A program made the translations under genes and the position numbers. 64,000 nt of DNA. Source: Macrostomum lignano (taxonomy: Eukaryota). The notes beneath the pieces are model-generated. The model was not told the origin of the DNA, did no database searches, and saw only the letters and a list, made by a program, of their open reading frames with translations. The number at the start of each line of letters is the position of its first letter. Positions within the stretch are counted from its first letter, which is position 1. Below, in pieces: positions 1 through 64,000 of the stretch. The stretch is from positions 248,001 to 312,000 of the forward strand of contig NIVC01000814.1 of assembly GCA_002269645.1 (NCBI GenBank). The letters run 5' to 3'.

Positions 1-334
1 CTACTTGTTTAGTGTGATACCGCATAAACAGCACCTGTGTTTTGACTGATTTATAAATAGTTTATTTTTCATGAATTCTTGTCTTATCCTTCAAGCTGCT
101 TTAGAGTTTAATTTACATTGACTATTTTCAATAGATTTTACCGACACAAACTACAAGTATATGCACATGTCCATGCACATCTACTTAGTTCTCCTGATTA
201 AGTTAACTTGAAAATTATGTTTATTAGCTTCAAAATAATAGCAGTATCCCTTCAAATGACCCGCCATAACCTTGAATGATATGGCAACCTCTTAAAATGG
301 CAACCCCCCAAGTGACATGGCACCCCCCTCTCAA

Positions 335-1015
335 ATGACATTGCGTCCCATCAAATGTTGTGATATCCTCTCAAATGGCATGGCATCCCATCAAATGTTG
401 TGATATCCTCTCAAATGACATGGCATCCCATCAAATGTTGTGATATCCTCTCAAATGACATGGCATCCCATCAAATGACATGGCATCCAATCAAATGTTA
501 TGACATCCTCTCAAATGACATGGCATCCCATCAAATGTTGTGATATCCTCTCAAATGACATGGCATCCCATCAAATGACATGGCATCCCATCAAATGTTG
601 TGATATCCTCTCAAATGACATGGCATCCCATCAAGTGTTATGACATCCTCAAATGACATGGCATCCCATCAAATGTTATGACATCCTCTAAAATGACATG
701 GCATCCCATCAAATGTTGTGATATCCTCTCAAATGACATGGCCTCCCATCAAGTGTTGTGACATCCTCAAGTGACATGGCATCCCATCAAATGTTATGAC
801 ATCCTCTCAAATGACATGGCATCCCATCAAATGTTGTGATATCCTCTCAAATGGCATGGCATCCCATCAAGTGTTGTGATATCCTCTCCAATGACATGGC
901 ATCCCATCAAATGTTATGACATCCCCTCAAATGACATGGCATCCCATCAAATGTTATGACATCCTCTCAAATGACATGGCATCCCATCAAATGACATGAC
1001 ATCCCTTGGCATGGC
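335..1015. repeat. 40-bp minisatellite made of two related halves
   Basis: Unit ATCCTCTCAAATGACATGGCATCCCATCAAATGTTGTGAT; ATCCTC recurs at 365 and 405. Confidence 0.9.
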
Positions 1016-1809
1016 ATCTAAGCTTACTCTATCTGACAAATACCAGAGTGTAGTTTTATCGATGCCCCTAACTTCAGAAAGTCACAAGGCTTCTTCGTGA
1101 CCAAAAACATTGATGACTTAGATCCAAAGCAGTTATAGAATATTGTCATAAAAATTGACTCATTCAAACTGCAGACAACAATAGAAGTGGCATATTGTTG
1201 CGATGCAGATCATACAGACTAGTGTAGTTAGGAGTTTTTTCTTCGTTTAAAGGGTTTCGTGCGCTTTTGCAAAGAAAAGGTGCTCAATGCCAGCTCTATT
1301 CATGCTGTTATGAAAAAAAATTTGATTGACTTCAACTAAACTGATTTGAATAGCTGTGGCACGACTCCGCCCAAAACATATATTAATATAGTAGCTGGAA
1401 ATTGCAAATATTCACACCCTATCATATATAGTGTTTAAAGTACAAGCACATGGTCAAACAGTAAAAGCTACCTACACAAGGTAAAACTCTAATTCCCTTG
1501 CAATGATCTGTACAATCAAAGGACAGCTTGTATTTCAAGTATCCATATCTACTTTTATGAACCACTCGTGGATCGATATGCCGAATGAAGTTCCTGTACC
1601 TGTATGTACAGGCAGTTTATATGATTACACTCCTTTCCCAATGAAGAAGATCAAATGTACCAATATGATGGACAGCTGTGTCCTTGGGCAAACACTTTGT
1701 TGGAAATGTGTGAAGCATTGATAACTTGACTTATTGCTCTTGCAGTTTATAGCATCCTATTCCAATGTGTCCGTTAGGTTAATCAAAAAAATTCTTTTTA
1801 AAATTTTCT

Positions 1810-2330
1810 CAAGCATCCCATAGCATACTTAACCCCCCAGTCACCCACCTCACTCCCTGCCCCAGCCCCATAGCATGTTTAACCCCCCCCCCAGTCACCC
1901 ACCTCACTCCCTGCCCCAGCCCATAGCATGTTGAACATCCCCAATCACCCACCTCACTCCCTGCCCAGTCCCATAGCATGTTTAACCCCCCCCCAGTCAC
2001 CCAACTCACTCCCTGCCCCCAGCCCATAGCATGTTGAACACCCCCAATCACCCACCTCACTCCCTGCCCCAGCCCCATAGCATGTTTAACCCCCCCCCAG
2101 TCACCCATCTCACTCCCTGCCCCCAGCCCATAGCATGTTGAACACCCCCAATCACCCACCTCACTCCCTGCCCCAGCCCCATAGCATGTTTAACCCCCCC
2201 AGTCACCCATCTCACTCCCTGCCCCCAGCCCATAGCATGTTGAACACCCCCAATCACCCACCTCACTCCCTGCCCCCAACCCCATAGCATGTTTAAACCC
2301 CCCCGTAGTCACCCACCTCAATCCTTCCCG
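1810..2330. repeat. ~50-54-bp C-rich minisatellite
   Basis: Recurring CCCAGCCCATAGCATG...CACCCACCTCACTCCCTGC; source of the spurious ORFs at 1809-2423. Confidence 0.9.
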
Positions 2331-2799
2331 CCAACCCCATCGGATGTAATTATCTCTGCTCCTAATTAAATACAAAATATTATATATACTGTATACTAAT
2401 TTAGCACAAGTATCCGATACCATTGCGTGCTTGTTCTTATATAATATTTCTATAGGGTTTTTTGATTAGAAAATGAAGCAATGAAACCGAAGACGCACAG
2501 ATTGATAAGCTCGGGAAATAGATCAATATCTCGGACTTCAGAAAGCGAGATAAATAATGTATGCTTGACAGACCCTATCTGCTCTCTCAGCTCTTTGCTC
2601 GAGCATAATTAAGGATTGGCACTCGGTATAGATATACGTGCACTCTGTAAGATCGATTTTCATCACGCGATTAAGAGAACTCTTGATCAATACAGTAAGT
2701 TTGTGCTAATATATACGTATGGCTATATTTCATGTCGAGGGATTAGGCCACACAAAATAATTGAGAATTATTTTGTAGGCACCAGCCTCTCTAATTTAA

Positions 2800-3500
2800 C
2801 AACAGCTAGGGTGCTATATATGGCGCCAGTTTCTCTAAATCATAAATACAAGCGCTAGATATGGCACCAGTTTCCTCAATTCATAAATTCAAGCGCTAGA
2901 TATGGCGCCAATTCCTTTAAATCATAACTACGAGCTAATAGGTGCTAGATATGGCGCCAGCTCCTCTAAATCATAACTAATAGGCGCTCGATATGGCGCC
3001 AGTTCCTCTAAATCATAACTAATAGGCGCTAGATATGGCGCCAGTTCCTTTAAATCATAACTAATAGGCGCTAGATATGGCGCCAATTCTTTTAAATCAT
3101 AACTAATAGGCGCTAGATATGGGGCCAGTTCCTCTAAATCATAACTAATAGGCGCTAGATATGGCGCCAGTTCCTTTAAATCATAACTAATAGGCGCTAG
3201 ATATGGCGCCAGTTCTTTTAAATCATAACTAATAGGCGCTAGATATGGCGCCAGTTCTTTTAAATCATAACTAATAGGCGCTAGATATGGCGCCAGTTCC
3301 TCTAAATCAAAACTAATATGCGCTAGATATGGCGTTAGTTCCTATAAATCATAACTAATAGGCGCTAGATATGAGGTTAGTTCCTCAAATCATAACTAAT
3401 AGGGGCTAGATATGGCGCCAGTTCCTCTAAATCATAACTAATAGGGGCTAGATATGGCGTTAGTTCCTCTAAATCATAACTAATAGGCGCTCGATATGGC
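2800..3500. repeat. 42-bp minisatellite
   Basis: CTAGATATGG recurs at 3029, 3071 and 3113. Confidence 0.9.
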
Positions 3501-4051
3501 ACCACCCAAAAAAAGAGCTTAGAGGTGACTGGCACAAAAAATACAGGTGCTATACTACAGAATTCCCGGGAACCCTCCCACACAAATCGAGTTCACTAAG
3601 TACATGTGCAAAAACCATATTTAGCTTATCTAGCAGAACACCATAGGCTATCTAAGTAATCAGAAAGAAATTGGAATTCAGCATCTCTCTTGTCAACTTC
3701 TCCATCATTATTTTACCTGCATCGTGCAACTAACAGGTAAGCTTATATATTCGCATTTGGTTTGCGCCCACGCAGAATGGACTATTTACCAAAATGATAT
3801 TAATCCGATAGGATCAAAGCAACGGCTTTATCTACAGCTAGCATGCACAGTATATTATCAAAGCTATTAAGGTGCGAAACAAAAAGAATAATGATACAGT
3901 GAAGCATACATGAGGTTGGACAGACAGTGCAGGGCTAAGAAGCTTGGGCAACTATAGGTCTGCCCTTGCTCAGATACTGTTGCTCGATAATATTGTAAAG
4001 GAATGCACCAGTGATTCATTTTTTTCGTAGAGAGTTGAAAGCAAAAATTAA

Positions 4052-4381
4052 CTAGTTAGTCAGTTAGTTAGTTAGTTAGTCAGTTAGTTAGTTACTTACT
4101 TACTTACTTAGTTAGCTAGTTAGTTAGTTAATCAGTTAGTTAGTTAGTCAGTCAGTTAGTTAGCCAGTTAGTTAGTTAGTTAGTTAGTTAGTCAGTTAGT
4201 TAGTTAGTCAGTCAGTTAGTTAGTCAGTTATTTAGTTAGTCAGTTAGTTAGTCAGTTAGTTAATTAGTCAGTTAGTCAGTTAGTTAGTTAGTTAGTCAGT
4301 TAGTTAGTTAGTTAGTCAGTTAGTTAGTTAGTTAGTTAGTTACTTAGTCAGTTAGTTAGTTAGTTAGTTAGTTACTTAGTC

Positions 4382-4420
<39 letters not shown>

Positions 4421-4557
4421 CAGTTAGTTAGTTAGTTAGTTAGTCAGTTAGTTAGTTAGTCAGTCAGTTAGTTAGTCAGTTATTTAGTTAGTCAGTTAGT
4501 TAGTCAGTTAGTTAATTAGTCAGTTAGTCAGTTAGTTAGTTAGTTAGTTAGTTAGTC

Positions 4558-4588
<31 letters not shown>

Positions 4589-4653
4589 CAGTTAGTTAGT
4601 TAGTTAGTTAGTTACTTAGTCAGTTAGTTAGTTAGTTAGTTAGTTACTTAGTC

Positions 4654-4700
<47 letters not shown>

Positions 4701-4720
4701 CAGTTAGTTAGTTAGTTAGC
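4052..4720. repeat. (TTAG)n microsatellite
   Basis: Near-perfect TTAG/TCAG tetramer array. Confidence 0.95.
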
Positions 4721-5226
4721 AACTTTGTGCTTGATCAGCTCTACTTGTGGCTTTCTTCTGAGTGAGCATAGAAGCACTATGTGGTGTGTATTTCTATGGC
4801 TAAGGGTATGCGAACAAATGCATGCTGCTTACAGCAGGAAGCACCTATAAAAATCGGACTTTCATGGCATGAAAGCTAAAATAAGCCGCTAACTTATAAG
4901 GCATATGATTTTTTAACACACATAAACACTCGTGGAAGCAAGCAAAAGTGACACTACTTCTGGGACACCCCTCGTACCATCTAGATCTTAATTCTACGTA
5001 CTCCATGAGTCGGAGTCCCTATCCAGATTACACGTCTATGGTACTCCATGCGACGGCCAATAATTCCCTTTCCTAGGTGTTGCCCCCTATTGGACCACGA
5101 ACCGAACAGTCTGTATGCAGTGTATTAAAAGGACATGCCTCATGCTCGCTGGTTTCGTTAGCTAGTTCTATTTGTTAATCTGCCATTTCTCCTTCACAGA
5201 TTTCAATAATTATTGCGAAACAAAGC

Positions 5227-8200
5227 ATGCATTTATGGCGATCGTTATTTTCGATATTGCCAATAATCCTATTATCAATCGGATCTGCCGAACAGTTGGA
5301 TCACCGTAGTCGACAATTATTAATGCGAACTGTGTTAAACTTAGCCGGTCATGGCAACTACAGCTGTCGGAGTGTCTTATCTAGCGAGCTGGTCGAAGTT
5401 GCACCGGCGGCGGAGAGGGTTCACCTGGGCGAGAGGCAGCTCACTCTGGTGCTGCGGCTGACCGGTTGTCGTTCACTGATCCGACCGGGTGGCAACGATA
5501 GCGGCTGGCTAATCGATTCTGAGGATAGCGATGAAGCTAGGAAGTTCATCTTCCATGGCAACAGTAACAGCGAAGGTGAGACATTGACGTGACCTGACAC
5601 CAACATCCTGATAGTTCATTCAATGAATCTCACCTGACACCCCAATAGTACATCCTGACAGTTCAATGAAGCTCATCTGACACCCAGCAGTGCATCCTGA
5701 CACAGTTCAATGAAGCTCACCTGACACCCCAACAGTACATCCTGACACACTTCAATGAAGCTCACCTGACATCCCCCTACAGTACATCCTGACACACTTC
5801 AATGAAGCTCACCTGACATCCCCCTACAGTACATCCTGACACAATTCAATGAAGCTCACCTGACACCCCAACAGTACATCCTGACACACTTCAATGAAGC
5901 TCATCTGACACCCCAACAGTACATCCTGACACACTTCAATGAAGCTCACCTGACATCCCCCTACAGTACATCCTGACACACTTCAATGAAGCTCACCTGA
6001 AATCCCCCTACAGTACATCCTGACACAATTCAATGAAGCTCATCTGACACCCCAACAGTACATCCTGACACACTTCAATGAAGCTCATCTGACACCCCAA
6101 CAGTACATCCTGACACACTTCAATGAAGCTCATCTGACACCCCAACAGTACATCCTGACACACTTCAATGAAGCTCACCTGACATCCCCCTACAGTACAT
6201 CCTGACACAGTTCAATGAAGCTCATCTGACACCCCAGCAGTGCATCCTGACACAGTTCAATGAAGCTCACCTGACACCCCAATAGTGCATCCTGACACAG
6301 TTCAATGAAGCTCATCTGACACCCCAGCAGTGCATCCTGACACAGTTCAATGAAGCTCACCTGACACCCCAATAGTGCATCCTGACACAGTTCAATGAAG
6401 CTCACCTGACACCCCAGCAGTGCATCCTGACACAGTTCAATGAAGCTCACCTGACACCCCAATAGTGCATCCTGACACAGTTCAATGAAGCTCACCTGAC
6501 ACCCCAGCAGTGCATCCTGACACAGTTCAATGAAGCTCATCTGACGCCAATGAAATGTACATGTATTTTATCTTCAATCGAAAAAGGTTTCCCAAATCGA
6601 GCTGAATTCCCATCTAGCGGCAGTTTTTTAAAAAATCAACACTTTCCCAGCTTCTACAACTGCGCAGAGCCCCCTCCTCCAGTTGCCTACCATCTGTCTG
6701 TGTGAACCGTTTTCGGACCTCTTCACCGTCAACCCTCTGCCCTGGCGTCCTCTCGTCCCTATCTATTGAGGATCGCTTCTGTTTCTGATCCAAATAGCTG
6801 CAGTAATGGCCTTGCGTTTGTCTTCAACACACATATGTAGAAGCAGCAGCAGCAGGCTCTATTGAACAAGTATATTATATTATACACAAGCCTTTGGCTA
6901 GAATTAATAGTACTTCTGACTCTGCCTCTTCCCAGCCCATCGCATCGGCCGCCCTATATTACCCTCACTGAAAGAGTCTAAACAACCTGCTACGCGCCAT
7001 GGGCGATTAGTTTGCCTGGGCCAATATACGAAACCAAGTGTACATTTTGGCCCATTTTTATACCCCTGGCTGGGCTGAGCTGAATGCACTGCATGCACAC
7101 TGCGCTTATGGGCATGGCTATCACCAGTTAGAGCGGGCATCCGGCAACGCGCTCCTCTCCATCCCTCGCCATCCGGCCCTCGGGGTCTTTTGTAACTTCA
7201 CAATAGCAATCCGGCCCGTTTAAGGCTTGTGTCTCTTCTCAGCTCTCTTCTCTCTCTTCTCTCTCCCTCTTCTCTCTCCCTCTTCTCTCTCCTCTCTTCT
7301 CTCTCTCTCCCTTTTCTCTCTTCTCTCTCCCCTCTTCTCTCTTCTCTCTTCTTTCCTCTCTGCTCTCTCCCCTCTTCTCTCTCCCCTCTTCTCTCTCCCC
7401 TCTTCTCTCTCCCCTCTTCTCTCTCCCCTCTTCTCTCTCCCCTCTTCCCTCTCCTCACTTCTCTCTCCCCTCTTCTCGCTTTTCTCTCCCCTCTTCTCTA
7501 CTCTCTCCTCTTCTCTCTCCTCTCTTCTTTCTCTGGTCCCTCTTCTCTCTCCTCTCTTCTCTCTCCCCTCTTCTCTCTCCCCACTTCTCTCTTCCCTCTT
7601 CTCGCTTCTCTCTTCCCTCTTCTCTTCTATCTTTTTCTTTCTCCTCTCTTCTTTCTCTGGTCCCTCTTCTCTCTTCCTTCCCCCATTCTCTCCTCTCATT
7701 CTCATCTCATCTCCCCCTTTTATCTATCCTCTCATATATTCTCTTCTTTTTCTTCTCGTCAATGTTCACCCTTGATACACGAAGATGTTCGTGTATCGCT
7801 GACTAACGATGAATAAGGCTCCGGGAAGCTCTAAACGAATAGTTTAATATGTATGAAATTAAAACATATATAATATTATAGCAAATTTATGAAGATAAAT
7901 CTAACCTGAACAATTAGTTTCCAATCTAGATAACTCGTAAGTCTAGTAGCCCATGGCCAGACGGGAAAATTGTCCATCGGAACAACTTATAGCTACATGT
8001 AGTTAGTTAGCTTATAACCGCATTAGAACAGCAACGGCAGTACAGGAAAACAAAGACAGGACAAAAAATATAAATCTATCTAGAAATTGTAATCGCGAGG
8101 GAGAGAGAGAGAGAGTTAAGCTGCCCGTTCTGTAACCTAGCCTATGGCCAAGCCGCAATGCAATGCCATAAATACAGTACTGTGTTTGTTTCCTTACTTA

Positions 8201-11200
8201 TCTATCTATACCTAGTGTTCGTCCTGGGAAGAAAATGGATTTCTGCAGTTATGCATGAAAAGCTGATAGACGTACGCTCGTATCATTGTAGAATTGTAGG
8301 ATAGGTTGAGGATCGCCCAGTTGTAACTTTGAATGACCGCTTATTTTTGGGTACTAATTGTTCGGGACTGATTTGTTTATTTTAATTTATTCAACGTTGG
8401 ATATACGAGCTCGTAGATTCTGTTTTTGTTAAATGAGCGCAGAATACTAGCTTCTAGATAGCTCTAGTGAAGTAGTTGACCGTTCGATGTGATGTAGATA
8501 TAGCTATATACAGACTTACATTTATCGGCATTTTAGTATATGTAGACTAGCCATCTAAAGCCCCCCCCCAGGGAAGTATAGTACTTTAGTGCAAGCATCA
8601 ACTGGTAGCAAAAGGACGTAACTTCAACGTTTCAAAATGAAAATGGGGAGTTTATTCGAAGTCCTAATTAAGAACGAGAAAATTCCTAAATTTTTAATCT
8701 ATGGCTACAAATAAAGATTATGAGAAGCTGTAGTACACTGTATGCAGTACACTGTATGCCCAAGGTGGGGTCTTTTTCAAGTTTTTAGATTTAGTTACTT
8801 TGGTTATGCTGCCAAAGTAGATAAATTTTACAGCAATATTGCAGAAAAACGTGATAGCTAACCCCACCGCAGTAAAATATATGGCTATAGTTATCAACCT
8901 ACCGGGTAGGTAAGTGAAGTTCAGTTCCGAAAATTTGAAAATTTACTGTTTTCAAGAAAAAAAGCATTTTAATTTAAAACGGGCCTTTTAAAATTAATTT
9001 TCATAAACTCTACTACGATGAAGTTGGTCCGTGTTTTACTGCTTGGGCTTACAAATGCAGTAACATTTTCAGGTATTATACTCGGTGTACTCATGTAGTC
9101 CTTTCATATACTCGTATTTATGATTTTTGAGTTGAAAATTCGACGAGAAATCAGACTTGAGAGCGGATTATTCTCGTACGGCTGTTCAGTCCAATGACAG
9201 GGGGGTCGCCATGCACACCCACCCTCAATTACCCCAGCTAATGCTGGCACCCATTTTACGGCTGAGTGAACTGAAGCAATGTAGAGTTAAATGTCTTGCT
9301 CTAAGACACAAATTGCAGTCTAGGAGGAGGTTGTAGCCTCAGTTCAACAGTACCAATAAACTACCTCTAGCTGTCCACGAGATAAATTTAGCGGGCGCTA
9401 AGTAATATTTTTTTACAATCTGGAGAAAAATCTCGCAGGGAGAAAATGAATTGGATCTTGCGTGTGGGGATTATGTTTTCAGTAGATATATATCGAGTAT
9501 TTTCAATCTCTAGGGACCTGCATATATAGAGTAGTATGATGGAGGGGCCTGGAGAAGTCTGGGCTTATTCGGGGAAAGCCATATGGCTCTGCCGCGAGAA
9601 GCCTTCCCTCCAAAGTAATAAATGATGAATGACTTCTGAATCGAACGGATAACTAAGAGTTGAGCTATATTAGAATCTGCTAAGATATACAGAGTGAGTA
9701 TTGACCTATCTCTGTGCTCAGAGATCTGCTGCCTAGAACTTCTCTCTTGGTCTAAAAGCATTAGCTAGAAAAGAAATAGAATAATATGGAATAAGAGAGG
9801 GTTAAAGGAGCCTATAGTAATGAGCAAAACATATTGTCAGTGCAGAGAAAACATGATTAAAGGACGTTGGATAGCGAGCAGTCAGTTTTGTTTCAGACAT
9901 GACTACTAATTTATTAGTAGGAGTTTTTCCTTTAATCTAAGCTGCAGCACATTACTTTGAGTGAAATATTAAAGACTACGGGATACTGAAGACTATGCAC
10001 TGGGGCATACTGTTGGGGAATTGGGGATGTGTGATTGGGATCTGGGATTGGGGATCTGAGATTGGGGTCTGGGATTAAGGATGTGGGGTTACGGATGTGG
10101 GATTGGGGATTTGGGATTAGGGATGTGGGATTGGGGATCTAAGATTAGGGACTGGGATAAGGGATCTTGGATTGGGTATCTGGGATTAAGGATGTGGGAT
10201 TGCGGATATGGGATTGGGGATTTGGGATTAGGGATCTGGGATTGGGGATTTGGGATTAGGGATCTGGGATTGGGGATCTGAGATTGGGGGTCTGGGATTA
10301 GGGATGTGGGATTACGGATGTGGGATTGGGGATCTGGGTGGGATTGAGGATCTGGGATTGGGGATCTGGGATTGGGGATCTGGGTGGGATTGAGGATCTG
10401 GGATTGGGGATCTGGCATTGAGGATCTGGGTGGGATTGAGGATCTGGGATTGGGGATCTGGGATTGAGGATCTGGGTGGGATTGAGGATCTGGGATTGGG
10501 GATCTGGGATTAGGATGTCGGATTGGAGATGTGTGATTATTGGGGATCTGGGATTGAGGATGTGAGATTAGGGATGTGTGATTTTTGGGATCTGGGATTG
10601 AGGATGTGAGATTAGGGATGTGTGATTTTTGGGATCTGGGATTGAGGATGTGAGATTAGGGATGTCTGATTATTGGGGATCTGGGATTGAGGATGTCGGA
10701 TTGGAGATGTGTGATTATTGGGGATCTGGGATTGAGGATGTGAGATTGGGGATCTGGCATTGGGGATGTGGAATTGGGGATCTCAAATTCTTAAATTTCC
10801 TATTGCAGAGCGAACCAGCGCGGCCATCACCCTGAAGCAGACGGTGGTGTTCACCGTATGCGGTGCCATTATATCAGCATTCTTCCTGGTGGCAGCGATT
10901 CTGCGATTTCGGTGAGTGTTAAACAGCACCATAGGATTTGAAATTACCGGACAACTACTGTTAGTAGTTTGCTTGCAAATCTCAATTAAATCTTGCAAAA
11001 CCTACCTGAAGGCAACAAACAACACAACACTGAAAACACTGAAAACAACAAACAACACCAATGAAAACACTGAAAACAACAAACAACACAACAAAGAAAA
11101 CATTGAAAACAACAAGCACAACAAAAAACACGCTGAAAACAACAAACGACACACCAATGAAAACACTGAAAACAACAAACAACACACCAATAAAAACACT

Positions 11201-14200
11201 GAAAACAACAAACAACACAACAAAGAAAACACTGAAAACAACAAACAAGAAACCAAAGAAAACACTGAAAACAACAAACAAGGCACCAAAGAAAACACTA
11301 AAAAACACAACAAAGAAAACACTGAAAACAACAAACAAGACACAAAAGAAAACACTAAAAAAACACAACAATGAAAACACTGAAAACAACAAACAACACC
11401 AATGAAAACACTGAAAACAACAAACAACACAACAAAGAAAACATTGAAAACAACAAGCACAACAAAAAACACGCTGAAAACAACAAACAACACACCAATA
11501 AAAACACTGAAAACAACAAACAACACAACAAAGAAAACACTGAAAACAACAAACAAGAAACCAAAGAAAACACTGAAAACAACAAACAAGGCACCAAAGA
11601 AAACACTAAAAAACACAACAAAGAAAACACTGAAAACAACAAACAAGACACAAAAGAAAACACTAAAAAACACAACAAAGAAAACACTGAAAACAACAAA
11701 CAAGGCACCAAAGAAAACACTAAAAAACACAACAAAGAAAACACTGAAAACAACAAACAAGACACAAAAGAAAACACTAAAAAAACACAACAATGAAAAC
11801 ACTGAAAACAACAAAGAAGACACCAAAGAAAACACTGAAAACAACAAACAACACAACAAAGAAAACATTGAAAACAACAAGCACAACAAAAAACACGCTG
11901 AAAACAACAAACGACACACCAATGAAAACACTGAAAACAACAAACAACACACCAATAAAAACACTGAAAACAACAAACAACACAACAAAGAAAACACTGA
12001 AAACAACAAACAAGAAACCAAAGAAAACACTGAAAACAACAAACAAGGCACCAAAGAAAACACTAAAAAACACAACAAAGAAAACACTGAAAACAACAAA
12101 CAAGACACAAAAGAAAACACTAAAAAACACAACAATGAAAACACTGAAAACAACAAACAACACCAATGAAAACACTGAAAACAACAAACAACACAACAAA
12201 GAAAACATTGAAAACAACAAGCACAACAAAAAACACGCTGAAAACAACAAACAACACACCAATAAAAACACTGAAAACAACAAACAACACAACAAAGAAA
12301 ACACTGAAAACAACAAACAAGAAACCAAAGAAAACACTGAAAACAACAAACAAGGCACCAAAGAAAACACTAAAAAACACAACAAAGAAAACACTGAAAA
12401 CAACAAACAAGACACAAAAGAAAACACTAAAAAACACAACAAAGAAAACACTGAAAACAACAAACAAGGCACCAAAGAAAACACTAAAAAACACAACAAA
12501 GAAAACACTGAAAACAACAAACAAGACACAAAAGAAAACACTAAAAAAACACAACAATGAAAACACTGAAAACAACAAAGAAGACACCAAAGAAAACACT
12601 GAAAACAACAAACAACACAACAAAGAAAACATTGAAAACAACAAGCACAACAAAAAGCACGCTGAAAACAACAAACGACAAAGATATTAAAAAATTCAGC
12701 GTGTCTATGTCTTAATATAGATAAATCAAAAAAAATTACAATCGGAATATTTTCCTTGCAGCTACAGGCATAACTATCGCACTTTATAAAGCTAATCTGT
12801 ACTGAAATGTTATTCAAGCGTCAGTCAGTATGCGCCGGAGTTGTTATGACACGAGACAAAGGAAGAGAGAAAGGAGAGTCAACACAAACGAAATCTTACA
12901 CGAAAAGACAGTGCATTCAGTGCAAAGCAATATAGATTGGATTGATGGATACCTATTGTATTAAGCCACCGATAGCACAGTCAATGACATTTTATCAGCA
13001 AACAGATTCTTTCTAATCTTTATATCAATATGTCTGCATTCATGCTATGCTTCAGTGCAAACTCGTTCAATATGATTGCTGGTGCACTGTACCGGAATAG
13101 AGGGAATTAGAGATGTAGACCCTGCAGGGAGCTGGAAATTTGGGATTTGGAAAGCTGGAATTGGGATTTAGGAATCTGGAATCGGGATTTAGGATTTAGG
13201 AATCTGGAATCGGGATTTGGGATTTTGGAATCTTGAATTGGGATTTAGGAATCTAGAATTGGGATTTGGAATTTTGGAATGTGGATTTGGGATTTGGGAA
13301 TCTGGATTTGGGATTTGGGATTTAGGAATCTGGAATTGGGATTTAGGATTTTGAAATCTGAAATTGGGATTTGCGAATCTTGAATCCAGATTGGGGATTT
13401 GGGAATCTGGAATCGGGATTTGGGGTTTAGGAATCTGGAATTGGGGTTTGGGATTTAGGAATCTGGAACTGGGATTTGGGATTTGGAAATCTGGAATTGG
13501 TATTTGGAAATCTGGAATCGGGATTTGGGGGGATTTGGGAATCTCGAATCGCGATTTGGGATTTGGGAATCTGGAATTGGTATTTGGGATTTGGGAATCT
13601 GAAATTGGGATTTAGGATTTGGGAATCTAGTATTGGGATTTGGGATTTGGGAAGCTGGAATTGAGATTTGGGAAGCTGGAATTGGGATTTTGGAAGCTGG
13701 AATTGGGATTTGGGATTTGGGAAGCTGGAATTGGGATTTGGGATTTGGGATTTGGGATTTGGGAAGCTGGAATTGGGATTTGGGATTTGGGATTTGGAAA
13801 GCTGGAATTGGGATTTGGAAAGCTGGAATTGGGATTTGGGAAGCTGGAATTGGGATTTGGGAAGCTGGAATTGGGATTTGGGAAGCTGGAATTGGGATTT
13901 TGGAAGCTGGAATTGGGATTTGGGAAGCTGGAATTGGGATTTGGAAAGCTGGAATTGGGATTTGGGAAGCTGGAATTGGGATTTGGGAAGCTGGAATTGG
14001 GATTTGGGAAGCTGGAATTGGGATTTTGGAAGCTGGAATTGGGATTTGGGAAGCTGGAATTGGGATTTGGGAAGCTGGAATTGGGATTTGAGAAGCTGGA
14101 ATTGGGATTTGGGAAGCTGGAATTGGGATTTGAGAAGCTGGAATTGGGATTTGGGAAGCTGGAATTGGGATTTGGGAAGCTGGAATTGGGATTTGGGAAG

Positions 14201-14440
14201 CTGGAATTGGGATTTGGGAAGCTGGAATTGGGATTTGGGAAGCTGGAATTGGGATTTGGGAAGCTGGAATTGGGATTTGGGAAGCTGGAATTGGGAATTG
14301 GGAATCGTTTAATCGAGGAATCTGAAGCGAGTAAAATTACTGGCAATCGCAGCAGCAGACTCAAGAAGAAGCTGCACAGCCATCGTCGGAAACGTCGAGA
14401 GGAGGAGTGCGACAGCTGCAGCGGCTTCGGCGGCGCGATG

Positions 14441-14479
<39 letters not shown>

Positions 14480-16364
14480 CGCTACAGCGCAGGCAGTCGA
14501 GAACATCGACGCCAAAGAAGGCAACGTCAGCTGGCGTCGTCTGTCCAGCAGAGGCGGCCGGTTTCGCTGTCCGAGGATTTTCAAATCGATCGCGAAAGCG
14601 GAATCCCGTCTGTAGCGATGGGAGTGGCTGTCACGGCTGCTGTAATTACCTGTTTGGATGTTGGATGAGATGCAGGAGAGAATGAATTACAGGCAGACAG
14701 AAGTACAGACAGAATTACACACAGAATTACGGACAGACAGAATTACAGACAGACAGAATTACGGACAGACAGAATTACACACAGACAGAATTACAGACAG
14801 ACAGAATTACAGACAGACAGAATTACAGACAGACTAAGTTACAGATAAACAGAATTACAGACAGAACTACAGACAGACGGACAGTATTACAGAGTGAAAG
14901 TACAGACAAACAGAAATATACAGACTGAAGTACAACCGGTGGAAACTACAGAAAATGTACACACAGCCATAACCCTCTCCCCCTGTCCAGTCCATGGATC
15001 ACGTGATCGTTGACGTGCCGCCGGGTCAGCCGGTTCAATCGCCATCGTCAGTTGTGGGCGAGAAGCCACGGCATGCCAGCAGAGAGCCGGGAGCAGTTGA
15101 CGATGACGTCATAAATTTTCAGCCCGCCAGTCCGCTGGTGAGCTCGGTAGAGAGCGGCTTTTTGTCGCTCATAGAGGGTGATTTATTCTATCGGTCATAG
15201 AGGGTGGCACGAGTACTTATTGACGGTCATAGAGGTTTTTTTCTACGATTGGTCATGGAGGCTGGTTTCTACTGTCGGTCAGAGGCTGGTTTCTACTGTC
15301 GGTCATAGAGGCTGATTTCTACTGTCGGTCATAGAGGCTGATTTCTACTGTCGGTCACAGAGGCTGATTTCTACTGTCGGTCATAGAGGCTGGTTTCTAC
15401 AATCGGTCATAGAGGCTGATTTCTACTATCGGTCATAGAGGCTGATTTCTACTATCAGTCATAGAGGCTGATTTCTACTGTCGGTCATAGAGGCTGATTT
15501 CTACTGTCGGTCATAGGGGCTGATTTCTACTGTCGGTCATAGAGGCTGATTTCTACTGTCGGTCATAAAGGGTGGCACTGGAAATTGGTCATAGGGGTTT
15601 GTTTTTACTATTAGTCCTAGAGGGTGTTTTTTCGATCAGTCAAAGAGAATGCTTTTTCCTGTCGCTCATGGAGAATGCCTTTTAATATCGGTCGTTGTCA
15701 TAGAGGGTGGTTTTCTATTGATCATATGCATGTAGTGTGTGTTTTTCGATCTGTCCTAGAGGCTGGCTTTGTTTTCGGTCATATAGGGTGGCCTTTTACG
15801 CCCGTCAAAAAGTATGTTTTTTTATCAGTCATAGATTGGCGGTTTGATCATAGAGGGTAAATATCAAGTGAATAGCTAATCTGGGAGTATGACGAAAGCT
15901 GAATTACCTAATGTGTCACTGAGCAGTTATAATCAATAATTCAGGCTGCTCTAGCGAGTTCCGGTTGCAGTTCAGCCGGTCCAGCCTCTCCGCTACATCA
16001 ACAGCAGCAAAATCAATTGCCAACTAAAAGCAATAGCAACAGCAGGCCTACGGAAGCCACATCAGTCGGGAATCGTTCCAGAATCCCATCGCAAGAATCG
16101 CAACGTAAAAGTCGAAACTCTTTCAATCAGAAAAAGCCAGCAGCAGCAGCAGCAGCAGGCACAGCAGGCACAAGCAGAAGCAATCAGCGACCAAATCAAA
16201 GCAGAATTAGACTGCAGCAGCACGCGAACTCGGGACCTTCGCTGAGAAGCCGACTGCCCGAGCTGCCAAGCATCGGCGGGGCTCTCACAGGTGGTGGCGG
16301 CGTCGGGATGGTGGACGGAATCCCCGTTCACTCCCCGGACGATGATCTGGAAGCTTCACCTTGA
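5227..16364 (+). CDS. Orphan type I single-pass membrane protein, ~435 aa, 5 exons
   Basis: Exons 5227-5575, 10809-10911, 14353-14641, 14991-15137, 15945-16364; GT-AG junctions in matching phases (1,2,0,0), total 1308 nt. Signal-peptide-like N-terminus ([21 protein letters not shown]), TM segment [21 protein letters not shown] followed by basic RFRSRLKKK, low-complexity cytoplasmic tail. Extra exons in intron 1 cannot be excluded; the acceptor at 14352 and donor at 14642 are weak. Confidence 0.65.
5590..6545. repeat. 45-bp intronic minisatellite
   Basis: Unit CCTGACACAGTTCAATGAAGCTCACCTGACACCCCAACAGTACAT, starting just after the donor at 5576. Confidence 0.9.
7220..7760. repeat. (CT)-rich polypyrimidine tract
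   Basis: CTCTTCTCTCTCCC-type low complexity; gives the S/L/F and E/R/K ORFs. Confidence 0.9.
9175..9315 (-). mobile_element. SINE family 1, body fragment
   Basis: Minus strand GTGTCTTAGAGCAAGACATTTAACTCT...CAGTTCACTCAGCCGTAAAATGGGTGCCAGCATTAGCTGGGG; aligns with the copies at 27790-28052 and 49822-49935. Confidence 0.7.
10010..10785. repeat. G-rich intronic minisatellite (GGGATTGGGGATCTG-type)
   Basis: Degenerate G-run array ending ~25 nt before the acceptor at 10808. Confidence 0.9.
11010..12680. repeat. A/C-rich ~21-bp satellite with a 764-bp higher-order repeat
   Basis: AAAACACTGAAAACAACAAAC-type units; matching blocks offset by 764 (11401/12165, 11791/12555). Confidence 0.9.
13135..14300. 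repeat. 21-bp G-rich intronic minisatellite
   Basis: Unit GGGATTTGGGAAGCTGGAATT, ending ~50 nt before the acceptor at 14352. Confidence 0.9.
14690..14900. repeat. 16-bp ACAGACAGACAGAATT array
   Basis: Fills most of intron 3 of the membrane-protein gene. Confidence 0.85.
15190..15600. repeat. 26-bp intronic minisatellite
   Basis: Unit GGTCATAGAGGCTGATTTCTACTGTC. Confidence 0.85.
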
Positions 16365-16454
16365 TGTGGAAACAATGATGATTCTGTATTGGCAACCGTA
16401 GACAGAGGATATTTAACAGTTAGAATAAGGTTATAATTCTTTACTGGCGAAAAC

Positions 16455-16700
16455 GTGGTGTCAGGAGTAGCGCTTAAATCTGTGTCAGGTGTGGAGCTTA
16501 AACTTCTGTCAGGAGTGGCGCTATAGTGCAGGTGTCAGGATTGGCGCTTAAATTTGTATCAAGAGTGGCGCTTGAATTTGTGTCAGGAGTGGCGCTTTAA
16601 CTTTGTGTCAGGAGTGGCGCTTTAACTTTGTGTCAGGAGTGGCGCTTTAACTTTGTGTCAGGAGTGGCGCTTTAACTTTGTGTCAGGAGTGGCGCTAATG
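16455..16700. repeat. 25-bp minisatellite 3' of the stop codon
   Basis: Unit TGTCAGGAGTGGCGCTTTAACTTTG. Confidence 0.85.
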
Positions 16701-18245
16701 GAAAATGCCAGAAAAGTAGCTATAGTCTGTGTTAGAAAGTGTTAGAGGGGCTGCTAATGTATCAGTAGGAGGGACACTAAATTATGACTGGCGCTTTGTG
16801 AAACCTTTAAGAAGTAATATTATTTACGTTATAAGTTCGATCAATATTACTTTGAGTAGAATATCAGTGTAGTTCAAACCGGTTTCTCGTAATTTATAAT
16901 TACAAACTAAATAAAAATGTAAAAAATCTACACAGGTTGCAGAAGGCACTGTCAATTTGGACGCCCTTCTCAAGACAATTGAAATTGAATGCTACTACAT
17001 GTACTTATCGAGTAGTCCCTGCTAACCCCTACAATTGCTACACTCCTTACCTTACAAATTTCACAGAATAGTTTTTCGTGAATTTCCTTTTATTTTTTGC
17101 CCACGGGGGTTGCCGTCAATCGTCAACAAGACCAGGCTCCATTTTTAACTAATCGAAATCATTCTAGAACTGAATTATAAATTATTTTGCATAGAAGCAT
17201 TATTATATATGTTTATAATTAGTAATAGTTTTTGTTTCAACCATATATTAATTCTACTTCTGATGCGCTATATCTTGCATTATACTACTTACAAGATGTC
17301 AGTAGAGTGATTTGTAAATAACTTAACTTTCTTACCTTTCTAACCCTATTATAAATATTTATTTTTTAGTACAAGACTAATTGTTTCCTATGCTGATGTG
17401 TTTTGTTTGTCATAGCCTTTTTTAATTTTCCGAATACTGGTCAAGTAAATTTATCAATTTAATCGGACAGATTTCCTGTGGAGACAAGCAACTGCACATT
17501 CAGTTAAAAATGTTTAAAAAATGAAGTTAATAATCGGCTGCTAATAAGTAGTAGAATTTTAATTACCGAAATAACACAATATTTTAAATTAAAATATCAT
17601 TTATTTGTTTGAATTTCGTATCTCTTGTAAATTATGAAAGTTTTAGTTCATATAGCGCGCTTTAGTTTTGTTTAAAATGGATGACTGTTATCAAAGATTT
17701 TATTAACCTTTTTCGGCCAATTCAAATTATGCGGGCCCAAAACTAATCCAATGCACCTTAAATCGGCGAAGTTGCTTGGAAAAATTATGAGTTCCGTGAA
17801 AATATATGGGTTCTCGCAAGGAAATCACTCTGAAAGGTCTTTAGTTTAGCCATTCGTCAGTATCTCATGAAGCCGGAAAAAACTCTAGAAGAAATGGGAT
17901 TGAGAAAACTTCACTTTCTTCTCAGTTTCACTTGGGTAATTTCTGAATTGGAAATACTACTGTATATTTACCTATCTTCCTCCTCGGTCGATTGACCGCC
18001 CAAATCCGAGAATGGAGAGGATCTTCAGGCGGGGATCTGTGTGGGGCAGCTATAGATAGATAAATGGAGGCCAAGAATTACCGAGTCGTATTAAATGAGC
18101 CACTCAAAAAACGCCAAACGTGCGAAAGAATTAAGTGAACCGTTGCAATTAGGGAATGAGGGAGGCAAACACTTCTTCAAATTGTAGGAATAAAGAAGCT
18201 ACGTGTGGAGACAGTTACAGTAGATCAACTCTTGTATTCTATATA

Positions 18246-19612
18246 ACAACAACAACAAAATACGCGGCCCCGCAATCAAACTCACAGAGCAGGGTGCGTC
18301 AGATGGTGCGCCGCAGAGCCTGGGAGCGAATGAAGTCCGCTCCGTTGGCAATATCGGGCGCCCCAGCGTCGCACAGCAGGCAGTCCACGTATCGACGGGT
18401 TCGGGCCTGACCCCGCCTCAGCGGGCCCTGCAAGGTGAGCAGCAGGACGTCCTGAACAGGTTGGGGGGCAGTAGCCCTCGGCCCAGATCACGTGGCCCGC
18501 CAGTTGAAGTCACCGCCGGCGCAGGATGATGGACGGGCGCTGCAGCTTGGCCCAATCGTACAGGGCCTCGGTCCCGACGCTCTCGTCAGCTCGAAAGGTC
18601 GCACGGAGCAGCCCTGGGTGCGCCGAGTTCAGCTGCCGCTCCAGCGTAGCCGTCAGCGTCCACGTCTCGGCGTTGTATAGCAGGACGGTTTCGACCACCG
18701 CCTGCCACAGCCGAGCCCTCTGGCGGTCGGGCAGCGCTTCGGACTGGACGACGGCCCGGATTGAACGGAAGGCCGCCCAGGCGCCGCCGGAGGTCTTCAC
18801 CCACGTGAGGCACCAGACCGCCGAGGTAGGTGAACCGCTGGCAGCGTGCGAGTCTGGTCGTCTGCCCGTCTGCGCCGCGGCACGTCAGGTCCGCTGGGAT
18901 GTCGGCCGGCACAGTCAGCACCTCGGTCTTCAGGTCTGGTTGTCTGGTTGTTGACAACCAGACCGACGCTCGATGCCACCTCGACCAACCTGTCGATCTG
19001 GCGCTGGGCACCTTCAACGGACGAGGACAGGAGGGCGAGGTCGTCGGCGTAGCCAAGCACGCTTAGGCGCTTTTCTCCGTGGCGGCGACCGATGCGTCTG
19101 GGCAGCAGGAAGCCGTCGTTAGCCGAGGGGAGTGCAGTCCGAAGCACCCAGTCCAGGAGCAGCACGAAGAGGAACGGCGCAAGAGTGTCACCCTGCAGAA
19201 CTCCTGATGAAGTGTCGAACAGGTCAGACAGGCCGTCCGCCGTCACCACAGCAGCTCGAGTATCGCAATACAGCGCCATGACAGCGTCAATTAGCTGCTG
19301 GGGTATCCGGTAGACTCGAAGGACAAAGTAAAGCGCGGCTCTCAACACCGAGTCAAACGCCTTTCGAAAGTCAACGAAGACAATGATCAGCATAGACTGG
19401 TGAATGCGCGCCTCCTCGATGACACGGCGGAGTGCGAGGATCTGTGTCACTGTACCGCGTTGCCGCCGGAATCCGTTCTGCTCGTACCGCAGGTACGGGT
19501 CCAGCACCGACTGCAGACGATCGATCAGCAGCCGGTTGAAGAGCTTCGCGGTGCCGGACATCAGCGAGATCCCGCGGTGGTCTTCTTTCCGCGTTGTCCC
19601 TGCCTTCTTCGG
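18246..19612 (-). mobile_element. 5'-truncated RTE-clade LINE (reverse transcriptase pseudogene)
   Basis: RT motifs RGISL, QNGFR, VDFRKAFDSV, GVLQGDTLAPFLF, YADD, FTYLG, LLYNAETW, LQLAGH; at least two frameshifts (~18950, ~18800); (TTG)n 3' tail; TATATA on both sides (18240-18245, 19613-19618) as a candidate TSD. Confidence 0.92.
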
Positions 19613-20125
19613 TATATAGATCGATTGATAATTGTGCTCGCTAAATTCAAATGATTAATTTATAATTGTGCTTGATCAATTTCATTGTTAGACTAAATTA
19701 TGATTTACCAATATCATATATTAAGTTGAATTGAGACAATCTTGATTGATCAGTTTTAGTGATTGATTGATTGATAATTGCGCTTGATCATTATTATTTA
19801 TTGATTGACATATGCTTGATCAACATCAATTATTGATAGGTCAATTTGTCCTATATTGATCAAATGATACCAACATGGGCAGTACGTGACAGTCGAGGAG
19901 TTTACAGACGACGAAAGTACTTATTGACTGTGTAAAAGAAATTTTCAAAAAATAAGAAACGACATTATATAATTAAAGCTTTTTAGTTTCCAATCCAGAC
20001 GCGACACGAATATATACTTAGTTGTCCTTGGCTCGGTCAGGATGCCCCTTTATTTCTCGCGGCGCGTGCAAGAGCTGCTATTGGCTAAAAGGCATCAAAC
20101 GCTATAATTAAGAAATGCTGTCAGG

Positions 20126-23100
20126 ATGGTAAATAAAGGGCCAAATTCAATGACGTCTACCTGCAGTCTGCAGTCTGCTCAAAATAGCTCTTCAAATATG
20201 CCCGACAATTTCCACTATGAGAAATGGCTAACCGCCGGTCTCATGACCATAGTCATTGCTATGACCATTTGCGGTAATGCCCTGGTCATTCTGGCCGTGC
20301 TCACGTCGCGTCTTCTGCGTCAAGCGCAGAATTTCCTGATCGTTAGTCTGGCCTGCGCAGACATGGCTGTTGGCATCCTGGTACTGCCTCTGCAAGTGAA
20401 GCTGTACGTCACTGATGAAGAGTGGTTGCTACCCTGGATGCTGTGCGCCGCGTTCACTACATCTGATATATTCTTTTGCACGGCGAGTATTCTAAACCTA
20501 GCCGGCATAGCAGTGGACAGGTATTGCGCTATCAAGTACCCCATTGCCTACGCCACCAAGAGAACAACAACCACAGTGCTATTAATGATTTTTGCAATTT
20601 TCTTTTTGAGCGGACTAATTAGCATTGGTCCGACACTTAGTTGGAACTCGGCGAATAAAGAATATCCTACGGTTAATACTACTATTAATACTATTGATAA
20701 TATCAATAATATTACGGAAATTTCAATGGGAAAATGCAAATTACCAGAACAGAAAGGCTATGTGTTCTTCAGCGCTATGGGGAGTTTCTATATACCGGCT
20801 GTGATAATCATATCGCTCTACATCAGCATCTTCTTTGCTCTGCGACGCCGGCTGCAGAAGAGGGCGGCTGCGTCTGCTGCGCATCGAATTAACCAGCTTC
20901 ATCAGGCTGCTCAGGTGAGCAAGAAAATTAAATTATACATTCTGAATTCAAATCGATCTAATCTCAAATCGTCTGATATAATCTCAAATCGTCCGAATCT
21001 AATCTCAAATCGTCTGAATCTAATTTCAAATCGTCTGATCTAATCTCAAATCAGCTGATCTAATCTCAAATCATCTGAATCTAATCTCAAATCATCTGAA
21101 TCTAATCTCAAATCGTCTGATCTAATCTCAAATCGTCTGAATCTAATCTCAAATCGTCTGAATCTAATCTCAAATCGTCTGATCTAATCTCAAATCGGCT
21201 GATCTAATCTCAAATCAGCTGATCTAATCTCAAATCGTCTGAATCTAATCTCAAATCGTCTGATCTAATCTCAAATCGGCTGATCTAATCTCAAATCGGC
21301 TGATCTAATCTCAAATCAGCTGATCTAATCTCAGATCGCCTGACCTAATCTCAAATCAGCTGATCTAATCTCAGATCGTCTAAATCTAATCTCAAATCGT
21401 CTGAATCTAATCTCAAATCGTCTAATCAATTTATTAGAGTCGCATATCTAATCAAACTTTAAAAATGTATTATATAGATTTAATCTTTCGACTCGTGTAT
21501 CTTTAATCTCTAGACTCGTATGTATAAGTTAAAATTAGAAATTAGAGTTAGAAATAATTTAGAAAGAGCAAGAAAGAAATTCCATTGGAACTGTCTTTGC
21601 TGCCCTATTCTCTTCTTGTTTCAATGACATGGTTGAATTGAAATCTTTACAGGAAATCTTACAGTGAGCAATCCAATCCACTTGTTATTTTTGGTAATCC
21701 CTGACACTGACTAAAAAGCAGTGAAAGTTTTGACTCGTTTCTGAACAATCTCATTAGCAAAAATCTAAGTTTTATTTTTAAGGCTTTGATTTCTCAGCCA
21801 GTAAATATCGTCGATTGATATTTTTTATTGCTTTATGATTTTGCATAGAAATGTTCTGGATTAAGGAATTCCTCAACGATTATCTACAATGTAATTGCTT
21901 CAGAACTCGCGCGTTTGCCGTTATCTCACCTTGATAATCTCACCCTGCTAATCTCACCCTGCTAATCTCACCTTGATAATCTCAACCTGATGATCTTATT
22001 ACCCTGATAATCTCACCTTGATATCTCACCTTGATCATCTCACATTTATAATCTCACCTTGATCATCTCAACCTGATAATCTTATTACCTTGATAATCTC
22101 ACCCTGGTAATCTTGCGCTGAGAACCTCACTTTGAAAATCTCAACCTCGGATTTTGACCCAAAGAATTTCATCCTGGAAATCTCAACACTGAAAAATCTC
22201 ACCCTGCGAGTTTATATTAAATCCTAGAATTTATAGAAGCCGCAAAAGCTGGCACGCAATTGACTAAATTAATCGGTTTCTCAGCAACAGAAACCTAAAC
22301 AAAAAACCAAGCAAAAACAGACGAAGATTAAGATTAGCATAGCTGCCTTCCTGTCGATGTATCTGATGGCTTTAGTCTGGAAATAATACAATATCAGAGC
22401 CAAGTCTTCACTAACTGAAACAGGAAACTATCAGATGTTATACCTGTACCTGTCAATCGTTTTATATACTCGTAACTAAGCACACGAGCCTGTCTGCGTG
22501 ATTCAAGTCTGTCTCTCAGGTTCAGTGTCTGTCTGCTTTGATTGCGAAGGGCGAAAGGCGAGGGAGATAGGGGAGGGTAAAGGGCAATGGGAGATAGGGG
22601 AGGGTAAAGTGCAATGGGAGATAGGGGAGGGTAAAGGGCAATGGGAGATAGGGGAGGGTAAAGTGCAATGGGAGATAGGGGAGGGTAAAGGGCAATGGGA
22701 GATAGGGGAGGGTAAAGGGCAATGGGAGATAGGGGAGGGTAAAGTGTAAGAGAGACAGGGGAGGGTGAAGGGTGGGGCAAAGGGCAAGGGAGCTGGGGGT
22801 AAAGGGCGAGAGAGACAGGTGAGGGTAAAAGACAAGGGAGACAGGGGAGGGTAAAGGGCAAAGGCGGCAGGAGAGGGTAAAGGGTAAGGGAGACAGGGGA
22901 GCGTAAGCACGAGAAAGTACGCAATACAAAAAGTGAGCAGAGTTTTATCAGAGCTTCGGGAACTGGTTAATCTACCAATCAATGCGGTAGGCAGTCATCA
23001 ATGCAATAAATTTTATTATGCTGTCTACAGAAGTTTTGATGCACGGCCCCTAATTAGACAAAACTAATAAATGTTATTATGCTGTCTGAGGTTGCACTCG

Positions 23101-24943
23101 GCACCCGACTATAAGCTTACTCGCTTGACAACTACTTCTTATGAGTGCTGATTTTATTTAGAGTAGAACACACTAACTAGAGAGTAGAAGTGAGAGTAGA
23201 ACACACTAACTAGAGAGTAGAAGTGAGAGTAGAACACACTTACTAGAGAGTAGAAGTGAGAGTAGAACACACTAACTAGAGAGTAGAAGTGAGAGTAGAA
23301 GTGAGAGTAGAACACACTAACTAGAGAGTAGAAGTGAGAGTAGAACACACTAACTAGAGAATAGAAGTGAGAGTAGAACACACTAACTAGAGAGTAGAAG
23401 TGAGAGTAGAACACACTAACTAGAGAATAGAAGTGAGAGTAGAACACACTAACTAGAGAATAGAAGTGAGAGTAGAACACACTAACTAGAGAGTAGAAGT
23501 GAGAGTAGAACACACTTACTAGAGAGTAGAAGTGAGAGTAGAACACACTAACTAGAGAGTAGAGTGAAAGTAGAACAGACCAGAGGGTAGAGAGAGGCAT
23601 AACGCACAGCGAAGGAAGCGAGAAAGCCCCGAAATCAAAGAGCCAAAGAACTAGAAGAAAAGGTCAGTAATAAAAATCCCCCAAAAGACCGTTGCCGGCA
23701 AACCCAATTATTGACCCAAATCAGAGTTCGCGAGCTCGAGTCCCAGCGCTAGACAGTTAGCTAATGACTATGCGATCTTCGGATTAGCTTCGATTATCTT
23801 CGATTCTGCATTTCTGCAATTTGCTAATTACTATAAAAGAAAACCTGATTATTACGTTTTTGTTGGTCTAATATATTGAAAGAACGAAGTTACCAATTGT
23901 ACTTTTGATTTGTCCCGGCGAAAGTTTAGAACACAATTGCATGCAACCGTGCATAATAGTTGTTTTCAAATGTGACAATATTAAAAAAACAAAAAATGAC
24001 AAAAGCATTTTTATAAACACGAAAGGACACACATTTAAACAAATAACAAGACGCAAGAATGGAACACACGGATGGAACTCTTACTACATTTAAACAGCAT
24101 ACATAAAAGTGACATTTTAATAGCAGCAGATATGATCATGTATACGCATTAAAACAACAACAAACACTATAAATAGAAAGCTTTTAAACAAAAAGAAACG
24201 GGATAAATAAATAGCAACTACAAATAAACACGATGAACTTCACGCGCTAAAATAACAAAAAACACGATATGACCATGCATTTTCAAAGAAACGCAAAAAT
24301 AACGCGATAAATAGCACGCATTTAAACAAGAAACGACAAACGAAATGTACGAGTACTTCAGCAGTATTAAACGCGATAAAAGACACACATTTAAGCAACA
24401 AAAACGCAGCAAATAGCACGCAATTAAACAAAATAAAACCGCGAAAAACGCATGAATTTCATTTTCTAGGACGACAGCAGCGAAGCTAATCAACATCATG
24501 AGCGCCCGCAGCCGACTCAGCAGCAGCAGCTTCGAGAAGACGAAAACAAGCAAAACGATCTGGACAACGAGGCTGACGACGACCAAGGTTTCGTGGACGC
24601 CGGAGGCGACGGCGAAGCAGCGGGAAGGCGTCCAACCGAGGCGGCCATGTCACGGATGCTGGTTGAGCAATCTCAACACCGGCAGAGAATATCCCTGAGC
24701 CATGAGCGCCGAGCTTTGAGAACTCTCGGCATCATTATGGGAATTTTCATGCTCTGTTGGCTGCCATTTTTTGTAGTCTACCTGGGCGGAGTCTGGGACC
24801 TGCCGGCTCCCAAAGCGGTGTTCGACCTGTTTGTGTGGCTTGGCTATTTGAACTCGGCCCTGAACCCGGTTATCTACACCATTTTCAATGCGGATTTTCG
24901 AAGGGCGTTCGGCCGCCTGCTTCGCTGCAGACGTCCACGTTAA
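20126..24943 (+). CDS. Aminergic class A GPCR, tyramine receptor type 1 (Oct-TyrR)-like, ~420 aa, 2 exons
   Basis: Exons 20126-20914 and 24470-24943, phase 0. TM3 Asp (TSDIFFC), DRY, TM5 [49 protein letters not shown], short C-tail. Subtype is from recalled similarity to insect Tyr1 TM6/TM7. Confidence 0.9.
20945..21430. repeat. 20/21-bp intronic minisatellite
   Basis: Unit TCTAATCTCAAATCGTCTGA(A), starting ~30 nt after the donor at 20915. Confidence 0.9.
22555..22910. repeat. 27-bp purine/G-run minisatellite
   Basis: GGGAGATAGGGGAGGGTAAAGGGCAAT-type unit. Confidence 0.85.
23155..23600. repeat. 33-bp intronic minisatellite
   Basis: AGAGTAGAAGTGAGAGTAGAACACACTAACTAG-type unit (11-aa period in the ORF track). 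Confidence 0.9.
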
Positions 24944-25754
24944 CTGATGCTTACCCTGAATAAGTTTAGAAACTTGAAAATTATTCTTTTATTTCATGTA
25001 CATACAGAAGTATTATATAAATTGGAGATCCCAAAGTTCCTCTAAACATCCCAAAGTGGAATGCAGCTCTCCTTTCTAGTGATCATAGAGTCCCTGAGAA
25101 TCCCAAAGTCCCCTTTAGAAGATTCAAACTTCGCCTACAGATCCCAAAGTCCCCCTTACGATTTCAAAGTCCCCTTAGGATTCCAAAGTCAGTCTACAGA
25201 TCCATAAGTTTCCCTAAAAATCGCAAAGGCACTCTCTACATATCCCAAGCCCCTATTAAAGACCTAATTAAAGTACCTTAAAACAATTCAAAAATTATCT
25301 GTCCAGTTTAAAAATTTTCCCGAATTATATTGACGCCTTATAAAATGTTGTTTTGGCTGTGAGCCCGCAAGATCAAAGGCCTAAGTCCGTTTAAATTTTA
25401 ACTCAATTTTTTAGGAAAATAGAATTGAATGACGGTTTTAAAAGAAATAATGAAGAGCAGTATTGAGTTCGCATCAATTAAAAGAGAGCTGACAGCAAAT
25501 TTACTTTGCTTTTGTATTTTTAATTAACGTATATTTTTAGAAATTTACTGGTAAAAAATCATTCAATTTGCTTTTTTTCGTCCTATCTGATTAGCTGACA
25601 GATCGTTAAAATACAGAATATTCCTACGCAATGACAGAAGGGTGATTATTTTCTAAGAATTAAAGTACCTTCCTTAATAAACTACTGAAGAACAGTAGTA
25701 AGGAGAAAAAGGTTGCAAAGTTTTGATTACCTTCAAACTAATGAAATAAAGGTT

Positions 25755-25820
25755 GTTAGTTAGTCAAGTTAGTTAGTTAGCTAGTTAGTTAGTTGGGCAG
25801 TTAATTTGTTAGTTAGTTAT

Positions 25821-25851
<31 letters not shown>

Positions 25852-25886
25852 CTTAGTTACTTAGTTAGTAAGTAAGTAAGTAAGTA

Positions 25887-25919
<33 letters not shown>

Positions 25920-26008
25920 CTTAGTTAGTTAGTTAGTTATTTAGTCAGTTATTTAGTTAGTTAGTTAGTCAGTCAGTTAGTTAGTTAGTTAGTTAGTTAT
26001 TTAGTTAT

Positions 26009-26043
<35 letters not shown>

Positions 26044-26044
26044 A

Positions 26045-26079
<35 letters not shown>

Positions 26080-26148
26080 ATTAGTTAGTTAGTTAGTTAG
26101 TTAGTTAGTCAGTTAGTTATTTAGTTATTTAGTTAGTTATTTAGTTAT

Positions 26149-26183
<35 letters not shown>

Positions 26184-26184
26184 A

Positions 26185-26223
<39 letters not shown>

Positions 26224-26340
26224 ATTAGTTAGTTAGTTAGTTATTTAGTTAGTTAGTTAGTTAGTCAGTTAGTTATTTAGATATTTAGTTAGTTATTTAG
26301 TTAGTTAGTTAGTTAGTTATTTAGTTAGTTAGTTAGTTGA
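25755..26340. repeat. (TTAG)n microsatellite
   Basis: Tetramer array between the GPCR and channel genes. Confidence 0.95.
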
Positions 26341-26809
26341 AGTTGAGACTGTTGCATAAACCAAATTTCTTGAAATGTGTTGACATGCACAGCTCTGTCA
26401 AATGCACAGTGAAATGTGAATCCAGCACAGCTCTCGCTCGGGGATGGGAAAAACCCAATTTTTTTAACCAGACAAGTCGCAACTTTTACACTGATTAGAC
26501 AGCCGAACAGAGCTAATATTCATAATTGAATTTAACTTTACTTTGTCCTCGAAAGAAGCAACTCCCAGTCAACCTAAAGATGCGGAACAGACTTGGAATG
26601 CTTGATGGAAAACTACAGTAATATAACACCTTGACGTCAACATTGAAGAGAGACTGATCTGATTGGTTGAAAAGCTTCCTCTTGTAGATGGACGACTCTT
26701 GAAATTTCTTAGAGCGTCTCAGAACTGGTTCGGATGCAGACGCAGAGAAAGTTATCAGTTTCAGAGTCAGTTTGATAAAAGCAAGAATTTTTCGATCTGA
26801 TAAAATAAT

Positions 26810-26910
26810 ATGAGACAGGCGCCGCCCAATTCCGTATCCGCTGCCGCAGCAGCAACAGCAGCAATAGTTGGCATTCCGTCTCAGTCTAGGCAGGTCCTGC
26901 AGCCTCAGCA

Positions 26911-26967
<57 letters not shown>

Positions 26968-29900
26968 ACCACAGAAGCGAGTAGACACACTGAGGTTCTT
27001 CGCAGCCAGCACAACTGCTCATGGTTTTCACAAGCTGAACCATCCAGTCAGAGCCTTCCAGATCGGCTGGCTGATACTCATCGGGTGCGCCTTCGCGGGC
27101 TTCAGCGTTCATCTGGTCACTCTAGTCGTGAAATATTTAGACGAACCAATTACTACAAAAATTGATCCCAAAGGCAGCAGGTTTCTCTATCCGGACATTA
27201 CCGTGTGCAACCTGATGATGTTCGCCATCAGTAAGATATTCGACCAGCATCTGGTAAACAAGACCCAAAATTCGACAACATCGAAGCCAGTGTTCAGATA
27301 CACTTTGAATAAGAAATTTAAACCATTGTACGACGATATTCAACAAGTCAGAGACATTCTAAACAAGAGTGTCCGGCAGTATCTGCTAGATAAGTTCGGC
27401 AACTACGAGTCCGATACGAGCCTGCTCAGGGTTGAAGATGACGGTCTGTACAATCTGCCAAGTGAGTTGCGCTGACTTCGCTGCTCTTCTGCTATAGAGA
27501 CAAAGGCTAGAGTTCAAAGGGTGATGCCGCGGAGCACTTCCTTCAATTAGATACTCCCTGTCACCTGAGTCTTTGGGTTCCGATAGTAATTAATTAGCAA
27601 CGCCCTGAGTTTTAACAATATTAGTTTAAAGTGGAGGTGCACTAAGCCAGAATATATATTTGTTATAGTCTACGACAAAAAGATTAAGACGAACTTCATG
27701 ACGACGATACTCGACAAAGTTAAAACTCCCACGATTTAACATCGTGCAGCGTCCTTTTTAATTTAGTTGTCTATTTAGTTGTCCATGACAATAATAATAA
27801 TATACTAATTGATTACACCTGCCATAACGGCAGATGTGCAGCCGACAGCTCAGCCGCAGCTATTGCGCGGCGCATCTGAAGGCTGCGTACGGCTGTTTAG
27901 TCCGAAGACTGGGGGGGGGGGTCGCCACACACACCCTCAATCACCCCAGCTAATGCTGGTACCCATTTAATTCCAGTGGGATCCGGAATCGAACCCCCGA
28001 CTCATGACTCAAGTCGTGAGTCCGACGCTCTAACCACTAGGCTGCACCACCCTATAGCGACAAAAAAGATGAAGACAAAGTTACTCGACAAAGCTAAAAC
28101 TCACGATTTTTTACGTTAGCTGTCGACGAACAAAGCTCATTGTGACAGACATTAAACCCACAGATTTGGTCATCCGAGACACCTACGGCTTGGAGAGAGT
28201 CTCCCAGTTCGCCCTCGATCCCAAAGAGATGCTGCTCTGGTGCTCGTTCGGTTCTCTGGCCTGCGACCACAACGACTTCTCCGCGATGACGCTGACCGCC
28301 TATCCATCCTGCCTGACGTTTAGCCTGGATAAGTTCCGACAACGACGGGGCACTTTGGTGAACGATCTGAACGAATTGCGAATGGTGCTGTTCACTGACT
28401 CGGTGAACCGGCATCCAGATATCACGGCGGCTTTAGCCAACGCGCCAGGTACGGTTCGAAGATATTTGGGTAGCTCAACGGTAAGGCGTTCGAATCGATC
28501 GCGTTTAAGTAAAAATAATACCTGCAGAACGACTGCGGGCTCACTGGCGCAACGCCTTCGGCGAAATGTTCCCAAAACTAATTCTGAAGCTTGAGAACAC
28601 TCTCAAGCGTACGCAGGCACGCACTCATACAAACGCTCACACAGGGGGTGTGAAACAGACCTGACGTTCTAATCGTCAAGGCATGTACACTGTTTGTGCC
28701 TTGGAGATGGCATTCGAGGAATCGAACCAGGGGTCGTGCGGCCCGGGAATCGGACACGTTTACCACTGAGAACGTCAATTAGACACCATTCGAATCCTTG
28801 AAACAAAGCTTATTTCAATTTTTGTAGGCGACGAGTTTAACATGCAGACGAACGGTGGAGCAGCCGTGCTCATTCACCTCCCGGGCACCTATCCAACCAA
28901 TGGTCTTCTAATAGAAGCTTCAAACAATCAGGAAACCATAGTAGACGTTCGTTATCAAAAGTACACGGCCATGAACACTAGGAAGATGCAGTGTCTGGAC
29001 ATGGAAGCCTCCGGACCGTCGGACACCACAAGCTACATGGTGGTGAAGGATGGCAAGGCAACGCTGGAACAGTTCAAGAAATTGCCAATCGACTGTCGAG
29101 TTCGGGCTGCTCAGGAATACCTTGTGGAAAACTGCGGATTCGTGGATCCAAACAAACCGATTGGATCCGAATTTATCGAACAGCATCGCAGAGGCAACTT
29201 GTCGAACTTGTACCTGAACTCGTCCAGTCCGGACCCCGGATACATAATCGATCTAGTGAGCGAAGTGTTCAACAGCACCAACCAGAGCAGCAATGGAACT
29301 TACCGACTGCCAACCATTATTGAGAGCCTGTTGGACAATGAGACATGCTTGAGAATGGCTCGCATCCTGGTGACCAACGATACCAGAATGCAGAGCTGCT
29401 TAGAGAACTGTCTCACTAGGACCTACTCAGTAGGCTTCATGTCGAACGCTTGGCCAGTGTCAACCGGCGAGTTTCTCCAGCCGCTGCTCGAACGATGGCT
29501 TCAATCCAATGTGTTCTTTCTCAATGGAACGTCACGATCGGCGCAAACGATCAACACGGACTTCGTCCGAGCGACCAACTGGCATCTGCATCAAGCGTTC
29601 AATCGGTTAGACGAGAGCCAGGATACCACAGTGGCGCAGAATTTCCTGGCTTTACGAATTCGAGTCGGTGACAGCCTCGGCCTGGGTCTACTCACCGAGG
29701 AGAACTGGGGCTATCAAGTGTACGATCTCATGTCCGATATTGGCGGCATACTGGGACTCTATCTTGGCATGAGCGTGCTCACACTCTGCGAGATGATCGA
29801 ACTCTGCCTGAGGCTGTTCGCGTTCAACTCGATTCTGACTTCTAGGGAGAGATTTATTGAAAATCAGAGACGAGGCTGCCGGCCCGCTGGCGGAGTCCCA

Positions 29901-30050
29901 GGCGGCTTGGCAATGAATGGCGTCAACAGCGGCATGGACTTGGACTTGGACGATGAGGAACCTGAAGGCATCCGGCAAGCTGATGAGCAGGAGGGCTCAA
30001 ATCAGCGGAGAGCAAATGGTTTGGCTAACGGCAGTTATCAGATTGGATAG
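26810..30050 (+). CDS. DEG/ENaC (amiloride-sensitive) sodium channel subunit, ~730 aa, 3 exons
   Basis: Exons 26810-27461, 28120-28448, 28828-30050. STTAHG pre-TM1 motif, TM1, YPDITVCN, GGAAVLIHLPGTYP, YSVGFMSNAWP, TM2 LMSDIGGILGLYLGMSVLTLCE with GxS filter. The exon 2-3 junction is in phase; the exon 1-2 junction is off by one base (see findings). Confidence 0.88.
27790..28052 (-). mobile_element. tRNA-derived SINE family 1, internally deleted, in channel intron 1
   Basis: Minus-strand head with A box TAGTGGTTAGAGC and B box GGTTCGATTCC; body AATGGGTACCAGCATTAGCTGGGG; (TTA)n tail. Confidence 0.75.
28525..28780 (-). mobile_element. tRNA-derived SINE family 2, in channel intron 2
   Basis: Minus-strand TCAGTGGTAAACG and GGTTCGATTCC boxes followed by the GTGTACATGCC...CTGTGTGAGCG core; related to 42235-42535. 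Confidence 0.65.
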
Positions 30051-30200
30051 TGGCAGTTATCAGATTGGATAGTGGCAGTTATCAGATTGGATAGTGGCAG
30101 TTATCAGATTGGATAGTGGCAGTTATCAGATTGGATAGTGGCAGTTGTCAGATTGGATAGTGGCAGTTGTCAGATTGGATAGCGGCAGTTATCAGATTAG
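30025..30200. repeat. 22-bp minisatellite containing the channel stop codon
   Basis: Unit TGGCAGTTATCAGATTGGATAG, ~7 copies; the first copy encodes SYQIG-stop. Confidence 0.9.
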
Positions 30201-30869
30201 AAGTTGGATAGCGAATTAGCTAGAATAAATAATCTCAAGCACCAACTGCATCTAAAATTGACCTGCAGGTCTTTTGTTGTAAGTAATTTATATTATTACA
30301 TGCAGTTACATTGTTGTGTTTGGAAGAACTATTTAAAACTTCATGACAAGTTTTCAGTCTGAAATTTTACAGAACTGATCAAAGTAGAATTATTTTATTT
30401 CACAAACGTTTCAAAAATTTCTTTCAAAATTGAAAATCTTTTCTGGTATTAAGAAATTTGTTTTACGATATTTTACGTTAACAAACTTTTAACCGTTAAC
30501 TTGTAAAACGTGTTCTTCTTTCTTTGTTTAGAATATTTTTTTGCAGATCAGTTAAATACATTTGTTAAATTTGTTTTATTCTTGTCGCAGAGAATTTATT
30601 GGCTTATAAAAATATGAATGATGGTAATAAATGAATGGATGAAAGCGTGCAGGACTTACTACACATTATATGCAAATATTGTAAATTTACGAACCAAAAA
30701 AATCAACGTCAATTGAAATAATTCGCAATGAATCTATTTTAGTAACACGGTTATAAGAAATAATGAATTCATTCATAATTTCTGTCAAAATGAAAAAATT
30801 CTATGAAAAGAAACACAATTAAAATCACTTTCAAAGGTCCTTCCAGTATTTATAAACAGACGCAGATTA

Positions 30870-33800
30870 TCAACGACTGAACTGTACTCCTGGCTCCTCC
30901 ATTTGGAGTGGGCGGTTTTTGCAGTACAGGTAGATTCCGATGAAGCCCATGCCAACCAGGATGCTGACCAGTAGAATTCCCAACACTGCCAGCACGGTGG
31001 CCACCGCTGACAGGCCGATGGTGTCGCCCGGGTTGACGCTGTCGTTTCGTTCAATCCAGATTGAGCCATCGGTGTCGTATTGGCCTGGAATTAAAGTAAA
31101 GACCGGTGAGGAACCGGTAAAGACCGGGGAGTAACCGGTAAAGACCTGCGAGAGGAACCGGTATATAAAGAGCGGTGAGGAACCGGTGAAGACCGGTGAG
31201 GAACCAGAAAAGATCGATAAGGAATCGATAAAGAATGGTGACGAACCAGTAAATACCGGTGACGAACCGGTAAATACCGGTGATTTTGACACATGCACCA
31301 TGTAAAGACAGAAAAATATCAGAGTAATTTTTATTACTGAAAATTGAATTTTTGAGTTAATTTAATTCTTTTTCGAAATAGCTTTCATAAATGATTGTTG
31401 GTGAAAAAAATCGACTATGATGAAAGTAAAACCGCGAAATCTTCTCTGAGCTATGTGATCTTAACAAAGTGGATTTCTGGCTGTCGAAAAGAAAGATTTA
31501 TTTACAATTCAAGTATCACGAAATCTCTGCATGCAGTGATGACGTGCGTGACCAGCTCGCCTTACCGTTACTCAGGAATAAGTTCGAGTCTTTAACGAAA
31601 AATTTAAATTCGGTAAGAAACGATTTATAGTACGTTTTTTATATAGCTCAAAAATGGTGTACACCAGGCTTACGTCGCTCACACGGTGTACACCAGGCAC
31701 ACGCTCACACAGGGTGTACACCAGGCACACGCTCACACAGGGTGTACACCAGGCACACGCTCACACAGGGTGTACACCAGGCACACGCTCACACAGAAAG
31801 TACACCAGGCACACGCTCACACAGGGTGTACACCCGGCACACGCTCACACAGGGTGTACACCAGGCACACGCTCACACAGGGTGTACACCAGGCACACGC
31901 TCACACAGGGTGTACACCAGGCACACGCTCACACAGGGTGTACACCAGGCACACGCTCACACAGAATGTACACCAGGCACACGCTCACACAGGGTGTACA
32001 CCAGGCACACGCTCACACAGGGTGTACACCAGGCACACGCTCACACAGAATGTACACCAGGCACACGCTCACACAGGGTGTACACCAGGCACACGCTCAC
32101 ACAGGGTGTACACCAGGCACACGCTCACACAGGGTGTACACCAGGCACACGCTCACACAGGATGTACACCAGGCACACGCTCACACAGGGTGTACACCAG
32201 GCACACGCTCACACAGGGTGTACACCAGGCACACGCTCACACAGGGTGTACACCCGGCAGCGCGCATAGCATTGTAATATTGTAGTTTGTACTACATGTA
32301 CTTTGCCCATCAAAAGGTGTCATTATTGCACTCTCATTTCAGTCTTATTCAAATACGAGTACAAACTGTTTCGTTCAAGCAGCAAAATGGTAAACTTAAG
32401 TGCAAATAACTCAGTTCAAAGGCTGATTCACGATTCACCATTTATGGTAAGATAAACTGAAAATTATGCACTTGATATGGCTATGCTTGAACTTGATTTG
32501 AGCATTGGGCAACTGGATTGGAAAACCATGTAACGATTTTGGTAGATATAGATGATAAAACGCGGGAAAGCGGTCACGTGATGAAATTTTTTGTACATAG
32601 GGTAAATGTAGCACCGCACAGGATCAGGTGATAAGTAGCTTGTAACATGGACAATAATCTCATTGCTCCTTTCTAACCTTTGAGCCGCTGCTAATATCCA
32701 TATAGGTCGCCGGGGTAAATTGCGTCCTGCGATTTTGCTATTTCAATTTCATTAAATCAGCTACCCTAGCTGGTACAGTTGAGATATTCCTCAGTTACTT
32801 TGCTAGGGTTTAATGTCTGAATTGAGAGCTGGTGAGGGTTTAGATGCCTGCAATGAGAACCGGTGATGGTTTAGATGTCTACATTGAGGACCGGTGAGGG
32901 TTTAGATGTCTACATTGAGGACCGGTGAGGGTTTAGATGTCTACATTGAGGACCGGTGAGGGTTTAGATGTCTACATTGAGGACCGGTGAGGGTTTAGAT
33001 GTCTACATTGAGGACCGGTGAGGGTTTAGATGTCTACATTGAGAACCGGTGAGGGTTTAGATGCCTGGATTGAGAACCAGTGAGGATTTAGATGTCTACA
33101 TTGAGAACGGGTGAGGGTTTAGATGTCTACATTGAGAACCGGTGAGGGTTTAGATATCTACATTGAGAACCGGTGAGGGTTTAGATGCCTGAATTGAGAA
33201 CCGGTGAGGGTTTAGATGCCTGAACTGAGAACCGGTGAGGGTTTAGATGCCTGAATTGAGAACCGGTGAGGGTTTAGATGCCTGAATTGAGAACCGGTGA
33301 GGGTTTAGATGCCTGAACTGAGAACCGGTGAGGGTTTAGATGCCTGAACTGAGAACCGGTGTGGGTTTAGATGCCTGAACTGAGAACCGGTGAGGGATTA
33401 GATGTCTACATTGAGAACCGGTGAGGGTTTAGATGTCTACATTGAGAACCGGTGAGGGTTTAGATGACTACATTGAGAACCGGTGAGGGTTTAGATGTCT
33501 ACATTGAGAACCGGTGAGGGTTTAGATGCCTGAATTGAGAACCGGTGAGGGATTAGATGTCTACATTGAGAACCGGTGAGGGTTTAGATGCCTGAATTGA
33601 GAACCGGTGAGGGTTTAGATGCCTGAACTGAGAACCGGTGAGGGTTTAGATGCCTGAATTGAGAACCGGTGAGGGTTTAGATGCCTGAATTGAGAACCGG
33701 TGAGGGTTTAGATGCCTGAACTGAGAACCGGTGAGGGTTTAGATGCCTGAATTGAGAACCGGTGAGGGTTTAGATGCCTGAATTGAGAACCGGTGAGGGT

Positions 33801-36800
33801 TTAGATGCCTGAATTTAGAACTGGTGAGGGTTTAGATGCCTGAATTGAGAACCGGTGAGGGTTTAGATGCCTGAATTGAGAACCGGTGAGGGTTTAGATG
33901 CCTGAATTTAGAACTGGTGAGGGTTTAGATGCCTGAATTGAGAACCGGTGAGGGTTTAGATGCCTGAATTGAGAACCGGTGAGGGTTTAGATGCCTGAAT
34001 TGAGAACCGGTGAGGGTTTAGATGCCTGAATTTAGAACTGGTGAGGGTTTAGATGCCTGAATTTAGAACTGGTGAGGGTTTAGATGCCTGAATTTAGAAC
34101 CGGTGAGGGTTTAGATGCCTGAATTTAGAACCGGTGAGGGTTTAGATGCCTGAATTTAGAACCGGTGAGGGTTTAGATGTCGGCAATGAGAACTCACGAC
34201 TGTAGTAGGCGCAGGACGGCACTCCGCTTGAGCCGCTAGGTTTAGTTACCAAGGCCACCCCGGGCACTCGAATGCTACAAGTAGACCTCACTTCGTTCCC
34301 ATTGTACGGCTCGCAGTAATAAAATCCATTGCATTTTTCGCCATAGTCTTCAACGCATCGACGAGAGCAATAATCCAGGTTGAGGTCGGAGTGGGTGGCC
34401 GTGTAAGCTGACAGGTCCGGTTGAGACACCTTGAACTGCTGCTTGAAATCCGTGGTGAACGACCTCGAATAGTGAGTACAGTTCAGGTTGGGCTCTGATT
34501 TCACCGAATCGTCTGATTTGTGGCTGGCACTCAGGTAGCAGAATTTCTTCAGGCCTTCGCCGAAATCGCAGATGTCGAAACTGCGACACGGCTTTGAGGG
34601 ACTCGAGCCGACACAGGCGGCTGCGCACTCCCGATCTGTGTCCACCAGCTGCAGGTCTTTGTGCACGTCGATCAGGCGGGAGAGGCCCGGCTCTTTGGTG
34701 AACAGACCGAGCTCCGTCTCTGGGGAAGGGAGTTTGTGGTTGAGCAACTCTCTACCTGCGTACCTTTATTGGTGTCTTCGTGTCTTGATGTCTGAGTGTC
34801 TTGGTGTCTGAGTGTCTTGATGTCTGAGTGTCTTGATGTCTGAATGTCTTCGTGTCTTGATGTCTTGGTGTCTTGATGTCTGAGTGTCTTGATGTCTGAA
34901 TGTCTTCGTGTCTTGATGTCTTCGTGTCTTGATGTCTGAGTGTCTTGATGTCTGAGTGTCTTGATGTCTGAGTGTCTTGATGTCTGAATGTCTTGGTGTC
35001 TTCGTGTCTTGATGTCTGAGTGTCTTGATGTTTTCGTGTCTTAGTGTCTTCGTGTCTTGATGTCTGAGTGTCTTGATCTCTGAGTGTCTTGATGTTTTCG
35101 TGTCTTAGTGTCTTCGTGTCTTGATGTCTGAGTGTCTTGATGTCTGAGTGTCTTGATGTCTGAGTGTCTTGATGTCTGAGTGTCTTGATGTCTGAATGTC
35201 TTGATTTCCGAGTGTCTTGATGTCCGAATGTCTTGATTTCCGAGTGTCTTGATGTCCGAATGTCTTGATTTCCGAGTGTCTTGATTTCCGAGTGTCTTGA
35301 TTTCCGAGTGTCTTGATGTCTTCGTGTCTTGATGTCTGAGTGTCTTGATGTCTGAGTGTCTTGATGTCTGAGTGTCTTGATGTCTGAATGTCTTGGTGTC
35401 TTCGTGTCTTGATGTCTGAGTGTCTTGAAGTTTTCGTGTCTTAGTGTCTTCGTGTCTTGATGTCTGAGTGTCTTGATCTCTGAGTGTCTTGATGTTTTCG
35501 TGTCTTAGTGTCTTCGTGTCTTGATGTCTGAGTGTCTTGATGTCTTCGTGTCTTGATGTCTGAGTGTCTTGATGTCTGAGTGTCTTGATGTCCGAGTGTC
35601 TTGATGTCCGAGTGTCTTGATTTCCGAGTGTCTTGATGTCTGAATGTCTTGATTTCCGAGTGTCTTGATGTCCGAATGTCTTGATTTCCGAGTGTCTTGA
35701 TGTCCGAATGTCTTGATTTCCGAGTGTCTTGATGTCCGAATGTCTTGATTTCCGAGTGTCTTGATTTCCGAGTGTCTTGATTTCCGAGTGTCTTGATGTC
35801 TTCGTGTCTTGATGTCTGAGTGTCTTGATGTCTGAGTGTCTTGATGTCTAAGTGTCTTGATGTTTGAATGTCTTGATTTCCGAGTGTCTTGATGTCCGAA
35901 TGTCTTGATTTCCGAGTGTCTTGATGTCTGAGTGTCTTGATGTCTGAATGTCTTGATTTCCGAGTGTCTTGATGTCCGAATGTCTTGATATCTGAGTGTC
36001 TTGATGTCCGAATGTCTTGATATCTGAGTGTCTTGATGTCTGAGTGTCTTGGTGTCTCACGACTCAACTAACACTGGTAACTCACTATCGTACAGGTTGC
36101 ACAGTCCTCTCTGCACAACCTTGTCAGGCTGCTCCCTCGGCGAGGCGTCATTGAGCAGGCACTGGCCCAGGCTGTAGCAGTAGGTGAACGATTTGCACTC
36201 AAAATCTGCGTTGCCAAGGCAAGCTTCGGCGCAGTCGTCAACAGACAGGGCATCCAGCATGGCTCTGGTTGGCGGCATTCCCGCACTTTTGGTCACTTCG
36301 AACTGGAACAGGTGTCTGCCAGTCAGAGCCAGGTCTACGTTTGGTCGAACTTCGAATTGTTCAATATCGAGAGCGGTGATGTTGACAATGTCGATGTTTC
36401 CCGTTTCCGGCGTGATTTTCTCCATTGGAACCCGGAATAGGCTGCTGTCAACGTAGGTCACTAGAAGGTCGAATGCCGTCTCCAAAGATAGCTCAAGGGC
36501 GTCTGGGCGGATCACTGATACCGGGCCTGAAAATCACATTGGCGGTGATCTTCTTTGAAGTTTCTCTAATTAATTAATTTTTTTCTACCTTTGCTTACAA
36601 ACTAATCAGTCGGAACCATTACATAAAAGACTCGCTGCTCTTATCAGCACGTGACTCACCTATCATACAGGTATAATTGCTGTTCTATTATCAGCAGGTG
36701 ACTGGGCTATATCATACAGGTATAATTGCTGTTCTATTATCAGCAGGTGACTGGGCTATATCATACAGGTATAATTGCTGTTCTATTATCAGCAGGTGAC

Positions 36801-39800
36801 TGGGCTATATCATACAGGTATAATTGCTGTTCTATTATCAGCAGGTGACTGGCCTATATCATACAGGTATAATTGCTGTTCTATTATCAGCAGGTGACTG
36901 GGCTATATCATACAGGTATAATTGCTGTTCTATTATCAGCAGGTAAAAAGGTGGAATGTTCTTCTCTTCGGTTATGCAAATATCCCTGGTCACTTTAAAA
37001 TAGCAACAAAAAAACGAACAACAAAAGCAATAAATAGCGATAAGATTTCCGCTACTCAAACAGCTTCTACTCACGAATGAGCACGGAACACTGATGAGTC
37101 TTATCCGGGTTCTCCGTGTCCTTTTTGAAAGACGAGCTCAACAGGCAGTTCGAGCCGGATTTCGAGCCGGGGCAGAAGGCCACACTGTTGCAGGGCGGCA
37201 TCAGAAGGCTGTTGCAGCGGCGAAGACAGTCCAGCTCGCTGGCTACATTGGCAGTCTGCTCGGCGCTTTCAATGTACCGGTTTGGTCCAGTGAGTCGGTT
37301 GAACTGGGCTGAAATGCCGTTTTTTTTAAATAAGTTATTAAATTATTTGAAATAATAATGAAACAGGTAAGAGACTAGCGCCCCTGGTGCTAAAGCCCCT
37401 GGTGCTAAAGCCCCTGTGCTAAAGCCTCTGGTGCTAAAGCCCCTGGTGCTAATGCCCCTGGTGCTAATGCCCCTGGTGCTAAAGCCCCTGGTGCCTTAGA
37501 GCTCCGTTTCCAATCCAGATCTCGATTTTGATAAGTCCATGAACCGAAATCTTGAGCATTACTTAAAGAACCCTATTAAAAAATGATGAAAGGAGATCTC
37601 AGTATTTAAAGCCAAGCTAAATCGCACAATTATCAATTCACGAATGAATTTTTATCCAAAGAGCACAGCAGCTCGTACAGGTTCTTGCTGCGCAAATGCG
37701 CGAATATCAATGTTGGCCTTAAGTCTGTTTCAGATTATCCTCTGATAATCCCCCGACAGTAGAATCACCAGCTAAAATGTAATTAAGTATGCAATAGATG
37801 CAGCGGATTCCGTCCTCACCGTACGGATGTGGCCCATCTAGCAGGGTGAAGATTAAATAGATGAATACATCGTCATAGTCGAGTCTTACTCGCTGAAATC
37901 TGATCGGATTAACAAAACCCAGGTCAGCGTTGGCCAGTACTTTAGTGGCCCGGCGAATGAATAAATTTTGACTGCCCTTCACGTACTTGTCGTAGATACC
38001 GCCTGTGGTCATAGATAGAATTTGTGTCTATTTGTTACATCCATAGGCAAAAATAGTCATAGTCAGCAATCAGAAATCTGTGGGAGTCCTCTGAGCATTG
38101 AGTAATCTATAGAAGTCAGCTGATCACTCGATTGTTTATGGGATCGAGTCAGCTGATCACTCGATTGTCTATGGAAGTCAGCTGATCACTCGATTGTCTA
38201 TAGAAGTCAGCTGATCACTCGATTGTCTATGGAAGTCAGCTGATCACTCGATTGTCTATAGAAGTCAGCTGATCACTCGATTGTCTATGGAAGTCAGCTG
38301 ATCACTCGATTGTCTATAGAAGTCAGCTGATCACTCGATTGTCTATGGAAGTCAGCTGATCACTCGATTGTCTATGGAAGTCAGCTGATCACTCGATTGT
38401 CTATGGGAGTCAGCTGATCACTCGGTTGTCTATGGGAGTCAGCTGATCACTCGGTTGTCTATGGGAGTCAGCTGATCAATCAGTTGTCTATGGGAGTCAG
38501 CTGATCAATCAGTTGTCTATGGGAGTCAGCTGATCAATCAGTTGTCTATGGAAGTCAGCTGATCACTCGGTTGTCTATGGAAGTCAGCTGATCACTCGAT
38601 TGTCTATAGAAGTCAGCTGATCACTCGATTGTCTATGGAAGTCAGCTGATCACTCGATTGTCTATAGAAGTCAGCTGATCACTCGATTGTCTATGGAAGT
38701 CAGCTGATCACTCGATTGTCTATGGAAGTCAGCTGATCACTCGATTGTCTATGGAAGTCAGCTGATCACTCGATTGTCTATGGGAGTCAGCTGATCACTC
38801 GGTTGTCTATGGGAGTCAGCTGATCAATCAGTTGTCTATGGGAGTCAGCTGATCATTCGCTTGTCTATGGGAGTCAGCTAATTAATCAGTTGTCGATGGG
38901 AGTCAGCTGATCAATCAGTTGTCTATGGGAGTCAGCTGATCATTCGGTTGTCTATGGGAGTCAGCTAATTAATCAGTTGTCGATGGGAGTCAGCTGATCA
39001 ATCAGTTGTCTATGGGAGTCAGCTGATCACTCGGTTGTCTATGGGAGTCAGCTGATCAATCAGTTGTCTATGGGAGTCAGCTGATCAATCAGTTGTCTAT
39101 GGGAGTCAGCTGATCAATCAGTTGTCTATGGGAGTCAGCTGATCACTCGGTTGTCTATGGGAGTCAGCTGATCACTCGGTTGTCTATGGGAGTCAGCTGA
39201 TCAATCAGTTGTCTATGGAAGTCAGCTGATCACTCGGTTGTCTATGGGAGTCAGCTGATCACTCGATTGTCTATGGAAGTCAGCTGATCACTCGGTTGTC
39301 TATGGGAGTCAGCTGATCAATCAGTTGTCTATGGGAGTCAGCTGATCAATCAGTTGTCTATGGGAGTCAGCTGATCAATCAGTTGTCTATGGGAGTCAGC
39401 TGATCAATCAGTTGTAGGTTGTCCCCTTACCATTCAAGAATCGAATAAGAATATTCTTTCTCTCAGCCTTGGCGTAGCACTGGGTAACGTCCAAGTCGTA
39501 GGGTTGAAGCTGATCAAAATCTTTCTCAGCGTCGGGTTCAACTTGGGTGTCGAAATTGTAGAAATTGTAAACCTCCTGGTAGTTAAAAGTCGGATCATCA
39601 ATCTGAAATGTTGCGTTGTTATATTTTTTTACCCCTGTTTAAGAGGTGTTTAGCTGCAGAATCATGCAGCTCCCATGTCAAGATGCCTTGCCTGTTGTTC
39701 TAAATCTATTTATTGATTTCGGTGCAACCTTCTTGCTCAACATAAACAAAAGTACAAAAACCCTCAAACTCACTTGGCCCAGCGATTTGTAGTTGGTAAT

Positions 39801-42800
39801 CCTCAACTGTACAGGGATATTCTTCCCTTGGTTGATTTTGTTCTTTCCCAGAACGACTTCAGACACGCGAGGCTGCAAAAAACAAGAGAAAGACGAAACG
39901 ATTTCAATATGAGTTTGACTAATGACCAGGATATGACCAGATGGGTCTGGCACTCTACCTACGAAGGCCAACTATATCCCAAAGCAAAAAGTATAATTGT
40001 AAACTGTCACAGCGTTGGCAAAGTCAGGGCCTGTGGCCACATCCCAGACTCACATCAAGCATCTCGTATTCAAAAGTGAAGTTCATGCCCGGCCGACCTT
40101 TGATTTCATAGTCCTTTCGCAGCGATATGTATCGGTGAATTGGAATGCCGCGAACAACGCGCTAGAAATGTTGAAAGGAATTGTTTTTGTAATATTTTTG
40201 CACTTTAAGCGACATTGTCACACAACCGGCGACAGGCATTACTGCCCATTCCGCCGACTCCCCTGAGCAGGCACACAAGAGCGCGGATACGTACGCAGTC
40301 GTACGCACAGGCACACACTCACACAGGAGTGTACAGCGGCCCTAACTTTATCGATCGTTAGGCATGTACACTTCACTGTGCCTTGGGGTTGGCCCTCAAG
40401 CTGGGCGCTAATTGCACGCTTTGACTCCTCGTCAGTAAAATTGTTTGCAATCGCAATTTTACTGATAAAAGTTAATTACTGTAAACTGTAAGACCTTTAC
40501 CTTGCCAGTAAACTGATAGGTCTCATCGATCCTGAACAAATCCTTGGGACTTCTCAGCTCGATAATGTCCCAGCCAGGCCGGTCCTTGATCGGTGGATCT
40601 TCAGTGTCGAAGAAGTCGTTAGAGATCGGCTTGTCGGTGCAGTTGCCGATCAGGTCGTCGATAAAATAGGAGATACCTGTTTAAATGATTTTTGAGATGG
40701 CAGTTTAGCTTGCTTGCATTGTAACTTTTGGCACCTTTATGACTGCGCCCATATCGCCGATCCCCTCACTCTCAAGGTGTAGAACGGTCGTGGGGTCCTC
40801 ATTGTCAACCCAATTTTTCACGATGAGGTTTAACTAAGTTAGTCTTAATTAAATTGAAAAGACTCTGTATACTCGTAGTAATGGCAACTTTCGTGTGGAT
40901 CGCACATCAATAGTGTTTCAGGGCGCAATCCCTCCTCATGAGATACTTCTTTTTTAATTTATTTTTTTCAAATTTGTGCTCAAAGCGTGCATGATTTAAT
41001 AGCCTGTTTGTTAGTCTGCTTCAATCAAAGCATTGCTAATTGCTTTTGTATCTGGAAACCGAAATAATAAACGAAACATTCGATTCTAAACCAATATGCT
41101 TAGTTTGCTTAATTCATAAATGGAAAATTTATGATCTTATTTATTTCTATCTTTTTCATAAATGGAAAATGGAAAATGGAAAATTTCGTTTGTAAATGGT
41201 ATACTTACCAGTAGTGAAATCCTGAATAACAGTCATTGAGCCAGGATTATAGAATGGCGGTTTGGTATCTCCATTGGGGTCTCTGAACTGGTACTTGACT
41301 AAGAATTGCGACCCATCGTAGTACACGTTGCCGTACTGCACCATCTCCAGGGCGGGATCGTGCACCAGCATCTCCTGGGTGTAGCTCATCACAGCTGGCA
41401 GCTCTGGCGGCTTCTGCACCTGCATCCGATCTTCGCAGTACACTCCGGTTGGGGTCTACAGATTGAGTTGCGGAGTTATTGATTGGAAAATTCAAATGAC
41501 GTTATGAACTTTGAAATTGTAGAAGTTTCCCTGTAGACCGATTGAAAAAAAACATTACATTTTTTCAACCTTTAAATTGACAGGTTGAGATAATAAGCTA
41601 GAGATTTATATTCATGATAGCAACAATAATAATACTTGTAGGAGGGCTATGAGGCCATCCTAGCTCAACGCATGCCAAATTAACATCGGAACGGAGCCAC
41701 GAGGTTAAATCAATAACTTAATTGAAACAGTCGATTGGAAACGCCGAGACATCCTGTCCGGGTCCCTTTCTTTTGCTCCCTTTCCTCGTATCCAGGGGGC
41801 AAGGGGGCCTCGCCCCCTCCCCTCCCAATGGGCTGGCAAAGACATGATGCCCTAAATGACACGTCAAACGGTCCTCGAGCACTGTCGTCCCACGTCAAGA
41901 GCACAGTAAGCAGCATTGGCCAAAAACTGATTAGTACAGTACTAGCTAGACCTACAGCAGTAAAACAAATCTCTGAACACCAAAACTCACGTCAAAGATG
42001 GTATTTTCAGCCATCAGTACGTCGCGAAACGACACAAAGTCGTAAATCATGTGAAACTTTCTCGGATTGCTAACGTCACCGGCCTCGCCAATGACTTCCG
42101 CACGAACTGGCAGGTTTACATCGTACGGCGTGTTCCAGCTGCTGGCTGCAACAGTCACGTAAGAGTCACAGTAAAAACTTGGTTTACACAATACTTCGTA
42201 ATAAGTTTAATAATTGTAGGAGAACTGCAAACAACCCTGGCGCAACGCCTTCGGTGAAATCGTTCCACGAGAAACGTTGACGGCGATTCTGGCCATTCCG
42301 CTCACTCCTAAGCACACAAGCGTGTCAATACTGTACACAGGCACGCAGTCATGCACACGCTCATACAGGGTGTACATCGGCCCTCTGACTTTCTAATCAG
42401 TCAGGCATGTACACTTTCTGGGCCTTCTGAGCAGTCATGACTGTGAATCGCACGACAACGCACGTCTTCGTACGGAATCGAACCTGGGGTCGTGACGCGA
42501 GACTCATACGCGTTTGCCGCTGAACTGCTCCGCCCCACTAGACTTACATACGTGTAGTGACCTTATGTAACATTTAAGTAATACCTGAAGGTCTTCAAAT
42601 TCTACCGAAGTTTTGGACTAAAATTTTGCTGAAATCTACTGGAAAGTTAAATCTGATAAACCTTTACATTTATTGTATCGTGTTTAACTGCACTATAAAG
42701 TACTTAAAAGGGTCACAGAAATGTTTTAAGCATCTTTTCGGGCCCTAACTTACCAGAAAAGTACCAGTGCACTTCAAAAACCGCCTTTCGTTCCTTCCAA

Positions 42801-43902
42801 GTCTGACAACTGTACCAATAGTCCACCGTGATGCCGCGAACTATCGATTTGTTGCGGTACTCCTGTCAAATATTAGACCGACCCCAAGGTTACTTGTTGA
42901 AATATTTTAAATGTACAATTAAACTCCTTCTAAGGAAACGGGTATCTATACTTACCATTCCAAATTCTTTGCTAAATCTAAGCATTAGTGCCGACGATGG
43001 CAGCAGTCTACCATCTACGCCGAACAGTAGATCCAAATCAGTCTTGCCAGTCATGTTGATCACGAGGCAGACCAGGTCATCTGCGGTTGCACGAAACACA
43101 TGCTGATAATTGTATTACCATAATTTAAAGTTCCAGCATGATAGCAGAACTCACTGAATATAACGTAGATCTCTCTGGTGGCATTGTTATAAATATAGTC
43201 GTCAATCTCTCCATCTTTTTGGTAGCGTCGGATCCTCACGTTTCCTAGGTAACCGTCAAACCATTCCTGAAATTCGTAAGTCTGATTCTTAGTGAGGATG
43301 TTCATCTCTATCCTAGTCTGGTAGGATGGTGGAATGTAGGGCAGGCCGACGCCCTCTGAAAAAGAAAGAATGAAAATAAAATGAGAAAATTAGGATTGCT
43401 TCAGGATAATTACGAGCGTATATTCGTTAAAATATACGAGTATGTATGCTTTCAAGATTAAGCTCTCCACGAGTCTTAGTAGTCTTCAATGCGTGGCAGT
43501 TGAACCGTCAAGACAAAGATATCAGAACCTTGTAAAGCAGACGTTGTACCGATGGAACATCAAGACAAAGCTACCAGAACCTTGCATAACAGACGTTGTA
43601 CCGATGGAACATCAAGACAAAGCTACCAGAACCTTGCATAACAGACGTTGTACCGATGGAACATCAAGACAAAGCTACCAGAACCTTGCATAACAGACGT
43701 TGTACCGATGAATAATCTAGTAAAAGCTATTAGAATCTCGAAAGAACCTCGTGTAGCTGAGGAACTCCCTATAAAACATGGTGCAAGCCTCACCTGTTGT
43801 ATTAACTTTCTGGCAGAATTCGCCATTGGCGAAGCCGCAGAATTGACACGAGATTACTGCCAGAGCCAACAGAATCCACGCTACAAGCTGTCGGATGGCC
43901 AT
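30870..43902 (-). CDS. Type I membrane protein: signal peptide, two predicted ependymin/LolA-like domains, linker, four PAN/apple domains, TM, short tail; 1043 aa, 15 exons
   Basis: Exons 43794-43902, 43155-43355, 42956-43080, 42754-42862, 41991-42145, 41209-41455, 40501-40676, 40054-40161, 39774-39872, 39431-39602, 37820-38002, 37075-37308, 36086-36526, 34198-34755, 30870-31084. All junctions GT-AG and in phase, total 3132 nt. Signal peptide MAIRQLVAWILLALAVISC; PAN Cys patterns (CAEAC...CKSFTYC...C; CAAAC...CRSFDIC; CSRRC...CNGFYYC; CLRRC...CNSVAFC); TM VATVLAVLGILLVSILVGMGFIGIYLY. The fold of the N-terminal half is inferred. Confidence 0.85.
31655..32255. repeat. 28-bp intronic minisatellite
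   Basis: Unit CAGGCACACGCTCACACAGGGTGTACAC; GGGTGTACA at 31712 and 31740. Confidence 0.95.
32820..34190. repeat. 31-bp intronic minisatellite
   Basis: Unit GATGCCTGAATTGAGAACCGGTGAGGGTTTA; abuts the minus-strand donor at 34197. Confidence 0.95.
34775..36055. repeat. 16-bp intronic minisatellite
   Basis: Unit GTGTCTTGATGTCTGA; fills almost all of the intron 34756-36085. Confidence 0.95.
36660..36945. repeat. 49-bp intronic minisatellite
   Basis: Unit TATCATACAGGTATAATTGCTGTTCTATTATCAGCAGGTGACTGGGCTA, ~6 copies. Confidence 0.9.
37380..37495. repeat. 15-bp intronic minisatellite
   Basis: Unit GCCCCTGGTGCTAAA. Confidence 0.85.
38115..39415. repeat. 29-bp intronic minisatellite
   Basis: Unit GTCAGCTGATCACTCGATTGTCTATGGAA; abuts the minus-strand donor at 39430. 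Confidence 0.95.
40205..40425. mobile_element. Dispersed headless repeat sharing the SINE family 2 core
   Basis: TAAGCGACATTGTCACACAACCGGCGA...AGGCATGTACACTTCACTGTGCC...AAGCTGGGCGCTAATTGCACG; near-identical to 46060-46335 (reverse complement) and 48478-48667. Confidence 0.75.
42235..42535 (-). mobile_element. tRNA-derived SINE family 2 copy
   Basis: Shares CTGGCGCAACGCCTTCGG.GAAAT and the core with 28525-28780; minus-strand B box GGTTCGATTCC near 42470-42485. Confidence 0.65.
43505..43710. repeat. 52-bp intronic minisatellite
   Basis: Unit GTACCGATGGAACATCAAGACAAAGCTACCAGAACCTTGCATAACAGACGTT, ~3.5 copies. Confidence 0.9.
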
Positions 43903-44884
43903 CTGTAGAGAAATTATTGAATAAACTGTCAGATTTCGATTTCGAGAGCAACTAACGAGCACTTTTTTCTCTTGTCTGTCCCTGGTGCCACCAGCTCCTA
44001 CAGAACGCAGGTGAGTTAAGCTAAACCAGATTTTATCAGTCCAGCTCAAGCAGCGTATGGACTCATAAGTTTGTTATCAGCTGCCATCTAGCAAGAGCTG
44101 GGCACATACCTGCAGCTATGCTTAAAAGCTTCAGAGCAAATAACTTAAAATTGTTTAAACTTTCTCCTGTGCATTAACTAGGTGGATTCTAATGTCTTAT
44201 CGTGAAGGTCAAAAGCTCAATTTATCATGACTGTTGCGTGCCCAAAGTGCTATTACCTTATTACCAAGGTCATTGGCAGGAATGCTCTGTCTCTACATTT
44301 AATTGCTAACCCGCATCTGTGGTACAGCTAGAAAAGGTTAACAAGGGTCACTCTGTTCGCACGAGCGGCACCAAGACCAAGCAGATACCACTTTTTAGTC
44401 CTAATTGTCGCTAAACTCATGCTAATTCATGCCAAATTTTATCATTTAAAGGTATTTTTAGCCTACGAAAATTTATAGAGTGCAGGAAAACATCAGTTAA
44501 ACTTCAGTAACATTTGTATATTAAGCTTAAAGTATATTAAGTTGTAAGCCGCGGACAGGTTTACGACTATGAGGCTAGCCTATAGCATACTCAAGCGAGC
44601 GGTTTAAGCGTTCATAAACTTCCGCTTTATGGAATAATGGATACGATAGAGTGGGCTACTTGCACCTGGGGGCCCCAAAGTCTCTAAGAACCTCGCAGAA
44701 TGCAGTGGAATTTTAACAAGTCAATCAATTCACCCTCTTCCTGCTGCTCAAAGGATTGAAAGCTCAGAGATCCATGTGCATGCAATCCATTCGCTTTTTA
44801 CTCTTGAAAAAAATCAGTCATAGCTGTATTACTGTCAGTAGCATTAACATATTTTCATAGAATGAAATAAAGATGGAACAAACA

Positions 44885-44925
44885 AACTAACAGAAATAAA
44901 GACAGACAGACAGACATACAGACAT

Positions 44926-45012
<87 letters not shown>

Positions 45013-45015
45013 GGC
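44885..45015. repeat. (GACA)n microsatellite
   Basis: Direct inspection. Confidence 0.95.
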
Positions 45016-45688
45016 AGAAACTCAGAGACATCTCCAGTATATACTTGAATATGTTTCACGGAACATATGAATACAGTATGCCTGGTTTCCATCTCTCCCC
45101 TCTTCTCTACCCCCTCTCCCTCTCCCAATCCGATCCAGCAGCCTCCTATAGCTGCTGGCCTTGCAAATACGCAGCTATTGATTGTATTGACAATCAACAC
45201 GAGGACTGCCGCGGATTGAAGGCCGTGTGCAGGACGTGATGCAAGGCAGACTCATTGTTCCTCGCTGAAGTGGGAGAAGGAGAGAGACTTGGGCGACGGC
45301 GAGGATGGCATACTGCTCGCAAAATATGGGCAAAAGAGAAAAGAGCTGGAAAGAGAAAAACAGGGTAGAGAACCAGGTAGGCTCAGTCTCCAGCTCTGCC
45401 ATCCCTTCAAAGCCGACCCTCGCCACTCAACAACAGAGCAGCAGTGGATGGTTGGCATAGCGATAGGGCGGAGGAAGGGGGGGCAAAAAAGCAGGGATGG
45501 AGGGGAAGGAAGCGCGCATAATATTGTTGATTTCCTCTCTGTCTAGCGTGGGCAGCGAGAAGCAGTTGCCACGGACGCGAGTGTAGAGTCTTCTTTCTCA
45601 CTGGCAGATTGCAACTATCATTCTCAATACTTGTATATCGCATCGTCAGTTTGATAGCAGCGGATTTTTTTTGTTTGCAGCAATAAGG

Positions 45689-48600
45689 ATGAGCGCTGCA
45701 CTGGTTGCTCATTCAGCAACGACTCAGTCAGGACAGCGAGAGCGCATCCGACGTCGCCTAGTTGACAGCGGCTTCCTGGATGTTGAACGGTCGAGCCTAC
45801 ACCGGGCACTAGACGAGGGTCGGTACCAGGCTGTGCTTTATCAGCTCAAATTAGGTATGGATCCCAATGTTCGAAGTCGGCATGGACTGACGCCTTTGAT
45901 GCGATGCGCCCAGGTAGGCAAAGGATCTGGAGGGATTGCTCTTTGATTGTACAGTTCGGTCCCTACTTAATTCTATGGGCAACTGAAGTTAGAAGTATAC
46001 GCTACGCCAAGGAAGCCTCTCTATATTCGCTTCGCTCCTTTGCGATCGCAAAGCTAGACTTTGCGCGAACGCGTTACAGGACGCTTTACTGTAGCGTCCT
46101 TCATGGGGTTTGTAGCTTGGCTCTGCTCGTGCAATTAACGCCCAGCTTGAAGGCCAACCCCCAAGGCACAGTGAAGTGCACATGCCCAACGATAAACAAA
46201 GCTAGGGCCGCTGTACACTCCTGTGTGAGTGCGTATGACTGCGTACGCATCCGCGCGCTTGTGTGCCTGCTCAGGGGAGTCGGCGGAATGGGCAGTAATG
46301 CCTGTCGCCGGCCGTGTGACAATGTCGATTAAAGTGCGCCAGACCCCTTGATCGAAAAAGAAAGTAGCTCTCTTCTAGGTCAGTTGTCCATGCGTCGTAA
46401 ACGCTACTACATGTATCGTAGTCATTATGCTTTGAGTTGAGTTCATTGTAAAAAATCAGCCTTTAGGATAATGCAATCGTCTATGGTTAAACCATGAGCA
46501 CATTTATTTATTTTTTTCACTTAAACTTCAGGATAATGATTTCAAACTCGGGATAATGGACGCCTATTTTTAGAAGAAACCGGAAAACACCAACAACAAA
46601 AGATTAGCGCTATGGAAAGTTAATTGTGCAGTATCAATATGGCGCAATTGTCATAGTGCCGAAGACCATTACAGATTTCAATTGTTGAAAGTGCAGTTGT
46701 TCATAATAAAGATATTCCGACCGTTCATCTGACGACCATGAGACACGCTCACTGCTTCTTTCACGATGGAACTTTGGATGCTGATGTCAGCAGGCATTGT
46801 TACTTGACCGTGGGTCGCGGCGCTTTGTCCCATGTTCAACGCACGCGACACTGCATCGCTGCATTGTTGCAGGGACTTGTCCCGTTTAACTGCCAGGTAG
46901 CGCCGGACCGTGCTCTCGGACTTTTGACCCGTGATAGCCATGATCTCGCTCATCGAATGCCCAGCCGATTCCAGGTCTCAAGAAAGTGCAAGAAGTTCAA
47001 AAAGTCTTCGTTATCCTTCATGTCCCTCTGAGATGTGGAAAGTCTTGAGATCCAATTGAGTTCGCTGCTAGATACGTTGGCTAAACTTTCGACAGGCAGA
47101 TTGCCCCAGTTGATCGGATATGACGTCTTGTTCTCCATGGCCAAGCGAATGTAGCTATTTACGTTTTATTCTCTCTTTCTCTCCACATCTCCTTCCTTTC
47201 CACCCTCTTAACCCCCAGCCTGTTTGCAACTTCGTTGTCTATGGCCCAAACTCCAGTAAACCACCTCAGTCTTTATGTCTCTCTCTCCTCGGTAACCCCT
47301 CTCTCCTTTCGATGTTCTTTTTGTCTATGGCCCCACTGAAATTCGACAATGGGGCCGGACTATTATCCTAAAGTCTCACTTACGAATAACCAACCATTGT
47401 GAGTTTAAAAATTGTCTATGGTTTTTGTCTATGGTTAAAAATTTGGCTTAATTTACAGTGAGTTTTTCACTGCTTCGCGTGATATAGAACCTGTGTTAGA
47501 CAGTTTTGCCAAGGTTAAATGCATTTCCAAGTGATTCTATCGCTATAATTTGCATTTGCGTTTTGTTTCATCATAATTCAAGTTTTTTAATGAATTTAAT
47601 GAATTTTCCAATTATCACCAAACAGGTGCGACCCCCATCGGCTAGTCTGCAGCTGATTCGGGCCCTACTCGATCGAGGCGCCGATCCGGATTTGACAGAT
47701 TCTTACGGCAACAATCTCCTTCAAGTGGCCGTGCGAGAGTCCAACATCGCTCTGGTCCGTCTTCTCCTAACCGAGAACAATGTGAACTTTCACCACCGGA
47801 ATGCCAATGGCGACACGGTGCTGCACCTGCTAGCTGGCCAATCGCCCGAACTGTGCCGGATGGTTCTGCGAGCAGCCAGGCGCTTCCATATCGACTGCGA
47901 TCAGGGCAACGCGGACGGCGTCACTCCGTTGATGGCCGCCTGTCGCGCTGGCAACCTGCCAGTGGCCCAGCTGTTTGCCAGCTCCGGCAGCGCCTCTTTC
48001 ACTAAGCGAGACCTTCGTCGACGTTGGACAGCCTACGATTGGCTGCGCACTGGCTTGGGCAGAGCTGGCGACAGCTCCGGCAAGCTCGACGAGATGCAAC
48101 CGCAGCAGCAGCAGCAATGGTTGCTTCGACTGCAACACCCGGAGTTAGCAGCCGAATCGGAGGCCGATCCCTATCAGCAGATTCGGGAGTCCAGGCGACT
48201 GGAAACTCTGTCGCGATTGTTCAATACGGCTCAGCCGCGACGCGACTCCGGTCAACCTGATGCCGATGAGGATCAACAAGACCAGCAGGGTAGTGAGCGC
48301 CAGACCGTCGCTGCAGCAGAGGCGCCTCACCTTCCGCCGGTTCCGGCCACTCGTCAGGCGTCTCAGCTGCAGCTGCTGGAAGACGCTCGCAGTCGAAGCA
48401 GTCAGAGCAGCTTCTGCCGAGCTGCCACTGCCGATTGTCGAATTAGCCAGGTGAGAGTCCTACGCTGTTTTCCGCTATAAGCGACATTGTCACACAACCG
48501 GCGAGAAGCATTTGCCCGGTCGGCAGGCACACAAGCGCGCGGACACGTACGGAGTCATACGCACAGGCACACACTCACACAGGAGTCTGCACAGCGACCC

Positions 48601-49696
48601 TAACTCCATTTATCGTTAGGCATGTACACTTCACTGCGCCTCGGGGCCCGGCCCTCAAGCTGGGTGTCTTGACTTACTTTACTTAGCTGCAGGGTGGTCC
48701 GTAGACACAGCGGGGAGGCGAGGGTCACCCATTCCGCTAGCCCCTGAAGGCCCGCAGACAGGCAGAGGCGTGGGGCCGGTCAGGGTGGTCCGCCAGTCCG
48801 TCCTGCAGCGTGATATTCTGTGGGGAAGAAAGTGGCTCGTCTTGTCGCCTAAAGGAACTGGATGAGCCGTGGGATGCTGTCGGGCTGGCAGACCTCGTCA
48901 ATGGACGGGTTCGGCCCTGAGGGAGCGTAGCCGGTCTCTGGTAAAGAAAGGGCAGTGATAAACAAAGTGCTTAGCAGGGTGTTAATTGCACGAGCGGAGC
49001 GAAGCCGAGATTCCAATTTAGCCTCAAATTAATATTTGACGGCACTTGGAGTCGAATCTGGGCCGCTGGCACATCAGAGCGCCGCGCTGGACGACTGGGC
49101 TACGGCCCTCTTTCATTAAAGCTATTCAAAGCCACTCATTAGGAGACAGGGGAGCCCAACAAGACGTCCCATGCTGGCAGCCCTTAGGGTTGCAACCACC
49201 TCTAATTAAAACTTCTACATTCTCCAATTAATTAGACGATGATGTACAATTCATTGTTGATCCATTCTACGAGCACATAGAATAATAGATACAATTGCTT
49301 CCGTGTGTTCCTCACGCGCAGGCCCGCTTAATCAGCGGCATATTCAACGCCTACGAGACGACGCTCACCGGCGGCTATCGTCGACCGGCGGTGCCGCTGC
49401 CAGCGTCTGCAGCCTTCGGAGTAGCGGACGGCGGCGCTGATCAGATTCGGCCGGGCTCGAGGCCGCACTCCCGGCTGAGCAGCGGCCGATCGCAGCGCAG
49501 CCCGTTGAACAATAGCAACAACAGCGGCTCGATGGCGCGCCGAATGACCGAGTTCGCCGGCGCTGGGATGCGTTTGAAGCAGCGACTCCGTAACGGGGCA
49601 CGAATGTCCGAGGCGGGGCCGGACACCGGCTCATCGCTGCTGCTCAACACCAGCCAGGATAGCGGAGGACTGCGGCGTCTGTCATCGAGGATTTAA
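45689..49696 (+). CDS. Ankyrin-repeat protein, ~474 aa, 3 coding exons
   Basis: Exons 45689-45913, 47626-48450, 49322-49696, all phase 0. Ankyrin motifs GLTPLMRCAQ, GADPDLTDSYGNNLLQVAV, NGDTVLHLLA, DGVTPLMAAC; low-complexity C-terminus. Confidence 0.85.
46060..46335 (-). mobile_element. Dispersed headless repeat (same family as 40205-40425), possibly Helitron-like
   Basis: Reverse complement of the 40205 copy; its far end carries an 8-bp-stem hairpin (AGGACGCT/AGCGTCCT) ~20 nt before a CTAG. Confidence 0.65.
46461..47373 (-). mobile_element. Decayed tyrosine-recombinase (Crypton-like) element
   Basis: Minus-strand peptide LESAGHSMSEIMAITGQKSESTVRRYL ending FIMNNCTFNN; 12-bp inverted repeats CTTTAGGATAAT (46461-46472) and ATTATCCTAAAG (47362-47373). 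Confidence 0.65.
48478..49005. mobile_element. Headless dispersed-repeat copy split by a LINE fragment
   Basis: 48478-48667 matches the 40205 family and resumes as TAATTGCACGAGCGG at 48983. Confidence 0.7.
48668..48976 (-). mobile_element. 3' fragment of a non-LTR retrotransposon
   Basis: Minus-strand AKHFVYHCPFFTRDR and, after a frameshift, PDSIPRLIQFL-stop; TAAGTAAAGTAAGTCAAG tail; GGGTGT duplicated at 48662-48667 and 48977-48982. Confidence 0.65.
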
Positions 49697-49821
49697 CAGA
49701 TCGATAGATGATTTAATAAATGATACCAGCTAGAATTTCGCTAAAATGACGTTTTTATAAAGTTTTTACTTAACTGAAATTACATTCCTAGGTAGTTGTA
49801 CATGTACAATTTGGATGTACA

Positions 49822-49935
49822 AGTGGTTAGAGCATCGGAGTCACGACTGAAAGGTCGGGGGTTCGATTCCCGCGACCCACTCGGAAAAATGTGTCCTTGA
49901 GCAAGACGCTTAACTCTGCTTTTCTTCAGTTTTAC
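49822..49935 (+). mobile_element. tRNA-derived SINE family 1, head fragment
   Basis: TGGTTAGAGC and GGTTCGATTCC boxes followed by GTGTCCTTGAGCAAGACGCTTAACTCT; no closing acceptor stem, so not a tRNA gene. Confidence 0.75.
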
Positions 49936-51076
49936 GAGTATATTATTATTATATTACATGTATTGTACATGCACATTGGGGTTTTATCCCACGCCGGTAA
50001 AATTATAAGGATCCTGGTACGTTATCTGCACATTATACCGGCCTCCAAAGATTACTCACACCGATTGTATACTGCAGTACATGGTCGATTTATAGCGATA
50101 CGCAAATATAAAAGAAAACTTAACTTACTTTTACTGGTATTCATATGTACCTTGGCAGTGTCTATAAAATACTATAATCTGTATATCTGTATATATATCT
50201 GTAAAATAAAATAAAAATTATTTTAAAAGTTAAGTAAATTGACCTCTCTGCGATATACTCGTATATAATTGCCATATTATTACATGTAGATACATGTACA
50301 TGTTAGAAGGGACAGGAAAACAATTGGTCAAACAAAAAAATTAGAAATAGAATAATTAGTTTGGAGATTATTCTGCATGATCACATGATTGATCACAATG
50401 GCCGGCTGTTCTACGTGTAGTTATTTTACTGGAGATAGCGACTTTTGCCAGCCTACGTTTGCCAGCCGACTTTGCCAGCGGGACGTTTGCCAACCGGTGT
50501 TTGCGAGCCGAGCCGTTTTTCCAACCGGCGTTTGCCAGCCGACGTTCGTTCTGGCCTGCAGGCCGGGTTCGATTTCTAGCAAGTAGAACAGTGATAAATC
50601 GTACTTTTTCTCACCTTGACTGCCATGAGATTCGCGCTAAAGAAACAATGAAAGAATTCGGCCCCGCACTAATTAATCATGGCAGTCTAATCTAATTAAT
50701 TAGCCAATTGTGGACCTGTTAAATTACTGTACTATAGGCCTAACTGCTCACTCACAGTGAGCGCACAAAGTGTTACCTTTTTTGGGACACCCGTTATATT
50801 CGTATGTCAGCATCAGTAGGTATGATGCAAAAAGTCTATTCACCATAGACATCTGCTGACTTCAGGAAAGTCGTTAACGTCGGCAGATATGAAACTCAAG
50901 TACGGATTTCTTTCAGTAGAAGTTTAACAAAATAACTGCCATAACTAACCCTGCATTAAGCCCAAGCATAGAGGAGACGAATTAATTTTAATATAATGGC
51001 CAATTTATTTGTAAATATCTGCATATTTATTGTACAAATTTCTCATTTTAATCTGTACATGAAAAAATGTACATGT

Positions 51077-51113
51077 CAAGGACGACTTAAGTAGACTACT
51101 TAAGTCGTCCTTG
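51077..51113. mobile_element. 37-bp perfectly palindromic insertion with an 8-bp target duplication
   Basis: CAAGGACGACTTAAGTAG-A-CTACTTAAGTCGTCCTTG flanked by GTACATGT at 51069-51076 and 51114-51121. Confidence 0.7.
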
Positions 51114-52162
51114 GTACATGTACATGCATATGGCCAATGAACAATAGACAGATGAACTTGCCGACTTAATCTCTCAGAGTCGGTGGCTCTTCATATGTAC
51201 AAAAGACAAAATATGCTGTTCGTTATTTGCTGTATTGCTAACTATAACTTTTACCTAATATATTGCTTGATGTTAGAATGTAGGCTAGGCCTAATTAAGA
51301 TCCTTGCTTGAAGATCTGGTGTACATCTACATGTATGTACTGATGTACCTGTGGCTGTACCATACCATACCTGGCATACCACATGATTATGGTATACCAT
51401 ACCACAACCACAAGGCATAAGCAATTTAAAGGTGCATTAGCTGTGTTGCAATGCAATGCTAGTATTAGATTTTGCCACAGTGTCATATGATGTCCTAGCT
51501 TGGAAAATTAAAAAGTGTAGCACAAGAATGCCATGCCATTATGTCAATGTCAATGAAAATGAAATAATTTTATTAAATCTAAAATTCAAAATTGCACTGG
51601 ATGGCATTTACAAAAGAGCTAGGCCTAGTTAGTCTGATAGGCATAGGGAGGGACAAGGTAAGGGTATTAGGGATTAGGTAGCAAGGTCAGTAGCCTATGC
51701 TATGTCTATGACAAACAAAAGAAGCTATAGGCCTAATCAAATAAAAAATATGTGGCTAGGACTAGGCCTGCAGGCTGCAGCCTACTTTGCTCAATAGCAA
51801 TAAGGCCATAGGGGCCTATTGTATTGTCTCAATTGAATATTGCTCACTTATAAATAGGTATAGGCCTTATTTGCCATTGCTAACTAGGCTTAAGGTAGGG
51901 TAGTAGGGTCTAATTATGTTTAATAGGCCCTAGGCCTAGTTCCCTAGTAATTTTTTTTGGAAAATTGGAAGTATTTTATAAACCTAAACTTGAAAAAGTA
52001 CACATACATATTTTTATATATCTATATTTTGCTTTAAAAAAATCTTAAATTTATTAGGCTTAGGCCTATATTACCAAATTTTCTACGGTTTAGGTTGAGG
52101 CCTACTTAAAACCAATATACCACTTAAATTGATGCTGGCTTAAAAAGGTAATAGTTTAGGCC

Positions 52163-52895
52163 CCATAGTCAGGAAGGTGGCAGAGTGTGCGCCGGAACAA
52201 ATTTTGGCCTCTCCCAAAATTGTGCGCCGTGCGCCGACACAAAAACCCTCGTGTGCGCCGTTGTGCGCCCGCCACTACCTGCCTTGCGACAATAAAAGAC
52301 CTTTTTTTACAACATAGCAACAATTTTTGTGCGCCAATATTTTCAATAAACGTTACACGAGAGTCGAGTCACGAGACAAGAGAATATAATGGTTAATACG
52401 GGACGGTTACGGGCTATCTATATTATGAGAAATTGAGATCGTTAAACCGAAAATAGAAATTTAAAAAATTTTTAATTTAATTTCTAATTTTTAAAACAAA
52501 ACAAACATAAAAAGTAAGCAAATGGCAAAAACAAAGGTAAAAAGGAAAAGGAAAATATTTTATTTTATTTTTTATTTTTTGGTAGAATGCAGTGTTACAT
52601 TAGATAGAACAGTGAATAGTGTACTGTAACAAGTAACGACTTACATCGTTACATGGGATCGCCACAAGGGTAACGCTGCATGTGGCGCGGCGCCCGTCGC
52701 GCCGCGCCGCCCGCCGCGCCGCGCCGCCATGCGCCGGTGTCCTCTGGTGTGCGCCGTTGTGCGCCGCTGTGCGCCAGTGCGCCGCTGTGCGCTGTTGTGG
52801 CGCACCGCTGTGCGCCGCTGTGCGCCGTTGTGTGCCCAAAAAGGGCTTGTGTGCGCCGGAATTTTCCGACCAAACTGCCACCTTCCTGACTATGG
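52163..52895. mobile_element. 733-bp MITE (hAT- or P-like)
   Basis: Perfect 21-bp TIR CCATAGTCAGGAAGGTGGCAG (52163-52183, 52875-52895); TSD TTTAGGCC (52155-52162, 52896-52903); subterminal GTGCGCC arrays; no coding capacity. Confidence 0.9.
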
Positions 52896-54359
52896 TTTAG
52901 GCCCAATATAATAATAAATAGGCCTAAAATAAGCCTAATAACAATAATGCAATATCAATAGGCATAGACCTATCATTAAACAATAATGTTTTAATTTAAA
53001 TTCATTTGATTATGATTGGTTATTTAAAATGTTTTATATTATATATATTTATTATTAGGCCTATAATATAAGATTGGTATGCAAGGAGGCATGTCAATCA
53101 AATTTATTTAAAGACTAGCTTAATATTATTAAATTAGCATAAAAACCTTCTTACCAATGACAGTGTAGAAAATCTACCTATTATCTTAGTTTTTATTTCA
53201 TTTTTAGTTATTATCATTATTATCAATTCATTTTTATTTTTAGTATATTTGATTACCATTTTAGAAAATTATTTTGTGACCTATTATAAATATTTTATAG
53301 GCCTAAATAGTTAGACTAAGGCCTACTATACATAAAAATATTTTAAGAAAAACATTTATAGGCATAGGCCTAACAATAAAAGCTAATTAGCGAAAACAAA
53401 AATTTCAATAATAAGCTCATTGTTCAAAGAGGTTTCTAAATGATTAGAAGTTAATGGCAAATGTTAAAATAAAATAAACATTTAAGCAAGGTCTTAAGCA
53501 AGATATTTTAGTTGGCTATATTTATGATTTCTTTAAGTCTATATAATATACAAGTGTATTATAAATAAAAAACCAATTATATAGGGTTATGAAAGTCAAT
53601 AATTAAGTCATTATAGAAAAGAATAACTCTTAAATTATTTACTACTGTCTAATTTGAAGATGCTTTAGACTTAAAGAAAAAGCCCATTTTAATCAATGTT
53701 TAAAGCTAAAATTAAACTTATTTAGTTATTTATAGTTAACAATAATATATATTGAATATTCTGTTCTATTGTGCAACTAATTGTTCTCTAATAAACCATA
53801 GGCCTAAACAAAGTTAAGTAGGCCTAGTAGATAAATTATAAATAATATAATCTTTAGTTTTAATAGCCTTTCATCATATAGAATTCTTTTAAATTTGAAA
53901 TTTTAATACATAAAAATGACAAGAATTCTTCAACTACAAGTCAAAAGCAGAATAGTGAATTATAAAATTTAAAAAAAATGATAGGAATGTAAGTATCAAC
54001 TCTACGATAAATGGATTATATTGTTACTATAAAAGTAATTTGGGGCCTATACATGCTTTCTATGACTGTCTGAAAGTCATAGAATTGCTGGGCCAGCCTG
54101 AGTTTTAATCTGCTTAGTTTTGATGCCATATGTCTCAATATTATAAAAATATAAGTTATAAGATGATAATTTTTTTTCTTAAACTCAAAATATTTAGATA
54201 TTTAATGAGATATACATTGTAATATCATGCTTTTAGCATATTAAATATTTTATACTTGATTGGTAGGTTCCTACCAATGGCAGTATAGGCTTCATGATAA
54301 TAATATATTCAAACTTCAGCCATGCTTGACATATGCTTTGGGCTAATTCATGAAAACAA

Positions 54360-56326
54360 ATGGCAGAAGATTCTTTGTCTGCAACAGCATCTGCAAGAGA
54401 GCAGACAGGACTGTCTAGTTCTATAGAGTCTGCTGAAAGGGCAGTAATTGAGGGCTGGATTCAAGTACAAGGTTTCCTTGGTCAACGATGGAGCAATCGT
54501 TATGCTCAATTATTTTCCAATGGCCAATTTCTTGTCTACAAAAAGAAATCAAACAGCCCTGAGTTGGATGACTTGTTGCTTCTGCAACAATTAGATTTGA
54601 CTAAATGCGACCTGAAGACCTTTGATGACACTGCTGATGAGAAAGAATTTCAGTTTAGCATTCTGCCTACAACTGGTGAGGTTGTGTTCCAAGCACTCCT
54701 TTGTAGCTTTTCATATTTTATGCTCAACATCTGTCTCAAGTTGCTTTGGCCAGCATTCCAGATTCCCAGTTGCTAGGCCAGTCTCACAGATCCTGAGTTG
54801 CTCGGCCAGTCTCCCAGATCCTCAGTTGCTGGGGCAGCCTCCCAGATCTTCAGTTGCTGGGCCAGCATCCCAGATCCTCAGTTACTGGGCCAGCCTCTCA
54901 GACCCTCAGTTGCTGGGCCAGCCTCCCAGATCATCAGTTGCTGGGCCAGCCTCCCAGATCTTCAGTTGCTGGGCCAGCCTCCCAGACATACATGCGCAAC
55001 AGTCGGCCGAGTCGGCCGATCCGGCCGACCGATTTGGCGGCCAACCAAGGAAGTCGCAAAAATGCCGACCCGAAAAAAAACCTAGTAGTACTAAGTAGCT
55101 GACGAGGCATTTTGGCTTTATAAGACAGTCATAGTTACTTCTGCCGTTTACCCAGAGTTGCGTTAATTTTGCTTTCGGGTTTTTTTACATGTAAGTCGCA
55201 TTTTTGGCCAAAAACTACGTCGCATTTTTGTTAAAACTAAGTCGCACGGCCGACCAAAATTTGGAGGTTGCGCATGTGTGCTCCCAGATCCTCAGTTGCT
55301 GGGCGAGCCTCCCAGTGTCAGTTGCTGGACCAGCCTCCCAGATCCTCAGTTGCTCGGCCAGCCTCTCAGATCCTCAGTTGCTGGGCCAGCCTCCCAGATC
55401 CTCAGTTGCTCGGCCAGCCTCCCTCATCCTCAGTTGCCGGGCCATCCCTCTAGATACTCTACTCAGCTGTTCCAACATTCCGCCTACAACAAGCCCATAA
55501 TATAACAAAGACTTCACCCGCCAATTGCTACAAAGACTCCTCAGCCGCAGCGTCAGCGCCTACTCCGCTAACAATTCGCGTGAGCTCGCGTCCCCAGTTG
55601 AAACGCTGGCTAGTGCAGCTCTACTTGGTTGCCTACGCCAGCCGCGGCGGTGTAGCATTCGGCCAGCCGCTGTCCGAGGTCATGACCCGTCAGGTGGCCG
55701 CCGGTGGCCAGGCTTACCTGCCCCGCCTAGTAGGCGACTGCCTTGACCGACTGTCCCTGCTGCTCACGCCGGAGTCTTGCCAATCGCCAATCCGGTTGCG
55801 CGCAAGCGGACGCGCCTCGTCTGTGCGCCAATTGAAACGCGCCTATCAGCGCGGCGACCGGGTCCGGCCGCTCGAGTTCTCCGCTAACGACGCCGTCTCG
55901 TTGCTCCGATTGTATCTGGCCGAATTGCCCGAGCCAGTGGTGCCGGCCAAGGTTCGGGCCGAACTGCTGGCGCGTTGTTCCACGTCTTTGCGGCGAAAGA
56001 GCGGCGGGAGCGTGCTGCTTGGGATGGCCGGCAGTGATCAGCTGCAGTTGGCTTCTGAAGCGTCACAGAAAGAGAAAGATGATTTTTCTACTGGTAAGGT
56101 GCTTTTATATTGTCTATATAGTCTTTTATATACTACTAGTGACTGGTATTTACTCGTAGATATTTAGTTAGTTAGCTAGCTAGTTAGTCAGTTAGCTATT
56201 TAGTTAGTAAGTTAGTCAGTCAGTTAGCTAGTTAGTCAGTTGGTTAGTTAGTTAGTTAGTTAGTTAGTCAGTTAGCTAGTTAGTTAGTTAGTAAGTTAGT
56301 CAGTCAGTTAGCTAGTTAGTCAGTTG

Positions 56327-56371
<45 letters not shown>

Positions 56372-56466
56372 CTAGTTAGTCAGTTAGCTAGTTAGTTAGT
56401 TAGTTAGTTAGTTAGCTAGTTAGTCAGTTGGTTAGTTAGTTAGTTAGTTAGCTAGTTAGTCAGTTG

Positions 56467-56499
<33 letters not shown>

Positions 56500-56516
56500 C
56501 TAGTTAGTCAGTTAGC

Positions 56517-56547
<31 letters not shown>

Positions 56548-57774
56548 CTAGTTAGTCAGTTGGTTAGTTAGTTAGTTAGTTAGCTAGTTAGTCAGTTGGT
56601 TAGTTAGTTAGTTAGTTAGTTAGACAGTCAGTTAGTTAGTTAGTCAGTCAGCTATTCAGTTAGACAGTCAGTTAGTTAGTTAGTCAGTCAGCTATTCAGT
56701 TAGTTAGTTAGTTAGTTATTTAGCATTAGCTATTTATCAGTTAGAGTTAGTAAGTTATTTGTTTAGTTAGTTAGCTCGATAGCTATTGGAAGTTTATTAG
56801 TACTTCCGTTAGATATAGTCCTAACGGAATTCCCCGTACTGTAGTTTCCAGGGCAACTGATCTACTTCGAATTGATCATTTTAATAAAAAGAACCCTTAG
56901 GATAATATTTCTTCTACATGACTTCGCTATTAGGATAGCACTTGCAGATTCTTAAAAACCAAATCCTAAGATAAAGCGTTTCCCATAATCCCATTGATTT
57001 CATTGCGCAGCCGCTAATCGCCTATTGAAACCGGTGGATCAAGGCGGCCTGATGCCTCCAGAGAACCTGAACTTGCTGCTGGCTCTGTGCCGCTATATGC
57101 GCCGTCAAGTGGACTCTGGTTTAGAGACTGTGGACTCCTTATCCGGTCAGTTTGCTGCTAGTCTGTTCTCAGCTCGAATAGACACTACTAGTTGCTATGA
57201 CAACGATACAGATACTACGGACAAAGCCGGTGGAAACTTCATCACTCGTACCATTCGCAGTAGAACAAATCGTACTCGATCGGCGTCCTGTTTTGATGCA
57301 ACAATTTTAGTCAAAGCTGCGGAAGAAATTGCTAACGATTCGACAGTTTTAGCCAATTTGATTGAACGATTTGACCAAGTGTTTGCTGGATTATGTATGA
57401 CTAAGATTCTGTCGCCGTTGTTGGAGACTAAGCGGGATTCTGTTGCTACGCTGAGTTCCCCGCCTGTTGATGTCTCAGCTGCGACAGTGCTGCTATTGAG
57501 ACTGCTGGCTAAACGGGAGTCTGAAGTTACACATCTAGAGAGAGAATTGAAATCAACAAAATTATTGTTAGATTCGAGGCATTGCGCAGAAGGACAGCAT
57601 GAGATTGATAAAGACACTTTGATGACAGCATCGGCTGAAGGTTGCGACGATTGCCAGCCGATGAGGGAGTTCAGCTCCATCCTCAACTCTCGCTTGGATG
57701 CCATGATGGAGGAGTTTGATGCTTTAGCGACTAGGAATTTGGTATTAGTGTCCTGTTTGGCTAATAAGTTCTGA
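54360..57774 (+). CDS. PH + RhoGAP + coiled-coil protein (ARHGAP22/24/25-like architecture), ~568 aa, 3 exons
   Basis: Exons 54360-54675, 55467-56093, 57011-57774 (phases 1,1; total 1707 nt). PH: EGWIQVQG...WSNRYAQL...LKRWLVQL; GAP: FGQPL, LPRLVGDC, LRASG, SLLRLYLAELPEPVV, MPPENLNLL; C-terminal heptads. The last exon might instead splice at 57742. Confidence 0.8.
54750..55440. repeat. 28-bp intronic minisatellite interrupted by a MITE
   Basis: Unit CCCAGATCCTCAGTTGCTGGGCCAGCCT on both sides of 54987-55280. Confidence 0.9.
54987..55280. mobile_element. 294-bp MITE (hAT-like)
   Basis: TIR CATACATGCGCAAC / GTTGCGCATGTGTG (13 of 14 match); 8-bp TSD CTCCCAGA (54979-54986, 55281-55288). Confidence 0.85.
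56165..56775. repeat. (TTAG)n microsatellite
   Basis: In RhoGAP intron 2. Confidence 0.95.
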
Positions 57775-57844
57775 CTCTTCTGCTGATTTGTTGCTGGCTC
57801 CAAATTTCAGTTCAGGTTCCGCTGACACTATATTGTGCTGTATA

Positions 57845-58154
57845 GTGTCAGGCAGACAGAAGGACAGACGGAAAGACAGGCAGACGGGTAGAGAGACAGA
57901 CCGACACTAAGGAGACAGACAGACACTAAGACAGACAGACAGATACTAAGACAGACATATAGACAGACAGACAGACAGACAGGCGGACAGACAGATACTA
58001 AGACAGACAGATAGACAGACACTAAGACAGACAGACAGATACTAAGACAGACAGATAGACAGACAGACAGACAGACAGGCGGACAGACAGATACTAAGAC
58101 AGACATAGACAGACACTAAGACAGACACTAAGACAGACACTAAGGCAGACCTTA

Positions 58155-58193
<39 letters not shown>

Positions 58194-58300
58194 GGTCTGT
58201 CTTAGTATCTGTCTTAGTATCTGTCTTAGTATCTGTCTTAGTGTCTGTCTGTCTGTCTTAGTGTCTGTCTAAGACAGACAGACAGACACTAAGACAGATG
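57845..58300. repeat. GACA/CTAA array with an internal inversion
   Basis: Orientation flips at ~58151 and back at ~58270. Confidence 0.85.
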
Positions 58301-59109
58301 AACACGCAAAGTCGGGCAGACTTAGAGTTTGATAATTTGTTCTTTACAATGTTTTTTGCGCTACAAATCGGTCATTGGGCTGGTGCGAATTCATATTATC
58401 CGCAATATTGTCGTTTGTCGCTAATAAATTTGTGGTCTGTAAAGTTTTTTACACTACATATCGGTCGAGAGGGATAAATGTGATTTTTCATATATGACAC
58501 TGAAATTGACTGAATCGATGAACGAATTAGTGCTTTAATGTATTTTATCGTTGCATATCGGTAGGTGCTTCCCTTTTTTCGACGCCGTTTTTTAATCAAT
58601 TTTTTGTATGTAAGTTACACGTCATTAGCTTCCATGACAACGAATCAACATATCGAGTTTATTTCATTGTTTTCGCTTCTGTGCTGTTAATTTTTGTGCA
58701 ATTGTTTTTTGACTAAAAAGGCAATGTTTTTAAAAAAAAGGATTTATCAAATTTTTACTAAATTTAACATTCCCTCTTGACTTTGGATTTTCCAAGATCA
58801 ATCAGAAATATACTCATTCACGTTCCATTTATTAACGATTTTTTGCCTTTTCTGCTTTATTTTTTAATAGAATACTACTTATAGTAGATAAAGTTTGATT
58901 TCATTTAAAAAGTAATTCGATTAGTCATTAATTTAACCTTGAATGCTACCTAAGGTAGTATTATTCTACTTGAATATCTCGCCTTGTACCCCTACCATTC
59001 CAGCCATGAGTTGACACAAAAGAGCCATATCAAGTATCGAGTTGTACTTTTCATCTCTGGTACAGAATATTCCAATTCAATTCGAAAGAGTAAAGTGAAA
59101 TCTTAACTC

Positions 59110-62100
59110 ATGGACAGTTCGACAGAGCAGCGGTTGAGAGTGGAGTTTCCTCACGCCAGCCCAGATCTGATTCGCAATCTGTTGCAGGTGATTACTGTAA
59201 AAATTTACTTTGCCTTTAGTTAACTATTGAGATAATTAAGGTGGTAGGTGTGTTTGTATGCTTAGATTTGATAATTTAGGTGCCCGAGATTAGCTAGTTA
59301 TCGGCTTGCTTTGTATGAGGCGTTAGGGTCACTTTAGAGTGTCCGAATTTGAATTGTTCTAGACTGTATCGCTTTAAGGTGTCCGAGATTGTATTTGCTT
59401 TGAAGTGTCTGAGATTGTTTTGCTTTGGAGTGTCCGCGATTGTATCGCTTTGGAGTGTCCGCGATTTTATCGCTTTGGAGTGTCCGAGATCCGTGAAAAG
59501 GTGACCGAGCTTTGGACACTCGGCTTTTGGGTGCCCGAGATTATGTCTATTATTGGTGTCCGAGATTGTTACTATAATTGGTGTCCGAGATTATGTCACT
59601 ATAATTGGTGTCCGAGATTATGTCGCTATAGTTGGTGTCCGATATTATGTCACTATAATTGGTGTCCGAGATTATGTCACTATAATTAGTGTCCGAGATT
59701 ATGTCACTTTAATTGATGTCCGAGATTATGTCACTATAATTGGTGTCCGAGATTATGTCACTTTAATTGATGTCCGAAATTATGTCACTATAATTGGTGT
59801 CCGAGATTATGTCACTTTAATTGATGTCCGAGATTATGTCACTATAATTGGTGTCCGAGATTATGTCACTTTAATTGATGTCCGAGATTATGTCACTATA
59901 ATTGGTGTCCGAGATTATGTCACTTTAATTGATGTCCGAAATTATGTCACTATAATTGGTGTCCGAGATTATGTCACTATAATTGGTGTCCGAGATTATG
60001 TCACTATAATTGGTGTCCGAGATTATGTTACTTTAATTGATGTCCGAGATTGTCACTTTAATCCCCATATAAGACTAGTTGTGAATAAAAACTGAGCACA
60101 ATACTACGAGTATAAATACACCAAAGCTCTGCCCCTACTAAAATTCCTATCTTTACTACTCAAACTGGCAGAGCGGTATCGGTCTTGAAGCCTGTCGAGT
60201 CGCTTTACGCATTCCGAACGGCGGCGGAGGCGGCGGCGGCGGCATGCCTCGGTGGCCTCCAAGCAGTCAGCCAAATTTATTGAGCCAAAGCGGAGACCGA
60301 GGCAGCGGCGACGGTCTTCTCAGTTTAGACACAGAAAATTTGCCACACGATACGGAAATGCAGCGCTATTTGCAGCCTCACAGCCCGTTAACTAGTAATA
60401 GTAGTTCTCCTCTGAGACCTGTGCCTCCTGCTCACCAGCCGCCTCCGCCGACTTCGTCTCATTCTGCTAGGTCGCCTGCGCCTTCTTTTGCTGCCTGCCC
60501 AACATCCCCGGAGACTGCGCATTGTGAGTTTTTGTTAGCTAGATGGCACTTGACCGCTCTTGTGGTCCGGGGTTCGATTCTACACCGATTCGGATGCTCC
60601 GACTGACCGCCTACTTATTCCCAGATCCTCAGGCTGAGCAACTACTTGTTTCCCAGATCCTCAGGCTGAGCAACTACTTGATTCCCTGATCCTCAGGCTG
60701 AGCAACTACTTGATTCCCTGATCCTCAGGCTGAGCAACTACTTGTTTCCTTGATCCTCAGGCTGAGCAACTACTTGTTTCCTTGATCCTCAGGCTGAGCA
60801 ACTACTTGTTTCCTTGATCCTCAGGCTGAGCAACTACTTGATTCCCTGATCCTCAGGCTGAGCAACTACTTGATTCCCTGATCCTCAGGCTGAGCAACTA
60901 CTTGATTCCCAGATCCTCAGGCTGAGCAACTACTTGATTCCCAGATCCTCAGGCTGAGCAACTACTTGTTTCCTTAATCCTCAGGCTGAGCAACTACTTG
61001 TTTCCCTGATCCTCAGGCTGAGCAACTACTTGTTTCCTTGATCCTCAGGCTGAGCAACTACTTGATTCCCTGATCCTCAGGCTGAGCAACTACTTGATTC
61101 CCTGATCCTCAGGCTGAGCAACTACTTGATTCCCTGATCCTCAGGCTGAGCAACTACTTAATTCCCTGATCCTCAGGCTGAGCAACTACTTGATTCCCTG
61201 ATCCTCAGGCTGAGCAACTACTTGATTCCCAGATCCTCAGGCTGAGCAACTACTTAATTCCCAGATCCTCAGGCTGAGCAACTACTTGATTCCCAGATCC
61301 TCAGGCTGAGCAACTACTTGTTTCCTTGATCCTCAGGCTGAGCAACTACTTGATTCCCTGATCCTCAGGCTGAGCAACTACTTGTTTCCTTGATCCTCAG
61401 GCTGAGCAACTACTTGATTCCCTGATCCTCAGGCTGAGCAACTACTTAATTCCCTGATCCTCAGGCTGAGCAACTACTTGATTCCCAGATCCTCAGGCTG
61501 ACCGCCTACTTGTTTCCTTGATCCTCAGGCTGAGCAACTACTTGATTCCCTGATCCTCAGGCTGAGCAACTACTTGATTCCCAGATCCTCAGGCTGAGCA
61601 ACTACTTGATTCCCTGATCCTCAGGCTGAGCAACTACTTGATTCCCTGATCCTCAGGCTGAGCAACTACTTGATTCCCTGATCCTCAGGCTGAGCAACTA
61701 CTTGTTTCCTTGATCCTCAGGCTGAGCAACTACTTGATTCCCAGATCCTCAGGCTGACCGCCTACTTGTTTCCTTGATCCTCAGGCTGAGCAACTACTTG
61801 ATTTCCTGATCCTCAGGCTGAGCAACTACTTGATTCCCTGATCCTCAGGCTGAGCAACTACTTGATTCCCTGATCCTCAGGCTGAGCAACTACTTGATTC
61901 CCTGATCCTCAGGCTGAGCAACTACTTGATTCCCTGATCCTCAGGCTGAGCAACTACTTGATTCCCAGATCCTCAGGCTGAGCAACTACTTGATTCCCAA
62001 ATCCTCAGGCTGAGCAACTACTTAATTCCCAGCATTCTCCCACATTGTCCCTGTTTTCAGTGAGCCTCCAACAAAAGCGGCTTCATCATCTGCAGTGCCA

Positions 62101-62534
62101 GCGCCGGACATCCAGTCAGCAGCTGTTCAAGCTGCAGTCGGATCTATCCAACATGCGCGACCTGCTCCAAGCGCTGCAGACCTGCCATCGGAATCGGGAC
62201 AGGCACGCCGCCGGCATCAACAGCGACTGCTGCTTCGAGGTTTTGGTCAACGAGCTACGCTACGAGCTGCGTCGTTCGTGTCCGCCGCCGCCCAGTCTTC
62301 ATCCTGCGACCTCTGCAGCCCAACGGCAACAGCCGCCTCCCCTGCCTCCTCCACGACTCCAGCAGCAGCCGTCGTTGACTTCCCTCTCGTCAGTGTCGTC
62401 GAATGCCTCTTCAAATGCTGCCGGGAATTCGCCCGCTACCAGTGAGCGGCTGCAGCATCAGCATCAGCACCGGTACCTGCACCAGGTGTCCAGCCCGGCT
62501 GGGCCACAGCACGGCACCAGACAGCAACCGGGTG

Positions 62535-62619
<85 letters not shown>

Positions 62620-62711
62620 GGCAGGCAGGCAGGCAGGCAGGCAGACAGAAACTTAAGACAAACACTAAGACAGACAGACAGACAGACAGACAGACAGGCA
62701 GGCAGGCAGGC

Positions 62712-62778
<67 letters not shown>

Positions 62779-62995
62779 GAGACAGACAGACAGACAGAGA
62801 GACAGACAGACAGACAGATAGACAGACAGACAGACAGAGAGACAGACAGACAGAGACAGGCAGACAGACAGGCAGACAGAGAGACAGGCAGACAGACAGA
62901 CAGACAGACAGGCAGACAGGCAGACAGAGAGACAGGCAGATAAAGAGACAGACAGACAGACAGACAGACAGAGACAGACAGACAGACAGACAGGC

Positions 62996-63054
<59 letters not shown>

Positions 63055-63547
63055 GAGACAGACAGACGGACAGACAGAGAGACAGGCAGACAGAAAGACA
63101 GACAGACAGAGAGACAGACAGAGAGACAGGCAGACAGAGAGACAGAAAGACAGACAGGCTGACTGGCAGACAGACACCAGTTTATTCAACAAAACCCCAC
63201 ACGTTGCCGTTGCACCCGCAGCCGACATGGCTCGCTCGGCTCCGCAGACCCCGGTGGTGCCGTCGCAACACCCGCTGCAGGTCAGGCAGCACCAGTCCAT
63301 AGCCGAGGACGATTCCGCAGCCGCCGGTGCAGGCGCCGCCTCTACTTGGCAATGCCACAAGTGCACATTCGAAAATCATCCGGATTTGAAAGAGTGCGAA
63401 ATGTGCAACACGCCAAAGGCGCCGGCCTTCGTTGGCGGTCATCCGTTCTGTATCGGCGACGGTTGCGTCTGCCGATCCGGTGCCGACAGCGGCGACGGCT
63501 CCAGTCAGCAGCAGAGGCAGCAGCGAGTTGGAGAGCAGCCGCTCTAG
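59110..63547 (+). CDS. TAB2: TAB2/TAB3-like TAK1-binding adaptor (CUE - coiled coil - NZF), ~408 aa, 4 exons
   Basis: Exons 59110-59187, 60172-60523, 62061-62531, 63222-63547 (phases 0,1,1; total 1227 nt). CUE: LRVEFPHASPDLIRNLLQ/SGIGLEACRVAL; coiled coil: LSLQQKRLHHLQ...LQSDLSNMRDLL; NZF: WQCHKCTFENHPDLKECEMCNTP. Confidence 0.8.
59335..60055. repeat. 27-bp intronic minisatellite
   Basis: Unit GTGTCCGAGATTATGTCACTATAATTG. Confidence 0.9.
60605..62030. repeat. 32-bp intronic minisatellite
   Basis: Unit CTGATCCTCAGGCTGAGCAACTACTTGATTCC, ending ~30 nt before the acceptor at 62060. Confidence 0.95.
62533..63175. repeat. (GACA)n microsatellite starting inside a splice donor
   Basis: The donor GTGAGACAG runs directly into the GACA array. 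Confidence 0.95.
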
Positions 63548-63579
63548 GCTCCTTGTTGAGTTCTGCTTGATGACCAATA

Positions 63580-64000
63580 ATTCCTGGTGACTTATGGTGG
63601 GTCGAGCTTATCCTTGGAGTGACCCCTGGATCGAGCTTATCCTTGGAGTGACCTATCTGGAGCTTATCCTTGGAGTGACCTATCTGTAGCTTATTCTTGG
63701 AGTGACCCATCTGCAGCTTATAGTTGGAGTGACCCCATCTGGGACTTATCCTTGGAGTGACCCATCTGGAGCTTATCCTTGGAGTGACCCATCTGGAGCT
63801 TATCCTTGGAGTGACCCATCTGGAGCTTATCCTTGGAGTGACCCATCTGGAGCTTATCCTTAGAGTGACCCATCTGGAGCTTATAGTTGGAGTGACCCCA
63901 TCTGGGACTTATCCTTGGAGTGACCCATCTGGAGCTTATCCTTGGAGTGACCCATCTGGAGCTTATCCTTGGAGTAACCCATCTGGAGCTTATAGTTGGA
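63580..64000. repeat. 27-bp minisatellite 3' of the TAB2-like stop codon
   Basis: Unit CCCATCTGGAGCTTATCCTTGGAGTGA, running to the window end. Confidence 0.9.

What the first reader, a model, noticed from the sequence alone, without database searches (positions are those of the whole stretch)
30870..43902. 1043-aa membrane protein joining two predicted ependymin/LolA-like domains to four PAN/apple domains
Seen: a complete 15-exon, in-phase model that the ORF track shows only as fragments, with signal peptide, TM and a short tail. The N-terminal half holds two internally similar beta-rich units (PYIPPSYQTRIEMNI...EWFDG...VRGITVDYWYSC and PELPAVMSYTQEM...VYYDG...VRGIPIHRY). Established: ependymin-related proteins adopt the LolA lipid-carrier fold, and PAN/apple modules bind proteins or glycans. 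Inference: a surface or endolysosomal lipid-capture receptor coupled to a glycan/protein-binding stalk. I know of no functional description of this architecture, although similar uncharacterised proteins may exist in other invertebrates.
Basis: partly seen in the sequence, partly recalled or inferred. Interest (0 to 1): 0.7.

Follow-up and report, generated by a model that had tools for sequence, protein, structure and literature searches.

The report
Flatworm membrane protein: tandem LolA-like plus PAN
This is a real, already catalogued Macrostomum lignano gene for a single-pass membrane glycoprotein with two ependymin/LolA-fold domains and four PAN/apple modules; the design is conserved in molluscs, annelids and nemerteans, and nobody has studied its function.

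Summary
A 15-exon, all GT-AG, in-frame gene lies on the minus strand (CDS 43902..30870). It encodes 1031 aa, not 1043, and is identical to NCBI 'hypothetical protein BOX15_Mlig027239g2' of Macrostomum lignano.

The fold claim also holds. An AlphaFold2 model of aa 28-561 (pLDDT 81.6) hits only ependymin-related proteins at the top of a Foldseek PDB search, then RseB, VioE and LolA. The two N-terminal units are true internal duplicates (hhalign 99.9%, E = 1e-30). Four six-cysteine PAN/apple modules are supported by Pfam (three of the four), by cysteine spacing and by Foldseek hits to factor XI, HGF and plasminogen.

The architecture is neither unique nor undescribed in databases. The precomputed Pfam annotation already calls the N-terminal part LolA_2nd_metazoa (PF25898). 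An exhaustive search finds 372 related clusters. Short forms (module + TM) occur in molluscs, a brachiopod, echinoderms and amphioxus. PAN-bearing forms occur in molluscs, an annelid, nemerteans and flatworms.

No sequence-level membership in the Ependymin family was found, and no paper on the family. The lipid-capture function remains inference; the pocket could not be examined. Verdict: a catalogued but functionally uncharacterised receptor family, of modest interest.

The parts
30870..43902 (-). Whole CDS, 15 exons, 1031 aa. Exons (high..low): 43902-43794, 43355-43155, 43080-42956, 42862-42754, 42145-41991, 41455-41209, 40676-40501, 40161-40054, 39872-39774, 39602-39431, 38002-37820, 37308-37075, 36526-36086, 34719-34198, 31084-30870.
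   Evidence: All introns are GT..AG. The translation is identical to P0001.
43794..43902 (-). Exon 1: start codon and signal-peptide-like N-terminus (MAIRQLVAWILLALAVISCQFCGFANG), plus C30, the first conserved Cys of domain 1.
   Evidence: Hydrophobic segment at aa 1. C30 is Cys in 29 of 29 aligned relatives. The signal peptide is judged by eye; no predictor was available.
41435..43355 (-). Domain 1 (about aa 37-240; exons 2-5 and the start of exon 6): first EPDR/LolA-fold domain, with 6 + 5 beta strands and a long loop between them. Invariant or near-invariant C108, C164 and C240.
   Evidence: AF2 secondary structure, Foldseek, hhalign D1 vs D2, Cys conservation.
39500..41434 (-). Domain 2 (about aa 241-470; exons 6-10): second EPDR/LolA-fold domain and an internal duplicate of domain 1. 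Invariant C328, with its likely partner C485 just downstream. Exon 9 (39872-39774, 33 aa, phase 0-0) encodes strands that include the near-invariant Pro of 'IPVQLRI'.
   Evidence: Precomputed Pfam PF25898 LolA_2nd_metazoa.
37820..39499 (-). Domain 3, first half (about aa 478-561; end of exon 10 and exon 11): a small beta-alpha-beta-beta unit. It probably corresponds to Pfam DUF7959 of the short-form relatives.
   Evidence: AF2 models. No hit in the local Pfam copy. The clam homologue carries PF25899 DUF7959, listed after LolA_2nd_metazoa. The correspondence is inferred.
37075..37308 (-). PAN/apple 1 (aa 562-639): exactly exon 12, phase 1-1. Cys 589, 593, 601, 607, 616, 635.
   Evidence: PAN_1 at 21.3 bits, E = 2.4e-4, when scanned alone. 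Cys pattern. Absent from relatives P0025, P0140 and P0147, which otherwise align collinearly.
36086..36526 (-). Exon 13 (aa 640-786, phase 1-1): an alpha-beta-beta linker (about aa 654-697, conserved as 'E..L..A...LK..V..G.F' in relatives), then PAN/apple 2 (Cys 738, 742, 750, 756, 762, 782).
   Evidence: PAN_1 E = 3.9e-9. AF2 secondary structure. Alignment A4.
34198..34719 (-). Exon 14 (aa 787-960, phase 1-1): PAN/apple 3 (Cys 818-867) and PAN/apple 4 (Cys 904-956).
   Evidence: PAN3 gives PAN_1 E = 5.3e-4. PAN4 has no Pfam hit but the same six-Cys spacing and the strand-helix-strand pattern. Foldseek aligns 435-448 columns to the four-apple discs of factor XI and prekallikrein.
30870..31084 (-). 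Exon 15 (aa 961-1031): juxtamembrane 'QYDTDG' (the Y-x-P-D-G motif of relatives), a TM segment of about aa 981-1013, a cytosolic tail of about 17 aa (CKNRPLQMEEPGVQFSR), and the stop codon.
   Evidence: Hydropathy scan, sequence, alignment A4.

Best explanation
The locus is a genuine, transcribed M. lignano gene that is already in the public annotation. It encodes a type I membrane glycoprotein of an uncharacterised animal family (Pfam LolA_2nd_metazoa / DUF7959).

Shown here:
- From the N-terminus outward, the ectodomain has two tandemly duplicated beta-clam domains of the ependymin/LolA fold, each with family-invariant cysteines.
- Next comes a small alpha/beta domain, then four PAN/apple modules, then one TM helix and a short tail with no recognisable catalytic or signalling domain.
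- PAN1 is a single phase 1-1 exon.

Inferred:
- The protein works as a non-enzymatic binding receptor at the cell surface or in the endolysosomal system.
- The membrane-distal LolA-like domains hold a hydrophobic ligand (a lipid, carotenoid-like molecule or acyl chain), as EPDR1, sponge EPD-BCP1 and LolA do.
- The PAN modules attach to a glycan or protein partner, as in HGF, factor XI and apicomplexan apple lectins.
- The short tail serves only sorting or anchoring.

My confidence is about 0.9 for the architecture and about 0.35 for the hydrophobic-ligand mechanism.
For: Gene model:
- 15 exons, all GT-AG, with a translation identical to NCBI BOX15_Mlig027239g2.
- The window region is 100% identical to NIVC01000814.1.
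- Collinear ~1000-aa relatives are encoded on 3.2-3.4 kb contigs (P0003 on 3409 nt, P0015 on 3186 nt). These are too short to contain introns of this size, so the parts sit on one mRNA.

Fold of the N-terminal half:
- AF2 model of aa 28-561: pLDDT 81.6, pTM 0.77, with two 6+5-strand domains.
- The Foldseek PDB top 14 hits are all EPDR proteins (8i34 E = 1.4e-7, TM 0.66 normalised to the target; 6e8n, 6jl9, 6jla, 6jld). RseB, VioE, LolA and MucB follow, with probability 1.00.
- D1 and D2 profiles align at 99.9%, E = 1.2e-30, over 183 columns.
- Precomputed Pfam hit to LolA_2nd_metazoa.
- Invariant Cys at 30, 108, 164, 240, 328 and 485. hhalign places the beta6 Cys of both domains opposite EPDR1 C113. 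PMC6363788 reports the C113/C210 disulfide in nearly all EPDRs.

PAN modules:
- PAN_1 scores 51.6 bits against a cut-off of 21.4.
- Four modules share the C-x3-C-x7/8-C-x5-C spacing.
- Foldseek hits to factor XI/prekallikrein apples, the HGF N domain (TM 0.72, rmsd 2.5 A), plasminogen and the SML-2 lectin.

Topology: all 10 N-glycosylation sequons lie N-terminal of the TM segment, and K/R residues follow it.

Conservation: 372 related clusters. PAN-bearing relatives occur in Mollusca, Annelida and Nemertea and mostly form one clade.

Ligand analogy: EPDR1 binds anionic lipids and has a hydrophobic groove (PMC6363788). The top Foldseek hit is the sponge carotenoprotein EPD-BCP1 (PMC10470211).
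Against: - No sequence-level link to Ependymin or LolA. Pfam Ependymin does not hit this protein.
- Profiles of D1 and D2 find no EPDR or LolA chain among PDB sequences.
- hhalign against EPDR1 is not significant (probability 4.7% and 0.6%).
- Foldseek did not report which of the two domains produced the EPDR match. The second domain's fold rests on its homology to the first and on its predicted strand pattern.
- The hydrophobic pocket, which is the feature that matters for the mechanism, could not be inspected.
- The LolA fold also serves non-lipid roles: RseB binds a protein and VioE is an enzyme (PMC6363788).
- No expression, localisation or ligand data exist for any family member.
Confidence: 0.5

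Rival explanations
1. Adhesion or matrix receptor. The EPDR-like domains and PAN modules both act in protein-protein or protein-glycan contacts (cell-matrix, cell-cell, mucus or epidermal secretions), and no lipid ligand is involved.
For: PAN/apple modules are classic protein- and carbohydrate-binding units; the Foldseek hits include factor XI apples bound to kininogen, the heparin-binding HGF N domain and a galactose-binding lectin. Not every LolA-fold protein binds lipid: RseB binds RseA (PMC6363788). The tail is short and has no signalling domain. From my own knowledge, fish ependymins have long been discussed as matrix or anti-adhesive glycoproteins.
Against: The short-form relatives have no PAN modules at all yet keep the tandem LolA-like module, the TM segment and the tail. 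The conserved core activity therefore lies in the LolA-like part. The closest structural relatives of that part (EPDR1, EPD-BCP1, LolA, LprG) bind hydrophobic ligands (PMC6363788; PMC10470211).
Confidence: 0.25
2. Innate-immune pattern-recognition receptor. The LolA-like domains capture microbial lipids or acylated lipoproteins, and the PAN modules bind microbial glycans on the surface of epidermal, gut or phagocytic cells.
For: The LolA fold is the bacterial lipoprotein-acyl-chain carrier, and LolA, LolB and RseB are among the Foldseek hits. The family is expanded into many paralogues in molluscs, with tandem copies in the clam. From my own knowledge, such lineage-specific expansion is common for invertebrate immune receptors.
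Against: There is no signalling domain (TIR, death, ITAM or similar) in the tail. There are no expression or induction data. The paralogue expansion is equally compatible with digestive or transport roles.
Confidence: 0.12
3. Gene-model artefact. Two neighbouring genes, a secreted tandem-EPDR-like protein and a PAN-TM protein, have been fused by prediction.
For: Short forms without PAN exist as separate genes in other species. The introns here are long and full of repeats, which can mislead predictors.
Against: Every junction is canonical and in phase. Relatives from four phyla align collinearly through the domain 3 - PAN1 - linker - PAN2-4 - TM order. Two of those relatives sit on ~3.2-3.4 kb contigs that can only be spliced transcripts. 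The conserved linker after PAN1 matches the sequence that directly follows domain 3 in PAN1-less relatives, so PAN1 is embedded within the conserved protein and does not mark a boundary between two genes. No stop codon or TM segment lies between the halves.
Confidence: 0.03

Closest known systems
Pfam PF25898 LolA_2nd_metazoa / PF25899 DUF7959 proteins (uncharacterised metazoan 'LolA-like domain-containing' proteins, e.g. Mercenaria LOC123542856, S. purpuratus LOC580499, Branchiostoma LOC109467529)
   Same: Homologous over the whole N-terminal half: 29% identity over 96% of aa 28-561 to the clam protein, E = 5.6e-43. They share the signal peptide, the conserved cysteines, the small third domain, a single TM segment and a short tail.
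   Different: Most members are 600-700 aa and lack PAN modules. This gene belongs to the PAN-bearing subfamily (four PAN modules, about 1000 aa) sampled here only in Spiralia.
Ependymin-related proteins (human EPDR1 6E7O/6E8N/6JLD; sponge carotenoprotein EPD-BCP1 8I34)
   Same: These are the best structural matches (probability 1.00, TM 0.57-0.66 normalised to the target). They share the 11-strand (6+5) beta-clam with a long lid loop, a secreted or luminal location, glycosylation, and a conserved Cys on beta6 aligned with EPDR1 C113.
   Different: There is no significant sequence similarity. EPDRs are soluble single-domain proteins of about 200 aa (PMC6280359). Here the domain is duplicated in tandem, fused to other modules and anchored in the membrane. 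The second shelf-II Cys sits at a different position than in EPDR1.
Bacterial LolA/LolB, RseB/MucB, VioE, LprG (LolA-fold superfamily, CATH 2.50.20)
   Same: The same fold class by Foldseek (E from 5e-6 to 2.5e-4).
   Different: The match is weaker than to the EPDRs. The bacterial proteins have no disulfides (PMC6363788), act in the periplasm, and have no PAN or TM context.
Four-apple proteins (factor XI, plasma prekallikrein) and other PAN proteins (HGF N domain, plasminogen PAN, apicomplexan MIC4 and SML-2)
   Same: Four consecutive six-Cys PAN/apple modules. Foldseek aligns 435-448 columns to the factor XI/prekallikrein heavy chains and single modules to HGF N at rmsd 2.5 A.
   Different: No protease domain follows. 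The modules are interrupted by a linker after PAN1 and are tethered to a membrane. The high rmsd (26 A) of the four-module alignment shows that the relative arrangement is not the factor XI disc, or is not reliably predicted (pTM 0.56).

Membership tests
Pfam LolA_2nd_metazoa (PF25898) family of metazoan tandem LolA-like membrane proteins | Match to the family HMM | tested here: met
   A precomputed Pfam hit is listed unmarked (E <= 1e-5) for the identical protein P0001. It could not be reproduced with the local Pfam copy, which returned no PF25898 or PF25899 hit even for the clam protein that carries both precomputed hits, so the model is probably missing from that copy.
Pfam LolA_2nd_metazoa (PF25898) family of metazoan tandem LolA-like membrane proteins | Full-length homology of the N-terminal module to other members | tested here: met
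   phmmer found 372 clusters at E <= 1e-3 and 65 at E <= 1e-30, most aligned across query positions ~10-530. BLASTP to the clam member gives E = 3e-51.
Pfam LolA_2nd_metazoa (PF25898) family of metazoan tandem LolA-like membrane proteins | Signal peptide, single C-terminal TM segment and short tail | tested here: met
   A hydropathy scan shows a C-terminal TM segment in this protein and in most complete relatives. The signal peptide is judged by eye only.
Ependymin / EPDR family (Pfam PF00811) | Match to the Ependymin HMM above the gathering score (32.3 bits) | tested here: not met
   No hit for the whole protein or for either domain, even at E <= 10. The clam homologue gives only 15.9 bits, E = 0.014.
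Ependymin / EPDR family (Pfam PF00811) | 11-stranded LolA-type beta-clam fold | tested here: met
   The Foldseek top 14 hits are all EPDR structures at probability 1.00. Both domains show 6+5 strands, and D1 and D2 are homologous. Which domain gave the Foldseek hit is not reported.
Ependymin / EPDR family (Pfam PF00811) | Conserved cysteine pairs, especially the beta6-to-C-terminal-tail disulfide (EPDR1 C113/C210) | tested here: inconclusive
   Invariant Cys lie on the predicted beta6 and just after the last strand in both domains (C108/C240 and C328/C485). hhalign aligns the beta6 Cys with EPDR1 C113. Without model coordinates, the Cys-Cys distances could not be checked.
Ependymin / EPDR family (Pfam PF00811) | Soluble, single-domain secreted protein of about 200 aa | tested here: not met
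   The protein is 1031 aa, with tandem domains, extra modules and a TM anchor. The median EPDR length is 213 aa (PMC6280359).
LolA-fold lipid or hydrophobic-ligand binders (functional class) | Open hydrophobic cavity on the concave face of the sheet | not testable with these tools
   Structure prediction returns only confidence values and secondary structure, so no pocket analysis was possible.
PAN/apple domain (Pfam PF00024, PAN_1) | HMM match above the gathering score | tested here: met
   The whole protein scores 51.6 bits against a cut-off of 21.4, in three stretches. Scanned alone, the modules give: PAN2 36.7 bits; PAN1 21.3 and PAN3 20.2 bits, just under the cut-off; PAN4 no hit.
PAN/apple domain (Pfam PF00024, PAN_1) | Six-cysteine pattern and the helix-on-sheet fold | tested here: met
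   All four modules have the C-x3-C-x7/8-C-x5-C-x5..11-C-x18..21-C spacing. The AF2 model shows a strand/helix/strand pattern in each. Foldseek hits factor XI/prekallikrein apples, the HGF N domain and plasminogen PAN.
SEA-like / ferredoxin-like juxtamembrane domain (for domain 3 plus linker) | beta-alpha-beta-beta-alpha-beta topology forming one domain | not tested
   Only the order of secondary-structure elements and the continuity seen in PAN1-less relatives suggest it. There was no separate fold search and no Pfam hit.

The most novel reading that the evidence does not exclude
The family is a previously unstudied class of membrane-anchored tandem EPDR/LolA-fold receptors, present across Bilateria in the phyla sampled. 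It would capture hydrophobic molecules (dietary or microbial lipids, carotenoids, acylated lipoproteins) directly at the cell surface. The spiralian subfamily would have gained PAN modules by exon insertion, targeting that capture to glycan-bearing surfaces. If so, this would be an invertebrate lipid-uptake or lipid-sensing receptor with no vertebrate counterpart.
Probability: 0.2. Interest if true: 0.6.

Novelty: already known. Interest (0 to 1): 0.33.

Why it matters
The gene and its domain composition are already in public databases, so the finding adds no new kind of object. It does show that the LolA/ependymin fold exists in animals as a tandem, membrane-tethered module, not only as a small soluble protein. 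That module is conserved from flatworms to echinoderms and amphioxus, and no experimental work on it was found.

M. lignano supports RNAi and transgenesis, so this locus is a practical entry point for asking what EPDR-like domains bind in invertebrates. The physiological role of ependymin-related proteins is still unsettled, even for human EPDR1.

Tried and rejected
- Word-indexed homologue searches returned only the protein itself and one clam homologue, even with a 35-sequence profile. The exhaustive HMMER search was needed to see the family.
- The local Pfam copy returns no PF25898 or PF25899 hit, so those hits could not be reproduced.
- NCBIfam, PHROGs and PADLOC were not scanned because they cover prokaryotes and phages.
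- phmmer and profile HMM searches of the N-terminal half, D1 and D2 against PDB sequences gave only noise: P450, MRPL2 and amidase repeats.
- hhalign of the D1 and D2 profiles against verified human EPDR1 was not significant. I therefore rejected sequence-level membership in the Ependymin family.
- Pairwise BLASTP of D1 against D2 was too weak to prove duplication. Profile-profile comparison settled it.
- Literature searches for the Pfam accessions, the gene ID, orthologue IDs and 'LolA-like domain' found nothing on the family.
- I considered a fused-gene artefact and rejected it.
- The long ORFs inside introns (for example 35441-36067 and 31654-32277) are translations of minisatellite arrays, not exons.


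Full report
**What is at the locus**

I scored GT/AG junctions between the open fragments and obtained a 14-exon in-frame draft. A public protein that matched it showed one more small exon.

The final model has 15 exons. All 14 introns are GT..AG. The ATG is at 43902 and the stop at 30870. The product is 1031 aa and is identical, residue for residue, to NCBI 'hypothetical protein BOX15_Mlig027239g2 [Macrostomum lignano]', which UniRef names 'Apple domain-containing protein'.

The window stretch 20870-53902 is 100% identical to NIVC01000814.1:268870-301902 of assembly GCA_002269645.1. A second contig carries a 96-99% identical copy that encodes the same protein. The length (1043 aa) is not; it is 1031 aa.

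**Is it one gene?**

Yes, as far as sequence evidence can show.

- Relatives of about 1000 aa from a flatworm-like transcript, bivalves, an annelid (Owenia) and a nemertean (Lineus) align collinearly through every part.
- Two of them are encoded on contigs of only 3.2-3.4 kb, which can only be spliced mRNA.
- The conserved linker that follows PAN1 here directly follows domain 3 in three relatives that lack PAN1. PAN1 is therefore embedded within a conserved protein, not placed at a boundary between two genes.

**The N-terminal half**

An AlphaFold2 model of aa 28-561, built on a 35-sequence family alignment, is confident (mean pLDDT 81.6, pTM 0.77). It shows two beta-rich domains, each with six strands, a long loop containing a short helix, and five or six more strands. 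That is the layout described for EPDR1 (PMC6363788). A small beta-alpha-beta-beta domain follows.

| Foldseek PDB hits for this model | Result |
|---|---|
| Ranks 1-14 | All ependymin-related proteins: sponge EPD-BCP1 8i34 (E = 1.4e-7, TM 0.66 normalised to the target); human, mouse and frog EPDR1 |
| Later ranks | RseB, VioE, LolA, MucB |
| Probability | 1.00 for all of these |

The tool does not say which domain matched. Profiles of domain 1 and domain 2, however, align to each other at 99.9% probability (E = 1.2e-30, 183 columns). The duplication is real, and both domains must share the fold.

Six cysteines are invariant or nearly so across the family:

- Domain 1: C30, C108, C164 and C240.
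- Domain 2 and its tail: C328 and C485.

In both domains, one Cys lies on predicted strand 6 and one just after the last strand. hhalign places the strand-6 Cys opposite EPDR1 C113, half of the disulfide that PMC6363788 reports in nearly all EPDRs. I could not check the distances because no coordinates are returned.

**Limits of the ependymin claim**

At the sequence level there is no membership in the Ependymin family.

- Pfam Ependymin does not hit this protein or either domain. The clam homologue reaches only 15.9 bits against a cut-off of 32.3.
- Profile HMMs of each domain find no EPDR or LolA chain among PDB sequences.
- hhalign against human EPDR1 is not significant.

The correct family is a separate one that Pfam curators have already named LolA_2nd_metazoa (PF25898). 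The hit is precomputed for this very protein. A companion family, DUF7959 (PF25899), is present on the clam homologue and probably covers the small third domain. 'Ependymin/LolA-like' is therefore accurate as a statement about fold, not about family.

**The C-terminal half**

- Pfam PAN_1 scores 51.6 bits for the whole protein. Three modules are detected and the fourth is not.
- All four modules have six Cys in the same spacing.
- An AF2 model of aa 472-975 (pLDDT 78.2) shows the helix-on-sheet pattern in each module.
- Foldseek returns the four-apple heavy chains of factor XI and prekallikrein (435-448 aligned columns), the HGF N domain (TM 0.72, rmsd 2.5 A), plasminogen PAN, Toxoplasma MIC4 apples and the Sarcocystis SML-2 lectin.

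Four PAN/apple modules are therefore confirmed. Exons 12, 13 and 14 are all phase 1-1, and PAN1 is exactly exon 12. From general knowledge, this is the classic signature of module insertion by exon shuffling.

**Topology**

The N-terminus is hydrophobic. One hydrophobic segment spans about aa 981-1013, and K/R residues follow it. All ten N-glycosylation sequons lie on the N-terminal side. The tail is about 17 aa with no known domain. This indicates a type I membrane glycoprotein.

**The family**

An exhaustive HMMER search with aa 28-561 finds 372 representative clusters at E <= 1e-3.

| Form | Size and parts | Organisms sampled |
|---|---|---|
| Short forms (most members) | 600-700 aa: module + TM + tail | Gastropods, octopus, Lingula, sea star, sea urchin, amphioxus |
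| PAN-bearing forms (about a quarter of the best 150) | 950-1450 aa: module + PAN modules + TM + tail | Bivalves, gastropods, Owenia, Lineus, Tubulanus, flatworms |

In a neighbour-joining tree of 102 N-terminal modules, the PAN-bearing proteins fall almost entirely in one clade. The tree has no support values, so this is indicative only. All members are named 'uncharacterized', 'Apple domain-containing' or 'LolA-like domain-containing'. Full-text searches for the Pfam accessions, the gene ID, six orthologue IDs and 'LolA-like domain' found no paper on the family.

**How it most likely works**

What is shown is an outward-facing array on a single-pass anchor, with a tail too short to signal on its own. 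The array consists of two disulfide-stapled LolA/EPDR-fold domains, a small domain and four PAN modules.

The mechanism is inferred by analogy. The closest structural relatives are EPDR1, which has a lipid-binding groove (PMC6363788), the sponge EPD-BCP1, which binds carotenoids (PMC10470211), and LolA. On that basis, the distal domains would hold a hydrophobic ligand and the PAN modules would bind a glycan or protein. The protein would then act as a capture or tethering receptor at the surface or in the endolysosomal system.

I put this at about 0.35. The rivals are:

- a purely adhesive or matrix role, at about 0.25;
- an innate-immune lipid or lipoprotein sensor, at about 0.12.

The short forms keep the LolA-like module but have no PAN modules, which argues that the core activity lies in that module.

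**Verdict**

The fold inference is correct. The function is untested. The architecture is already catalogued in Pfam, UniProt and NCBI and is conserved in several phyla, so it is not new as an object. It is a functionally blank family in a tractable model organism. Interest is modest.

Noticed in passing
window 31085-34197, 34720-36085, 38003-39430, 36661-36944, 43508-43710: The gene's introns are largely filled with minisatellite arrays: 31 bp x 45 (ending 4 nt from the exon 14 donor), 28 bp x 21.5, 16 bp x 81 (almost all of intron 13), 29 bp x 46 (almost all of intron 10), 49 bp x 6 and 52 bp x 4. They create long spurious ORFs on both strands.
   Followed up: partly
window 26810-30050 (+): A DEG/ENaC (amiloride-sensitive sodium channel, Pfam ASC) gene. 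ORFs at 26810-27475 and 28842-30050 match the start and end of the ASC profile. It converges tail-to-tail on the gene, and the two stop codons are about 820 bp apart.
   Followed up: partly
window 20126-21043 (+): An ORF for a rhodopsin-family 7TM receptor (7tm_1, E = 1.9e-38).
   Followed up: partly
window 18797-19561 (-): A reverse-transcriptase fragment (RVT_1, E = 1.1e-23), presumably a retroelement remnant.
   Followed up: partly
window 47506-48480 (+) and 54360-57774 (+): An ankyrin-repeat ORF, and further along ORFs with a RhoGAP domain. These are neighbouring genes upstream of the gene's 5' end.
   Followed up: partly
L002 (NIVC01001613.1:95047-120787) vs window 20870-53902: A second genomic copy, 96-99% identical at the DNA level, encodes the identical 1031-aa protein. 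From my own knowledge, this fits the duplicated M. lignano genome.
   Followed up: partly
window 37075-37308, 36086-36526, 34198-34719 (exons 12-14): All three PAN-encoding exons are symmetric phase 1-1. PAN1 is exactly one exon and is absent from otherwise collinear relatives (P0025, P0140, P0147). It appears to interrupt the small third domain.
   Followed up: partly
L003 1-5554 and 10001-26591 (Mercenaria CM038777.1): The clam short-form homologue has a tandem paralogue immediately upstream with the same Pfam content (LolA_2nd_metazoa + DUF7959).
   Followed up: no
relatives P0014 (Haliotis rufescens, 1249 aa) and P0016 (Liolophura, 1245 aa): Each carries two complete copies of the whole N-terminal module, that is four LolA-like domains, before a single TM segment.
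   Followed up: no
relative P0042 (Owenia fusiformis, 1400 aa): The module occupies the C-terminal half (aa 750-1211). UniRef names the protein after an ionotropic glutamate receptor ligand-binding domain, and it has two hydrophobic segments. It may be a fused gene model or a real chimera.
   Followed up: no
window 7220-7816, 10916-12817, 13627-14668, 62403-63366: Long low-complexity or tandem-repeat tracts give large artefactual ORFs on both strands elsewhere in the window.
   Followed up: no
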